Assembly: GCA_951406725.2 (NCBI GenBank)
Contig: OX597818.1
Location: 496,001-560,000 of the forward strand
Direction: 5' to 3'
Source: Octopus vulgaris
Lineage: Eukaryota
DNA: 64,000 bases
The position numbers and the translations under genes are program-made. The notes beneath the pieces were generated by a model. The model did not search any database and had not been told where the DNA came from. It worked only from the letters and a program-made list of their open reading frames with translations. Positions 1-64,000 of this stretch are shown here, piece by piece. How positions within the stretch are numbered: position 1 is the first letter of the stretch; every line of letters starts with the position of its first letter.

Positions 1-1619
1 AGTGTAAAGAAACAATGATTAAGTCAATTAATAATGAGATTAATGAAGGTTATGATGATGATGAGGAAGAATCCTTTTTAATTGTGCAAATTTAATCCAT
101 TCGTAAACTGTTCCTTAACACATGGCCAAATCCTTCTCCACTCACTAGTTTTGGATGCATTTTAATTGAATAAACATGTACAGATCCTTGGCTGTCTGTA
201 GTAGCCTTCACTGTGTTGCAAACGTTTCCTCTCCTCTTAAGTCTTGTTACTACAGATGGTCATCAGCTGATATACAAAAATAACGTCAGTCTGATCAATG
301 TAACAAGTGTGAAAGACACTGACCAAGTAACCTTTAGCTACATCAATCTCACTTGTGTACAAGGGCCATTGCAGGATGTACTGACCCTCTTCACTGCATT
401 AATTTGTAATAAAAAAAGTTTAAAAAATTTTTTGGGGAATTGTATTACTAGAATTTCTTACGTGAAAAAAATAAGGTAAAACTTATAGTTTAGATTCTAA
501 AGATAAAACCTAGGTGAAAAATATTATTAGTATTTTGAAAAATTAATTTATATGAAAAAATAAAACAAAACAAACAATCTAATTTTCATATCACGATATT
601 ACCACACGATATATCACGATATTGCCACACTATAGCATCATCTTTAACAATTTATAGAGACGTTGATAATATTTTTGAAAGAAAGTTTAAGTTTACTCCA
701 ATATAAGTAAAAGAGTAAAGAGTATAAACAATAAAAGCCTTACTTTGTTGTAGCCTTCAAATAACACAACTTGAAAGTTTATGAAAATATTTTGAGTAAG
801 ATTTATTTAGCAACTTAATTTTTTTTTTAATCAGAAGATTAAATCTGAAATTAAAATTTTAAATTAATGCACGCGTTTTTAAAATAAAATGTACCGAAAA
901 CCAGATTCTCGATTTTAAAAAAAAGTGGGCGACTAGGCACATGGGAGATAATTCAATAATTTTTCATTGAGTAAAACATAGTTACTCCCCTTCTAACATA
1001 AGGTTCTAGGTAAATTCCACCGCGGTAATTCCAACCACGGAAAATTCCACCAGGTAAATTTCACCATAGGTAAATTCCACCGCGGTATATTCCACTCATG
1101 GACAGACTTCCAGTATAAGCTGCTCGCGCTAATAATCACCGTGGTCAGTTTCTCTAGACCGGGAGTCAATACCTATGTTATTTAATCTGTCTTTCAAGTC
1201 TTAAGGAGAGAGAGACAGAGAGAGTGAGAGACAAACCGAAAGAGAGAGAGAGAGAGAGACAGAGAGAGTGAGAGACAAACCGAAAGAGAGAGAGAGAGAG
1301 AGAGTGTGTCTGAAGGTGAGATAGAAAATAACCTTTATAATCCACTTGAATTGAGATGGGATCATTTTAATGTATTCCCATCAAGCAAGAATCTATGAAA
1401 AAGACTCATCACACAATTTCAAAAATAATATAATTTGGGATAAAGAAAGAAAAGATTAAATTTTAGTACACATTTTATTATAACAATAGGATAAAAAATA
1501 ACAGCGAGTACATTGTGAAGCAGAGTTAGGATAGGAAAGTTTAATTTATTAAAAGAAAATTTCTTAGGACAAATTGTGTGCAATACAAATAGGAGAGAGT
1601 TTACATTTTGATATTCCTG

Positions 1620-2513
1620 AATTAGCTTCTTTAGTCGTACATCAATAATTTGATAGGTCTTCTGTCGAATGTGTGCAATTTTTGTCTGGCTTAATCCTTC
1701 CTCAGCTTTAAGGGAAGTACATAGTTTCCACAAATTTGGATGTGTGGATGTTAGTGATGAGCACAAGGCATTGTTGAACCCTTCTAAAGAATTATTTGAT
1801 CTTGGTAAGTCCTTTAGGATGCGATCACTTACATTCCAGAGTTGTATAGGAAAATGTGGGATTTCTCTTTGCTGACGAGAATCGCAACCCCTTACAATCC
1901 CAATCTCAAAATAGCTGAAAAACTCAGAATGGATGTCTTCATCATCAGACAAATCTTCAAATACATTGACAACGTCTTCAAATGGTAAAAATGCTAAAGC
2001 ACAAAAGCACTTAATTTTAAGCTGAAAACTTTCATCTGTGTTGTATCTCATACTCTCACCAAGTGCACATATCTTCTGCCAACAAGACTGTCCGAGATGA
2101 AAAACACACGCAACTACTTCTGAATACGGAAATGGAGAATCAAATACATTATCGAGAGCTTTTTCAAAGTCCATGAGACAGGTTACATACAGGTTGACAA
2201 TTTGGTCTTAAATCACGCACAGAAGACAGAAGATGATGATATGAGGCTTCTTTTCTGTTGGGAAGGCAAATAGTTGGGGCAGACAAGAACTTCCAGTGAT
2301 GATGTATAGTGTCACTAACTGACTCCACGAACTAGGAGATACATTGAAAGTGCCATAACAGGCCCAATTCTTAGAGCTTTCTAGATCATCCAAGCCTTTT
2401 TCTGAGTCAAAAACTAAAATTCTGTCTGGATCATCAATGCCACAGTCAAAGACCAAAAACAAGGACCCATCTTCTAAATATTTAACTGTATCAGGAATTT
2501 CAAATCCTGACAT
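1620..2513 (-). pseudogene. MULE DDE transposase remnant, frameshifted
   Basis: ORFs 2208-2513 and 1419-2174 carry MULE motifs: W..(D>Y)GTF..P...QL.T, DFEKAL, CVFHLGQS (CxxH) and RSNNSLEGFN. The first catalytic Asp is mutated and the frame is split. Confidence 0.85.
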
Positions 2514-3470
2514 ACAAATTCAACGTGCTGGAATCCCTGATCTAGTTATCTATGTTACGTGAAAGTCCTGCTCTAGTTATCTACGTTATGTGAAAGTCCA
2601 GAGATGGTTTGCAACCATGATTTTGTTTCCTCATTGAGATTTTGTACAGCAGTAGGAATTAAAGATCTAGTCTTTCTCATTCACAAAATAAGCACCACCA
2701 CCCTTAATTTTGCTCAGACTGCTTTCAATTTTGGTTTATCGATACAACTCTGAATTTTGATTACAATCAACCAATTACTTTATCTTGTAAATTAAAGAAT
2801 TTGATGTTATTTGGAATTAAAGTTGGGAAATGTGGGTAATTTTAGCCAATCAACAGACAGTGTAACATTAGCAACTTGTTACCATAACAACCGCATGCTG
2901 TGTTGTGGTTCACTGTTGTCTGTACCGCTGTTGTCTATGTTGATTTTTCACACTTGATTCTTCACACCACGAGATTCTTTTCACCCGCATATTTTGTTTT
3001 AATTTTTCTACATTAGTATATTACATAATTTTCTCTTTGTGTGTTAGTATTTTTCAGTGTGATAGTATTCTTACATATTTTTCATTTCCTATATCATTGG
3101 GACTCATTGACTCACATGGCTAGATTTATGATTTCACTGGGTTAATTCTATTCATAGAAATTCAAACTAGCAGTATCTCTTAAACTGCTAGCTTTACATT
3201 TCAACAGCTTAACTGAAATTTAGTCCACATAACAGGAACTGAGAAGGATATCATGGAACAGAGAAACTGTGGGTGATACAGATAATTTGACATTATTTTT
3301 GAATTCTGCATGCAAAAACGTTTAAGATATAGGTATTCTTCTCTTTGGGACAAATTCTTTGTTGATCAGTGTTATTCTTATCGTAGTTTAAAAATCCAAG
3401 CATGAAAATGTTACTCAACTTTGGAGTTTTGGAGACAGACGTCACCTTTCACACACACACACATGCACTT

Positions 3471-3803
3471 CATCATCATCATCATCATCATCGTTTAACG
3501 TCCGTTTTCCGTGCTAGCACGGGTTGGACAGTTCGACTGGGGTCTGGGGAGCCAGGGGCTGCCCCAGGCTCCAGTCTGATCTGGCAGTGTTTCTACAGCT
3601 GGATGCCCTTCCTAACGCCAACCACTCCGCGAGTGTAGTGGGTGCTTTTTACGTGCCACCTGCACAGGTACCAGAGGGGTCTGGCATCAGCCACAATCGG
3701 TTGGTGCTTTTTTATGTGCCACCGGCACAGAAGCCAGTCAAGGCGGTGCTGGCATCGGCCACGTTCGGATGGTGCTTTTTATGTGCCCCCGGCACAGAAG
3801 CCA
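3471..3803 (-). mobile_element. RTE-type 3' tail fragment with (GAT)n tail, nested inside the MULE
   Basis: Reverse complement of the TTGGCGTTAGGAAGGGCATCCAGCTGTAGAA...GGACGTTAAAC(GAT)n tail that ends the RTE LINE at 62820-63015. Contains internal GTGCCACCGGCAC-type repeats. Confidence 0.8.
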
Positions 3804-4005
3804 TTTCTTTGTATGATTGTTCCTTAATTATTTTTTCTCCCTTGTGTTTTTTGTATTCATTGACATTATTGATATTATTTTTTATGCATTCTTTTTTTAT
3901 TTCCATAATATTGTAACTAATATAATAATAATTTCACTTATGGTGAAATTTACCATGGTGGAATATACCGTGGTGAAATTTACCTGGTGGAATTTACCAG
4001 TTACC

Positions 4006-4333
4006 ATTTCGACTATAGATGCAAGGTCAGAAATCAGGAGATTAGTTGATTACATTGACCCCCAGTACTTGACCAGCATTTTATTTTATCACACCCCACT
4101 CCCCGAAGGATAAAGACAAAACTGATTCCAGCAGGATTTGCGCTCAGTGCATAAGGAACCAAAATAAATACCGTATGGAATTATTAGATTATTCATGAGA
4201 ACTGCACATTGTAGTTTAGACTAAATGGCTGAGTATTATTCCAGAGACATTTGTACTCCTAATATCATTCAGGCAAAATCAGTATGATACTGCATGTGAC
4301 AGATGGGCTCCATAAAACCCAAAGTTCATTTTT

Positions 4334-4387
<54 letters not shown>

Positions 4388-6450
4388 GCAGCAGCAGCAG
4401 TAGCAGTAGTAGTAGTAGTAGTAATTCTTTATGAAGACTGTCACATTTGTGGGGAAGAGAGCTAGCCGATTACATCAACCCCAGTACTTGACTGACACTT
4501 ATTTTATCGAACACAAAACAATGAAATGTTAAGTTGACCTCGGCAGAATTTGAACTCAGAATGTAATGGGTTAGAAGAAATACAAAACATTTTGTTCAAA
4601 GCTCTAACAGTTGTGCCAGTTGGCCACCTTAACAACAATAATACTCTTTTCTTCTATAGGCACAAGGCCTGAAATGCTGGAGGAGGAAGCTAGTCGATTA
4701 CATCAATCCCAGTGTTCAACTGGTACAATTTAGGTCCTAACTGTCAAATGATGAAGAACCATCCATACATACATCCATGTGAGTGTGTGCACGTGCGTGC
4801 GTGCATGTGTAGTATGGTGCTTTCCATTTCCAAGTTAATATTTTCTGCCAACATTCACTTTCTCTCATTTATAGTTGGGTCACTTCACTCAACTCTTTAC
4901 ACATACTACCACATAGAATTGGGTTCTTTACCTCATTACCAATTTCTATTCCCTGTTGGAACTGATTCTGTTATGTCAGTGGTTTTATGCAAATTATGTA
5001 ACGGGTTGGGAGGTGGAGTTGGGGATTGAGAATGAAGAAACAGTGTACAGAGGAGAGCCGGGGGGGGGGGGGCTGGAAGAAATGAATTGGAAGTAAAATA
5101 ACATGAAACAGAACAGATGTCAATAAGACAAGAGTCAGAGGGGTGCAAATAGAGAGATAGTGTAGGAAGTTGAACAAACCAGGGAGAGAGGGAGAAACAA
5201 AAAGAGAGTTGCAAGAATAGTAGAGGAATGGGTTGAAGAAAATCGAATAACAAAGGTAGAAATATGATGGGGGAAGGAATCAGAATGTGCATGGGGTGGG
5301 GGTGATAAAAGAAGTAAGTGTCCCCAGGTGACAAACTTGAGATACAAATACGACTTCTCACTTTATAGAGAGATTTTTTTAATAGAAACATTGACATTTT
5401 ATGGCTAGTGAATTTATCCCATCCATCAGATGCATTACAATCAAGGCATGAACACCATAACACACACTTTCCACTTCCATCTAATACTCCATGCTTAATT
5501 AGAAAATAGTGTTTCTAATTTAGACACAAGGCTAGCAATTTTCTGAAGTGTGGTTTAGTCAATACTTCAATCCTAGTACTTGACTGGCACCTTATTTTAT
5601 GGGAGGACGAAAGGCAAAGACAACTTCATAAAAACAACAGTCCTTCATATTATAGATACAAGGCCTGAAATTTTGGGAGAAATATCAACCCCAGTGCTTG
5701 ACTGGTACTTAATTTACTGAGCCCAAAAGTTAACCTCAGCAGAATTTCAACTCAGAATGTAAAGACAAAGGAAATGTCACTACGCATTTTGTCAAGCAAG
5801 CTAATAATTCTACCAGCTTGCCACCTTAACAACAATAATAGTCATAATAATAATCCTTTCTTATTTTAGCACAAGGCCTGCAATTTTGAGGAGTCAGAAA
5901 GTGAATTACATCGACCCCAGTGCTCAACTAGTACTTATTTTATCCACCTTGAAAGGATGAAAGGCAAAGTTGATCTCAGCAGCATTTTGTCCAATGTGCT
6001 ACTGATTCTGCCAGCTTACCACCTTAATAATAATAAGTTTCAAATTTTGGCACAAGGCCAGCAACTCTAGGGAAGGATAAGTCAATAACATTGACTTTAG
6101 TGCTCGACTGGTACTTATTTTATTGACCCTGGTGGCATTTGAAGACTCTACATTCAAATGTTGTCACAAAGCATTTATTCTGGTGCAGTAATGATTCTGC
6201 CAGTTTGCTGCCTTTTTTAAAAATCCAATCAGATACAAAGGGTCAGAGCATGAAATTGTGACACAAACCCACATCTCCTGTAAGCATGACAGACATTCTA
6301 CCAATAGATCAAAGCAATCATTCAATAATAATAACAACAACAATGGTTTCTGATTAGGCATAAAACTAGCAATTCTGAAGGGAATGGTTGTGTCAATGCC
6401 ATCATCCAGTATTTGATTGGTATTTATTTTGACCCTAGAAGGATGAAAGT
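4006..6450 (-). mobile_element. Head-to-tail cluster of ~8 degenerate tRNA-derived SINE copies (Deu/Nin-like central domain) separated by (AAT)n; interrupted by other sequence at ~4740-5500
   Basis: Repeated motif ...CCCCAGTGCTCAACTGGTACTTATTTTAT.GACC..GAAAGGATGAAAGGCAAAGT...GAATTTGAACTCAG (reverse of a B box plus GCCTTTCATCC...GATAAAATAAGTACC) at ~4010, 4430, 4650, 5520, 5650, 5860, 6040 and 6350. Confidence 0.75.
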
Positions 6451-7677
6451 AAATATACAAGTAGTGTTATATTCTGTTATTATTCCTCCCAGGTAAATAT
6501 TACACAGTTAATATTAACATACTAAAAATGTTAGATTAAACATGCTTCTAAAATATAACTGACATGATTGTACTTGACATGTCCATCTCCACCTTTCACC
6601 CTTCCAAACAATCTTTATATAATTTGACTTCATAAGTCAAATTATTTTACCATTCATTATTTATTGTAGAGGAAGAACACAAAACTCTCAATATCAGACA
6701 ATTGTTATTAATACTGTTAGATATTTTATCCTAGCTGAAGAACATCGGAACTACAAAGAAAGTAACTGGAAAGCAAAATAGCATCCAGTTACTGCACTGC
6801 CAAAATTTAACTTTGGTCATTCTTCCTGTCATTTTCAACCCAATCTGGGGGATTCTATCAAAGAGTTCTTTTATTGGTAAAGACCAATATTTTGTTCTCA
6901 TATAATTCTTTATGTCCATGCTTCCACTACATTTGCATGGTTATACGCTTTAATAAACCTGTACCTCCCTTAGAACAACCAAATGTTCAATTTTTGTTCG
7001 TAAATTACAAGTCAGATCCTATTCTCACAATTCCATGAGTACCATTTTACAGACATTTACCTGACTGTCAAGAATTAATACTTGTAAACTCAATACTGCA
7101 AATTAGATATTCTTCGGGCTTAACTAATGATTACTTTGTTCTTCTTTAATATAACTGAAACCCACATTAGGGTCTCAAATGTCATACTTACCTGGATTAC
7201 CAGAAAATTGAGTTTAAAAACCTAAGAGATACTCTTTTATTTGTTTCAGAGTTTAATAAGAGTTTAGTTTAATAAGAGTTTAGTTAAACAAATCAACCCC
7301 AGTATTTTAAGTTTGGTTTTTATTGTAGTAGATGTTTGTTTTTGCCATGCCACTAAGTTACAGGGACATATACAGAACAATGCCAGTTATCAAGCATTGG
7401 AGAAAACAGATACAAACAGACAAACACAAATATATTCATAGGTATAATATTGATTTTCTGGAGCCTTTAGTTCCAAAGCCTTAAAATCAATTGTATGCGT
7501 TTTTTAATTAAAAGGTACTAAAAACCAAATTCTTGATAAAAAATGGCTGATCTTTCTGAACCAGGGACGGTCACCTTGGTCAACAAACACTAAATTAAAC
7601 AAATATTTAGCTTACTTGAACCATTAAATGAAACACAGAAATTAAATGAAATGAAATACCTGTACATTAATGTAAAT

Positions 7678-7905
7678 CAGTGGCTCTCAGCCATTTTTTT
7701 TTCTATGGACCCCTTTGATTCCTATTTTACTTGGATAGACACCCATAGTCATTCAATGTTTTAAAATTCCTATTACATTTTTATAATTAAATATTGTTAG
7801 GAATTGTGTGAAAAATTCCTAAAATATTTTGTGTATTGTAGAAGTATATCCAATTTATTGCACATAAATTTTATATGGACCCCCAAAAGCCATATGAACC
7901 CTGCC
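7678..7905. mobile_element. Degenerate hAT-type MITE fragment
   Basis: Begins CAGTGGCTCTCAGCC, similar to the CAGTGGTTCTCAACC ends of hAT MITEs, and has a repeated ATGGACCCC motif. Right TIR not clearly preserved. Confidence 0.4.
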
Positions 7906-8236
7906 TGTGTAAATTATAAGAGATTCCAGTCCATAAGTGTCTGGAAAATCAGTGTTGTACCTGTATACACAGCTTCCACACAATTTTCATCTACAATTCA
8001 CTCACTAAATATTACTCGGCCTGAGATCATAAGAGAAGACATTTGTTCATGGTGCAGGGCAGAAAAACTGAACTTCAAATTATATGTTTGCAAAGCTAGT
8101 TTCTATGAAGACATCATCTTTCCTAAATACAAATGGCAAAGATGTCTACATCAATGTCCAAACAACCCAATACATTATAGTAGATATTACAAGATGACAA
8201 TCAATTTAATATGTTGTTTAGTTAATTGCAACTTAC

Positions 8237-8357
8237 CTTCATTTAGAGATAATAATGTTACTGCAGTAGAGAGCCGTCCACTGCCAAGACTAACTAGATG
8301 AGGTTTCTCTGAATGAACCTTGTATGCTGACCCAGCTTCAGTGACTTCCAGCTGGTC
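8237..8357 (-). CDS. PHLDB1: Internal coding exon of a PHLDB1/LL5-like gene (pleckstrin homology-like domain family B), start of the N-terminal FHA domain
   Basis: Translates DQLEVTEAGSAYKVHSEKPHLVSLGSGRLSTAVTLLSLNE(G). I recognise this as the PHLDB1 motif KVQTDKPHLVSLGSGRLSTAITLLPLEEG. Flanked by acceptor ...ttttgtacAG and donor GAAG|GTAAGT; 121 nt, phase 0 to phase 1. No other certain exons found in the window. Confidence 0.88.
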
Positions 8358-9445
8358 CTGTACAAAATGAAAATATATTAGATTAATAATGAAAACAGCT
8401 TTAGCAAACAACTACATACAGTTACATAACAAGCTTGTGGTGAAAATATAGTAATGTAAGCAGCTAAACACACACACACACACAGTTATATAGCCACCAT
8501 GTTGCTGAACATACAATGTTATAGCCATATATGCACAGCAGTCACTTGCTAACAAGTATAAACTGGTAGCTTGTACCATGATTTCACAAATTGTTTTAGG
8601 TGTCTACATAATCAAGAAGCAGACATCCTCTCAACTTATTTTTGACTCTGCAGAGCATCAAGGATGTGGCAGCTAGAGGGAAAACAAGGCTCCACCAGCA
8701 TTCAGCTGGTCCTTATTTAAAGCTGAAGCAATGTGAAACAATACCCTTTGCAGAAGGATATAGAACACCACCTGATCCAGGAACTGAAACCACAACTTTA
8801 TGAGTGTAAAGCCAAACCTTGACCACTAGGCTACACACCTTCAATAAGTACGAATGATGGAATAAAAATGTTTAAAGCAACAAAACACAGGGATATATGT
8901 TAGCAAGGGTATTCAGTTATGGCTCCTTAAGATCTAAGTTCAAATCTCATTGAGGTCAACTTGAAATCTTTCATCCTCCCTACAAATCATCCTAGATATA
9001 TTAAGCATGTCATCACCCTCTTAACTATCTGTTTTTCATGCAGAAGGTAACCCAAGTCTAGTCCAAGTTTGCACAAGAAATATCATTAAGTCCATTGTTC
9101 TATTTACCAGAGAAGAAAATATACAAACACTAACACTGTTGCATTCCTAATACTAACACTACTGTCTCAGTACATCTAGCAAAAGAAAAAAAAAAAAAAA
9201 AAAAAGTACCATGGCGTTTCAAATATCCACTGGACAAGTACTTTGGTATTTTGACCTACTGGCTACAAATTATCCACTGTGCTTCCAATGTCAGTATTTA
9301 ATCATTATTCATTGTTGGATAATTCTGCTTAGAAAAGACCACACCAATTAGCCGCTTCTATCATAGTTGCCTTTGGGGCAGGTAACAAGACAGATTCAAT
9401 GTATTCTGTGTTATCACTATCTGACAATGGTACATACTGAAAGCT

Positions 9446-9605
9446 ACAAACTATGGTAGACACCAACAGCTACAACCTGCTCATTATCTCAGAAAGCAGA
9501 ATTTTACAGATGTTCAGCAGGTGTAACAAACTCTGGTAGACGCCCACAGCTACAATCTACACATTATCTCAGAAAGCAGAATTTTACAAACATTCAGCAG
9601 GTGTA
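9446..9605. repeat. Tandem duplication, 80-bp period, 2 copies
   Basis: TGGTAGAC..C.ACAGCTACAA.CT...CATTATCTCAGAAAGCAGAATTTTACA at 9454 and 9534. Confidence 0.85.
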
Positions 9606-10387
9606 CTGGAAACATACAGGGATGAGTAAAATTAATGATTTTGTGGTTAATTAATGATTTCTAACATTGACACAAGCTAACAAGTTTAGGGGAAGAGGTT
9701 AAAATTGATTATAAAGATCTTAATACTTGACTGGTATATTTTATTGACCCTAGACAGATGAATGAGATAACTGGCCCAAGAGTAGTTTAAATTCAGAGTG
9801 CAGGGATCACAAAAAAAAAAGCACAAGTTTTTTTTTTTTTTTTTTTTTTTTTTAAATATAAATTCTATAAAAAAGATTCAGCTGCAAGAGTAGATAAAAT
9901 TAAGTGACAAGAATTTTTACAATGAACACAGATAATGTAAAGCTATCTCCTTCATAGGAAGTTTCTGTTGACTTTTGACAGCTTTATAGAGACACTACCC
10001 TGTCATATATCTCACAAGAGGACAAACTAATATAATAAAAGTAGCAGGGAACACACAGAGAAGTACAGACACCATTGCTGGGTGGACATAAAAACTGTGT
10101 CCACATAACTTACAGGTGTATACTTCACTCTCCTTGATAACATAGTTCATGCTACTTGAGGGTAGCATAAAACATCTACATATCATTAAGTATGTATGTA
10201 CACATAAGTGTGTGAGCATATATATATATATATATGAAGCTGTGTAATATGTATGCAAATACATGTGTCTGCATTTATGAGTAGGTGTGTATGTGTGTAT
10301 ATAGTTGTGTCTCTACATACATGTGTGTATATTATGTATATGTTTGTAGTTATGCATGCACATACAGATAAGTGTATGTATACATAA

Positions 10388-10430
<43 letters not shown>

Positions 10431-10538
10431 GCTATGTTTTATAAGCAGTATGTGTATGCAGTTGTATGAGTAGGTATTTGTGTGTACACACTCAAACATA
10501 GTAACTATGACTGAAGCAGTCAAGAAATCCTCACTCAC

Positions 10539-10550
10539 CCATCTCATCCA
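10539..10550 (-). CDS. Candidate 12-nt microexon (WMRW) of the PHLDB-like gene
   Basis: Minus strand reads cttccttttcacattcttttttttctttgggtattgacAG|TGGATGAGATGG|GTGAGT: long polypyrimidine tract, consensus donor, frame-preserving, and phase 0 like the next exon. No transcript evidence. Confidence 0.4.
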
Positions 10551-12590
10551 CTGTCAATACCCAAAGAAAAAAAAGAATGTGAAAAGGAAGTAGCCCAGCT
10601 CCTACCCTGCAAGTTGTTAACAGTATTGGGCATTGTGTATGGTAGTAGAAGTAGTAGAAGCAGTAAGGACCGAGACTGACATAGTTTAAATAGTAACCCC
10701 CCAAAAGTAGGATTATTTACATTTGAATGCAAACTGGTTGAAACAGAGACAAGAAAGGTGTATAATGGGTTGTAAAGGAAGTTTCTCAATGCTTATGGTA
10801 ATAGCCACTTTAATGTTTCAGTGGGGAGAGGAAGACAGCAGTAAGATTAGTAACATTAATTTTCTCTCTGTATATGTATGTGTGCACACAAAACATACAA
10901 ATATACATAGAATGGGTGAGAAGGTGCAACTGCAAGCAAGGAATAGACAAGCACTGCATTAGTTAGAGCTTGGAATAATCAAATTCTTAAATTCCAACTT
11001 CCTAATCAGAGTAAAGTAATCCAGCAGAAGAGTTGGCCATAAGGAACAGACAGCTTGAATGAATCATGAAGAGGTAAGAGAGAAAAAAAAACCCATAGAA
11101 GGAAAGAATTTGTTTATGAGATGTTATGTGTGTATAGAAATTTATATATGTGTAGTTATATAAATATTTATATATACTTCATATTCAAAGCTCTGATGAA
11201 GCAATAAGATGTTACCCAACCACCCAGCTATGAGTTTATTGCATCTTATAGCAGTAAAAACTGCGAGATAATGAAGTTCATAAGGTGGGGGGGGGGCACA
11301 CACCCTTGTCTCGACATTATGTAATGGTTGTAAATGAGCAGCACCATCATGCAGACAAAGTTGTTTGCCTTTATTCTTTGTTTTATTAAACATGTTCGAC
11401 CAAGAAGAAATGTTACTTTGCTTAGAAACAGATGAGCTAGTGACAAGAAGGGCATCTGGCCATAGAAAATCTGACTCAATGAATCTCATAAGACCCATGC
11501 AAGCATGGCAGAGTAGACATCAAAAAGATGATGATGATGATGCCCACACATACATGCAAATAACCACTTGATCTAATATAGTTTCAAAAAAGAACAACAT
11601 ACTTTATGAAAAAATTGCTTGCTTTCATTATTACAATAGACAAAATAACAGGTGTGGATGGTGTTGAAATGTTTTTTTTTTTTTTTTTTTTTTTTTGTTA
11701 TGACTGAGGAGGGTAGAATACTCACAGACACCAAAAGAAAACATTAAAAAAAAAGACAAATATTGAAGTGGGCAGTTAATTATGACATCATTTATGACAT
11801 TGGACAATAAATGAATTTTGATGAAGAAAAGCAGGGAAGACAACCCTTGAAATTTAAATCAAAATAAATTATACTTCTCAGACTATATGGCACCACTAAA
11901 TCCGAGGTGAGTCTGACCTTTGACTGCATGATGATAATGTGACTAAACTGCACCCTACCACACTGAACTCCATTACAATGGACCCATTACCCCACCTCCC
12001 ACTACACTGGTCCCATAGGAGTCTGACCTTTAGTAATATTGTAATAACTTTAGATATGGTTCAGTATTATTAAAATTGACTATATTTTAATTAGATGATT
12101 TAATTCATACACATACTCACTGTAAAAGTGTTGCTCTGTTAAATATGTTAATAGACACATAACTACAGTAAAGGTTAGGAAGAAATTATAACCCTCTTGA
12201 CTGACCATGTCATAGAATCTGAGAGATTCAGAGACAAACAATAACTTCAAGAATATTAATTCAAGTGAATAATTAAGGAAAGTTCGTCTGTCTTTTCTCT
12301 TTATTTCTAATTACACAACTTATTGGTTTCAATTAATAGTAAAGGAATGAATGATAGGATAAAAGAGTGGAAGACGGAATAAAAGAATCAATACTAGATG
12401 GAATGAATGATGGACTTCATATAAATGACCAATACAATATCCCTAACCATCTAACAAAGGCAGGGGGTCTCCAAGCTGTTGCTCAACATACTAGAAAGTG
12501 CAACCATTTCTCCTTCAATTCACATCTTAAGACCATATTAAAAAGATAAAAAGGATACATTGGATAGGGTAGTCCTACATATAAAATGTC

Positions 12591-12621
<31 letters not shown>

Positions 12622-12944
12622 TCACTTCTTGAATGTTTTTGATGATATGTCTATTGGATTAGGGTTAAACAATGTTATAGTCATCACTAGTTTAACATCG
12701 TTTACCATATCCTTACTATCATCTTGATGGAACCTTCAGGTACCATCTCTATCTTACTATGATTTTGGTGAAACCCTTAGCTACCCTCACTACATCTAAC
12801 CATCAGCTGCTTGGCTCCCTCAGCTACCCACTCAATATCATTTTATCATTTTCATGATTCCCTCAACAACTCTCACCCTGTCTTAACTATCATCTTGCAA
12901 AGTTCATCAGTTACATCTTATTAACAGATAAAAGATTGAGTGGT

Positions 12945-13100
12945 TATTGTTTTTAGCCCCAGGTTAGCTCTGGTTGAGAGGACCTATGATCAAAAGAGAT
13001 TTCAGCCATGACCATCCTGTCTCTTTGTGCGTCTATAACTACACTGACAAAACTGTCCTCCCTTCTTTAAGACAGTCTAGAGGTAATTTGGCTGCTAGTG
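12945..13100 (+). repeat. Copy of an unclassified dispersed repeat family; other copies at ~23030-23550 (+, x2), 57880-58720 (+), 12460-12670 (-), 27760-27925 (-), 35850-36000 (+), 63160-63320 (-)
   Basis: Shared TTTAGCCCCAGG...GACCTATGATCAAAG...CCAGCCATGACCATCC...ACATTATCCAATG...GATTTGGCTGCTATTTCTAGCAGG blocks. Confidence 0.6.
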
Positions 13101-13789
13101 TGACTTCACAGTCTTTTGTACACAATCCTAAAGAGCAACTAATTAGTAGAACTGACAGCTATTTAAAGTAGCCATAGACATTAATGATTACACAAATAAA
13201 CATTATCCACCGTATCATCTTATACAACTAATGAAGATAGTCCTTTCTTATTTATAAGCCTAAAGAACTGGTGTTAGTGGGGAAGGTGTTGAACAACGAA
13301 TGGATTAAGTTAGAAAACTGACATTTTGAGATCATATCCAGTGACTTCTTCATCTTCCTCCAGGATCCATAACAATATTGATAACAGCTTATCAAGTATG
13401 ACTTCTATTCTTATAAAAAGATCTGGCTCAGGCTAAAAGCAATACTTATTCTCATAATTCTTTGCTGGTTCTCTGACAACACACACATACACACACAAAC
13501 ATTAGTTTGTAGATGTCCACATGTGTATGTAGTAGCTATGTCTATATGTGTATGTGTAGTGTGTGTAGTTGCCATGTCTATATGTGTTTATGGTAACTAT
13601 GTCTAAATGTATGACACTGCTTGAATGATGATGAAACTCTTACAAATACCACATGATGTCAAAATATGGAGACACACACACACACACATGCTAACTGCCA
13701 GCAAACCATGGAACAACCTTTCTTATTCTTTACAGATGCAACAGCAAACAGCCTTCTAATTGATGATACATCCTTCCATCCTGTGGGTT

Positions 13790-16126
13790 CCAAGATGTAA
13801 GGGCTTCAGTCATAAATATGGGCAGGATGAAAGATAGGTCTGGTGTGACTGGGGAAATGCTGGAGGGGAAACAAGGGAACATTTGTTGTGTGCAAGAGGT
13901 ACAACGGGAAGTATACTCAACTAAACTTCTTATGGGCAAAAGACTTCTTCTGAGGGAGTAACAATGATGGTAGTGACGGAGTAGGCATAGTGTTAGTTGA
14001 GAAGTGAATAGAGAAAGTAATTGAGGTATAGTGAGAGTATGTGATAGGATTATCAAGATGAGGCTAGTTATAGACAACTCAACAGCAACAGTTATCTTGG
14101 CATATGTCCCACAAGCAGGACTATCTAACAATTTGCAACACACACTTTAGAATCTGGTACACATACAAGTCAGACAGATTATGTTCTTGCCAGGAAAAAG
14201 CACAGAACATCCATTGTAAATGTCAAAATTCTTCCTGTAGAAGAATGTACTGCACAACATAAATTAGTGGTGACTGACTTCAGAGTTAAAGCTAGGAAGA
14301 CACAGAGATAAATGCCATGGAGAAGGAAGACATGAAAATTGAAAGATCCTGCAACTGGAAAGGTGGAAATTTAGATACCTGTAATGTATATGAAAACTGG
14401 GAATTTCTATGAAATAACTTGTTCAGCACCAATGAACAGACATGTGGCTGGAGTAAAGTCCCAACCAAGCCAAAAGTAACATGGATGTGGAATGATACAG
14501 TGGATAGGGCAATAAAAGCAAAGAAACAAGCATGGAAAACTTGGAAGGAAGCGGTTAGTAGGAAACATTACCAAGTGGATAGAAGAGCAGTTAGGCAAGA
14601 GCTATATTTGGTTAATCATGAAGCAAAGAAGAAGAGATTTGAACATGTCTTGCAGCATGAGGATTAGAGGTGTAAAGTGTTTAGGATCACAAAGCAGTGT
14701 GAAAGAGAGAACCAAGATGTCATTGGTGAGAAGCATATTTGGAATGGTGAAAGCATATTTGTCATTGATATGGAAGATAACAAAGTGGTGTAGAAATGCT
14801 ATTATGAGAATGCAAGGGGTGAAGAGAGGCTACATTGTGCAGACCTTACAGAGAAACCAATTCAAGTTGATTGCCACATAGAAAATAAGGTGATCAAGGA
14901 AATGAAGAGTAGGATAGCTGCAGAGATGCTCAAAACATCTGGTGAGGTAAGCTACAGGATTACCACTCAGATAGTAAATAAGGTCATACAAGGATGAGTC
15001 ATATCCATTGACTGGTGTAACAATGTCATTGCAAACTACTACAAAGGTAAAGGGAGAATACCTTTGAGAGAAGCAGTTATAGAGGAATTAGATGAATGGA
15101 TCAGGTTATGAAGGTCACAGAGAATGTCATTGCACAATTGATTCATGGAAGGATAGATAAGATGAAGCTTGGTTTCATGCCTAGAAGAGATGCAATGTTC
15201 CCAGTGAGACAACTACAGGAGAAAAACTTAGTGATGAATAAACCATTGTTCCTAGCCTTTGTTAACCAAGAGAAGGCATTTGACTGTACCATATTCCATA
15301 ATCTGGTGTTCACTAAGGAAACTTAAGTAGGAAAGACAGGATCCTGGTACCCTCAGGGAAATAGCTTTATTTGATATGCAGAAAAGGAATAGGTATAGAC
15401 TCCATATGCTGCACTCACTGTAAACTATGGATAGAGAAGAGATGTAGCAGAATCACAGACAAACTAGCAGAAAATATAAGCTTCATATGTGATAGATGGA
15501 CTGGAACAGTATGTTCCATGAACACACCAAAAATGAATCCCTTGAATACCTGAATAGCTCACTAGAATTAGTTGAAAGTTTTTGTAACTGAGGAGATGTC
15601 ATCAGCAAAAAAAAAGTGATTGCCCTGAAAGAATAACAGCCTGATTAAGAACAAGATAGAAAAAGTTCAGAGAGCTACAATGATCTTTTCTCACAGAGTG
15701 AAAAGCAGATTGTATGATACTTGTGTTAGAACTGCAATGCTGCATGGTAGTGAGACATGGGCCTTGAACACGGAGAACATGAGAAGACTGGAAAGAAATG
15801 GAGTGAGCAGGCTCCACTGGATGTGTAATTTAAGTGTGCATGAATGACATAGTAAGTGTTGGGAAAGACTATAAGAGAAATCAGATACAAGAAAGAAGAC
15901 TGTGCTAGTACAGATATGTGATGTGTATGGACGAGGACAGATGTACTAAGAAGTGCTGATTACTAAATGCAGCTGGAGCCTGTACACAAGGAAAACACAG
16001 GAAGACATGGGATGAAGTGGCGAAGGCTGGCCTCAGAACCTTGAGCTTTGCAGCAGAAATGACAAAGGACCTGGACATCTAACGATATAAAGTTTTCATG
16101 AAAATCTACCCATTGCAGTAAAACTG

Positions 16127-16176
<50 letters not shown>

Positions 16177-16665
16177 CTTTATGTATAACAAATACTCTCC
16201 TCACATCTCTACCCCCATACAATCTTGCAACCACCCCCAACTACTACAACTGCTACACAAGATGCACTTGGACACATCACCCATATCTCTTTGGGGATAC
16301 CACTAATTCATTTTCACTCATTCACCTAAAAGTGAGTTACCATGTAGCTCCTCTACAACATGAACCTGCCCTGCCCCAACCTCTTCCCTCATACCATAAC
16401 CCCTATATAACATGAGGATGCAGTGCCCTCATCTCCTTGAGTTTGAAAACTTGCAAGCTACAAAATGACTTTAATAGTGAAGTGGCATGAAAAGAAGCAC
16501 CCAGTACAAACTGTAAAGTGGTGCTTGGCATTAGGAAGGGCATTCAGGTGTAGAAACTATGCCAAAGCAGACATTGGAGCACAGTACCATCCTTGGGCTC
16601 ACTGAATCCAAACAAACCATTCAAACCATGCCAGAATGGAATATGGATGTTAAATGATGATGATA
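13790..16665 (+). mobile_element. Highly decayed RTE-clade LINE: endonuclease and RT N-terminal remnants, PHD-finger remnant, 3' UTR with (GAT)n
   Basis: Fragments TWMWNDTVDRAIKAKKQAWK, MDQVMKVTE..GFMP..LAFV..EKAFD and CRKGIGIDSICCTHCKLW..RC; the first two align by eye to the RTE at 60-63 kb. Many stops. RTE tail at 16490-16665. Confidence 0.85.
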
Positions 16666-16669
16666 TGAT

Positions 16670-16805
16670 GGCCTTATTTCAATCTCTGTCAACTAAATCC
16701 ACTCACAAAGCTTTGGTCAGTTTAGGGCTATAGTAGAAGATACTTGCCCAAGGTGTAATGTAGTGGGACTGAACTCCTTAATCACACAGCTGTGCTGTGC
16801 CTATT
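16670..16805 (-). mobile_element. CORE-type tRNA-derived SINE, 5' part; similar partial copies at ~28590-28753, 29575-29740, 40585-40730, 44265-44390
   Basis: AAATCCACTCACAA.GCTTTGGTC...GCTATAGTAGAAGA.ACTTGCCCAAGGTG...GTGGGACTGAAC matches the full copy at 54124-54533. Confidence 0.7.
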
Positions 16806-19800
16806 AGGTGTATAAATGCAGGCATGGCTACATATCTAACCCTAAAGAATGCCCATAAGAAATTGAAACTAAATTTTAAGTGTATTGCAAAGTCACTGGA
16901 CATGAAATGGAAGTGCACAGATATGGGGAACATTCAGTTTTAAGAACCTTAAGAATAGATAAAATTTAGTTGGATATTGAATCAGCTTTTATTTTGGGTT
17001 CATATGGATTCCATTGAGTTTATGCTGAATTGTGAGTTGAGAGGGGAGAGAGAGCTACAGAGAATGAAAGGGATAGAGGGAGGGAGAAAGCATGTAAATG
17101 GGTAACATGAAAAAAAAAAAAGAAACAATTGCTAATAATGAAAGAGTAAAGAAAGACAAAAAGAAAAATGATCAAATAGCTGGGACAGTCTATAAAGTAA
17201 AGTCAACATACTTTAAAAATTAAAAAAAATGGATTGAAATTCCTTAAAAGTCACAAAATAAATATAATAGAGTAAAAAAAATTATAATTAACAGAAGACT
17301 GTCAAGTTTTTAGATTTTAAGACTGAAGAGAAATTTGGAAATAGAAACAGAAGAAATAAGCAAAAGGATTTAAAAGGAAAAAAGAAATAAAATGTTTCAG
17401 AGAAAATTGAAAGTATGTTTTTACCAAGTTTGGATTTATTTAGATAATATATATAAATGGGTTAAAACAGCAAAGTGTAGTTGAGGGGGTTGGAATAAAA
17501 CATAGGCAGAAATAATAAGAGTTTTAGTCAGTAAGATAGGTTTAATGTTAACGGACATCAAAGAAGTTAATTAATAACACATTTACAATGTTTTGTGCTA
17601 CATTGATAGAAATTTTGGTTTATCAGAATAGTAAAAAAGTTAGCAGTGAAGATAAATCTGACAGACATAATTGGTTACGCCATGTTTTAGGGTGTTTCAG
17701 AATCCAGATAAAACTCATGGTTATCAAAAGTACTTGAGGACTATGCACTCGGAGAACTATTGGTTGATGTTGTTAAACTCTTGGATAATAAAAGAAGAGA
17801 TACACAATGCCTGATAAAAAAAAAAAAGAAGAAAAAACTGATTGGTCATGGCCAGAATGTTTTTGACCATAAACCTGTTTGATCAGGAATGGTTTAATGC
17901 TAAACAACAACATCATCATCATCATCATCATTGTTCGACCGTGGTCAAGACAATGGAATTTACCATGCTACGCCAGACTTCACGGTCCATCATGGCAACA
18001 ACAAAAGGTAATTGGAAATTAAAATGAAGAAACCAAAGGGAGATAGGAAGAATGGTTATCACCATTAATAAAATAATGTAGTACCAAAATTAATGACATC
18101 TAATCCCCCAGAACATTCGTTTTCAAAGGGCCTTATCTCTTATGGTACTGCTTCAGCATGTAAGGAGGATATTTCTATATTACCAAAGATTCTTTCAGAA
18201 GATATTTGGAGGATTAGAAAAATCTACTATAAATAATGCTTTCAAGAAGAATGATAAAATGATGTAGAATTCTGTAATAACTAAATCAAAGTTCTAAAAA
18301 TAAAATATAAATTTGTCAGAGATGAAAGTTATGAAAATGGTAAAATTTAATCTGTAATTTCTACTTTCTATCTCTCTGGTGGCCACTGAAAATAATTATG
18401 AATGATTAATAATCACTTGAAATTACAGTCATCTAGTACTAACATATGCTTTTTTTCGGCAAGATTACTTTTTATAAACTTCATTACCTAATTCTTTACC
18501 TTCCCACTAGGTGTCATTAGTTGTGAGAGACAACGAAGTGAAGAACTAAAGAGGACATGTTAACTACTACACTGATGTTTCAATTATCCTTGTTATACAA
18601 CGAATGAGATTGAAATCAGCAGTTTCCAACTTTGTTTTACTCATGGCACCTACTCCTCTTCTTTACTTCAGTGGTCCCACTTCATAAATGTTTATTAAAT
18701 GAAAAAATATTTTCCCATTCGCCAAGTTTATTAGTTGCAGCTGTGTCATCAAAAAACAAAGTGTTTGTAGAGACTTAAAAACATGCCCATTTTTTAGCAG
18801 AGAAAACTGTTTTAACAAACAAAACTCTATAAAGACATAAATGTGTGTGTAGGAGTCATATTGCAGTAAGGTCTGACATACATTAACTTTAATAATGTGG
18901 AATTTATTAACAAGAAAATATTATTAGAAACCTAAAATATATAAACTCAAAGAAGTATGAGGAAAATTGATGTTAAATGATGGTGGTGATGCTGATGATT
19001 GTGGTAGTGTGGTGGTGAAACTGGTGATGATGATGCTGGGCATGATTATAGTGGTGGTAGTAGTGGTGGCTAGGATGATGATAATGATGAAGGCCATCTG
19101 TACTGTGGTACACCAAGCTACATCTCATGGCACAACAATGTGTTGTTGCACATTGAAGTGCTATGCAATGTAACTAAGAATGCAACAAAAATAATCTAGT
19201 TTTATTTAAATAATAATGCACAGGTTCTAAGTGTAACTATTATTTCTAACTATCACAGACACTACAACTCTTAAATTAATTATACCTCTCTAGATTATAT
19301 CTTAACAAAACTATTTTACTTCAGTCTTTAAATAGAAACTATAGAAGAAGTCCCAGCAGAAGTCTCAAAGTCAAACCATACCATAAACTTTCATCATTTT
19401 ATAAACTGAATCAAGTTTAATAAATCTTTACCACAAAACTGTTCTACACCATCTGATTCAATCTTGTCTGCTTTGGTCACATTTTTTTGTTTGATACACT
19501 GAAACCAACAGACCAATTATCATGCATCTGCCTATTCTGGAGTAGTAGACATGTAGATTTCTAAGTATTTGGGTGACCAGAAAACAGCATAGTAGTAATA
19601 GACTCAGACCCCTATCAAAATACTCTGTGCAACCAATGGTACAATACTCTGACTACAGTACTGTATGTACTTTACACAACCAAATCTCACATCATACAGT
19701 GTGTAATATAGTAACAGATCAAACTAAAACATGTTATATCACAAACTGACATGCTGCTTCTAAACCTTTAACTACTTCTAATGTTGAGGTCTGCTGGCAA

Positions 19801-21489
19801 AGATGAAGACCACATAAATCAAAACAGATATTTCTTTTCATTCCATTAATGTTGACTAATTCAACAAAAGAAAATAATCCAAAGTTCTATTGTATTGTAG
19901 AGAAAGTCAAAAGAAATTATGTAAAGTACAAAGTGTAAAAGAGAATATTCCTGTCATCTTGTATTGTTTAGGCACAAATTATTGAGACATTGTCAAAATT
20001 ATGATGATAAGAAAACACACAATTTTGCTAATAATGTTGCTCTAATTGTTATATCACAATTCTAAATATGGACACAGGAATGGTACTTCTATGGGTATTG
20101 GCAGAATTGTTAGAGAGCTTGGATCAATTACAGTTGTTTATGTTCTAAGTTCAAATCACACCGAGGTCAACTCTACCTTTCATCTTTCCAGAGTGGATTA
20201 AATAAAATACCAGTCATGTACTGGGGTGCATATAACCAACAATACTACCCCACCACTACTTAAATGTGGTCCTGTGGCACTATTAGAAATTAATAATTAA
20301 AATATTTTAATAATAAATGAGTGAACATCACCAGTCAAATTAGTTAAATAAATAAAACACTTTTTCATTCAACATGAGAATCAGTAATTTATCTTATTCA
20401 AGTAAATTAATGAGGTTTTATAATGATGTAGTCATCAATGGTTAATTGATATTATTCGTTTTCAAAAAGCAAATAGGATTTGTGACACTGAAACCTTTAT
20501 TTAGATCATTAGGGACAAGAATTTGGTAGATTCTACTACATCAAAGTATTGTTTTATTCCTTTCAGTCATTTGATTGAAACCATGTTGGGGTACCATCTT
20601 CAGTCAATTATTTCAACCATAATACCTTACCAGGAGATAATTTCATCAATCTTGGATGGTGGAACAGCTAAGTTGAGCTTGATGTACATGGATGTAACTA
20701 GAACATAAACAAATATATATATATTTTTGTTTGATGCGCTAAAGCCAACAGACTAGTTATCATGCATCTACCTATTCATGAGTAAGTAGACATGTAGGTT
20801 GTTGCTAAATATTTGGTTGATTATCTCCATAACACAGATCTACTTAAATAGCACTGACCCAACATTTTATCAGATCAACAACACTGATATCATAAGATCT
20901 AAAATAGCCCAAAATTGATGTTAAAATGTATGATAATTAATCATTTCTTATACTGGTACAGGGCCATGCATCTTCAAGAAGTGGTAATACAATCTATTGA
21001 CTTAAACTCCTATAAACATAGGTTCTACAGGGTCCATTGGACCTAAATGTATTACAAACAAGGCTGATCTGACTGAAATTTGAATTCAAAGAGAGATAAA
21101 ACTAAATATTACACAGCATCTAATCCAGCCAACCTACTGCAATAATTTCAGCAGACAACTGCCTGATTAATATTATAGAATTATAATAAATCATAATAAG
21201 TACAAATACAACCAGCCCTATATGCATTCTGTTTAATCACCTCATAATACTATACAACACAATCCACCCCACACAACACATCAAAATAATCATCATTCAG
21301 TATTATAATACAACAATCACCACCCAATACTATAACACAACACACATCATCAACATAATCACCATTCAGTACTATTATTCATCTTTTACACAATCACATC
21401 CTAATACTACAGAAACTTTAAGAAATAAGACTAAAAAAAATGCTATCTTGTTGCTATTTCTTGTTGAGTGTCTTCCTGACACCTAGAGC

Positions 21490-21945
21490 AAAGAAACTCA
21501 GCAGAATTGTTAGCATGCTGGGCAAAATGCTTAGTGGTATTTCATCTGTCCTTACTTTCTGGGCTCAAATTCCACTGAGGTCAACTTTGCCTTTCATCCT
21601 TTCTGAGTCAATAAAGTAAGTATCAGAGGCACATTGGGAGTCAATGTAACTATCCCTCTCTCCCAGAGATTCAGGTCTTGTGCCTATAGTAGAAAGGATT
21701 ATAATTATTACTATTACTATTATTATCATCAAGGTGATGAGCGGCAGAATTGTTAGCACACAAGGCAAAATGCTTTGTGGCATTTCATCTGTCTTTATGT
21801 CCCGAGTCCAAATACCACCAGGGTCAACTTTGACTTTCATCCTTTTGGGGTCAATGAAATGAGTACCAGTTGAACAGTGGTATTAATGTAATCGACTTAT
21901 CCCACCATCCTGAAATTGCTGGCCATGCACCAAAATTTGAAGCAA
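21490..21945 (+). mobile_element. Two tandem tRNA-derived (Deu/Nin-like) SINE copies
   Basis: A-box-like GGCAGAATTGTTAG, B-box-like G(C/T)TCAAATTCC, central GCCTTTCATCC...GTCAATAAA..AAGTA, (ATT)n spacer. Confidence 0.8.
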
Positions 21946-23852
21946 CAACAACTGCTGCCACCTTTTACATAATAAAATATCAGTCTATTTTGTTGACAAG
22001 CTGCATGTGGTGCTTCTCTATTTAACATCATCCTGATATGTTGATAAATAATGAACAGCAACAAAAGTGTTTTAATATAGTCCATGTGAAGTAAAATCAA
22101 CAATTACATTCATGATTTAGAAACAGATGTCTAAAATAACATCCACAAACTATAAATATAATAGTCTAGACTGAACATTAAAGTGGATTTTATCTAAACA
22201 AGATTATTAAAATCTGATGGTGCTGATGAATAAATGGCAAGCGCATAAGGCAGTGAGAACTCTTTAGTCATGCTGGGGACAAGACAATCCCTCTAGTGCT
22301 GGTACCACTGTAAAACATATTGAGTACACTACTATACAAAGCAGATGGTGTATGAATGGAGAGGACACAGAGGACTCTTTAGTCTGATCATGATCAAAAA
22401 CATACTGAGTACATGCTGTGAAGTGGTTGACAATAAGAAGAGCATTCAACCACAGGAAATGTAACAGAAATGAATCATACAAGTGAGGTGTGGTTTCCAA
22501 CTCTTCTTATGGGACAGAAACTTGGAATAAGAACTAAGTTAGACTGCAACAACATGTTCAATCCATGTGGAAGAGGAACTATAGCTCAGTGGTTAATCCA
22601 TAAGTAGATTATTTCAGATCTCAAGAAATATATTGTGTTGTACTTTAAGAGTAAATCATCATCTTCATTGCCTTGATATTTATTTTACATTTTTTTTATT
22701 GTCTAAAGTCACTTATAAAGTCTTGTTTTTTTATGTTTTTACTAGCAAGGTCTGTGGAGGAAGGGGCAGTGACAGTGGCCTTTACAGACCCACTCCAAAT
22801 GATGTAACTGATGCCTTTAATGTTGTCAGGCAATGGCATTCTGGTGAGGAGAGATAGGGCCTGGATAGGTGACATGAAATGGATGAAGGAAGGTGGAAAG
22901 ACAAGTGGGCCAAGGACACATGAGTGAAGGTGGAATGTGACTAACCATCTAGGTGGAACAGAGACCATTACTGTAATGACAGGAAAGAGAGAAGACAATA
23001 TGTATGTGGGCCAGAAGCTGGAATGTGTTGGTGAGTGACTTTATACCAATGAATGCAACATGTGCAATAGAAGGAAAATAAATTTATTACTGTTGTTGTT
23101 TATACCCAAAGCTATGCCCTAATCTAGTAGGTCTATGATCAAAGGAATTTCAACAGTAACCACCTCTTATTTGTTATCCACACACCCTGCATCTACATTA
23201 TCCAAATTGTCTTTCCTTTTTTTTTCTTTTTAGCTATCTTTTATGGGAGATCTGGTTCCTATTTCTGGCAGACAAGTGACCACATAAAACTCCTCTATGG
23301 CTTGTTGCCTTTTATTTGGTGGGGTTGTTTAGCTCCAGGTCCTTTGATCCAGCAGACCTATGATGTCTTCAGCTCTGCATGAGTCTCTTCAACTGTAACC
23401 ATTCCATCTTTTTTTTGAAACATAGTGTAACTAACTACATTATCCAATGTAACATTCCAATGTATCATTATCCAATGTAACATGGATGGGTACAATTTGA
23501 GGGATATTTAGCTGCTGTTTCTAACAGGTTTAGCAACCACACAGAAGATTCTTACCCCTTTTTTCACTAAATATTAATTAATTTCACAACAATATTCTAA
23601 AACTATAATTTCAATAAATAAATGAACAAATAAGGGATCTGCAGATGGATGAATTAAGAGGGTCCAAGTGGAAGGGTTAGGGGTTCATATCCTGATACTG
23701 GCATCATAGTGACATCATGACAAAGACCAAAAGAATGATATTGACCACATCTCTATACCTTGACAGTAAACAGTCTGTGATTCTCACATGTAATAATGGA
23801 AGACTTTGAGGTTTGAATTTTGATAGTTACACAAAATATATCCTAACAATAT

Positions 23853-24206
23853 ATCGAAATCGAATTGAACCAGCCAGGATCCCTGGTCTGGTGGTACGTA
23901 AAAAGCACTATCCGACTCGTGGCCGATGCCAGCGCCGCCTCGACTGGCTTCCGTGCCGGTGGCACGTAAAATACACCAATCCGACCGTGGCCATTGCCAG
24001 CCTCGCCTGGCACCTGTGCAGGTGGCACATAAAAAGCACCCACTACACTCACGGAGTGGTTGGCGTTAGGAAGGGCATCCAGCTGTAGAAACATTGCCAG
24101 ATAAGACTGGAGACTGGTGCAGCCTTCTGGCTTCCCAGATCCCCGGTCGAACCATCCAACCCATGCTAGCATGGAGAACGGACGTTAAACGATGATGATG
24201 ATGATG
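23853..24206 (+). mobile_element. Young RTE 3' UTR/tail fragment ending in (GAT)n
   Basis: CpG-rich and close to the tails at 39155-39399, 45490-45730 and 62820-63015. Confidence 0.85.
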
Positions 24207-24518
24207 TGAAATTCAATAAAAATAAATACTGACATATATGGGAATTGTGTAAAATAAAATCTAAAATAGGATTAGTTCTTGATAGCTAGACAACATAAAA
24301 GATGGACAAATGTCTTCTTCTATAGATCTGGATTGTGAGTGAATTTGGTAGAGATAAAAGTAGCCTGTCTATGTGTTATCATCATTTAACATCCATGTTC
24401 CATGCTGGCATAGACTGGACAGTTTGACAGGATCCAATGGACCCAAGGACTGTATTGTGCACATGTCTGCAGATGCCCTTCCTTATATCAACCACTTTAT
24501 AGCGTGCGTATGTGTGAA

Positions 24519-24549
<31 letters not shown>

Positions 24550-25224
24550 CATACACACACGTGTATAAATATATGCTCTGGACCACTTTGATTATATTCA
24601 CTTTTCTGTAACTTGAAAGTATACTCTGACACCTCTTCACCACTATCTTCTCGCCTTTTCTAGTTGAAGTAGCCATGTATCACTTCTACTGCAACACACC
24701 GGTTTTACCTAATCATCAGCTGGTGTAAAGTCACCTCCCTCAATAACATCCACTAACTCAATTGAGGAGCCTTGTGTTGCAAGTTACTCGGTGATCTTAT
24801 TAGTGCTTGTGTCACATAAAATACAGCCAGTACACTCTGTGAAATGGTTGGTGTTAGGAAGGATATCCAGCTAAAGAAATTGTATCAATGCAGATATTCG
24901 AGCTTGATGCAGTCCTCTGATTCGCCAGCTCCTGTCAAACTGTCCAACTAATGCCAGATGTTAATCAATGCTAATGATGATATTTATGGGTATGTGTGTG
25001 TGCTGTTGTCTCTTTGTCTTCACATCACATGATGGTTGTAAGTGAGACTCACTATCATACAAGCAGTGTTCTTTGTTTCCAATCCCCCATGAAAACAAGT
25101 CTAGGAGGAAATATTAATTTGCTTGGAAACAAGGGTTGAATGGCAACATGAAGGGTGTCCAGTCATCAGAAATTTGCCTCAACAAATTGTCCAACCCATG
25201 TGATCATAAAAAAGCAGACATTAA

Positions 25225-26307
25225 CCCTTTCGTTACTATATTTCTGACCAAAATACACCCCTCATGAGTTTCAATTAAATTCTAAAATAATCATGAATCT
25301 AGGCTTGTTTCATTAAATAACTGTAACTTTTTTACTTATCAACATATTAATGTGATATTTGGAACGTAATTAAAGAAAGGGTTCTTAATCAATTCTATTG
25401 CATAACTTTTGTCTCAAAGAGACTTTAATTACAGGTAAATCCAGGTAAATTGAGCAAAAGGTAAAAATATTAAAATTTTGTTTAAACATCACCATAGAAA
25501 ATGAATCATCAGCTAATATTCAAATGGGTATGCAACAAAATTTTGATAAAGAAGAATTGTGCACATCACTATATCATCAGTTGAATTTAATGCACAACAG
25601 GTGTACCATAAAGGTGGAATAAAGTGAAATACTGGAATCCACCGTAAGTTTGACCGAACTAAAGAAACCGGTCAAAAATTATATATGGCCCTGGTTATGG
25701 TATGGAAGTGATAAATTCCAGACCACATCGTTCCCAAGGCCATGCTGACTAACATTATTTCCCCTGTATGAAAACTAAATCCACGCAGTACCCAGTATTT
25801 GCTTCACAAATTTTCCGAAATTTGAAGCCCCATTTTGTGTTTGTTTACATTTTGCGTAAGTTTGTTTCCACATTGATCGCTTCAAACAATAACTTCCAGA
25901 CCACATCATACCCTAAGCCATGCTGACTAACATTAGTTTCCCTGTATAAAAACTAAATCCACAACAGTACCCAGTATTTGCTTCACAAATTTTCCAATTC
26001 GGAATCAATGCTTGATAACATGACACTCCTATCCATTTTAAAAGTTGAAGAAAAATTGATGCCGAAAAAAATGGGGAAAAAAATCTGCCAAAATTCAGGG
26101 AATTAAAATTACACGTCGATCGTTGTACAAAACTGTAGATGAACTGTTTACGAAGTATAATCACGTGTTTTCACGAATGTACTAAAGAGATTTGCTCTGA
26201 TATTCTCATTTAAATATGAATAGGTAAATTCGGGCGGCTTTGGGTGGTTTGGTCACATTAACCAAAACTTTTTTCGGGCGGCTTTGGGCGATTTGGTAAC
26301 GAAAGGG
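25225..26307. mobile_element. Non-autonomous piggyBac-like element (MITE), 1083 bp
   Basis: TTAA|CCCTTTCGTTAC...GTAACGAAAGGG|TTAA: perfect 12-bp TIRs and TTAA duplication. Internal ~100-bp direct repeat at ~25715 and ~25895; subterminal TTCGGGCGGCTTTGGG x2. No transposase ORF. Confidence 0.88.
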
Positions 26308-27994
26308 TTAAGATGATGATGATAACTACATAAAAATATAATTGTCAAATTGGTTGACAGGTAACTTAAGGGAGGTAACTGAGGCCTTGGAAAACCAAGA
26401 GAAAAGTTAATCTGTAGCAGATTTAACAAAACGTAGCAGGTGTTTCAGCTACACAGAAATCTTTTTCAGTTTGTGTGGGTGGAAATATGTTAGACAATAT
26501 TTTTGCATAAATTGGAGAAATTAAGTTTTTAAATTAATTTGTTTTTCATGTGAAAAATCAAGTAGAGGATATTTTTGTTTTGTGAACTCAATATTTCAGG
26601 GTTAAATAAATGAAATCTAATAAAGCAACACTAAACAGTTGTCATGTGAAATGAAATATGTTATACTTAAAACCTTTCATTTATTTACTTTATGAAAAGT
26701 AAAGAGCTAAGTGTTGGATGATGAACTGATGTTGATAACAACTTCCCATCAGATGTTTCACATTAGAGTTTTAATGGCTCATTACTTCCATCCTCGACAA
26801 GGGGAAATAAGACAGATGTTGCAAGTAATTAATTGACATTTGTTCATCATTGAAAAAAGATTCATATAGAATTTTTTATTATTTTATTTCAGACAACATG
26901 AAACAAAAATAATAACAAAGAACCAACTCCAGCAAAGGAGGTTGATTTCATAGAAAACCCCCCAGTTAAATCAAAGTCATCTTCAAATTACATCCTATTG
27001 TCTTGAAAAGGGAAGAACACACTAGGTAATATAGTTGTAATGTTTGAGAAAAAGACAACATGGTCATAGTTTGATCATTTTTGACCATTGATCAGCTCAG
27101 TCAGACTTCATTTGGAGATAATCAACAAGTCTTCTACAACTAAGACATCAACCTGAGTCTTTCATACTCAACAATTATCTGTCTCTATAGGTGGGAAGTC
27201 TGATAGACAGTCATATTTTTGTTATTATATACCTTCTCTGCAATAAATAGTTGGCTGTGCCCCATTTTAACCCGTACACAAAATGACAGCCAGCTCCTAA
27301 TTGATTCTTGGTCTACCAACTTCTCAAATTCCTTAAAACTGAACTATTTTTCAATGTCCATGTCACAATAATGTATCATTAAAGGCTGTACAAAAGTCTG
27401 AACTGTTCAACATATGATCTTTGTTCAACAACTGTCAAATCACCAGTTCAATAGTTTTCTCAGTTACTTCCTTTTCCATTCTCCTCTAACTCTAATAGAA
27501 ATGTTACTTCTCTTATTCTTGATTTCTACAATACACCCAAGTCCTTACATTTTAGGAGGAAAGGAATAATAAATTACACTGAATCAGACCACTATAAATT
27601 TTATTGATCCCTGAAGAATGAAAAGCAAAGCTGATGTTGACAGGATTTGAACTCAAAATATTTGGAGCAGATTCTCTATTTTCTTAATGGCTTTTTACCA
27701 ATAGCAATTACTCAACTGTGGATAAATCAATGAAAAAACCTTTACATAGTTATTGAAATTGCTAGAAATAGCAGCCAAATTCACTGAAATCATACCTTAA
27801 TTCCTTGACAAGAGAGGAATACATGGAACAAAATATTCCTAGATACAGAAAAATTATGAGATGGTCAAGGCTGGAATGTCTTTATAGTCCTGACTCAATC
27901 AGGGATAACCAGAGCCAAACAACATTTCATCTCTGAGGGAAATAATTTATATTTTTCAGCTCATTTAAATGCAATAACTACCAACTCTACTAAC

Positions 27995-28560
27995 AGGTAC
28001 CATCATCATCACCACCATTTTAAAGTGTACTTTTCCATGCTTACAGAAGATTTCATTGAGGCAGAATTTTCTATGACCAGATGCCTTTCTTGTTAGCAAC
28101 CCTCCTGTTTTTAAACAAGGCAATAAATCGCTCAGACTATCAAACAATGAACAACCTTGACATGTTTTTCTAGAGAACTGCAAACACACAAAACCACCTT
28201 TTCAATCAGTATACTCATCAAGACAAAGAGAATATGCACTCAGTCACTCACATACACATACACACCTATGCACAGACAGACATATTTTGAAAACATTCCT
28301 AATAAAATGACATGTCAAATAAAACTCTTTTTTATTAAATCATCATCATCATTAAACATCCACTTTTCCATGCTTGCATGGGTCAGGCAGAGTTTTTGAG
28401 TCAGATTTTCTAAGACCAGATGTCCTTTCTGTGGCCAACCCTCACATGTTTCCAAGCAAACAAATTTTCCTGAAGTTAGCTGTTTTCCAGGGAAAACTAG
28501 AAACTTGCTTGTATGATGATGCTCATATACAACCATCATGAAATTCCAAGAGAAGGATAC
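27995..28560 (-). mobile_element. Two copies of a SINE-like family with an RTE-type (GAT)n tail; opposite-strand copies at ~11300-11540 and ~25020-25220
   Basis: CATCATCAT..TTAA...C.TTTCCATGCTT...GAGGCAGA.TTT.CTA.GACCAGATG.CCTT.CTGT.GCCAACCCTC...TTTCCAAGCAA. Confidence 0.65.
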
Positions 28561-29510
28561 ACACACAAATAACACATACATATATATATGATAGGCTTCT
28601 TTTAATTTCCATCAACCAAATCCACTCACAAGTCTTTAGTTATCCTGAGGCTATAGTAGAAGACACTTACCCGAGATGCCATGCAGTGAGACTGAACCCA
28701 AGACCACATGGTTGGGAAGCAAGCAACTTAATCATACAGCCACACTCATGCCTATATGTAATTATAATAATTATTATTAAAAATGATTTGGTTGCGAACA
28801 TTTGGGAGTGTAATTCAAATGGCCATAGAAGAAATAAAAGTTTCTGAAACATCAATGACATTTTCTATTACACTGTGTAACAAGATTAAAAATTTTTTTT
28901 TTTTTTGGTCAGTCCTATTTGCTTCTATCTACAATTCAAAGGAAATGACTACTATTCCTTTCAAATTTTGCCTCCGTGACCCTTTAAACTTTGCTTATGT
29001 GACCGAACAGATTCAGTGCTAAGTTTCTGAAGCTGAAATATCATTGTAGCAAATATTCTGCTCAATATTTGTTTGTCAGTTGCTTGATCATAATCACAAG
29101 CATGTCCCTTAGTGGCTGACACTGATCATGAGCAGGAGTAGTAGGAAGCATCATAGCTATATGTTGAGAAAGATTCTTTAGGGTTTGAATAAATATAACA
29201 AACATAAAGTCTGAAGAAAATATTAGCCATTTTTCATACCTTCTAGGAGTAAGCAAATAAGAAATAACAGTTGCTACCGAAGGACAAAAATTGAGTTGCA
29301 CAGCGTTATCTGTCTTTTCTAATATGTTTTGCTCTCAGCATTAAAGTCATCACAGTCAATTATAAACTAAATGCAATATCATACTTGTTATTGCTATTGC
29401 ACTGAAGTAATGAAAAATTGGAGCTAACATTATGTTAAAAATTGAGCTCTAAAATCTATGGATATTTCATTTTGTTCCTTAGTATATTGAAAAAGTGTGT
29501 GTGTGTGTGT

Positions 29511-29567
<57 letters not shown>

Positions 29568-30389
29568 TGTGTGTACATAGGCTTCTTCCAGTTTCTTTCT
29601 ACCAATTTCATTCACAAGGTATTGGTCAAGCTGCAGCTATAGAAGAGGACACTAGTCAACAGTGTTCATTGAGTGAGACTGAACTCTTAACCACATAATA
29701 CCAAAGTGAACTGCTTAACTACACATCCATACCTGTGCCTATTAAATGTAAGAATTAATGCTTGAAATTACTAATTAAAAAACATTAGTGAGGAAACTAC
29801 TCGAATCTCTGAAACCAAAGTTCAAAGAACAAAGGAAACTGAAAGAAGAAGAATAGAGAGTAAAATTGTTTACTTACTATTTTATTTGGTCCAATATGTT
29901 GTTTTACAGTAGTTTTTGAAGAAATTGAATTCATTTTGCTTGTAAATCACTGGTAAGAAAAATATATCACATATTTCTTTGTATCTGGAAAAGAAGGAAA
30001 TGTTTAATTGATTTTCTTAAATTGATTTATTGAAGAGAAAATATTTAGTAAGAATAAAATAAGATGTCAAAATATTTAATTTCTTCATAGTCACCTTTGC
30101 CATGGCTATTACTGCTGTCATTTTTACATCCAGTTTCCCATTTAGCATGGATTGCATTGGTTCATCATAGACCAAATCAGCTTTTATCCAGAGCTAATGC
30201 CCTCCCAGACAAGGTGAGGCCTTGATCTAGCTTATACATTTCACTTTTAACATGTTTTCTATGGTTGGATGCCCTTCCTATCACCAACCACTTTATGAAG
30301 TGAACTAGGAACAAGACAAGGAAGGTTGTCATGTCCTTGGCAAGGCTCATGGGTCATTCTCATCAACATCATTAGTATTAGATGGTCAG

Positions 30390-30564
30390 ATAAAATGCTA
30401 AGCAGTATCTCTTCCAACTCTTTACATTCTGAGTTCAACTTCCATCAAGGTCAACTTTACTTTTCATCCTTTCAAGGTTGATAAAATAAGTACCAGTTGA
30501 ACATGGGTTGATATAATCGACTTACTCTTCCACAAAAATTGCTGGCGTTGTGCCAAAATTTTAA

Positions 30565-30597
<33 letters not shown>

Positions 30598-31230
30598 GAG
30601 TGAGAGAGCAGTTCATGCCATCAAAGTGACACTGGGGTAAAATATACGAAGCCCAATATACCCATCATGACTACCCGTCTGATAAAGGTACACCAGGCAC
30701 ATGCATCACAACCATATGTGCGCGACATGGTGATCTCATATCAAGATTATTATTATTATTATTATTATTAAAGGCAGTGAGCTGGTAGAGTTGTTAGAAT
30801 GCAGGGCAAAATGCTTAGCAATATTTTGTCCATCTTTACTTTCTGAGTTCAAATTCTGCCAAGTTTGACTTTGCCTTTCATCCTTTTGGGGTTGATAAAA
30901 TAAGTACCAGTTGAGTACTATAGTCAATGTAATTGACTTAGCCCCTCCCCCTGAAATTGCTGGCCTTGTGCCAAAGTTTGAAACTATTATTATTATTATT
31001 ATTATTATCATTATTATTATTATTATTATTATCATTAACATTAAGGCAGAAAGCTGCTGGAATTGATCTCGAGTCAGTCAAAGTGCATAGAGGCATTTTT
31101 CAGCTCTTTACATTATGAGTTCAAATTTCATTGAAGCAAGCTCTGCCATTCATCTTTTGGGAGGCAATATAATTGACTTATGCCCTCTCCTAAAATTGTT
31201 GGCCTTGTACCTAAATTCAAAACCATCATC
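30390..31230 (+). mobile_element. Three tandem tRNA-derived (Deu/Nin-like) SINE copies with (TAT)n tails; the copy at 30771-30985 is near full length
   Basis: AAGGCAGTGAGCTGGTAGAGTTGTTAG (A box)...GAGTTCAAATTC (B box)...GCCTTTCATCCTTTTGGGGTTGATAAAATAAGTACCAG. Confidence 0.85.
30598..30745 (-). mobile_element. Short insertion embedded in an (ATT)n microsatellite; probable 5'-truncated 3' end of a (TAA)n-tailed retroelement
   Basis: 148 bp of higher-GC unique sequence with pure (ATT)n tracts on both sides. The minus strand ends CTCTCTCACTC(AAT)n. Confidence 0.5.
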
Positions 31231-34061
31231 ACCTTTAATATTATTATTGTACTCAACCAGTAATACAATGTGATTAGAGGAAAGCCAACCTTCACATGCT
31301 ATAGAGAGTTGGTGGAGGACATATCAATGGCCTGAGAGTGATTCTGGTCATTAACAAGAAGAGTCTGAGTAGACTTTTATTGAGTATTTTCAGTTTGGTG
31401 ATTATGGACAGTTTCCAAAAGTCCTTGGCCTGGCATTGTCTCCCAACACTGTTTGATAACCAGTGTTGGTGTGTTTAAGACCCCATAACTTGGTGGTTCA
31501 GTAAAAGAAATAATAGGCTTAAACAATGAAAGTACTGAGATTGATTCATTTGACTAAAATTCTTCGGTGTGGTGCCCCAGCATGACAGGGACTAATAAAA
31601 CATAGAAGATATATATTATCATCTTAATGACCACATGCATCAGATAAGACTACATTTAGTCATTGTTTTCAATGACTTGTTTCTAAGTAAGGTAATAATC
31701 TTCCAGTTTACAAAACAACAACCAGCTTGGACATACTTATGTGGAAAACTGGAAATAAATGACACTGCTCAAATGAGTCTCTTGGCTACAAAGATCATGC
31801 AACATGAAGCTAGAACATGCTTTTGCAGTGAACTGCAAGTAAATGTTACTGTCTGTATGAAAAGTAAGGCTTTTGTTTTGAGCCAGTGAACGCACAAAAA
31901 TGAAGGGAAACATTCACTGACTTTCAATATATAGTTTAACTATATATTGACTATATATTTAACTAGTTTCCAGTCACTGGTGTGTGGTCATACTGGGGTA
32001 CCGCCTTCAAAGATTTTCCTTAATTATATTGATCCTAAGACTTTGTTTAGTACTTATTTTATATTTGGGGAGAGGAAAAGTAAAGTGGGTGGGATTTGAA
32101 CTTAGCTATAAGGGAACATAAACAAATAGCATGAGGTATTCTCTTCTGAAATCTACATTATTGATATATTTTTAAACTTATAAATGCCTGCTGTAGAACT
32201 AAGAGTTTAATATGTGTAGTTTCACAACACAATCTTGAGGAGAACCCATTGACCCTTAGAATTACAGATAAGTCTGTGGTTACATATTATGTTTACAGTG
32301 ACATCTGTCAGTTCTGAACTCAAATCTAACCAGAGTCCACTTTAACTTTCAAAAAGTAAAATCAATAATATATTGTTTCAATTAACACAGTTTCTTCCAC
32401 AAAAATGGCTTTCTCCAAGTAATCCTTATTATCTACAAGAATTATAAACTGTTGGCTAACAGGTAATTTTAGCATCCATATATGTTCCATGACCTCATTA
32501 AATAGCATACCAATAACTATGATGCATCCACATATATTTGAGAGATGATGCTTTCTGAGACATGTTGGCGGATTTTGTTTCATTGACATTTCATTATTCT
32601 ATGGTTCAATGCTCTTCCTAACACCAACCACTTCACACGGGCATGGGGAGGGGGTTCTTCATGATGCCATGTCTTTGACAAGACTAAAAGGTCTTCACAA
32701 CCCTATGCTTAAGAGAGTGTACAGAGGGTGTATTGTGCTAAGTATGCATATTCAAACCACACAAATAACATGGCAGAGAAGTGGCAGAGGCTTCTGTAAA
32801 TCAAAGGATCAAATTCTGCTAGCAGGCTGGGATAGAGGGAATAAATTCCATTTTAGCTAGCAGCTGAAATCTTCCTATATTTTTTAACCACTAATACAGC
32901 ACCAAACTACAAAATAAAACCAATGTTACAAAAATAATCATGGCTAAACTTTAGTCATATGAGACTGGCAGTATAGAAAAAAAGGATTTCCCAGTAGATA
33001 TAGATTTTTGTTAGGGTTAACCCCAAGTATCTCTGCTTAAGCGGACCTTTGGTTGGATGTTTGACAATCAAAAGATTTGGGGCCATCCAAGCGCATTACC
33101 ACACATATGTTTTGATTGAGACTTAGAAATCATGTCAAGAAGTGTAATAGTTGTATGAGTCAGCACTGAAACCATCTTCATTTAAGTTGTGTATTGTACT
33201 TGAAGTCCAGAGTTTTAAAGGATGGCATTGAGAAATATGACTGGTCATTGGTCCATTAAACAACTACGTAAGCCCCTATGAGGAGTGGGTGGGTGAAAAG
33301 TGTGATTGAGGACAGGGTTTGCCATACATAAAGAAAAATTATATTCTTGTTTCATAAAGAATAAGAATCCTGTTGTAGTAATAGTAAATCAGCGGGAGAT
33401 TTAAAAAGAAGGAAAACCACTGTAGAGTTCTAAGAGATTCAACAACATGGCTGAGCTGTTTACAAGAAGCAAGTTACTGTTTTGTGTTTTTAGGCCGATG
33501 TATGTGCTTAGTGGAGAAAGCAGGAAGCTGGTCTGGTTGCATGCTTCAACTCTAACAATAAACAAAACTTCTTTTCTTGCTAAATCTGACCCCCTACCAC
33601 CTTTAACTCAAACTGGGGTGAGAGGAATGAGATTATAGAATCTCACCAAAGAAAAAAAAATTCCTTTTCAAAACAGACTTTATGTAAAGAACAACTTGAG
33701 TTTCACTTAAGCGTGTCTTAGGCACAGCTCTATTGCAAATATTTAACTGGGTTCCTCTAAAAGTTAGCTTACTTACTATAAGCAACAAACTTATAATCAA
33801 ATGGCCGATATGTAGCTACTCTATGCCAGGGACTTTATTTTCACCTCAACACACCTACTCTCTACAACAAATAACTCTGACATGTGTTTCCTTCATTATA
33901 TAACCTAGATGAAGGAGAACAAACCATCAGAGCAGAACATTACTGAAATTTACTTTTCACTCTTTCAAAATGTTAACAGAAATAACATTTAGCTCTCTCT
34001 TCTCTCTAGAAGAGAGAGCTAAATGGAAGGTGTGTATGTACGTATATATATATATATATAT

Positions 34062-34186
34062 ATATACTTTATTTAAAAGCAGCAGAAATATAACAAAAGC
34101 TGTTACTCAGAGTTTCACGTTCCCATTCGACGAAACTCTGAGTAACAGCTTTTGTTATATTTCTGCTGCTTTTAAATAAAGTATAT
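34062..34186. repeat. Perfect inverted repeat, 55-bp arms, 15-nt spacer; Penelope-like pseudo-LTR inversion
   Basis: 34062-34116 is the exact reverse complement of 34132-34186. Arms contain GAAACTCTGAGTA and AATAAA. Confidence 0.9.
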
Positions 34187-34620
34187 TACTCTACTTCTGG
34201 TATTTGAGTATTCATTTTTCCATCTTGTTTCACATTTATGTGCTTACTCGTGTGTGTGTGTGCGTGCGTGCGTGTGTGTGTGTGTGCGCATTATACTTTT
34301 ACAAATGCAGTGACAGTAACTTTGAAGTTTCTGCCTGCTAGCCTTTGTAGCACTGTTATTTAAGTTATATTTAATATATATTATAACTCATCACAAAAAC
34401 AAACCATATATGAATGTATGTATGTCTATATGGTTCAAAATTGTACAAAAAAACAAGACAGGTGAAGAAACAATAAACAAGATGTATTAATTTGATGCTC
34501 AGGAAGAATGGAAGAGTCTTTGACATTTTTAGCCTACACTCTTCTACAGAAAAGAACGAAGAGAGAAAACAGATGCAGATAGGAAAAAATATGTCTATAT
34601 ATATAAAGATCAGTGCCTAT

Positions 34621-34667
34621 GGCCATTAATAATCATGCTCCTTGACAAGACATGATTATTAATGGCC
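34621..34667. repeat. Perfect 17-bp inverted repeat, 13-nt spacer
   Basis: GGCCATTAATAATCATG (34621-34637) / CATGATTATTAATGGCC (34651-34667). Confidence 0.9.
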
Positions 34668-35162
34668 CCATACGGTGACGGAAAGTTTTAAAAAATTAAA
34701 ATGTTGGGACGACATTATATATACGGGTGGCATTAAGTTAAAGAGTCAGTCAGTGAGAGAGAGACAGGCGGTCATTGTGAGCGTCCACCGGACAAGGGCA
34801 GCGTGGTCTAGAGAGAGAGAGACAGTCAGTGAGAGAGATGACAGGACGAGAGATAGTCAGGAAGTTGACAGTCACAGCCAGACAGGGGCAGAGAGAGATA
34901 CATGAAGAAGCTGGGCTACTATAGTGGGAATTTGTGAAGCTAAAATGTTGCAGGCGCGAATTTAAGAAACAAATGTTCTGGTAAATGTTTTTCTGTTTGT
35001 TTTGAACTTTGATGTTTAAATGTAAAAAAAAAAAAAGAGAGAAACGTTGTGTTGTCAAATGCTGAATTTTGAAAAAAGGACGCTGATGTAAATGGTTGAA
35101 AAGAAAAGGAAAAAGAAAGAGAACTTGTAAATGTTTAAAAAAAGAAAGAGAAAGAGAAAAAC

Positions 35163-35286
35163 ATTTTATAGAAGGAGCTTCTACAGGACTAGAACTGTTT
35201 CATTCAGATGAAATCTTCAGGAAGCTTCCTGAAGATTTCATCTGAATGAAACAGTTCTAGTCCTGTAGAAGCTCCTTCTATAAAAT
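35163..35286. repeat. Perfect 124-bp palindrome (62-bp arms, no spacer)
   Basis: Symmetric about AAG|CTT at 35224/35225; checked base by base. Confidence 0.95.
35223..35273 (+). ncRNA. Type I hammerhead ribozyme motif (Penelope-like); mirror copy on the minus strand at 35176-35226
   Basis: Stem I AGCTTC/GAAGCT; core CTGAAGA; stem II T-TTC-ATCT-GAA-T; GAAA; stem III (A)CAG-TTCTAGTC-CTG(T); cleavage triplet GTA. The 10.1/11.1 pair is U-U (non-canonical). Confidence 0.65.
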
Positions 35287-35355
35287 AAATTACTTTACTC
35301 TGCTATGTATTGAGTACCTTATTTACTGTGGTTAACCCCGACTCAACCCGGGACC

Positions 35356-35391
<36 letters not shown>

Positions 35392-35671
35392 TTTTGCAAC
35401 AAGAATCAGTGGAATAATTATGTTTTCATTAGCATTGAGTATTGACAGATTAATCTGAAGAAAAAAATAACATAATATATTGATTACTGTTGGGTTCAAA
35501 TCATTTCTTAAATATAACAGGGTGTATATTTGATTTAGTTGATAGCATTGAATGGTGTATAGAGCTAGCAGTTATTTTATCAACATCAACTGGATCTGAG
35601 CTCAGAATGCTGAAGCAATACAAGATATGATATAGTGAAGCACCGAGGCCCGCATCCTGATGTCTCAGAGA

Positions 35672-35722
<51 letters not shown>

Positions 35723-36830
35723 GTTATTACAACATCAAATACTTTTTAATCCTTATCATCTTCAGATCTGAGCATATGTATACATATGTTCTTGAAACCA
35801 AAACCCGCCTCTAACCAATACCCTTATCTTAACTAAACAGCCAATCTCTAACTAACCCAATAGCCTACCATCTGAAAAAATGAAAAGTACACAAAATAAT
35901 GTAATACTATATATCCCGAGAAATAAAGATGGGCATGAGTGGAATGCCTTTTGATCAACAGTGACCTCAACCAGAACAAGCCTGGGATTAAACAATAACA
36001 CCAACAACAACAACAGCAACCATTCATGGAGAGATTGAACATTCTCCATACAAGCAAACATTGCCTCACAAAGGCCTGGATATTCTCTCTGGGAACGAAA
36101 TTTTTTCATTTCCAACAGTTCCATACAATCCTGACTTACACTGTAATTCTACTTTTACACATCTGGCACAGGATACTCCTGCCCCTCACATACCTGCAGG
36201 GGTAGCTATAGGTGTAGACATTCTCCATGTGTTTTATCTTTATTTCTTCTATTAATCTGTCAAAGTATTTCCTTCTATACAATTTATCAAGCTGTTTTTC
36301 ATTCTACCACTGCTAGAACAGCTCCCATTCCACTTTACCATCCATTTTAACCCCTATTTGATTCACTCACCAGACAACTTCATTAAAGACACATATCTAA
36401 TTAAGAAATACTCATCCAAAGATAGACAACTCAACACTAATGGAACTACAGATACAACTATTACACTTTAAAATGGGAGAGGGTTACATCTGTACTTTTC
36501 TCCCTATGCTAACATGGATGGGAAGTATCAACTATCGAGGCACTGTTTAACAGGTGGATTCCCTTCTTATCACTAACCTATACCTATTTTTCAAATAAGG
36601 GCTCTCTTATTCCATACATTTTCGAAGATGCAAAGCCCGTGGATGACCCTATTGATCAGTAATTGACCCTAAAATAAATCTCAGGTCTTTGAGAAGAATG
36701 CCTTAGGAGACAACTGTTCTATAAGCTGATTGATTAACTGATTAATTAATAACCTAATTAAACATACAACCTACTATGTATAAATAGATTTGGCTTGTCA
36801 AGGCATTTGAAATGTGTTAAAGTGAATAAA

Positions 36831-37166
36831 GTGACATATCATTCCATGATCGACTTTATCACAGACCTTTGCAAAGTCGAGATATATCACTTCCACATTT
36901 GAGTGGTTGAGCAGTCGTTTCAGCACCCAGTCATAGAGTTGTAGGAGCTGAGTTAGGCAGCTTCTTCCTGGTCGGAAACCATGTTGGGTGTCAGGCAGCA
37001 AGTCATTTTCTTCAAGGAAGGTGATTAGTTTCCTTCTGACTATTCGTTCCATGACCTTGCTGATGTGTGAGGTCAGAGAGATAGGTCTGTAGTTCTTGGC
37101 CGCCGTCTGCTACCTCCTTTATGAATAGGGTATATTTTACCTTCCTTCAGTTTTCTTGTAAGTTTG

Positions 37167-37167
<1 letters not shown>
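36831..37167 (-). mobile_element. Internal RT fragment of the same CR1/L2-group LINE family as 47107-50760
   Basis: MERIVRRKLITFLEENDLLPDTQHGFRPGRSCLTQLL...YLDFAKVCDKVDHGMICH; reverse complement of ~49261-49599. 5' end abuts (TA)n. Confidence 0.92.
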
Positions 37168-37217
<50 letters not shown>

Positions 37218-37220
<3 letters not shown>

Positions 37221-37753
37221 TATTATTTATTAATTATTATTATTCTGATCCCCCTAGTCGCCACTCTGTTTACTATTTCAGCCTCGCCTCGTTTTTGCAT
37301 ATTCTGTATAATTCACTAGTTATCGTTATAGATATTTAAGATCTATCTCCCTTATAGAAATTGGCTGACGATTCTTCGCGGGGTTTTTCTCTTCCCTTCT
37401 CTCCCCCTCTTTTTACATTGTCGTCTGTCTGGACTCCTCTCTTCCTACCACTCGCCATGGCTATGCATACTTAAGCTAGTAAACTGCCTCATTCTTGATT
37501 CCGAATTTTTTTTGCCAAGTCTGTCCGTAAACGAAGTGATCTCAAGATAAGAAATCTTTGAACTTTAATTCATCCGTATCTCTATTTATTATTATTATTT
37601 ATTAATTATTATTATTCTGATCCCCCTAGTCGCCACTCTGTTTACTATTTCAGCCTCGCCTCGTTTTTGCATATTCTGTATAATTCACTAGTTATCGTTA
37701 TAGATATTTAAGATCTATCTCCCTTATAGAAATTGGCTGCCGATTCTTCGCGG
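37218..37753 (+). repeat. ~165-bp direct repeat with 372-bp period (about 1.4 monomers), upstream of the satellite
   Basis: CTGATCCCCCTAGTCGCCACTC...CGATTCTTCGCGG starts at 37245 and 37617, with one visible substitution. Confidence 0.9.
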
Positions 37754-39399
37754 CGCACCCGCCCTACCCACCCCCACCACCAATACCGGATATCTCTATT
37801 TTGCTCCAACTATACCGGATGTCGTTTCTCCCACCACCATTATAGGTGTCTACTCTATGAACCCCCTCTTCAATACGCTATTTCACCATGCATTACCCCT
37901 CTCTCGATATCCTACGTTCTACTTGCCTAGAACCTGTCCTCTGAACCACCCCTCCCACTGGTGCTCCCCTATATTTCTGCACCCCCCACCACCATTATAG
38001 GTGTCTACTCTTTGAACCCCCTCTTCAATACGCTATTCACCATGCATTACCCCTCTCTCGATATCCTACGTTCTACTTGCCTAGAACCTGTCCTCTGAAC
38101 CACCCCTCCCACTGGTGCTCACCCCTCCCACTGGTGCTCACCCCTCCCACTGGTGCTCCCCTATATTTCTGCACCCCCCACCACCACCATTATAGGTGTC
38201 TACTCTTTGAACCCCCCTCTTCAATACGCTATTTCACCATGCATTACCCCTCTCTCGATATCCTACGTTCTACTTGCCTAGAACCTGTCCTCTGAACCAC
38301 CCCTCCCACTGGTGCTCCCCTATATTTCTGCACCCCCCACCACCATTATAGGTGTCTACTCTTTGAACCCCCTCTTCAATACGCTATTCACCATGCATTA
38401 CCCCTCTCTCGATATCCTACGTTCTACTTGCCTAGAACCTGTCCTCTGAACCACCCCTCCCACTGGTGCTCACCCCTCCCACTGGTGCTCCCCTATATTT
38501 CTGCACCCCCCACCACCATTATAGGTGTCTACTCTTTGACCCCCCCTCTTCAATACGCTATTTCACCATGCATTACCCCTCTCTCGATATCCTACGTTCT
38601 ACTTGCCTAGAACCTGTCCTTTGAACCACCCCTCCCACTGGTGCTCCCCTATATTTCTGCACCCCCCACCACCATTATAGGTGTCTACTCTTTGAACCCC
38701 CTCTTCAATACGCTATTCACCATGCATTACCCCTCTCTCGATATCCTACGTTCTACTTGCCTAGAACCTGTCCTCTGAACCACCCCTCCCACTGGTGCTC
38801 ACCCCTCCCACTGGTGCTCCCCTATATTTCTGCACCCCCCCACCACCATTATAGGTGTCTACTCTTTGAACCCCCCTCTTCAATACGCTATTTCACCATG
38901 CATTACCCCTCTCTCGATATCCTACGTTCTACTTGCCTAGAACCTGTCCTCTGAACCACCCCTCCCACTGGTGCTCCCCTATATTTCTGCACCCCCCACC
39001 ACCATTATAGGTGTCTACTCTTTGAACCCCCTCTTCAATACGCTATTTCACCATGCATTACCCCTCTCTCGGTATCCTACGTTCTACTTGACTAGTACCT
39101 GTCCTCTAAACCACCCCTCCCACTGGTGCTCCCCTATATTTCTGCACCACCCCCATAAAAAGCACCATCCGAACGTGGCCGATGCCAGACCCCTCTGGCA
39201 CCTGTGCAGGTGGCACGTAAAAAACACCCACTACACTTGCGGAGTGGTTGGCGTTAGGAAGGGCATCCAGCTGTAGAAACACTGCCAGACTAGACTGGAG
39301 CCTGGGGCAGTCCCGAGCTCCCCAGACCCCGGTCGAAACCGTCCAACCCGTGCTAGCGCGGAAAACAGACGTTAAATGATGATGATGATGATGATGATG
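37750..39399 (+). mobile_element. Non-coding RTE-derived element: 5' UTR-like part expanded into a satellite, joined to an RTE 3' tail
   Basis: Begins GCGGCGCACCC...CCACCAATACCGG like the 46440 end of the minus-strand element. The satellite joins directly to the RTE tail (39155-39399) ending (GAT)n. Confidence 0.7.
37831..39150 (+). repeat. Satellite array: 8 units of ~156 bp, some lengthened by extra copies of a 19-bp subrepeat
   Basis: Unit CCACCACCATTATAGGTGTCTACTC...GATATCCTACGTTC...CACCCCTCCCACTGGTGCTCCCCTATATTTCTGCACCC, starting near 37831, 37987, 38181, 38338, 38511, 38667, 38841 and 38997. Confidence 0.95.
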
Positions 39400-39415
39400 A
39401 TATATATATATATAC

Positions 39416-39491
<76 letters not shown>

Positions 39492-41472
39492 ATATATATA
39501 TATACATATAAATATCTCAGTCGACTGCATGTAATTTAAACCTTACACAAGGACCACCAGAGACCCACATATCTGAGACACATACACACACATGCACATG
39601 CACACACACACACACACACACACACTGTTGTATTGTTCAATCTCGAATATTCACTTTTATTGTTAATGAGTACTTCTTAAAAATTAGCATTTTGAAAATT
39701 AGTTTCAAAGGAGGATAATAAATATGAAATATCATAATTTTGATTAGTCTAGTATAGTCATAAAATCCTTCTGACACTGGTTTAACAGAGACCACCTCCA
39801 GCCGCCAGTTCTTCAACACAAAACAGTTTTAGAGTGTTTGTATTTAAATTAAAACACTCAACCATAATTTTATGTAAAAACTTTTTACTAAATTTTGTTC
39901 CAAATATGAGATGTAATAATTAAAATGCTAATTATTTTAAATTCTACCAAATTTTTAGTTTTCAAAATCATTTAAAACACACAGGAAGCAGTATGTTTTA
40001 TTAGCAATATGATCAATAATAAATGGCTAAACTTCTTTCAAGTGTGAAATAGAGATTGGCATTATTGCTTTGAAGTGAAAGGGTTTTAAAACTATTACCA
40101 ATCTTTAGTGAAGGAATTTTGGTAAATCTGGAAACTATTCTAAAGGACTCTGATGGTAATTATCTTCAGATATATCAAGTATTTTGGTTAATATTTAATC
40201 TATGTGTGTGTGTGAGTAATATATGAGTGTTAATACCTACAGGTGACACATAAAAACAAGTTTATACTTGTTTACACTTCACAGTAAAATGTCGACAGAA
40301 TGATAAAACAGGGATACAAAGATATGTTGCAAAGAAAGACCATTGTTGATGATGATGATGATGAGGAGGAGGAAGAGGAAGAGGGGCGGATGAGGAGGAG
40401 GAGGTGGTGGTGGTAAAGGAAGGTGGTGATAGAATTATGATGATGATGATTTTCTAGATTGGTCCTTGACCATAAACATGTTAAGGAGGAGTACTGAACT
40501 GACTACAGTATATATCTAATGTTCAACACATTGATTTAGCAACAATCTCACATTGATGTGCATATAGACACATTCACACAAACATGATGGGTTTCTATAC
40601 AGTTTCCATCTACCAAGTATCATTCATAAAGTATTAGTCATCAGATATTATGAAAGAAGACACTCATTCAAAGTGATGCTGCATAATGGGATTGAACCCA
40701 GAAACATTCTTAATTGCACAATCATGTCTTTTACCATGTAATAGGCTAACAAGGATACATCTAAACAAAGTAAAACCAGTTAGAATTAACAGTCAAATCT
40801 CTTAAAGAAGTCATGGGCAAATTACTATCCGTGGGACTTTCTGAGTGGCACACTAATGAAAAATTACCTCGAACTTTTTCTAGTAGTGTAACCTGCCTGA
40901 TGATGAACTCTGTCTCATGAGGCCCACTTCTCAATAAATGTTGCCCACCTCTGTCTTAAAGAAAGGATAATGTAGTCCTAGGTATACAGATGGTCAAAGA
41001 CAAAGTTGACTTCAGTGGGGTTTAAACTTAGAATCTGGAGAGATTCTATATGGCAAGGCAGTCCTATGCTCTCCAGATTCATGCAGTCACTGATAAAACA
41101 AAGGAAGGAAGGATAGAAAAGGTAATAACATTAAATAATAAACAAAAACATTTGTGGTTTGTAGGGGTGGGGGGTTGCAGGTTATATGGTATGTCTAGCT
41201 AATTTAATAATATACTATATATGGACCTTAAATAACTCTAAACTATCATCCCCTCCTTCCTTTGTGATGATATTTTCTGGACTGTTGCAAACCCCCTCAA
41301 ATTCAGTTATCTAGTATTCCTCCACATCAACAAACTTCTCTTTATCTTCAAAGTGCTTCTTTTTCCCCAGGAGTTCTATTAATATACCACTGAATTGGTT
41401 ATGAGCCCTAACTACACCAGTTTATTTTTTGATTATCTTGAAACCCTGATTTCCACCCTGTTCACCAACCCC

Positions 41473-41550
41473 ATCACTGTATCAATTCTACCTTGCTTAT
41501 CACTGTATCAATTCTACCTTGCTTATCACTGTATCAATTCTACCTTGCTT
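41473..41550. repeat. Perfect 26-bp tandem repeat x3
   Basis: ATCACTGTATCAATTCTACCTTGCTT at 41473, 41499 and 41525. Confidence 0.95.
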
Positions 41551-41721
41551 ACCTGGGAACAGATCATTTCCTTCATTAACTCTTTCCATCTTCTTTACTT
41601 CCACCATCCTTGACACCTCCAATTACTTTCAAATATATATATGTTTATTAGAAACATTTTCTTTTTTAAGATGCTAGTGCAAAAATTAGGCTGTTTAGCA
41701 ATTAAAAGAGAAATCTTTAAT

Positions 41722-41936
41722 AATGCTTCGAATTTTGGCACAAAGCCAGCAGTTTCAGAGAAGGGGATAAGTCAAATGCATCGACTCCAGTGTTCAACTG
41801 GTTCTTATTTTATTGACTCCGAAAGGATGAAAGGCGAAGTTGAACTTGGTGGAATTTGAACTCGGAACATATGGATGGACAAAATGCCATTAAGCATTTA
41901 CCCAGCTAGCTAACAATTCTGCCAGCTCACCACCTT
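41722..41936 (-). mobile_element. Near full-length tRNA-derived (Deu/Nin-like) SINE
   Basis: Reverse complement of the 30771-30985 family, with A and B boxes. Confidence 0.85.
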
Positions 41937-42809
41937 AGAAATCTGTAGTAATGATATTTGATAAGTGACTTTTAAGCATTTACAAATTTGTTTCACTTAT
42001 TTAGGATACCCAAACATATTTTTGTATTTTCTTGGAATGATTTGTTTTTATAATCAATCCTGCAGTTATATGTACCTAAAAACCATAGATAGCTATAGAC
42101 ATTTTCAGTTTCATTTACTTCGCTAAACTTGGCCACAAATATTTAAAAATTCCAGACTCCCACTGCCACTTTGATTTCTCCTGCTGCCACTCACATTATG
42201 TAATACATATCCTTTCATTTTTAACAACTTTGAGCAGCTCCAAATCCACTCCATTTGTTCCTCAATGACATATACTACATCAACTGTCAGCTCTTTACAG
42301 CTCTCTCTCAATACATAGTTGAAACTGGTTAAGGTTTGTCAGATTGCTTCAAAGAGTTCTTGCATGATATTTATCACAACACCCTCAGCCCCTATAACTC
42401 TGTAGCTCACCATTTCAACTTCACAGGCCACCACTCCCATTTTCTATTCTGGCTTCACTCAAACATCATGAACTAATCTGCTATGATTTCTTTTCCATTT
42501 CCTCTAACATGGGCATCAACAACTGTCTATGTTCTCCTTTAATCACCACCCATCTCCTTTCACTAGTCCTCCCCCTCAATGCACACTGACACACAGATTC
42601 ATACTATACATCCCACCTACTCATATGCCCACCCTCCACACATACGTGCTAACTTATGACTAAAATACTCATACACACTGCTTATAAATCATTTTGCCTG
42701 TATCTTAAACTTCTACCTATTATCAGTCTCTATACCCCTCTACTCACAAACCACATACCTACTCACCTACCTACTCACTTCATTCATTATTACTATGATT
42801 CTTGTATGA

Positions 42810-42957
42810 CAATAGCGGTTCGGCAAAAAGAGACCGATAGAATAAGTACTGGGCTTACAAAAAGAATAAGTCCCGGGGTCGAGTTGCTTGACTAAAGGCG
42901 GTGCTCCAGCATGGCCACAGTCAAATGACTGAGACAAGTAAAAGAGTAAAAGAGTAA
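42810..42957 (+). mobile_element. 3' half of a CORE-type SINE with LINE-derived tail
   Basis: TAGCGGTTCGGCAAAAAGAGACCGATAGAATAAGTAC...GGCGGTGCTCCAGCATGGCCACAGTCAAATGACTG..(AAAGAGTA)n; matches 54124-54270 in reverse. Confidence 0.85.
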
Positions 42958-43534
42958 TACAGATGTGTTTGTCTTTTCTATTCTCTCTCCTCTACATTCA
43001 GAACATTTGTCAATTTCTTTTCTCACAGCAATTACATATTTATTTTTATTACTATTTCCATTCAATAACTTGTTACTGACCTGTACAGGATTCCTTGGAT
43101 TCTGAATCTTAACTCTTTCTTTCTGACACTCACTCCCAGTCCAAGGACAAGATCCCAAAAGATAAGAGAAGAGCTTAAGTTCAATCACTTTGAGGAGGGA
43201 ATAATATAAACTCTTCTGTCGACTAACTGGTGCCAACACAAACAATCACCAATTTCCTTGCAGATTTCACCATGTGTCTGTGGGGGTAAGGTGTATTGAG
43301 TTGGAATGATGTGGGAGTTTGAAATTAAGAGCAATAAATATAATTTTTCATACTTTTCCTCCTAATCATATTCAAAGACACTATCCCTTAGTGAGGAGTA
43401 CACTTAACTTCCTTTATCTTTTACTGAGGTAATTTTTTATCATCAACAATTCAGAGTCTGTCTGTTTTTAATTTAGATAAAGAAAAAATTTTAACTAATT
43501 TGAAATATAACCAACATAGACATACACAAATATC

Positions 43535-43835
43535 AGCATCATCATCATCAGTTAGCATCAGTTTTCCATGCTGGCATGGGTTAGATGGTAAGCTAGAGAG
43601 CAGTGCCAGGTCCAGTCTGTTTTGGCTTCATTCCTACAGCTGGATGCCCTCCCTAATGCCACTCAATCCATGGAGCACAAGTGCCTGTAATGTGTCACTG
43701 GCATGGGTGCCTTTCACATGTCACTGGCACCTCACATGTGTCACTAGCATGGGTGCCTCGCACATGTCACTAGCATGAGAGCTTCACATGTTTCACCAGC
43801 ACAGGTGCCTTTCATGTTTCACCAGCACTGGCCAT
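43535..43835 (-). mobile_element. Old RTE-type tail with a degenerate ~20-25-bp minisatellite (CACATGTCACTGGCATGGGTGCCT-like)
   Basis: CATCATCAT..TTTCCATGCTGGCATGGGTTAGATGG...GCTGGATGCCCT, then repeated TCACATGTCAC(T/C)(A/G)GCA units. Confidence 0.6.
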
Positions 43836-44974
43836 GACTATAATTCTACATATTTATACATCCACAACCTTGTCACCCCCACCAAAAAAGCACTACAACC
43901 CTAAATTTACTAATACTAATTAGGTTCTGACTGAAAGTAGTTGTACTTTAAATTAAACTTTTTTTTTTGCAAATCCCGAATCTCTGATAATCAGAACATA
44001 AATATCTAAGGTCCACTGAGAAGAAAAAAGTTTACTCTGGAAAAAAAAGAAGAGGGTCTAATCTAATGGAAGAGTTTTGATCACATTAATGGATTAGTGT
44101 TATGGTTGAATTAAACTAATAGACAACACAACATCCATTACTAAGAATCAGTCATTCAATTAATTATTCCTACACAGACAAGTACTTTCTTCATTCTGCC
44201 TCTTTCAACACTACTACAACACACTCTCTCTCTCTCTCTCACTCACTCTCTCTCTCTCTCTGCGTTTCTGTCCACCAAATTTCGCTCACAAGGCTCTCTG
44301 GTAAACCTTGCCCAAAGTACCATGCAGTGGGATTGATCTCCAAAGCATATGGTTGCAATACAAACCTTTTAACCTCACAGCAATGCTTGCACCCACACAG
44401 TTGATGGGAGTGATATTTACCTGTTATTTCTAGCAGGTCAGTTAAACATGTAGAGGCTCCTCTCTCATGCAATATCAAACTATTTGTTGCTGTTTACATA
44501 CAATAATAGTAAAACTTTGAAGTCTTCTTTTTCCTGCTTTTTTTTGCTGGGAAACTGCTTGAGTCATCTAAACAGATAATGTTCACTCTCTCCATCACTA
44601 CACACCACCACCACCATCACCCACAAATACATCCCCATGACACAGCACCACCACCCTTACCAACCACACCATTTCTACCCACAGATTCTTCACAGCTACC
44701 ACCTACAGCCATCACAATATTCCATCCTGACACACCACCAACCCGCCCACAATATCATCAACTACCACCCATCACCTTCACTGATGACAACAACGATGCT
44801 GCTGCTGCCGCCACCACCACCACTACCATTTCCAACCACAATTGCTAGTTTCAGCTGTTCTCAGTAACAACATAAACAAGACATACCAACAAGGCAGTAA
44901 ACAGATTGGGGAGGAGGGAGTTTCCTCTAAATGCATAGGTAAAGAGAGGTAAGTCTGCAAGACAATATTTAGAT

Positions 44975-44977
<3 letters not shown>

Positions 44978-45020
<43 letters not shown>

Positions 45021-45335
45021 CATACATACATACATATATACATATATATATATACATATATACATACACATATATACATACATATATATATATACATATA
45101 TACATACACATATATACATACATATATATATATATATATATACATACACATACATATGTATATATATACATACACATACATATGTATATATATACATACA
45201 CATACATATGTATATATATACACATACATATGTATATATATACACATACATATGTATATATATACACATACATATATATATATATATATACACATACATA
45301 TGTATATATATACACATACATATATATATATATAT

Positions 45336-45380
<45 letters not shown>

Positions 45381-45489
45381 CGCATACATATGTATATATA
45401 TACACATACACATACATATATATATATATACACATACACATATATATATACACATACATATATATATATATATATATACATACGCATAC
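44978..45489. repeat. Compound (TA)n/(CATA)n microsatellite
   Basis: Directly visible; source of the spurious Y/I/M/V/C ORFs. Confidence 0.97.
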
Positions 45490-46745
45490 ATCATCATCAT
45501 CATCATCATCATCATCGTTTAACGTCCGCTTTCCGCGCTAGCACGGGTTGGACGGTTTGACCGGGTCTGGGAAGCCAGGGGCCGCACCAGGCTCCAGTCT
45601 GAATCTGGCAGAGTTTCTACGGCTGGATGCCCTTCCTAACGCCAACCACTCCGTGAGTGGATTGGGTGCTTTTTACGTGCCACCTGCACAGGGGCCGGAG
45701 GGTCCGGCATCGTCACGATCGGTTCGAGCATTTTAACGTGTCAGCGACACGGGGGCAACGAGGTCCGGGGTACTTTGGGGATCGGGGTACTTTGGGGATC
45801 CAGGGTACTTTGGGGATCCGGGGTACTTAGAATGGGTAGGGGGTATGTGGAATTGCTGCAGAAAGCAGCCCGGGTCTTTGTAGTCACAGCATTTATCGTC
45901 ACTGAGTAACGTAATTAGGTAGAGGAAAGAAATACAGATATTCTAGAGTTGAGTTGGGGAGGGGGGTCCAGTTGAGGCGGGTAATATAGGGGAGCAACCA
46001 GTGGGAAGGTTGGGGTAAGGAGGAACGATGGCAGGAAGGGTTGGTGTAGGTTCCTAAGAAATAAAAACGTAGGATATTACGAGGCGGGAGGGTACTAAAG
46101 GGGATGGTCGGAATGAGGCAGTGTCAGGAGGAAGCGTAAGATCGGTGGGCAGTTGATGAGCTATGGCGCTAACAGCTTGTCTTTTCACAGTGAAAGTATA
46201 TGAGGAGAAGGGGTAGTGGGGGGAGGGGGAGGGAGTAGGGCGTACCCGGTGTAGATGAGTAAGGCGTATCCGGTGTAGATGGTGAGAACTGGGTATACTG
46301 GTATTGGTGGTGGGGGGTGAGAACAGTGTTCACCGGTATTGGTGGTGGTGGCGGTGAGAACAGTGTTCACCGGTATTGGTGGTGGGGGTGAGAACAATGT
46401 TCATCGGTATTGGTGGGGGGGGGGCGCACCGCCACTGGCGGAAAGATGGGAAGAGATGGGATTACGGCTTGAGGCAGCCTAAGGTTAAATTTTGTAGAGA
46501 GAGAGATAGGAAAGATAAATCAAGTTATGGCGAAGGCTTGAAAGTAGCCTAAAAGGTTAAATTTTCGTAACAGTGTATGAATAAACGTAGTAACAACAAA
46601 TAAAAAAAAAGAGTAAGATAAATTTTTAAGAACTTGCTGCGGGCATCGACCAGGAGTTGAAATTGAAGAAGAAAGTAAGTTGAATTGGGAATTTAAATTG
46701 CAGAATCGTAATGGTAATGGCGATTTTCAAGTTTTAGCATAAGAA
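45490..46745 (-). mobile_element. Non-coding bipartite RTE derivative (5' UTR-like region plus 3' tail) with internal minisatellites
   Basis: RTE tail at 45490-45730; GGGGTACTTTGGGGATC x4 (~45767-45830); ~36-39-bp CCGGTATTGGTGGTGGGGGTGAGAACAGTGTTCA x4 (~46290-46420). Reverse complement contains ATATCCTACGTT and CCCACTGGTTGCTCCCCTATATT, shared with the satellite monomer. No ORF. Confidence 0.7.
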
Positions 46746-46816
46746 TATATATATATATATACATACACATACATATATATATATATACATACACATACAT
46801 ATATATATATATACAT

Positions 46817-46865
<49 letters not shown>

Positions 46866-46869
<4 letters not shown>

Positions 46870-47015
46870 GGCTCGAAACGTTAAAGACTTGTTTCATTTA
46901 TATTTCCTGAGCACCATACTAATACAATTGTTTGTTTGTATTCCACCTGCCTTCGTCTTTTGTTTATTTCCGTAAACCTGCCTTCGTCTTTTGTCTATTT
47001 TCATAAAGCTTACCG
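46866..47015 (+). mobile_element. Penelope-like terminal-repeat fragment between TA microsatellites; reverse homologue at ~34440-34560
   Basis: TAGGCTCGAAACGTTAAAGAC (3' half of a minimal hammerhead-like motif)...TTCCTGAGCA.CA.ACTAATACA...TTGTTT...CACCTG.CTT.GT.TTTTG. Confidence 0.5.
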
Positions 47016-47106
47016 TTATATATATACATACACATACATATATATATATACATACACATACATATATATATATACATACACATACATATATATATATACA
47101 TACATA

Positions 47107-47628
47107 CAGGATGGAGACGCGGGCACTGATGAAAAAGGTCACCCCCACCTGGTAGACGCCCAGGAAGAAAACTCCAGTGAGAAACCTGCCAGGGAGGTAA
47201 ACCCAAGTGCGGGTGCTCCTACCTGCACCAAAAGCCATGGACATGGAGATGAAAGAACCAAAAAAGGAGGAAAAACTAAAACTAAAACTCAGGCAAAACC
47301 AAAAAACGAAACAGCCAAGGATAGAAGCAAACCTAACTATCCATATGCCAAAAAGGATGGAAACAAGCAGCGCACACGGGTATGTAGCTTCTACCTGAGA
47401 GGTGCCTGCCGGCATGGAGAGGAAGGTGCAGGTTGCCATTTTGCACATCCAGGACCCTACCGCAGAAACCAACCACCGAAAGGAAAAGGGATGGACCACG
47501 CACCACCTGCCCCAAAACGGTTGTACGCAGATGTGGTGCGTGCCACAAACCGCCAACGTGTTGTTGAAAGGGCAGCTGCTGAGCAAGAATTTTTTTTGTG
47601 CATGGCACAAAAGATTTACAGCAGCTAA
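47107..47628 (+). pseudogene. LINE ORF1 C-terminal part: basic region plus CCCH zinc finger
   Basis: Lys-rich segment followed by CSFYLRGACRHGEEGAGCHFAH (C-x7-C-x8-C-x3-H). The upstream part of track ORF 46936 is microsatellite read-through. Confidence 0.75.
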
Positions 47629-47656
47629 CCTGGCTCCATCAAACGCAAGCTCGCAG

Positions 47657-50600
47657 ATGGGACTACCCACAGTTCACAAGACCACCACAGCAAATAGACC
47701 CAAGGTGGACACCACCGGCAACAGTATACACCTCACCTCAATGCTCCTACTGAACATCAGAGGACTACTAACACACAGTAACAGGACAAAAGTCCCGTTC
47801 TTGAGAGACTTTGTTGCATGCAATCAAGCCTTATGCATAGCACTTACGGAAACACACCTGAAACCGGACATAGCGGATGCGGAATTACACATACCACAGT
47901 ATGTTGTACTACGGACCGACAGAAAAGAAAGGAGTCATGGAGGAGTTGCTATGTACATCCGTGAGGACCTCACACCCCAGGTCCTTTTGTCATACTCAAA
48001 CTCGGTGTGTGACATACTAATTGTACATGTAAGGCAACTTGGTGTAGTTGTGTGTGCTACATATCGCCCTTCAGATGCCCCAAGCCATATGGGCAAGTTT
48101 GAAGACTGCCTTATAAAAATAGAAGAAGTTCTAGTCACACTAGAACAGCACATAAGTGTACTTCTCATGGGAGACTTCAACCTACCCAATGCCAGATGGC
48201 CCGAGGGCCTTTCTCTCCCAGGAATGACACGAGGTGAACAGGGACAGGTGAAGTCCCTCCTGAACCTCATCAACATGGAGCAAGTAATACTCCAACCAAC
48301 CAGGGCAGGTAACACACTGGACCTCTGCTTCACAAATAATATGGATCTCATCCATAATGTGAAAGTGACACCGACACTACTCTCGGATCACAACATGGTA
48401 GAGCTGACTATGTACGGGCCAAAGAAAAACATGGACATGCAGCCTACAAGAAGCTCTCAGAATCTTTCCAGCTTGAACTTCAATAAGGCAAACTGGAAAC
48501 AAATTGAGAAAGAGATCCTCAAACAAAACTGGCTTGAATGTCTCTCCTCGCCAGACATCGACATGAAACTTCAACAATTCATGTCTGTAATGCATGAAAC
48601 TTCAACAATTCATGTCTGTAATGCAAGCCATATGCTACAAATGTGTCCCAGAGAGAAAGGCCACTGTACACAAGAACAAAATCTCCAGAGAGAGGAAAAT
48701 TTTAATGAGACGGCGTACAAAAATTTCAAATCGCCTAAACAAACAAATTGAAAGCAGTGAAAAGTCCCGCCTGAAAATAAAACTGTTGGAAATTGAAAAA
48801 TGTCTGCGACTCTCCCATGAAAAGGAAAGAGCAGACAAAGAAGCCTGGGCTATAGACAACATAAAAACTAACCCCAGAGCTTTCTACAGGTATGCCAAAG
48901 AAACAGCTACGGTGCACTGTAGGATAGGGCCACTCCTTGAAAAGGATGGCACACTCACAGGAAAACCAATGAGGGTACGTGAAATACTGAATGAGCAATT
49001 CAAGAGTGTTTTCACTCCACCCCTTGGGCATTTCCAAATCAGCAATCCAACTGACTTCTTTACCACTGCAGATATAAAATCAGAGGCGGCGACGATAAAT
49101 TACATCGATATAAAGGAAGACGATGCAATAAAGGCTATAGATGAAATGAAAACAGACTCAGCTATTGGCCCCGATGGATTCTCGGCAATCCTCCTAAAAG
49201 TATGTAAGAGAGTCCTAACAAGACCACTGCAGTTCCTCTTTCAGAGCTTCCTTGCAGCTGGCAAACTTCCAAGAAAACTGAAGGAAGGTAAAATATGCCC
49301 AAATTCATAAAGGAGGTAGCAGAGCGGAGGCCAAGAACTACAGACCTATCTCTCTGACCTCACACATCAGCAAGGTCATGGAACGAATAGTCAGAAGGAA
49401 ACTAATCACCTTCCTTGAAGAAAATGACTTGATAACTGACACCCAACATGGTTTCCGACCAGGAAGAAGCTGCTTAACTCAGCTCCTACAACACTATGAC
49501 TGGGTGCTGAAACAACTGCTCAACCACTCAAATGTGGAAGTCATATATCTCGACTTTGCAAAGGCCTTTGATAAAGTCGATCATGGAATGATATGTCACA
49601 AACTGCGTGATCTTGGCATAGTTGGAAAATAGAAGTCAGGTGGTAGCAGCCACTTCCATTAACACGCAAATAGTGAGCGGTGTTCCGCAGGGCACTGTTT
49701 TGGGACCACTACTGTTCATAATGGCCCTCTCAGACATGCCCTCAGCCACGCAGAGAGCCACGATCACAAGTTATGCAGATGATACAAAAGTTTCACAGGC
49801 AATACAGAACCCTGAAGACACTAAGCACCTGCAATGTGAGCTAGACGAAATATACAAGTGGGCTGAAAAGAATAGCATGCAGTTCAATGCTGAAAAGTTT
49901 CAAGCTTTATACTATCAGCATGCAAAACTGAATGCAATACCCAATGAATACACTGGACCCGGAGGGATTGCAATCCCAGAGGCACAATCAGTGCGTGACC
50001 TGGGTATTCACATGAGTGATGACGCGACCTTTCATGTACATGTTGCTAAACTGACAATGAAATGTAGACGGGTGGCTGGATGGATTCTTAGAACCTTTAG
50101 AACAAGAGAACAAGAAACCATGATGGTCCTCTGGAAGACACTTGTCCTAAGCCACTTTGACTATTGCTCTCAGTTATGGTCACAATCCAGTGTCAAGTTG
50201 ATCACAGAACTTGAGGCGATCCAACGAAGCTACACGAAGAAGATAGCCTCTGTGCAGCATATGAGCTACTGAGAAAGACTCAAGAGATTAAAGCTCTATT
50301 CCCTGGAGCGTAGGTGAGAAAGATATGCCATAATATATATCTGGAAGATCCTGGAAGGACTTGTCCCAGACTTTGGCATCGAGAGTCACACAAATGCCAG
50401 AACCGGACGCCACTGCGTAGTACCAAGGACTCCAAATTTGCCATCAAGATGTAGGACAAGATATTGTGATAGCCTTGGCTTCAGAGGCCAACAGCTCTTC
50501 AATATCCTCCCGAAGAACCTGCATGGTGTAGATGTGGATGTCTTTAAAGTAGGACTGGATCTCTTCCTGTCAGGTGTCCCGGATGAACCAACTTCACGGC

Positions 50601-50674
50601 AGGAGGTGCAGATGAGGGCAGCTGCATCGAACTCTCTCATGCATCAGATGGCGTTTGCTAAAAAGCATCCATGA
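47657..50674 (+). pseudogene. LINE ORF2 (APE endonuclease plus reverse transcriptase), disrupted
   Basis: Broken by a 31-bp tandem duplication (48563-48593/48594-48624), a +1 insertion near 49300 relative to the sibling at 37120, a deletion near 49628, TGA stops at ~50270 and ~50315, and a 9-bp deletion near 50520. Confidence 0.92.
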
Positions 50675-50760
50675 GGTAAAATCGTGTAGCAAACCAAATG
50701 GCGGTGCCCCAGCATGGCCACAGCTCATTAGCTGAAACTAGAAAAATCAAAATCAAAATC

Positions 50761-51426
50761 ATACACATACATATATATATATACATACACATACATATAT
50801 ATATATACATACACATACATATATACATACATATATATATATACATACACATACATATATATATATATACATACATATATATATATATATACATACACAT
50901 ACATATATATATACAGACACATACATATATATATACATACATATATATATACATACACATACATATATATATATATATACATACACATACATATATATAT
51001 ACATACATATATATATACATACACATACATACATATATATATATATCTATATACACATACAAATATATATGCATACACAAACACATATATATACATATAT
51101 ATATACATACATATATATATACATACACATACATATATATATATATATATATACATACACATACATATATATACATACACATACATATATATAAATACAT
51201 ACATATATACATATATATATACATATAAATACATACATATATATTTTTATATACATACATATATACATATACATACATATATACATATACATACATATAT
51301 ACATATACATACATATATACATACATATATACATATACATACATATATACATATATATATATACATACATATATACATATATATATACATATATATATAC
51401 ATACATACATATATATATATACATAC

Positions 51427-51463
<37 letters not shown>

Positions 51464-51540
51464 CATACATATACGTATATACATATATATACATATATAT
51501 ATATATACATATATATACATATATATACATATATATATAA
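50761..51540. repeat. Compound (TA)n/(CATA)n microsatellite
   Basis: Directly visible. Confidence 0.97.
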
Positions 51541-52045
51541 GCTACTGGGAAAGACTCAAGAGATTAAAACTCTATTCCTTGGAGCGTAGGCGAGAAAGAT
51601 ATGCCATAATATATATCTGGAAGATCCTGGAATGACTTGTCCCAAACTTTGGCATCGAGAGTCACACAAATGCCAGAAACGGGCGCCACTGCGTGGTACC
51701 AAGGACTCCAAATTTGCCATCAATATGTAGGACAAGATACTGTGATAGCCTGGGCTTCAGAGGCCCACAGCTCTTCAATATCCTCCCGAAGAACCTGAGG
51801 GACCTGCATGGTGTAGATGCGGATGTCTTTAAAGTAGGACTGGATCTCTTCCTGTCAGGTGTCCCGGATGAACCAACTTCACGGCAGGAGGTGCAGATGA
51901 GGGCAGCTGCATCGAACTCTCTCATGCACCAAATGGCAGTTGCTAAAAAGCATTCGTGAGGTAAAATCATGTAGCAAACCAAATGGCGGTGCCCCAGGAT
52001 GGCCACAGCTCATGAGCTGAAACTGGAAAAATCAAAATCAAAATC
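51541..52045 (+). mobile_element. Second, 5'-truncated copy (~505 bp) of the CR1/L2-group LINE 3' end
   Basis: Aligns to ~50264-50760 but keeps TGG/CGA where the long copy has TGA stops, and keeps the 9 bp deleted there. Ends (AAAATC)n. Confidence 0.93.
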
Positions 52046-52935
<890 letters not shown>

Positions 52936-53919
52936 AACACAGACAGATAGATAGGTATGTCCATGTGTATAGACATTTACACAAGTACACACATTTTTGT
53001 ATGACAGGCTCAGGCTAGGGATTCTTATCTACTGCAGCAGGGAAACTTCCTACACCAGTTGGGAATAAAAGGAGACGGTGGGGGGGGACTACTAGCGAGA
53101 GGATGGGAGGGGGCAGTTAAACATGCTGGATGCATGCAAAGGGAAGGAATAACACATGGGGGGGGGGGGCGACATAATACTGGTAAGACATATAGTGAGT
53201 CTAGTAAAACATGTCAGGATGATTGGGGAAGGAAAAGATGGAGAAGATGTAATAAAAGAGTGAAAACTAACCAAAATGACAGCACATAAGATATCTGGAG
53301 ATTTAGGTAATGAGGAGTGAGAAATTTCATCATCTCATAGATTTTTAGAGGGTAACTTTATACTTACTACAGCTACCTAGTTTAGGGCTGGACTAATTAT
53401 GTATTTACTGTAGCTATAACTCACCAGGTTAGGGCCAGACTAATATTTCTTTCACTTTGTATTATTACCTGAAATGTTGAAGCAGCTATCTGACTCATTA
53501 TAAAGGTATGTGACCAAGTGGTTAGGGTGTTAAACTCAAAATCATAAGGATGTGAGTTCCATTTCTTGACCAGGCAGCGTAATGTGGCCTTGAGCAAAGC
53601 ACTTCATTTCATGTTGTTTTCACTGAGAAGCCGACAGCATCTACTCTCTGTTGAACAGCTACAATCTGAAACATTAGCTCTTCCCCTTCTTATTCTAATC
53701 AAGCTTATTGCCATTCGATTAACTCCACCTTCAATAAGAATCCACAATCTATTGTAAATCGAACTGTCTCTGAGTGCATTGACAGAATTGGTAGAACAAG
53801 GGATCAAATTCCTATTTGTCTTTGATTTTCACAAGGTTCTGACTTCAATTTTTATCCTTCAAGACTAGTCCTATATTGGTGTCAATTAAAACAGACTCTT
53901 TGTTTCCATCTTTGCCTGT

Positions 53920-54780
53920 GTGCCGCCAGAATTGTTGGCACATTGAACAAAATGCTTAGCAGATTTTGTCCAGCTCTTTAAGTTCTGAGTTCAAATGCCA
54001 CCAAGGTCAACTTTACCTTTCAGCCTTGCAACGGTTAATAAAATAAAGTATTGATCAAGTTCTGGGATTGATGTAAATACCTAAAAATTGATGACTTATG
54101 TGCTAAAATTTGAAGCAATTACTACTCTCTTTACTCTTTTACTTGTTTCAGTCATTTGACTGCGGCCATGCTGGGACACCACCTTTTAATCGAGCAACTC
54201 GACCCCGGGACTTATTCTTTTGTAAGCCCAGTACTTATTCTATCAGTCTCTTTTGCCGAACCGCTAAGTAACGGGGACATAAACACACCAGCATTTGTTA
54301 TCAAGCAATGCTAGGGGGACAAACACAGACACACAAACATACACACGCATATATATATATACATATATATGATGGGCTTCTTTCAGTTTCCGTCTACCAA
54401 ATCCACTCACAAGGCTTTGGTCGGCCCAAGGCTATAGTAGAAGACACTTGCCCAAGGTGCCACGCAGTGGGACTGAACCCGGAACCATGTGGTTGGTAAA
54501 CAAGCTACTTACCACACAGCCACTCCTGCGCCTACTATTATTCTTATCATTATTATTATCATTATCATTTTGAGCAGAGAGAATTGTTACAGCATTGGAA
54601 TAAATACCTTGCAGTATTTCTTTTGGCTTGTCTTCAAATGCTATTGCAGTTAACTTTGCGTTTCATCTCCCCAGGGTCAATAAAATAAAGTACCAGTGAA
54701 GTATTGGGGATGGTGGGACAATGTAATTGACTTATCCCCTCTCCTGGAAATTGCAGGCTTTGTGCCTGATTCATAAACAG
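53920..54780 (+). mobile_element. Two degenerate Deu/Nin-like SINE copies (~53920-54120 and ~54570-54780) flanking the CORE-SINE
   Basis: GAATTGTT...GAGTTCAAATGCCACCAAGGTCAACTTTACCTTTC and TTTCATC...GGGTCAATAAAATAAAGTACCAG motifs. Confidence 0.7.
54124..54533 (-). mobile_element. Full-length young CORE-type tRNA-derived SINE
   Basis: Minus strand: GGCGCAGGAGTGGCTGTGTGGTAAG (A box)...GGTTCAGTCCC (B box), CORE-like GCACCTTGGGCAAGTGTCTTCTACTATAGCC, internal (AT)/(GT) tract, LINE-like tail CAGCATGGCCGCAGTCAAATGACTGAAACAAGTAAAAGAGTA. Confidence 0.88.
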
Positions 54781-56529
54781 TTGTAGTAGTGGTGGTGGTT
54801 GTATCAAGCAACACAATATAGCAATGTATTTTAGTTTCTTCCTCCATGGTCCGGAGTTCACATCCACCAATAATAGGAATATTTTTCATATACTGGATAG
54901 GGTGGAGTAAATTAACTACACCATTCTGAGCATGTGGTATCAAGTTCTTCGAAATTATTATTTTGTGGGTGGAACTGTAATTAGGAAGACAAAATCTACA
55001 GGAATCTGGTCGCTTCTTTTATCTTTTACTTGTTCCAATCATTGGAATGTGGCCATGCTGGGACACCACTTTTAATAGTTTTAATTAAACAAATTGACCC
55101 AAGTACATTTGTCCTTTTTTAAGACTCAAGTTTACCAGGTTCAAGTTTATTCAATATTCAGAATTCCTAGTTATCTATCAGTGTCAAATATAAACATCCA
55201 AATAAGGTCAAAATGATAATGTCTGTTGATATACAGATATTAAATGGGTGTTAATACACACACACACACAGGTTCTCTTCTATTTCCTAAGTGAAATATA
55301 ACTGTTGTCATAAAAATGCTGGTTCCTTCAAATGATGATGTATTTAATCTGTTAAAATAGCAAACCCCTTTTTGAAATTGTATGTTACCATGGAAACGTT
55401 TTTCTTCTTCACTGTTTCCTTTCCTCTCCCCATGCTATCATCTCCTCCCCACTACAACTTCCTCTTGAATTCCCTCCTCCTTATAAAGAACTGAATCCTT
55501 CCACTACCTCCAACACCCACATGTTGAGACTCAAAATTCTTCTTACAGAACAGATTTATTTTTACTTATTTCTTACTTTCTGCTTTAAGATATTCCATGA
55601 AACAGAACTAACTCCTTTTCAGTTAAAAGAACATCTTATTTAACATTTCAAATAAATGGAGATTTCGGTAAAGTTTTAGGGTTAAATGTAAGAAAACCAA
55701 GAAAACATAATTCTAAAAAATAAATTATATAATAAAAATTTAAAAAAAAGACTATCCTTATGGTTGGTTTTGCAAACTTTTGCTCTCAACTATTACAGGA
55801 TTTGTCTAATATTTTGAGTTAATTACTAAATTTCTAGAAATATTAGAATTGTTCCACCTCAAGACTGTTGTAGGGGAACCAAATCTGCGATGTGAATCAA
55901 GTATACAACAGCCTAATTACAAGATCACATTGAAACTAATTCACTTTGTTTAATGTCCCTGGAGAAGAGTGTCAAAGTCATACCCCATTTCTTGGAGATT
56001 AATAGATTTTCACAAAGAAATCATTATGTAATTATGTAATTACTTAATTACAATAACAATAACTACTGCTGCTGCTGCTGCTAGAGCTAACTAAAAGTGA
56101 AATCTCTAAATAACTAATGGAACTGCTAGAAATAGCAACCAAATCTCCCTACCATCTCAAAAAATATATAGTTTCTTTACATTCTGAGTTCAGATTCCAT
56201 TGGAATTCACTTTGCCTTTCAACTATAACACATCAATACAATAAGGAGTTGGGGGTGGGGGTGCCTTCAGTTTTGCAGGTTACAAGACAACTTCACTAGT
56301 GCTGGTACCAAAGGGACAAAAAAGGACCCAGTACATGCTGTAAAGTGTTTGTTGTTAGGAAGGGTGCCCAGCTGTGGAAACCATGCCAAAGCAGACACTG
56401 GAGCACAATGCAGTTCTCTTACTCATCATATTCTGTTGAACAATCCAACTTCTGTCAGTATGGAAGACAGGCATTAAATGATGATGATAATGATGGAAAT
56501 GTATTTAACTGACTAAACTGAGAAAAGAA

Positions 56530-57023
56530 AAAATGAGTGTCCTTTTGTACAACAAATTGAACAACATTTTTCATTGAATTGGAATACAAAGTGGTGGAGT
56601 ATTCCACAGTTATATGTGCCCTTTACAAAAGACTCATCATGACACAGTGGGTGACAAAGCTGTACCCTTGAATTACAGGTTCAGTCCATCTGACAGGCTT
56701 CCCTATAGCTTCCGTCTACCTAGTTTTACTCAAAAGGCTAAAGAAAATTCAAATCTCTTTTTGAAGGTCATCACTGGTGATGAAAGCTGGTCCTACAGAA
56801 TTTGCAGATGTGGAAGAGGTGAAGAAAAAAAAAAGACAGAGGCATTAAAAGGCATCACTTCACAAGAGTTCCAGCACTGTTTTGAACAGTGCAAAACATT
56901 TACTAGACCAATGCATTGCTTCAAATGCAGAGTACTTTGAAGGCGATAAAAATGTAAACATGTAAAACTAAGTGTATAAAATAACATTACAAAATTCCAA
57001 TTTCATTTGGGTAGTTTCTCGTA
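56530..57023 (+). mobile_element. Internally deleted mariner (DD34D-type) transposon relic
   Basis: FLKVITGDESWSY (first catalytic D) joined to C-terminal LKGITSQEFQHCFEQ and, in another frame, CIASNAEYFEGD. Ends ...TTTCTCG|TA. Confidence 0.75.
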
Positions 57024-57024
57024 A

Positions 57025-57140
57025 ATTAGTATCTACTATTATATAGATAGTACCTCCGGTTACATAGTGTCTACTAATATGTAAATAGTATCTACTTCTA
57101 TATAGATAATATCCACTGTTATATAGATAGTATCTACTGT
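57025..57140. repeat. Degenerate ~21-bp minisatellite (ATATAGATAGTATCTACT core)
   Basis: About 5 imperfect copies. Confidence 0.7.
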
Positions 57141-58120
57141 TCACTGTATTTTAATTTTTCACAAGTTTCACTCATCACAGTGCAGTCTTACTTGAGCACA
57201 ATCGTCAAAGATTTTCAGAGATTTAACTCTATTATTTCTCCCTTAGTACTTTATCTTATTTATGTTACCAGTCTCAGAGGCAGACAAAATATGAAGTCAA
57301 CCAGGTCCATCAATATTTTGCTATATCCCACCAACACAACATACTGCATATGTATCCATACCCTGTGTATCTCAGTTTTTACAATAAATATGCTACATCC
57401 TGGTATGTGAGAGACAACAAAATTGGTTGGCATCAATAAGAGCATCTAGCCACAACGCACTACCTCAACCCATGAAAGCATGGTAAAGCAGATGTAAAAA
57501 TGATGATGACAAAGATGACAAGGACACAGGCATAACAGGCTTCTGCACAGTTTATGCCTCTCCTATTTCACCAACAAGGATGTGATGGTAAAAAATACAT
57601 TGCCAAATTACCACCCATTGAGATGAAATCAGGGAATTATGATGTTGCAAAATAAAGTTCTTAAACAGCCAACCTATGTCTAATTTAGAAATTACCTGCA
57701 GCTGTATAAAACATGAAACTAATCAAAAGATTAAGTTTATGTACAAGAGATGGGGGAATCTTTTGATGTCAGGTTACATTTGGCTTTGATGAACTGTGTT
57801 TACGATAATAAACAAAACAAGATGTGAATTTCTTTCCAAAATTAACCAAACTATTATAAGTAAATAAGTAATGTTGTTGTTTTTGCTATTTAGCCCTAGG
57901 TCAGGTCTAATTCAACCATCAGCAGACAATCCTTTTTTTCTTCTTCAGACATTGTACTTCTTGAGATACACTGTCAAATGTGTCTGTCACTTTAAGGTGG
58001 TAGGCAATTTGCAGGGAATCTGGTTGGCTGTTATTGTTGTTTAGCACAAATGCAACCTTGGTCAAGTACACATATGATCAAAGACATTTTTGTTATGCCT
58101 ACTGCATACTTTATCTAATA

Positions 58121-58628
58121 CTAGCAGTATCGCCCGGCGTTGCTCGGGTTTGTAAGGGAAATAACTATATAAGCATTTTTAGAGAGTTACTTCCCTTATA
58201 GATGCCAATTCGGGCTTTCTTAGCCATTTCTGTTTTGGTGTCTTCAAGCCATGAAGTCGTTGTTCTAAAAGAACGCTGGTCTCCTTGACAACGCTTTACG
58301 ACGTTGATTTCCTTACACTCCCTTCCCCACAGCTTCACGAGGGAGGGAAGAAGGGAGAGAAGCAAACAGGTGCAGGTGTGACCATGGACGCCAACTCCGC
58401 CGCCATCGACACACGAAAAATTATGCATTAAAATGGAATAAAAAATTATGTTAAATTATTTTTAAAATCGTAGACTCATCGTAGACGCGCGCTAATACTC
58501 AGACTTGCTTGATATGAATCATGACTATAAGATACCCGATTTTGGTTAAACTGCACCGCAAAATGTGGGAGTAGTTAGGAATCTAAATCGAAGGGGACAG
58601 ACACACACACAACTACAGTTTTATATAT
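58121..58628 (-). mobile_element. Non-autonomous Helitron-like element
   Basis: Minus strand ends with a GC hairpin CCCGAGCAACGCCGGG followed by CGATACTG-CTAG|T, the canonical Helitron 3' terminus. CpG-rich; interrupts an older repeat. The 5' TC is not visible. Confidence 0.75.
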
Positions 58629-59359
58629 CTAATATATATCCTGTCTTTTGTGAAGACAGTTGTGTACTGAAGGTGATTTAGCTTCTATTTCTAGCAGGTA
58701 GAGGAACCACAGCAAAGTCTCTTTCATCGATATATATATATATAATGAATAAGCGGGTATAGATTATCCAGGCAGGTATCATTTGAGCACTCAATTATAA
58801 TCCGGGTTGTGACTAACAATGGGTATATACGGGGTTTGCTTCGCAAGATTATAAATATTTTACCAAGTGTATATCTAAGACAATTACAATGAATATGGAG
58901 ATTAATACATCTGCATATTCTTTTATTTCTATAGTCAATTATACAACATATTTGCTTTAAATTTATCTGACAGATTTCTGCTGCATAGACATCTAACAAT
59001 TGCATATGCATCTAGTTACTTTCAACTGATTATTTATGCAACTTTAACCAAGGTCCATCCACTGATATGGTTCAAAATGAAGTGTATGTAGGCTTAGCTA
59101 GCATTATTTTCTTAGGTTACTATAGTTTTTGAGTGCAAAGAATGTGAGAGAAGGATTTGGAATCCTGAATGGCTATAAAAACTGCTATGAGGTTGACCTT
59201 ATCCTGACCCTAGGTTTGAAATTCAAATTGAGACTACTAGATCTTTTAATTCAAAGTATTTTTTTAAAAAAACCTGAGCCTTACTTGGATTATGAATTAG
59301 TGATCTTCAGATATTGTGTATAATTATTGGTTACTAAACCAGACATAATTAAATATTGA

Positions 59360-62300
59360 GGTACACCGGATATCCCTTCTCCCACCACCATTAACTGTGT
59401 CTATTCTCCCAACCCCTCCGCAACACTGGGCTGTTCTCTACATATTACAGGACAAATGCAACCAGCTCAGCTGCTCATCCACCCACTTAACCTGCTATCT
59501 TATGTTTCATTCTGTCTAGAAATTTGTCACCATCACAACCAGATATCTCTTCTCCCAATTCCCCCTCCTCACTGGTGCTGTTCTCTATATTACCTACACT
59601 CTCTCTTTCTCTATCTCTCTACTGAGACAGACACAACCAGGTTATCTGCCCACCTACTTAACCAGCTATCTTTCGTTTCATTTTCATTCTGTCTAGAAAC
59701 TTGCCAACAACTACCCAGGAAATTTCCTTGGCCTTATCAAGTGAAGGAGAATGCTATTCAGCTGTTCATGTGTGGGTGCTTTTGTGTGTGTGTAGGAATC
59801 AGCTTGTTTCCTCTCTCTCTGTCTGAACCCTTCCCCGTTGGTGGTACCCTACATTATACCTGCAATCCTCATCTTCCTGGACAAACGCAACCAGTTTTAA
59901 CTGTCTCCCTCCTAACCTAACACTGACTGGAATATCCATATTTCTGCTACACCACTTAAATTTACATCATTCGATGACTATAATGCTTATACTTACAATG
60001 CTGCTAACATCGGCTTCTACCTCCAGTAGGGGCAACAATCTTAACACACTTGAATGTTGTCACGTCAGAAGAGAGAACAAATGAAGCATGCCTAAAAAAT
60101 GAACACCACGACAACCTCACTCATCTTTTCAGGCGCTGAATAACATCTCTCCTTTCCAAACCTCACCCCACATTCCCTTCCCAGTTTTCAGAGTTGACAG
60201 TGTCAATGTTGGCACACTGAAAGGTAGGTCTAGTGAGATTGTAGAGATGCTTGAAAGGAGACGGGCTGATGTATGCTGCATAGAAGAGGTAAAATGGAGA
60301 AGAGCTTCAGCTAGGGTCCTCGCAGGCAAGGCACATAGGTATAAAGTTTTCTGGCAAGGTAACATGGATGGTGTAGGAGGTTTAGGCATACTCCTTGCGG
60401 AGAAATGGGTGGATAAAGTCATAGAGGTTGTTAGGGTATGCAATAGAATGCTTAAGCTCAGGCTAGTCCTGCAGAACAGCACAGCTACAATTATCTCCAG
60501 CTATGCCCCACATGCAGGGCTACCAAATGATCAAAAGGACCACTTTTATGAAACCCTTTTACAGGCTACCTCAAAGACATGTGGCAATGATCTCATTTTT
60601 GTGACTGGAGATTTTAATGGGCATGTGGGGCAGGAATCTGGTATCTTCACTGGGGTACACGGGAGCCATGGCATTGATGCCCGGAACAATGAGGGAACTA
60701 GGCTACTGGATTTCTGTGATGCATGTAACCTTTTAATCTACAACACTAATTTCAGGAAGCCAGATAGCCACCTGATAACCTATCAATCAGGGGACTCTGC
60801 TATCCAGATTGATTTCATCCTCACCAGACAGCGGGACACAGGGTTGCTCTTAAATGCAGAGACCCTCCCGGGTAAAGAATGTACCCCCCAGCATAGGCTA
60901 GTCATTAGTGACTTTAGGCTCAAGGCCAGAAGGATACCAAGAAGCAGACCAATCCAAATAAAAAGGATTTGGAAGCTAAAGAACCCTTCACATGGTCAGA
61001 GATTTGGGGACATCTTCATCAAAAAATTTGATGAGAGGGAGGAGTAGCTACAGACATCAGACATAGAAGGTAGCTGGAAATTCCTACAGGACAGTTTGCT
61101 GAATGCCACAGACAAAGTCTGCGGATGGTGCAAAGTCCCTTCCAGACCTTGAGTTACATGGTGGTGGAATAGTACAGTAGACAAAGCCATCAGAGCAAAG
61201 AAACAGGCCTGGAAGGGTGGGGGTAGCAGGGAACTGTATCAGGTAGCCAAAAGGGAGGCTGGGAGGCAAGTATACATAAGAAAAGAAGATGTTTGGCAAT
61301 GTCCAGCAACATGAGGACCAAAGAACTGAAGTATTTCGGATTGCAAGACAGCGTGTGAGAGAAAATTGTGACGTTACAGGATAGAAATGTGTCTGCATGG
61401 ATGATGGTGCAGTTGCTTTTAATGATTCTGAAAAGAAAGAGGCTTGGAGGAGCCATTATGAAAGACTGCTGAACGAAGAGAATGAATGGGAGGTGGAGAG
61501 CCTGCCAAATGTTGACCCACTAGAGGGACCAGCTATCCAAATAGACAGCTCACTGGTAGATAAAGCAATTAAGGATATGAAGCCAAGAAAAGCCCTCAGC
61601 CCATCAGGAATCACTGCTGAGATGCTTAAAACATCTGGTGGTGTGGGCTATGGCCTAGTCACCCGCATTGTAAACCAGGTAGTTCACGATAGAGTCATAC
61701 CCAATGACTGGTATAGCAGTACCATAGTCAACTGCTACAAGGGTAAAGGTGATGCTCTAGATAGAAATAACTACAGGGGTAACAAACTGCTGGATCAGGT
61801 GATGAAGATCACAGAGAGGGTGATAGCCCATCTCATTAGGGAGAGAGTCTGCTTAGATGAGATGCAGTTCGGTTTTGTGCCAGGTAGAAGCACCACTGAT
61901 GCCATATTCCTGGTTCAACAACTGCAGGAGAAATACTTAGCTAAAGATAAACCCCTATACTTAGCTTTTGTGGACTTGGAGAAAGCTTTTAACAGGGTCC
62001 ACCAATCCCTTATCTGGGAATCGATGCAGAAACTGGAGATTGACGAATGGTTAATAAGGGCTGTACAGGCCCTATACAGAGAGGCCATTAGTAAGGTTAG
62101 GATTGGCAATGAGTATAATGAAGAATTCCAGGTAGAAGTAGGTGGGGGTGGATGCTCAGAGAGTGTTACCACTAGAATAAGAATAGCCTGGGCAAAGTTT
62201 AGAAAGCTTCTACTCCTACTGGTGACAAAGGGTCTCTCGCTCAGAGTGAAAGGTAGATTGTACGACGCATGTGTGCGAACTGCCAAGCTTCACGGCAGTG

Positions 62301-63014
62301 AAACATGGGCTGTGACTGCAGGGGACATGCATAGGCTTGAAAGAAATGAAGCTAGCATGATCTGCTGGATGTGTAATGTCAGTGTGCATACACGACAGAG
62401 TTGTAAGCGCCCTGAGAGAAGTGTTGGATATATGAAGCATCAGATGTGGCGTGCAAGAGAGACGTTGCACTGGTATGGTCATGTATATGGATGGATGAAG
62501 TGTGATGAAGTGCAACTCCCAAACAGTTGAAGGAATCCGGGGTAGAGGTAGACCCAGGAAGACATGAGATGAGATGATGAAAGACCGAGACCTTTGGAGA
62601 TATGCTGTGACTGAGAAGACCCGACAAATAAAGTGAGTTCACAGCTGTATCTTACACCAGTTTCGCATAACCAGCCTCAGCCCATTCAAAAGTACTTTGG
62701 ATGGTAGAGCAACCTGCTCTGCTTTGATCGTAGGGTGACCTGCTGTGCTGGAGGGGACCCAATGAGTCAAGTACATCAACATCAAAATAAAAATCAAATG
62801 GAAATTGTAGTTGTGATACCCATGCCGATGGCATGTAAAAAGCACCCACTACACTCACAGAGTGGTTGGCATTAGGAATGGCATCAAGCTGTAGAAACAC
62901 TACCAGATCAGACTGGATCCTGGTGCAGCCTCCTGACTTCCCAGACCCCAGTCAAACCATCCAACTCATGCTAGCATGGAAAACGGACGTTAAACAATGA
63001 TGATGATGATGATG

Positions 63015-63016
<2 letters not shown>
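59360..63016 (+). mobile_element. RTE-clade LINE, near full extent, with stops and an internal deletion of the RT core
   Basis: C-rich 5' UTR (~59360-60130). Endonuclease NVGTLKGR..DVCCIEE..YAP..GDFNGHVG..QIDFIL..CTPQH; RT N-terminal YKGKGDALDRNNYRG..QFGFVPGRSTTDAIF..FVDLEKAF; C-terminal HGSETWA; 3' UTR and (GAT)n tail. Confidence 0.93.
60130..62580 (+). pseudogene. RTE endonuclease-RT ORF, disrupted
   Basis: Track ORFs 60247-61047 and 61397-62530; stops at ~61047 and ~61150; QG..SP and YADD motifs absent. Confidence 0.9.
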
Positions 63017-63050
<34 letters not shown>

Positions 63051-64000
63051 CCAATTAATACATAAAGTTATAGATAGGTAGGGCTGTTGCAAGCGTGTAG
63101 AAGTTTCAATGTTAATCCTCTGGTCATTCAGTATCTGCCCAGGTTACATCTTCAGGCTACTCAGGGTGCCACTGTGTGACTGTTAAACCTGAAATAGCAG
63201 ACAATCCCACCCCCCTTCAAAATCTCAATCTACTGAATTATAAAAATGTAATGACAATGTAGTCTTGCATACACTTAAAAAAGACATGGTAGTCATAGCA
63301 ATGTCTTTATTCAGGAGTTTGCTTAATGCAAGACTAAGAGAGTGCAGAGATGGTAGGGTTATCAATAATATCCCTTCTCTCTGTTACCCATCATCACTTT
63401 AAGTGATCTCCTCCCCCATCCAGAATATCAGTAATAAAACTTTTTTTCTTACATATCTCCATTCTCTCACCCTCTACTTGTCTTTCACTTATCTATACCT
63501 CTTAACCATCTATACCACTCTCTTTTTCTCTCTCTGTCTTGTCTCCCTTACCCTCTGCCCTCTCTCTCTGTTATTCTCCCCCCTCATCCATCTATCCATA
63601 CACTAACCAGGTCAAGAAAACAACAAAAATATATTCACATCAAAACAAAAACTCCAATTTTTTTTGTATTGGTATTTTGGCAAGAAAATAAGAAACCTTA
63701 ATAAAGACAGAAGAGGGAGACCTTTCTAGAGCCCTTAAGACATTGGAGGAGAAGATAAGATTAAATATAAATATCAAAGCAAGATGGGGAGGAGTAAACC
63801 CTTAAGGACCAGAAGAAAAAAAACTAAAAGAAAAAAAAAGCAAGATTAAACTAACAAAGTTGGCAGTTGGAGGGAAGGGTATTCTTAATTAGGTGTTGTA
63901 AGGAAACTGATGTTGTAAGTAACACACACAAACAAAATTTGTCTAAGGGTGGTATTGCTATATATCTTCTGTCCATAAAACTCCACAACTTTGGTACTTC

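What the first reader, a model, noticed from the sequence alone, without database searches (positions are those of the whole stretch)
37750..39399. Satellite DNA apparently born inside a non-autonomous RTE derivative
Seen: eight ~156-bp units run directly into an RTE 3' tail. Monomer motifs (ACCGGAT..CCCACCACCATTA..GTGTCTA.TCT, ATATCCTACGTT, CCCCTCCCACTGGTGCTCCCCTATATT) recur as single diverged copies in the 5' UTR of the RTE at ~59365-59600 and in the non-coding element at 45970-46440 (minus). Inference: a 5' UTR segment of an RTE-related element was amplified into a satellite while keeping a mobilisable 3' tail, so it may be a retrotransposable satellite. The window would then hold three stages: coding parent, non-coding bipartite derivative and satellite-expanded derivative.
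Basis: partly seen in the sequence, partly recalled or inferred. Interest (0 to 1): 0.7.

Follow-up and report, generated by a model that had tools for sequence, protein, structure and literature searches.

The report
Jumping gene carrying two tandem arrays
The eight repeats are the middle of a young, non-coding jumping element: one piece of an RTE retrotransposon's leader was multiplied inside the element, is likely carried to new chromosomal sites by RTE enzymes borrowed from coding relatives, and at one site forms a 10-kb satellite-like array that likely grew in place.

Summary
It spans 37210-39401: 5'-truncated array of 372-bp units, 80-bp RTE core, eight 155-bp units, 223-bp RTE 3' tail, (GAT)n. 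In 86 of 89 genomic loci the tail directly follows the last unit. 5' ends vary, and variants of the two arrays are linked across loci, so whole arrays likely move by retrotransposition. Only 540 exact unit matches exist genome-wide. The genome holds the full series: coding RTEs with one unit in the 5' UTR (87% identical), ORF-less derivatives with one unit, a single clade with usually 4-5 units, and one locus with about 67. The window's other two elements are cousins, not parents. Clear TSDs are rare, and RNA evidence is weak. The promoter role of the 372-bp array is inferred, and its 5' ends do not cluster as in mouse L1. Verdict: a new variant of bipartite non-autonomous RTE, working like an SVA-type VNTR retroposon.

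The parts
37169..37209 (.). (TA)n microsatellite at the 5' flank; likely the insertion target
   Evidence: TA runs flank 56 of 79 family copies with both ends defined
37210..37753 (+). 5' array of 372-bp A units, 5'-truncated: partial unit 37210-37357, whole unit 37358-37729, start of the next unit to 37753; promoter role inferred
   Evidence: up to about 19 units at other loci (L061/L102)
37750..37830 (+). Core J: the conserved start of the RTE 5' UTR, joined to the A unit through a few shared bases
   Evidence: 87-89% to the same segment of coding RTEs L257 and L298-L300; z 21 for J plus unit against the older RTE copy L119
37831..39155 (+). Internal array of eight 155-bp B units, amplified from a single-copy segment of the RTE 5' UTR; 329-bp higher-order dimer; the last unit is a distinct variant
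39156..39378 (+). RTE 3' tail, starting at the last 67-bp repeat of the RTE 3' UTR; the ORF and most of both UTRs are deleted
   Evidence: 93-94% to tails of coding copies L252/L257 and L298-L300; 86-88% to the intact young family
39376..39401 (+). (GAT)n terminal microsatellite
39402..39515 (.). (TA)n microsatellite at the 3' flank
45494..46744 (-). Related, separate family: internal-deletion derivative of the young intact RTE subfamily, with one 5' unit (338-349 bp in the coding copies), 5' UTR, and the 3' end joined where the ORF was removed
59362..63016 (+). Related, older, broken RTE copy, 5'-truncated inside the core; a cousin, not the direct parent

Best explanation
This is one copy of a young non-autonomous RTE derivative built as (372-bp unit)n, RTE 5' core, (155-bp unit)n, RTE 3' tail and (GAT)n, which is likely transcribed as one RNA and likely inserted by RTE-encoded enzymes acting in trans. 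Steps: (1) Shown: a coding RTE subfamily carries the core and one 155-bp unit in its 5' UTR. (2) Inferred from the breakpoint: an internal deletion, probably through a 4-base GCAC microhomology, joined the end of that unit to the last 67-bp repeat of the 3' UTR. (3) Shown: the resulting single-unit body sits behind several different tandem 5' heads (239, 241/265, 358 and 372 bp; a 366-bp array lies further upstream in one copy). (4) Inferred from the tree: in the lineage with the 372-bp head the unit was duplicated once, probably by mispairing of the C-rich CCCAC motifs at both its ends. (5) Inferred: arrays of 4-5 units were then copied whole by target-primed reverse transcription into TA-rich sites, to about 110 or more loci. 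(6) Inferred: arrays keep changing length at the DNA level after insertion, giving the 329-bp trimer here and about 67 units at one locus. The 372-bp units are likely renewable promoters, as in rodent L1 (about 55% for that step alone).
For: Tail directly after the last unit in 86 of 89 non-redundant loci (85 by script, plus L100 by eye), and in 74 of 76 loci not found through the tail. All 31 new loci found through the A unit lead into the B array and tail. 3' ends are fixed while 5' ends vary: 64 in A, 1 in J and 18 in B of 83 closed ends. One copy has twin-priming geometry (L202). A-haplotype and last-unit variant are linked: 30 + 37 concordant, 1 discordant of 68 typed. Unit-order patterns are shared across chromosomes, and the L variant is never in a non-terminal unit. 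Coding copies with one unit: 216 of 247 columns identical in L257; tails 93-94%; none of 30 such coding loci has the unit in tandem. 15 of the first 30 tail-pattern hits have a single unit. The 20 array copies form one clade (99/94) among single-unit copies. TA flanks are shared with intact coding RTEs: 3' side 37 of 79 against 12 of 20, background 4-9%. 11 of 20 intact coding copies have two or more 5' units of their own. CpG o/e is 0.87-1.41 in 8 of 8 head units against 0.33 in the young ORF and 0.29 in the window.
Against: TSDs, typical of RTEs (8-20 bp in plant RTEs, PMC5850137 passages), are clear in only 1 of 23 copies without TA flanks. Ten of 79 copies share 8 or more non-pure-TA bases on both sides (shuffled pairs: mean 1.2, max 5), but these are microsatellite variants. 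No intact partner with a near-identical tail was found: 0 of 11 closest coding copies have a whole ORF, and the intact family is only 86-88% identical in the tail. The 63 5' ends in A are uniform over the unit (KS p = 0.42), unlike the clustered truncations of mouse L1 monomers (PMC6454616 passages), so no start site is shown. One of 28 A loci has no core or tail (L220). RNA evidence is from contigs of runs only guessed to be RNA. Tree bootstrap had not settled and the outgroups carry only the tail.
Confidence: 0.85

Rival explanations
1. A classical satellite derived from an RTE 5' UTR, with the tail here by chance or by an RTE fragment inserting next to it.
For: Units are 97-99% identical and head-to-tail, with a higher-order dimer; one locus has about 67 units.
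Against: Tail adjacent in 74 of 76 loci not found through the tail; only 540 exact unit matches in 2.8 Gb; even the longest array sits between core and tail.
Confidence: 0.03
2. The arrays spread by a DNA route (rolling circle, extrachromosomal circles, gene conversion or segmental duplication), not through RNA.
For: TSDs are mostly absent; L064 and L065 share flanks, so one duplication at DNA level did occur; copies often sit in TA microsatellites.
Against: Fixed 3' end with a (GAT)n tail of variable length, polar 5' truncation, an inversion with twin-priming geometry, and the same flank type as coding RTEs; flanks are unrelated between loci.
Confidence: 0.05
3. The element retrotransposes as described, but the tandem arrays (A and B) are made during reverse transcription by template slippage or jumping, and the A units are passengers, not promoters; transcription comes from flanking host sequence.
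For: No clustering of 5' ends in A; RTE relatives in this genome have tandem repeats in many places (30-38-bp repeats in the core, 67-bp repeats in the 3' UTR), which suggests a general tendency to duplicate; a YY1-like CGCCAT is missing from 2 of 8 units tested.
Against: Unit-order patterns are inherited across loci rather than remade at each insertion; variants private to one locus are fixed in all its A units (L032 4 of 4, L069 9 of 9, L105 13 of 13), which fits later DNA-level homogenisation, though an unsampled source copy could explain it too; head units are CpG-rich while the ORF of similar age is not.
Confidence: 0.25

Closest known systems
Bipartite non-autonomous RTE elements (Bov-A, RTESINE1/2, WALLSI3, RTE-N2_Lch; Kojima 2018, PMC5786205, parts 1-2 of 5 read)
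   Same: 5' UTR part joined to the 3' end of an RTE with the ORF deleted; microsatellite tail; presumed mobilisation in trans.
   Different: Those described are a few hundred bases long. Here the 5' UTR part is amplified in tandem (1 to about 67 times) and a second tandem array heads the element, so copies reach 1-12 kb; clear TSDs are rare.
VNTR composite retrotransposons SVA and LAVA (PMC4432496, abstract and outline read)
   Same: Non-autonomous, LINE-mobilised element with a 5' repeat, an internal tandem array with ordered units and distinct terminal units, and length change attributed to microhomology at DNA level.
   Different: No Alu-like, hexamer or SINE-R part and no poly(A); RTE rather than L1 partner; units of 155 bp rather than 30-50 bp; core, array and tail come from one retrotransposon. 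Works like it, not a member.
Mouse and rat L1 5' UTR monomer arrays with tether (PMC5381506 and PMC6454616, passages read)
   Same: Tandem CpG-rich units upstream of a conserved tether, variable in number (up to 50 in mouse; up to about 19 here), exchanged between families; GCCAT-type YY1 motif in several units.
   Different: RTE-type element in a mollusc; units are AT- and pyrimidine-rich; 5' ends do not cluster in the unit; promoter activity untested.
TE-internal arrays that seed satellites: Ogre 3' UTR/PisTR-A, Helentron central arrays, HeT-A/18HT (PMC9659126 passages and part of Table 1; PMC12628747 passages; PMC7492417 and PMC7004042 search listing only)
   Same: A short array inside a mobile element is dispersed by it and sometimes grows.
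   Different: Carrier is a non-LTR RTE derivative and the unit comes from the 5' UTR; no RTE case was in the passages read; no large free-standing satellite has formed in this assembly.
5' switching of Solanaceae RTE LINEs (bioRxiv 10.1101/2022.11.04.512097, passages read)
   Same: Conserved body and 3' end with exchangeable 5' ends.
   Different: That text has no occurrence of 'tandem', 'monomer' or 'satellite'; here each exchanged head is a tandem array, and switching also occurs on an ORF-less body.

Membership tests
Bipartite non-autonomous RTE | 5' part derived from an RTE 5' UTR | tested here: met
   Core plus unit 216 of 247 columns identical to the 5' UTR of coding copy L257; 84-89% in L298-L300
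Bipartite non-autonomous RTE | 3' part is the extreme 3' end of an RTE with its microsatellite tail | tested here: met
   Tail 93-94% to 3' ends of coding copies, (GAT)n end
Bipartite non-autonomous RTE | ORF lost by internal deletion; no small-RNA head | tested here: met
   No + strand ORF of 120 aa or more in 37210-39401; no tRNA in the window; no Rfam match near a gathering score in 37150-39450
Bipartite non-autonomous RTE | Insertion hallmarks: fixed 3' end, variable 5' truncation | tested here: met
   twin-priming-type inversion in L202
Bipartite non-autonomous RTE | Target-site duplications | tested here: inconclusive
   Clear in 1 of 23 copies without TA flanks; unreadable in the 56 of 79 with TA runs; intact coding copies show the same TA flanks (inspected by eye, no formal test)
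Bipartite non-autonomous RTE | Partner belongs to the RTE clade | tested here: inconclusive
   Single 1,007-1,119-aa ORF with endonuclease and RT domains and a triplet tail fits RTE as described in PMC5850137; no RT phylogeny with named references was run
Bipartite non-autonomous RTE | Mobilised in trans by the RTE protein | not testable with these tools
   Needs a cell assay; intact family tail only 86-88% identical
Classical satellite DNA | Head-to-tail near-identical units | tested here: met
Classical satellite DNA | Long, abundant arrays independent of a carrier element | tested here: not met
   540 exact unit matches genome-wide; median about 5 units; the longest, about 67 units, still lies between core and tail
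SVA/LAVA VNTR composites | Internal ordered VNTR between fixed 5' and 3' domains | tested here: met
   Shared unit orders and a terminal-only variant
SVA/LAVA VNTR composites | Alu-like domain, poly(A) end, L1 mobilisation | tested here: not met
   Parts map to an RTE and end in (GAT)n; no 7SL/SRP-type Rfam match
Rodent L1 monomer promoter | Tandem CpG-rich monomers upstream of a tether | tested here: met
Rodent L1 monomer promoter | 5' ends cluster at a start site inside the monomer | tested here: not met
   63 ends uniform over the 372-bp phase, KS p = 0.42
Rodent L1 monomer promoter | Promoter activity of the monomer | not testable with these tools
   Only contigs were on offer, which show no start or strand
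Ribozyme-bearing tandem retroelements (retrozymes; recalled, search listing only) | Hammerhead or HDV-like ribozyme in the unit | tested here: not met
   No such Rfam match at E up to 5 in 37150-39450; divergent ribozymes could be missed

The most novel reading that the evidence does not exclude
RTE machinery in this genome acts as a satellite nursery. A piece of its own leader became a tandem array inside an ORF-less copy, which is sown across chromosomes by retrotransposition under an exchangeable, self-renewing tandem promoter evolved independently of rodent L1. Single sown copies then grow in place past 10 kb. The whole path from coding parent to nascent satellite is preserved and still moving, so birth rates of satellite arrays could be measured locus by locus.
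Probability: 0.35. Interest if true: 0.7.

Novelty: new variant of a known kind. Interest (0 to 1): 0.5.

Why it matters
That satellites can arise from mobile-element UTRs is accepted, but intermediate states are rarely all present. Here one genome keeps the coding relative, the single-unit deletion derivative, the short-array mobile family and a 10.6-kb expansion, at 84-99% identity. This makes two open questions testable with long reads from a few individuals: whether arrays grow during reverse transcription or afterwards in DNA, and how tandem LINE promoters are renewed (called unclear for mouse L1 in PMC6454616). In practice, consensus-based repeat libraries would likely split this family into an 'unknown repeat', a 'satellite' and a 'SINE', and miss that they move together.

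Tried and rejected
Chance adjacency: rejected. Six loci picked because no exact tail motif was listed near them all had adjacent tails of 96-99%. Window RTE at 59362 as the parent: rejected; only 66 bp of the unit align and the tail is 83%. Element 45494-46744 as the intermediate: rejected; it derives from another subfamily. tRNA or ribozyme head: none found. Common start site in the A unit: not found. Large satellite block: not in this assembly. A poly(A) loose end after the B unit in run X8 looked like early polyadenylation, but a genomic copy has the same A run at this junction (L221), so it was dropped. RNA: contigs of four runs from four studies cover A, core and B and bridge A-to-A and A-to-core joints. 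The runs are only guessed to be RNA, no contig spans the element, and about 600 unit copies would lift slight DNA carry-over, so this is a hint only. YY1-like CGCCAT: in 6 of 8 head units (4 of about 6 independent lineages; 3-10% per shuffled unit), but the motif was picked by eye first, so it is not counted as proof. An intact coding copy with a near-identical tail was sought and not found.

Full report
Observation. The window holds eight head-to-tail units at 37831-39155 with spacings 155, 195, 156, 173, 156, 174, 156 and about 159 bp; units 2, 4 and 6 have extra copies of a 19-bp sub-repeat, giving a 329-bp higher-order period. The last unit runs directly into a 223-bp tail and (GAT)n. The unit aligns with the window's RTE (59301-60100) over 66 bp (z 5.7, 0 of 300 shuffles) and with the minus-strand element at 45741-46744 (z 4.3, 2 of 300); two controls gave z 0.0 and 0.2. 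The host is an animal genome of 2.8 Gb; that it is an octopus is my inference, and earlier notes of this scan say the same.

Genome census. A search with the 155-bp unit gave 456 candidates, of which 40 loci on 13 contigs were scored, with best units 99% identical; all 40 were read. A search with the 372-bp unit gave 239 candidates, 40 scored; the 31 loci that were new all lead into the B array and tail. With 13 loci's list and 6 from the tail pattern, 89 non-redundant loci were tabulated; L065 was dropped as a duplication of L064, and stretches covering the same element were merged. The tail abuts the last unit in 85 by script and in L100 on inspection: 86 of 89, and 74 of 76 among loci not found through the tail. 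Exceptions: L063 (interrupted, family tail not seen), L202 (B block inverted against the tail, with twin-priming geometry) and L212 (inverted A piece in between). Exact matches genome-wide: 540 for a B 36-mer, 635 for an A 32-mer, 373 for a tail 47-mer. Nine of the first 30 tail hits carry multi-unit arrays, which suggests about 110 or more such copies (inference). The median array has about 5 units; the longest has about 67 (10.6 kb) and still lies between core and tail. It has 29 distinct sequences among 60 parsed intervals and recurring variants, which fits internal duplication, but an assembly artefact is not excluded. There is no large satellite block in this assembly.

Mode of spread. 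3' ends are fixed; of 83 closed 5' ends, 64 fall in A, 1 in the core and 18 in B. Two source lineages are visible: the A haplotype and the variant of the last B unit agree in 67 of 68 typed loci, and that variant never occurs in a non-terminal unit; whole unit-order patterns recur on different chromosomes. So both arrays and the tail travel as one piece. TA runs flank 56 of 79 copies (3' side 37), as they do intact coding RTEs (3' side 12 of 20), against 4-9% background. Against the reading: a clear TSD was found in only 1 of 23 copies without TA flanks (L097, 16 bp); 10 of 79 share 8 or more non-pure-TA bases on both sides against a shuffled mean of 1.2, but these are microsatellite variants. 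Plant RTEs have 8-20-bp TSDs (PMC5850137, passages), and RTE-related target signatures are linked to the terminal microsatellite (PMC6007223, abstract), so this feature stays open.

Origin series. (a) Coding relatives. The RTE fragment at window 3470-3790 has a tail 92% identical to ours; searching with it led to coding copies with 93-95% tails. One of them, L257, carries the core, one whole B unit, about 350 bp of tether and an EN-RT frame; 216 of 247 columns match the window's core plus first unit. L298-L300 are alike (core 87-89%, unit 84-85%, tail 93-94%). Five of 30 loci from that search have a whole unit and none has it in tandem; 0 of 11 copies read in full have an intact ORF. The deletion joins the unit's end to a 67-bp repeat of the 3' UTR, with GCAC on both sides (microhomology role inferred). 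L222 keeps two of those repeats. (b) Single-unit ORF-less bodies. Of the first 30 tail hits, 15 have core, one unit (89-93%) and tail; 5 are tail only, 1 is internally deleted, none is coding. Their heads are different tandem arrays: 239 bp (8 copies; up to 18.8 units), 241/265 bp, 358 bp, with 366- or 85-bp arrays further upstream in two. The 358-bp unit is homologous to A (z 16.6); most other pairs do not align. L209, L210 and L221 have the A head with one unit. (c) Arrays. On the last unit plus tail, 20 array copies form one clade (99/94) among the single-unit copies, with L209 and L210 outside it (39 rows, L090 failed to parse, L221 not included, bootstrap not settled, outgroups hold the tail only). 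One origin of the array after recruitment of the A head is the simplest reading.

The other window elements. The RTE at 59362-63016 is an older, broken relative truncated inside the core (tail 83%). The element at 45494-46744 is the internal-deletion derivative of a young family with intact 1,007-1,119-aa ORFs (20 copies chosen for long frames). Eleven of those 20 have two or more 338-349-bp 5' units, up to at least 13.9. Its tail is 86-88% identical to ours, so it is a candidate mobiliser, not the parent. RTE identity rests on the single EN-RT ORF and triplet tail, not on a phylogeny.

The 5' array. Eight head units are pyrimidine-rich (63-69%) with CpG o/e 0.87-1.41, against 0.33 in the young ORF and 0.29 in the window. 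CGCCAT, part of the YY1 motif given for L1 in PMC5381506 and PMC6454616 (passages), is in 6 of 8 units, but I chose it by eye. Units differ by 0.8 substitutions within a locus and 5.1 between loci, and private variants are fixed in all units of L032, L069 and L105, which fits local regrowth or an unsampled source. Against a mouse-like start site, 63 5' ends are uniform over the unit (KS p = 0.42). One of 28 A loci in the first 100 matches lacks core and tail (L220). RNA support is weak: contigs of four guessed-RNA runs hold A, core and B, three tested lack the unique flank, and none spans the element.

Comparison. It is a bipartite non-autonomous RTE by the features tested (PMC5786205, parts 1-2 of 5), with TSDs open. 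It works like an SVA/LAVA VNTR composite (PMC4432496, abstract) and has a head like rodent L1 monomers, but is a member of neither. Satellites from TE UTRs and from TE-internal arrays are known (PMC9659126, PMC12628747; passages); no RTE case appeared in those passages. Octopus RTE papers read (PMC9115989 passages; PMC13282606 part 1 of 3 and passages) and a mollusc SINE paper (PMC4758252 passages) do not describe such arrays in what I saw. Ten full-text searches listed no paper on this architecture; Repbase, Dfam, subscription papers and supplements were not seen and may hold parts of it. This scan has already recorded RTE 5' monomer arrays, swappable heads and a 3' UTR expansion on other DNA of this genome; none matched the 155-bp unit by sequence.

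Verdict. Real; a new variant of a known kind; interest 0.5. Its value is the complete, datable series from coding leader to a 10-kb array, not a new class of element.

Noticed in passing
window 46885-52840 (+): Broken LINE of another kind (CR1-like by recall): an ORF1-like frame with a weak CCCH finger, endonuclease and RT frames, interrupted by long TA runs and a duplication of 50259-51539 at 51535-52837. A 95.5% identical fragment lies at 36881-37167, directly 5' of the element studied.
   Followed up: partly
L080/L081, G000:C65:2000-23400: An A array is split at unit position 195/196 by an insert of roughly 10 kb with TA at its edge; the insert was not identified.
   Followed up: no
L233, L227, L237, L252: RTE 3' UTRs with long, shuffled arrays of 67-bp repeats in the subfamily that gave the tail; a second array-forming region in the same clade.
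   Followed up: partly
L137, L143: Stacked heads: a 366-bp or 85-bp array and a short core fragment of another subfamily sit 5' of a 265-bp head, which suggests that heads are gained by fusion of one RTE 5' end onto another.
   Followed up: no
L182, L186, L187, L193: 5' arrays of the young coding RTE show higher-order periods (478, 499, 785, 1105-1194 bp) made by internal 89- and 144-155-bp duplications.
   Followed up: no
L222, G000:C2:158883000-158892900: Single-unit sister whose head is part A unit and part the head type of the coding parent lineage, and which keeps two 67-bp repeats; a possible snapshot of head switching.
   Followed up: partly
L191:1303-4557 (-): Weak PHD-finger match (E 0.0006, below the curated cut-off) just after the RT domain of the young RTE ORF.
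   Followed up: no
window 3470-3800, 16482-16670, 23880-24206, 24803-24988, 43532-43669, 56319-56495: Six more RTE-type tails of different ages (68-93% to ours) in the window, mostly 5'-truncated.
   Followed up: partly
window 13730-15853 against 61120-62401: Another degraded RTE coding fragment, 67-75% identical to the one at 59362.
   Followed up: no
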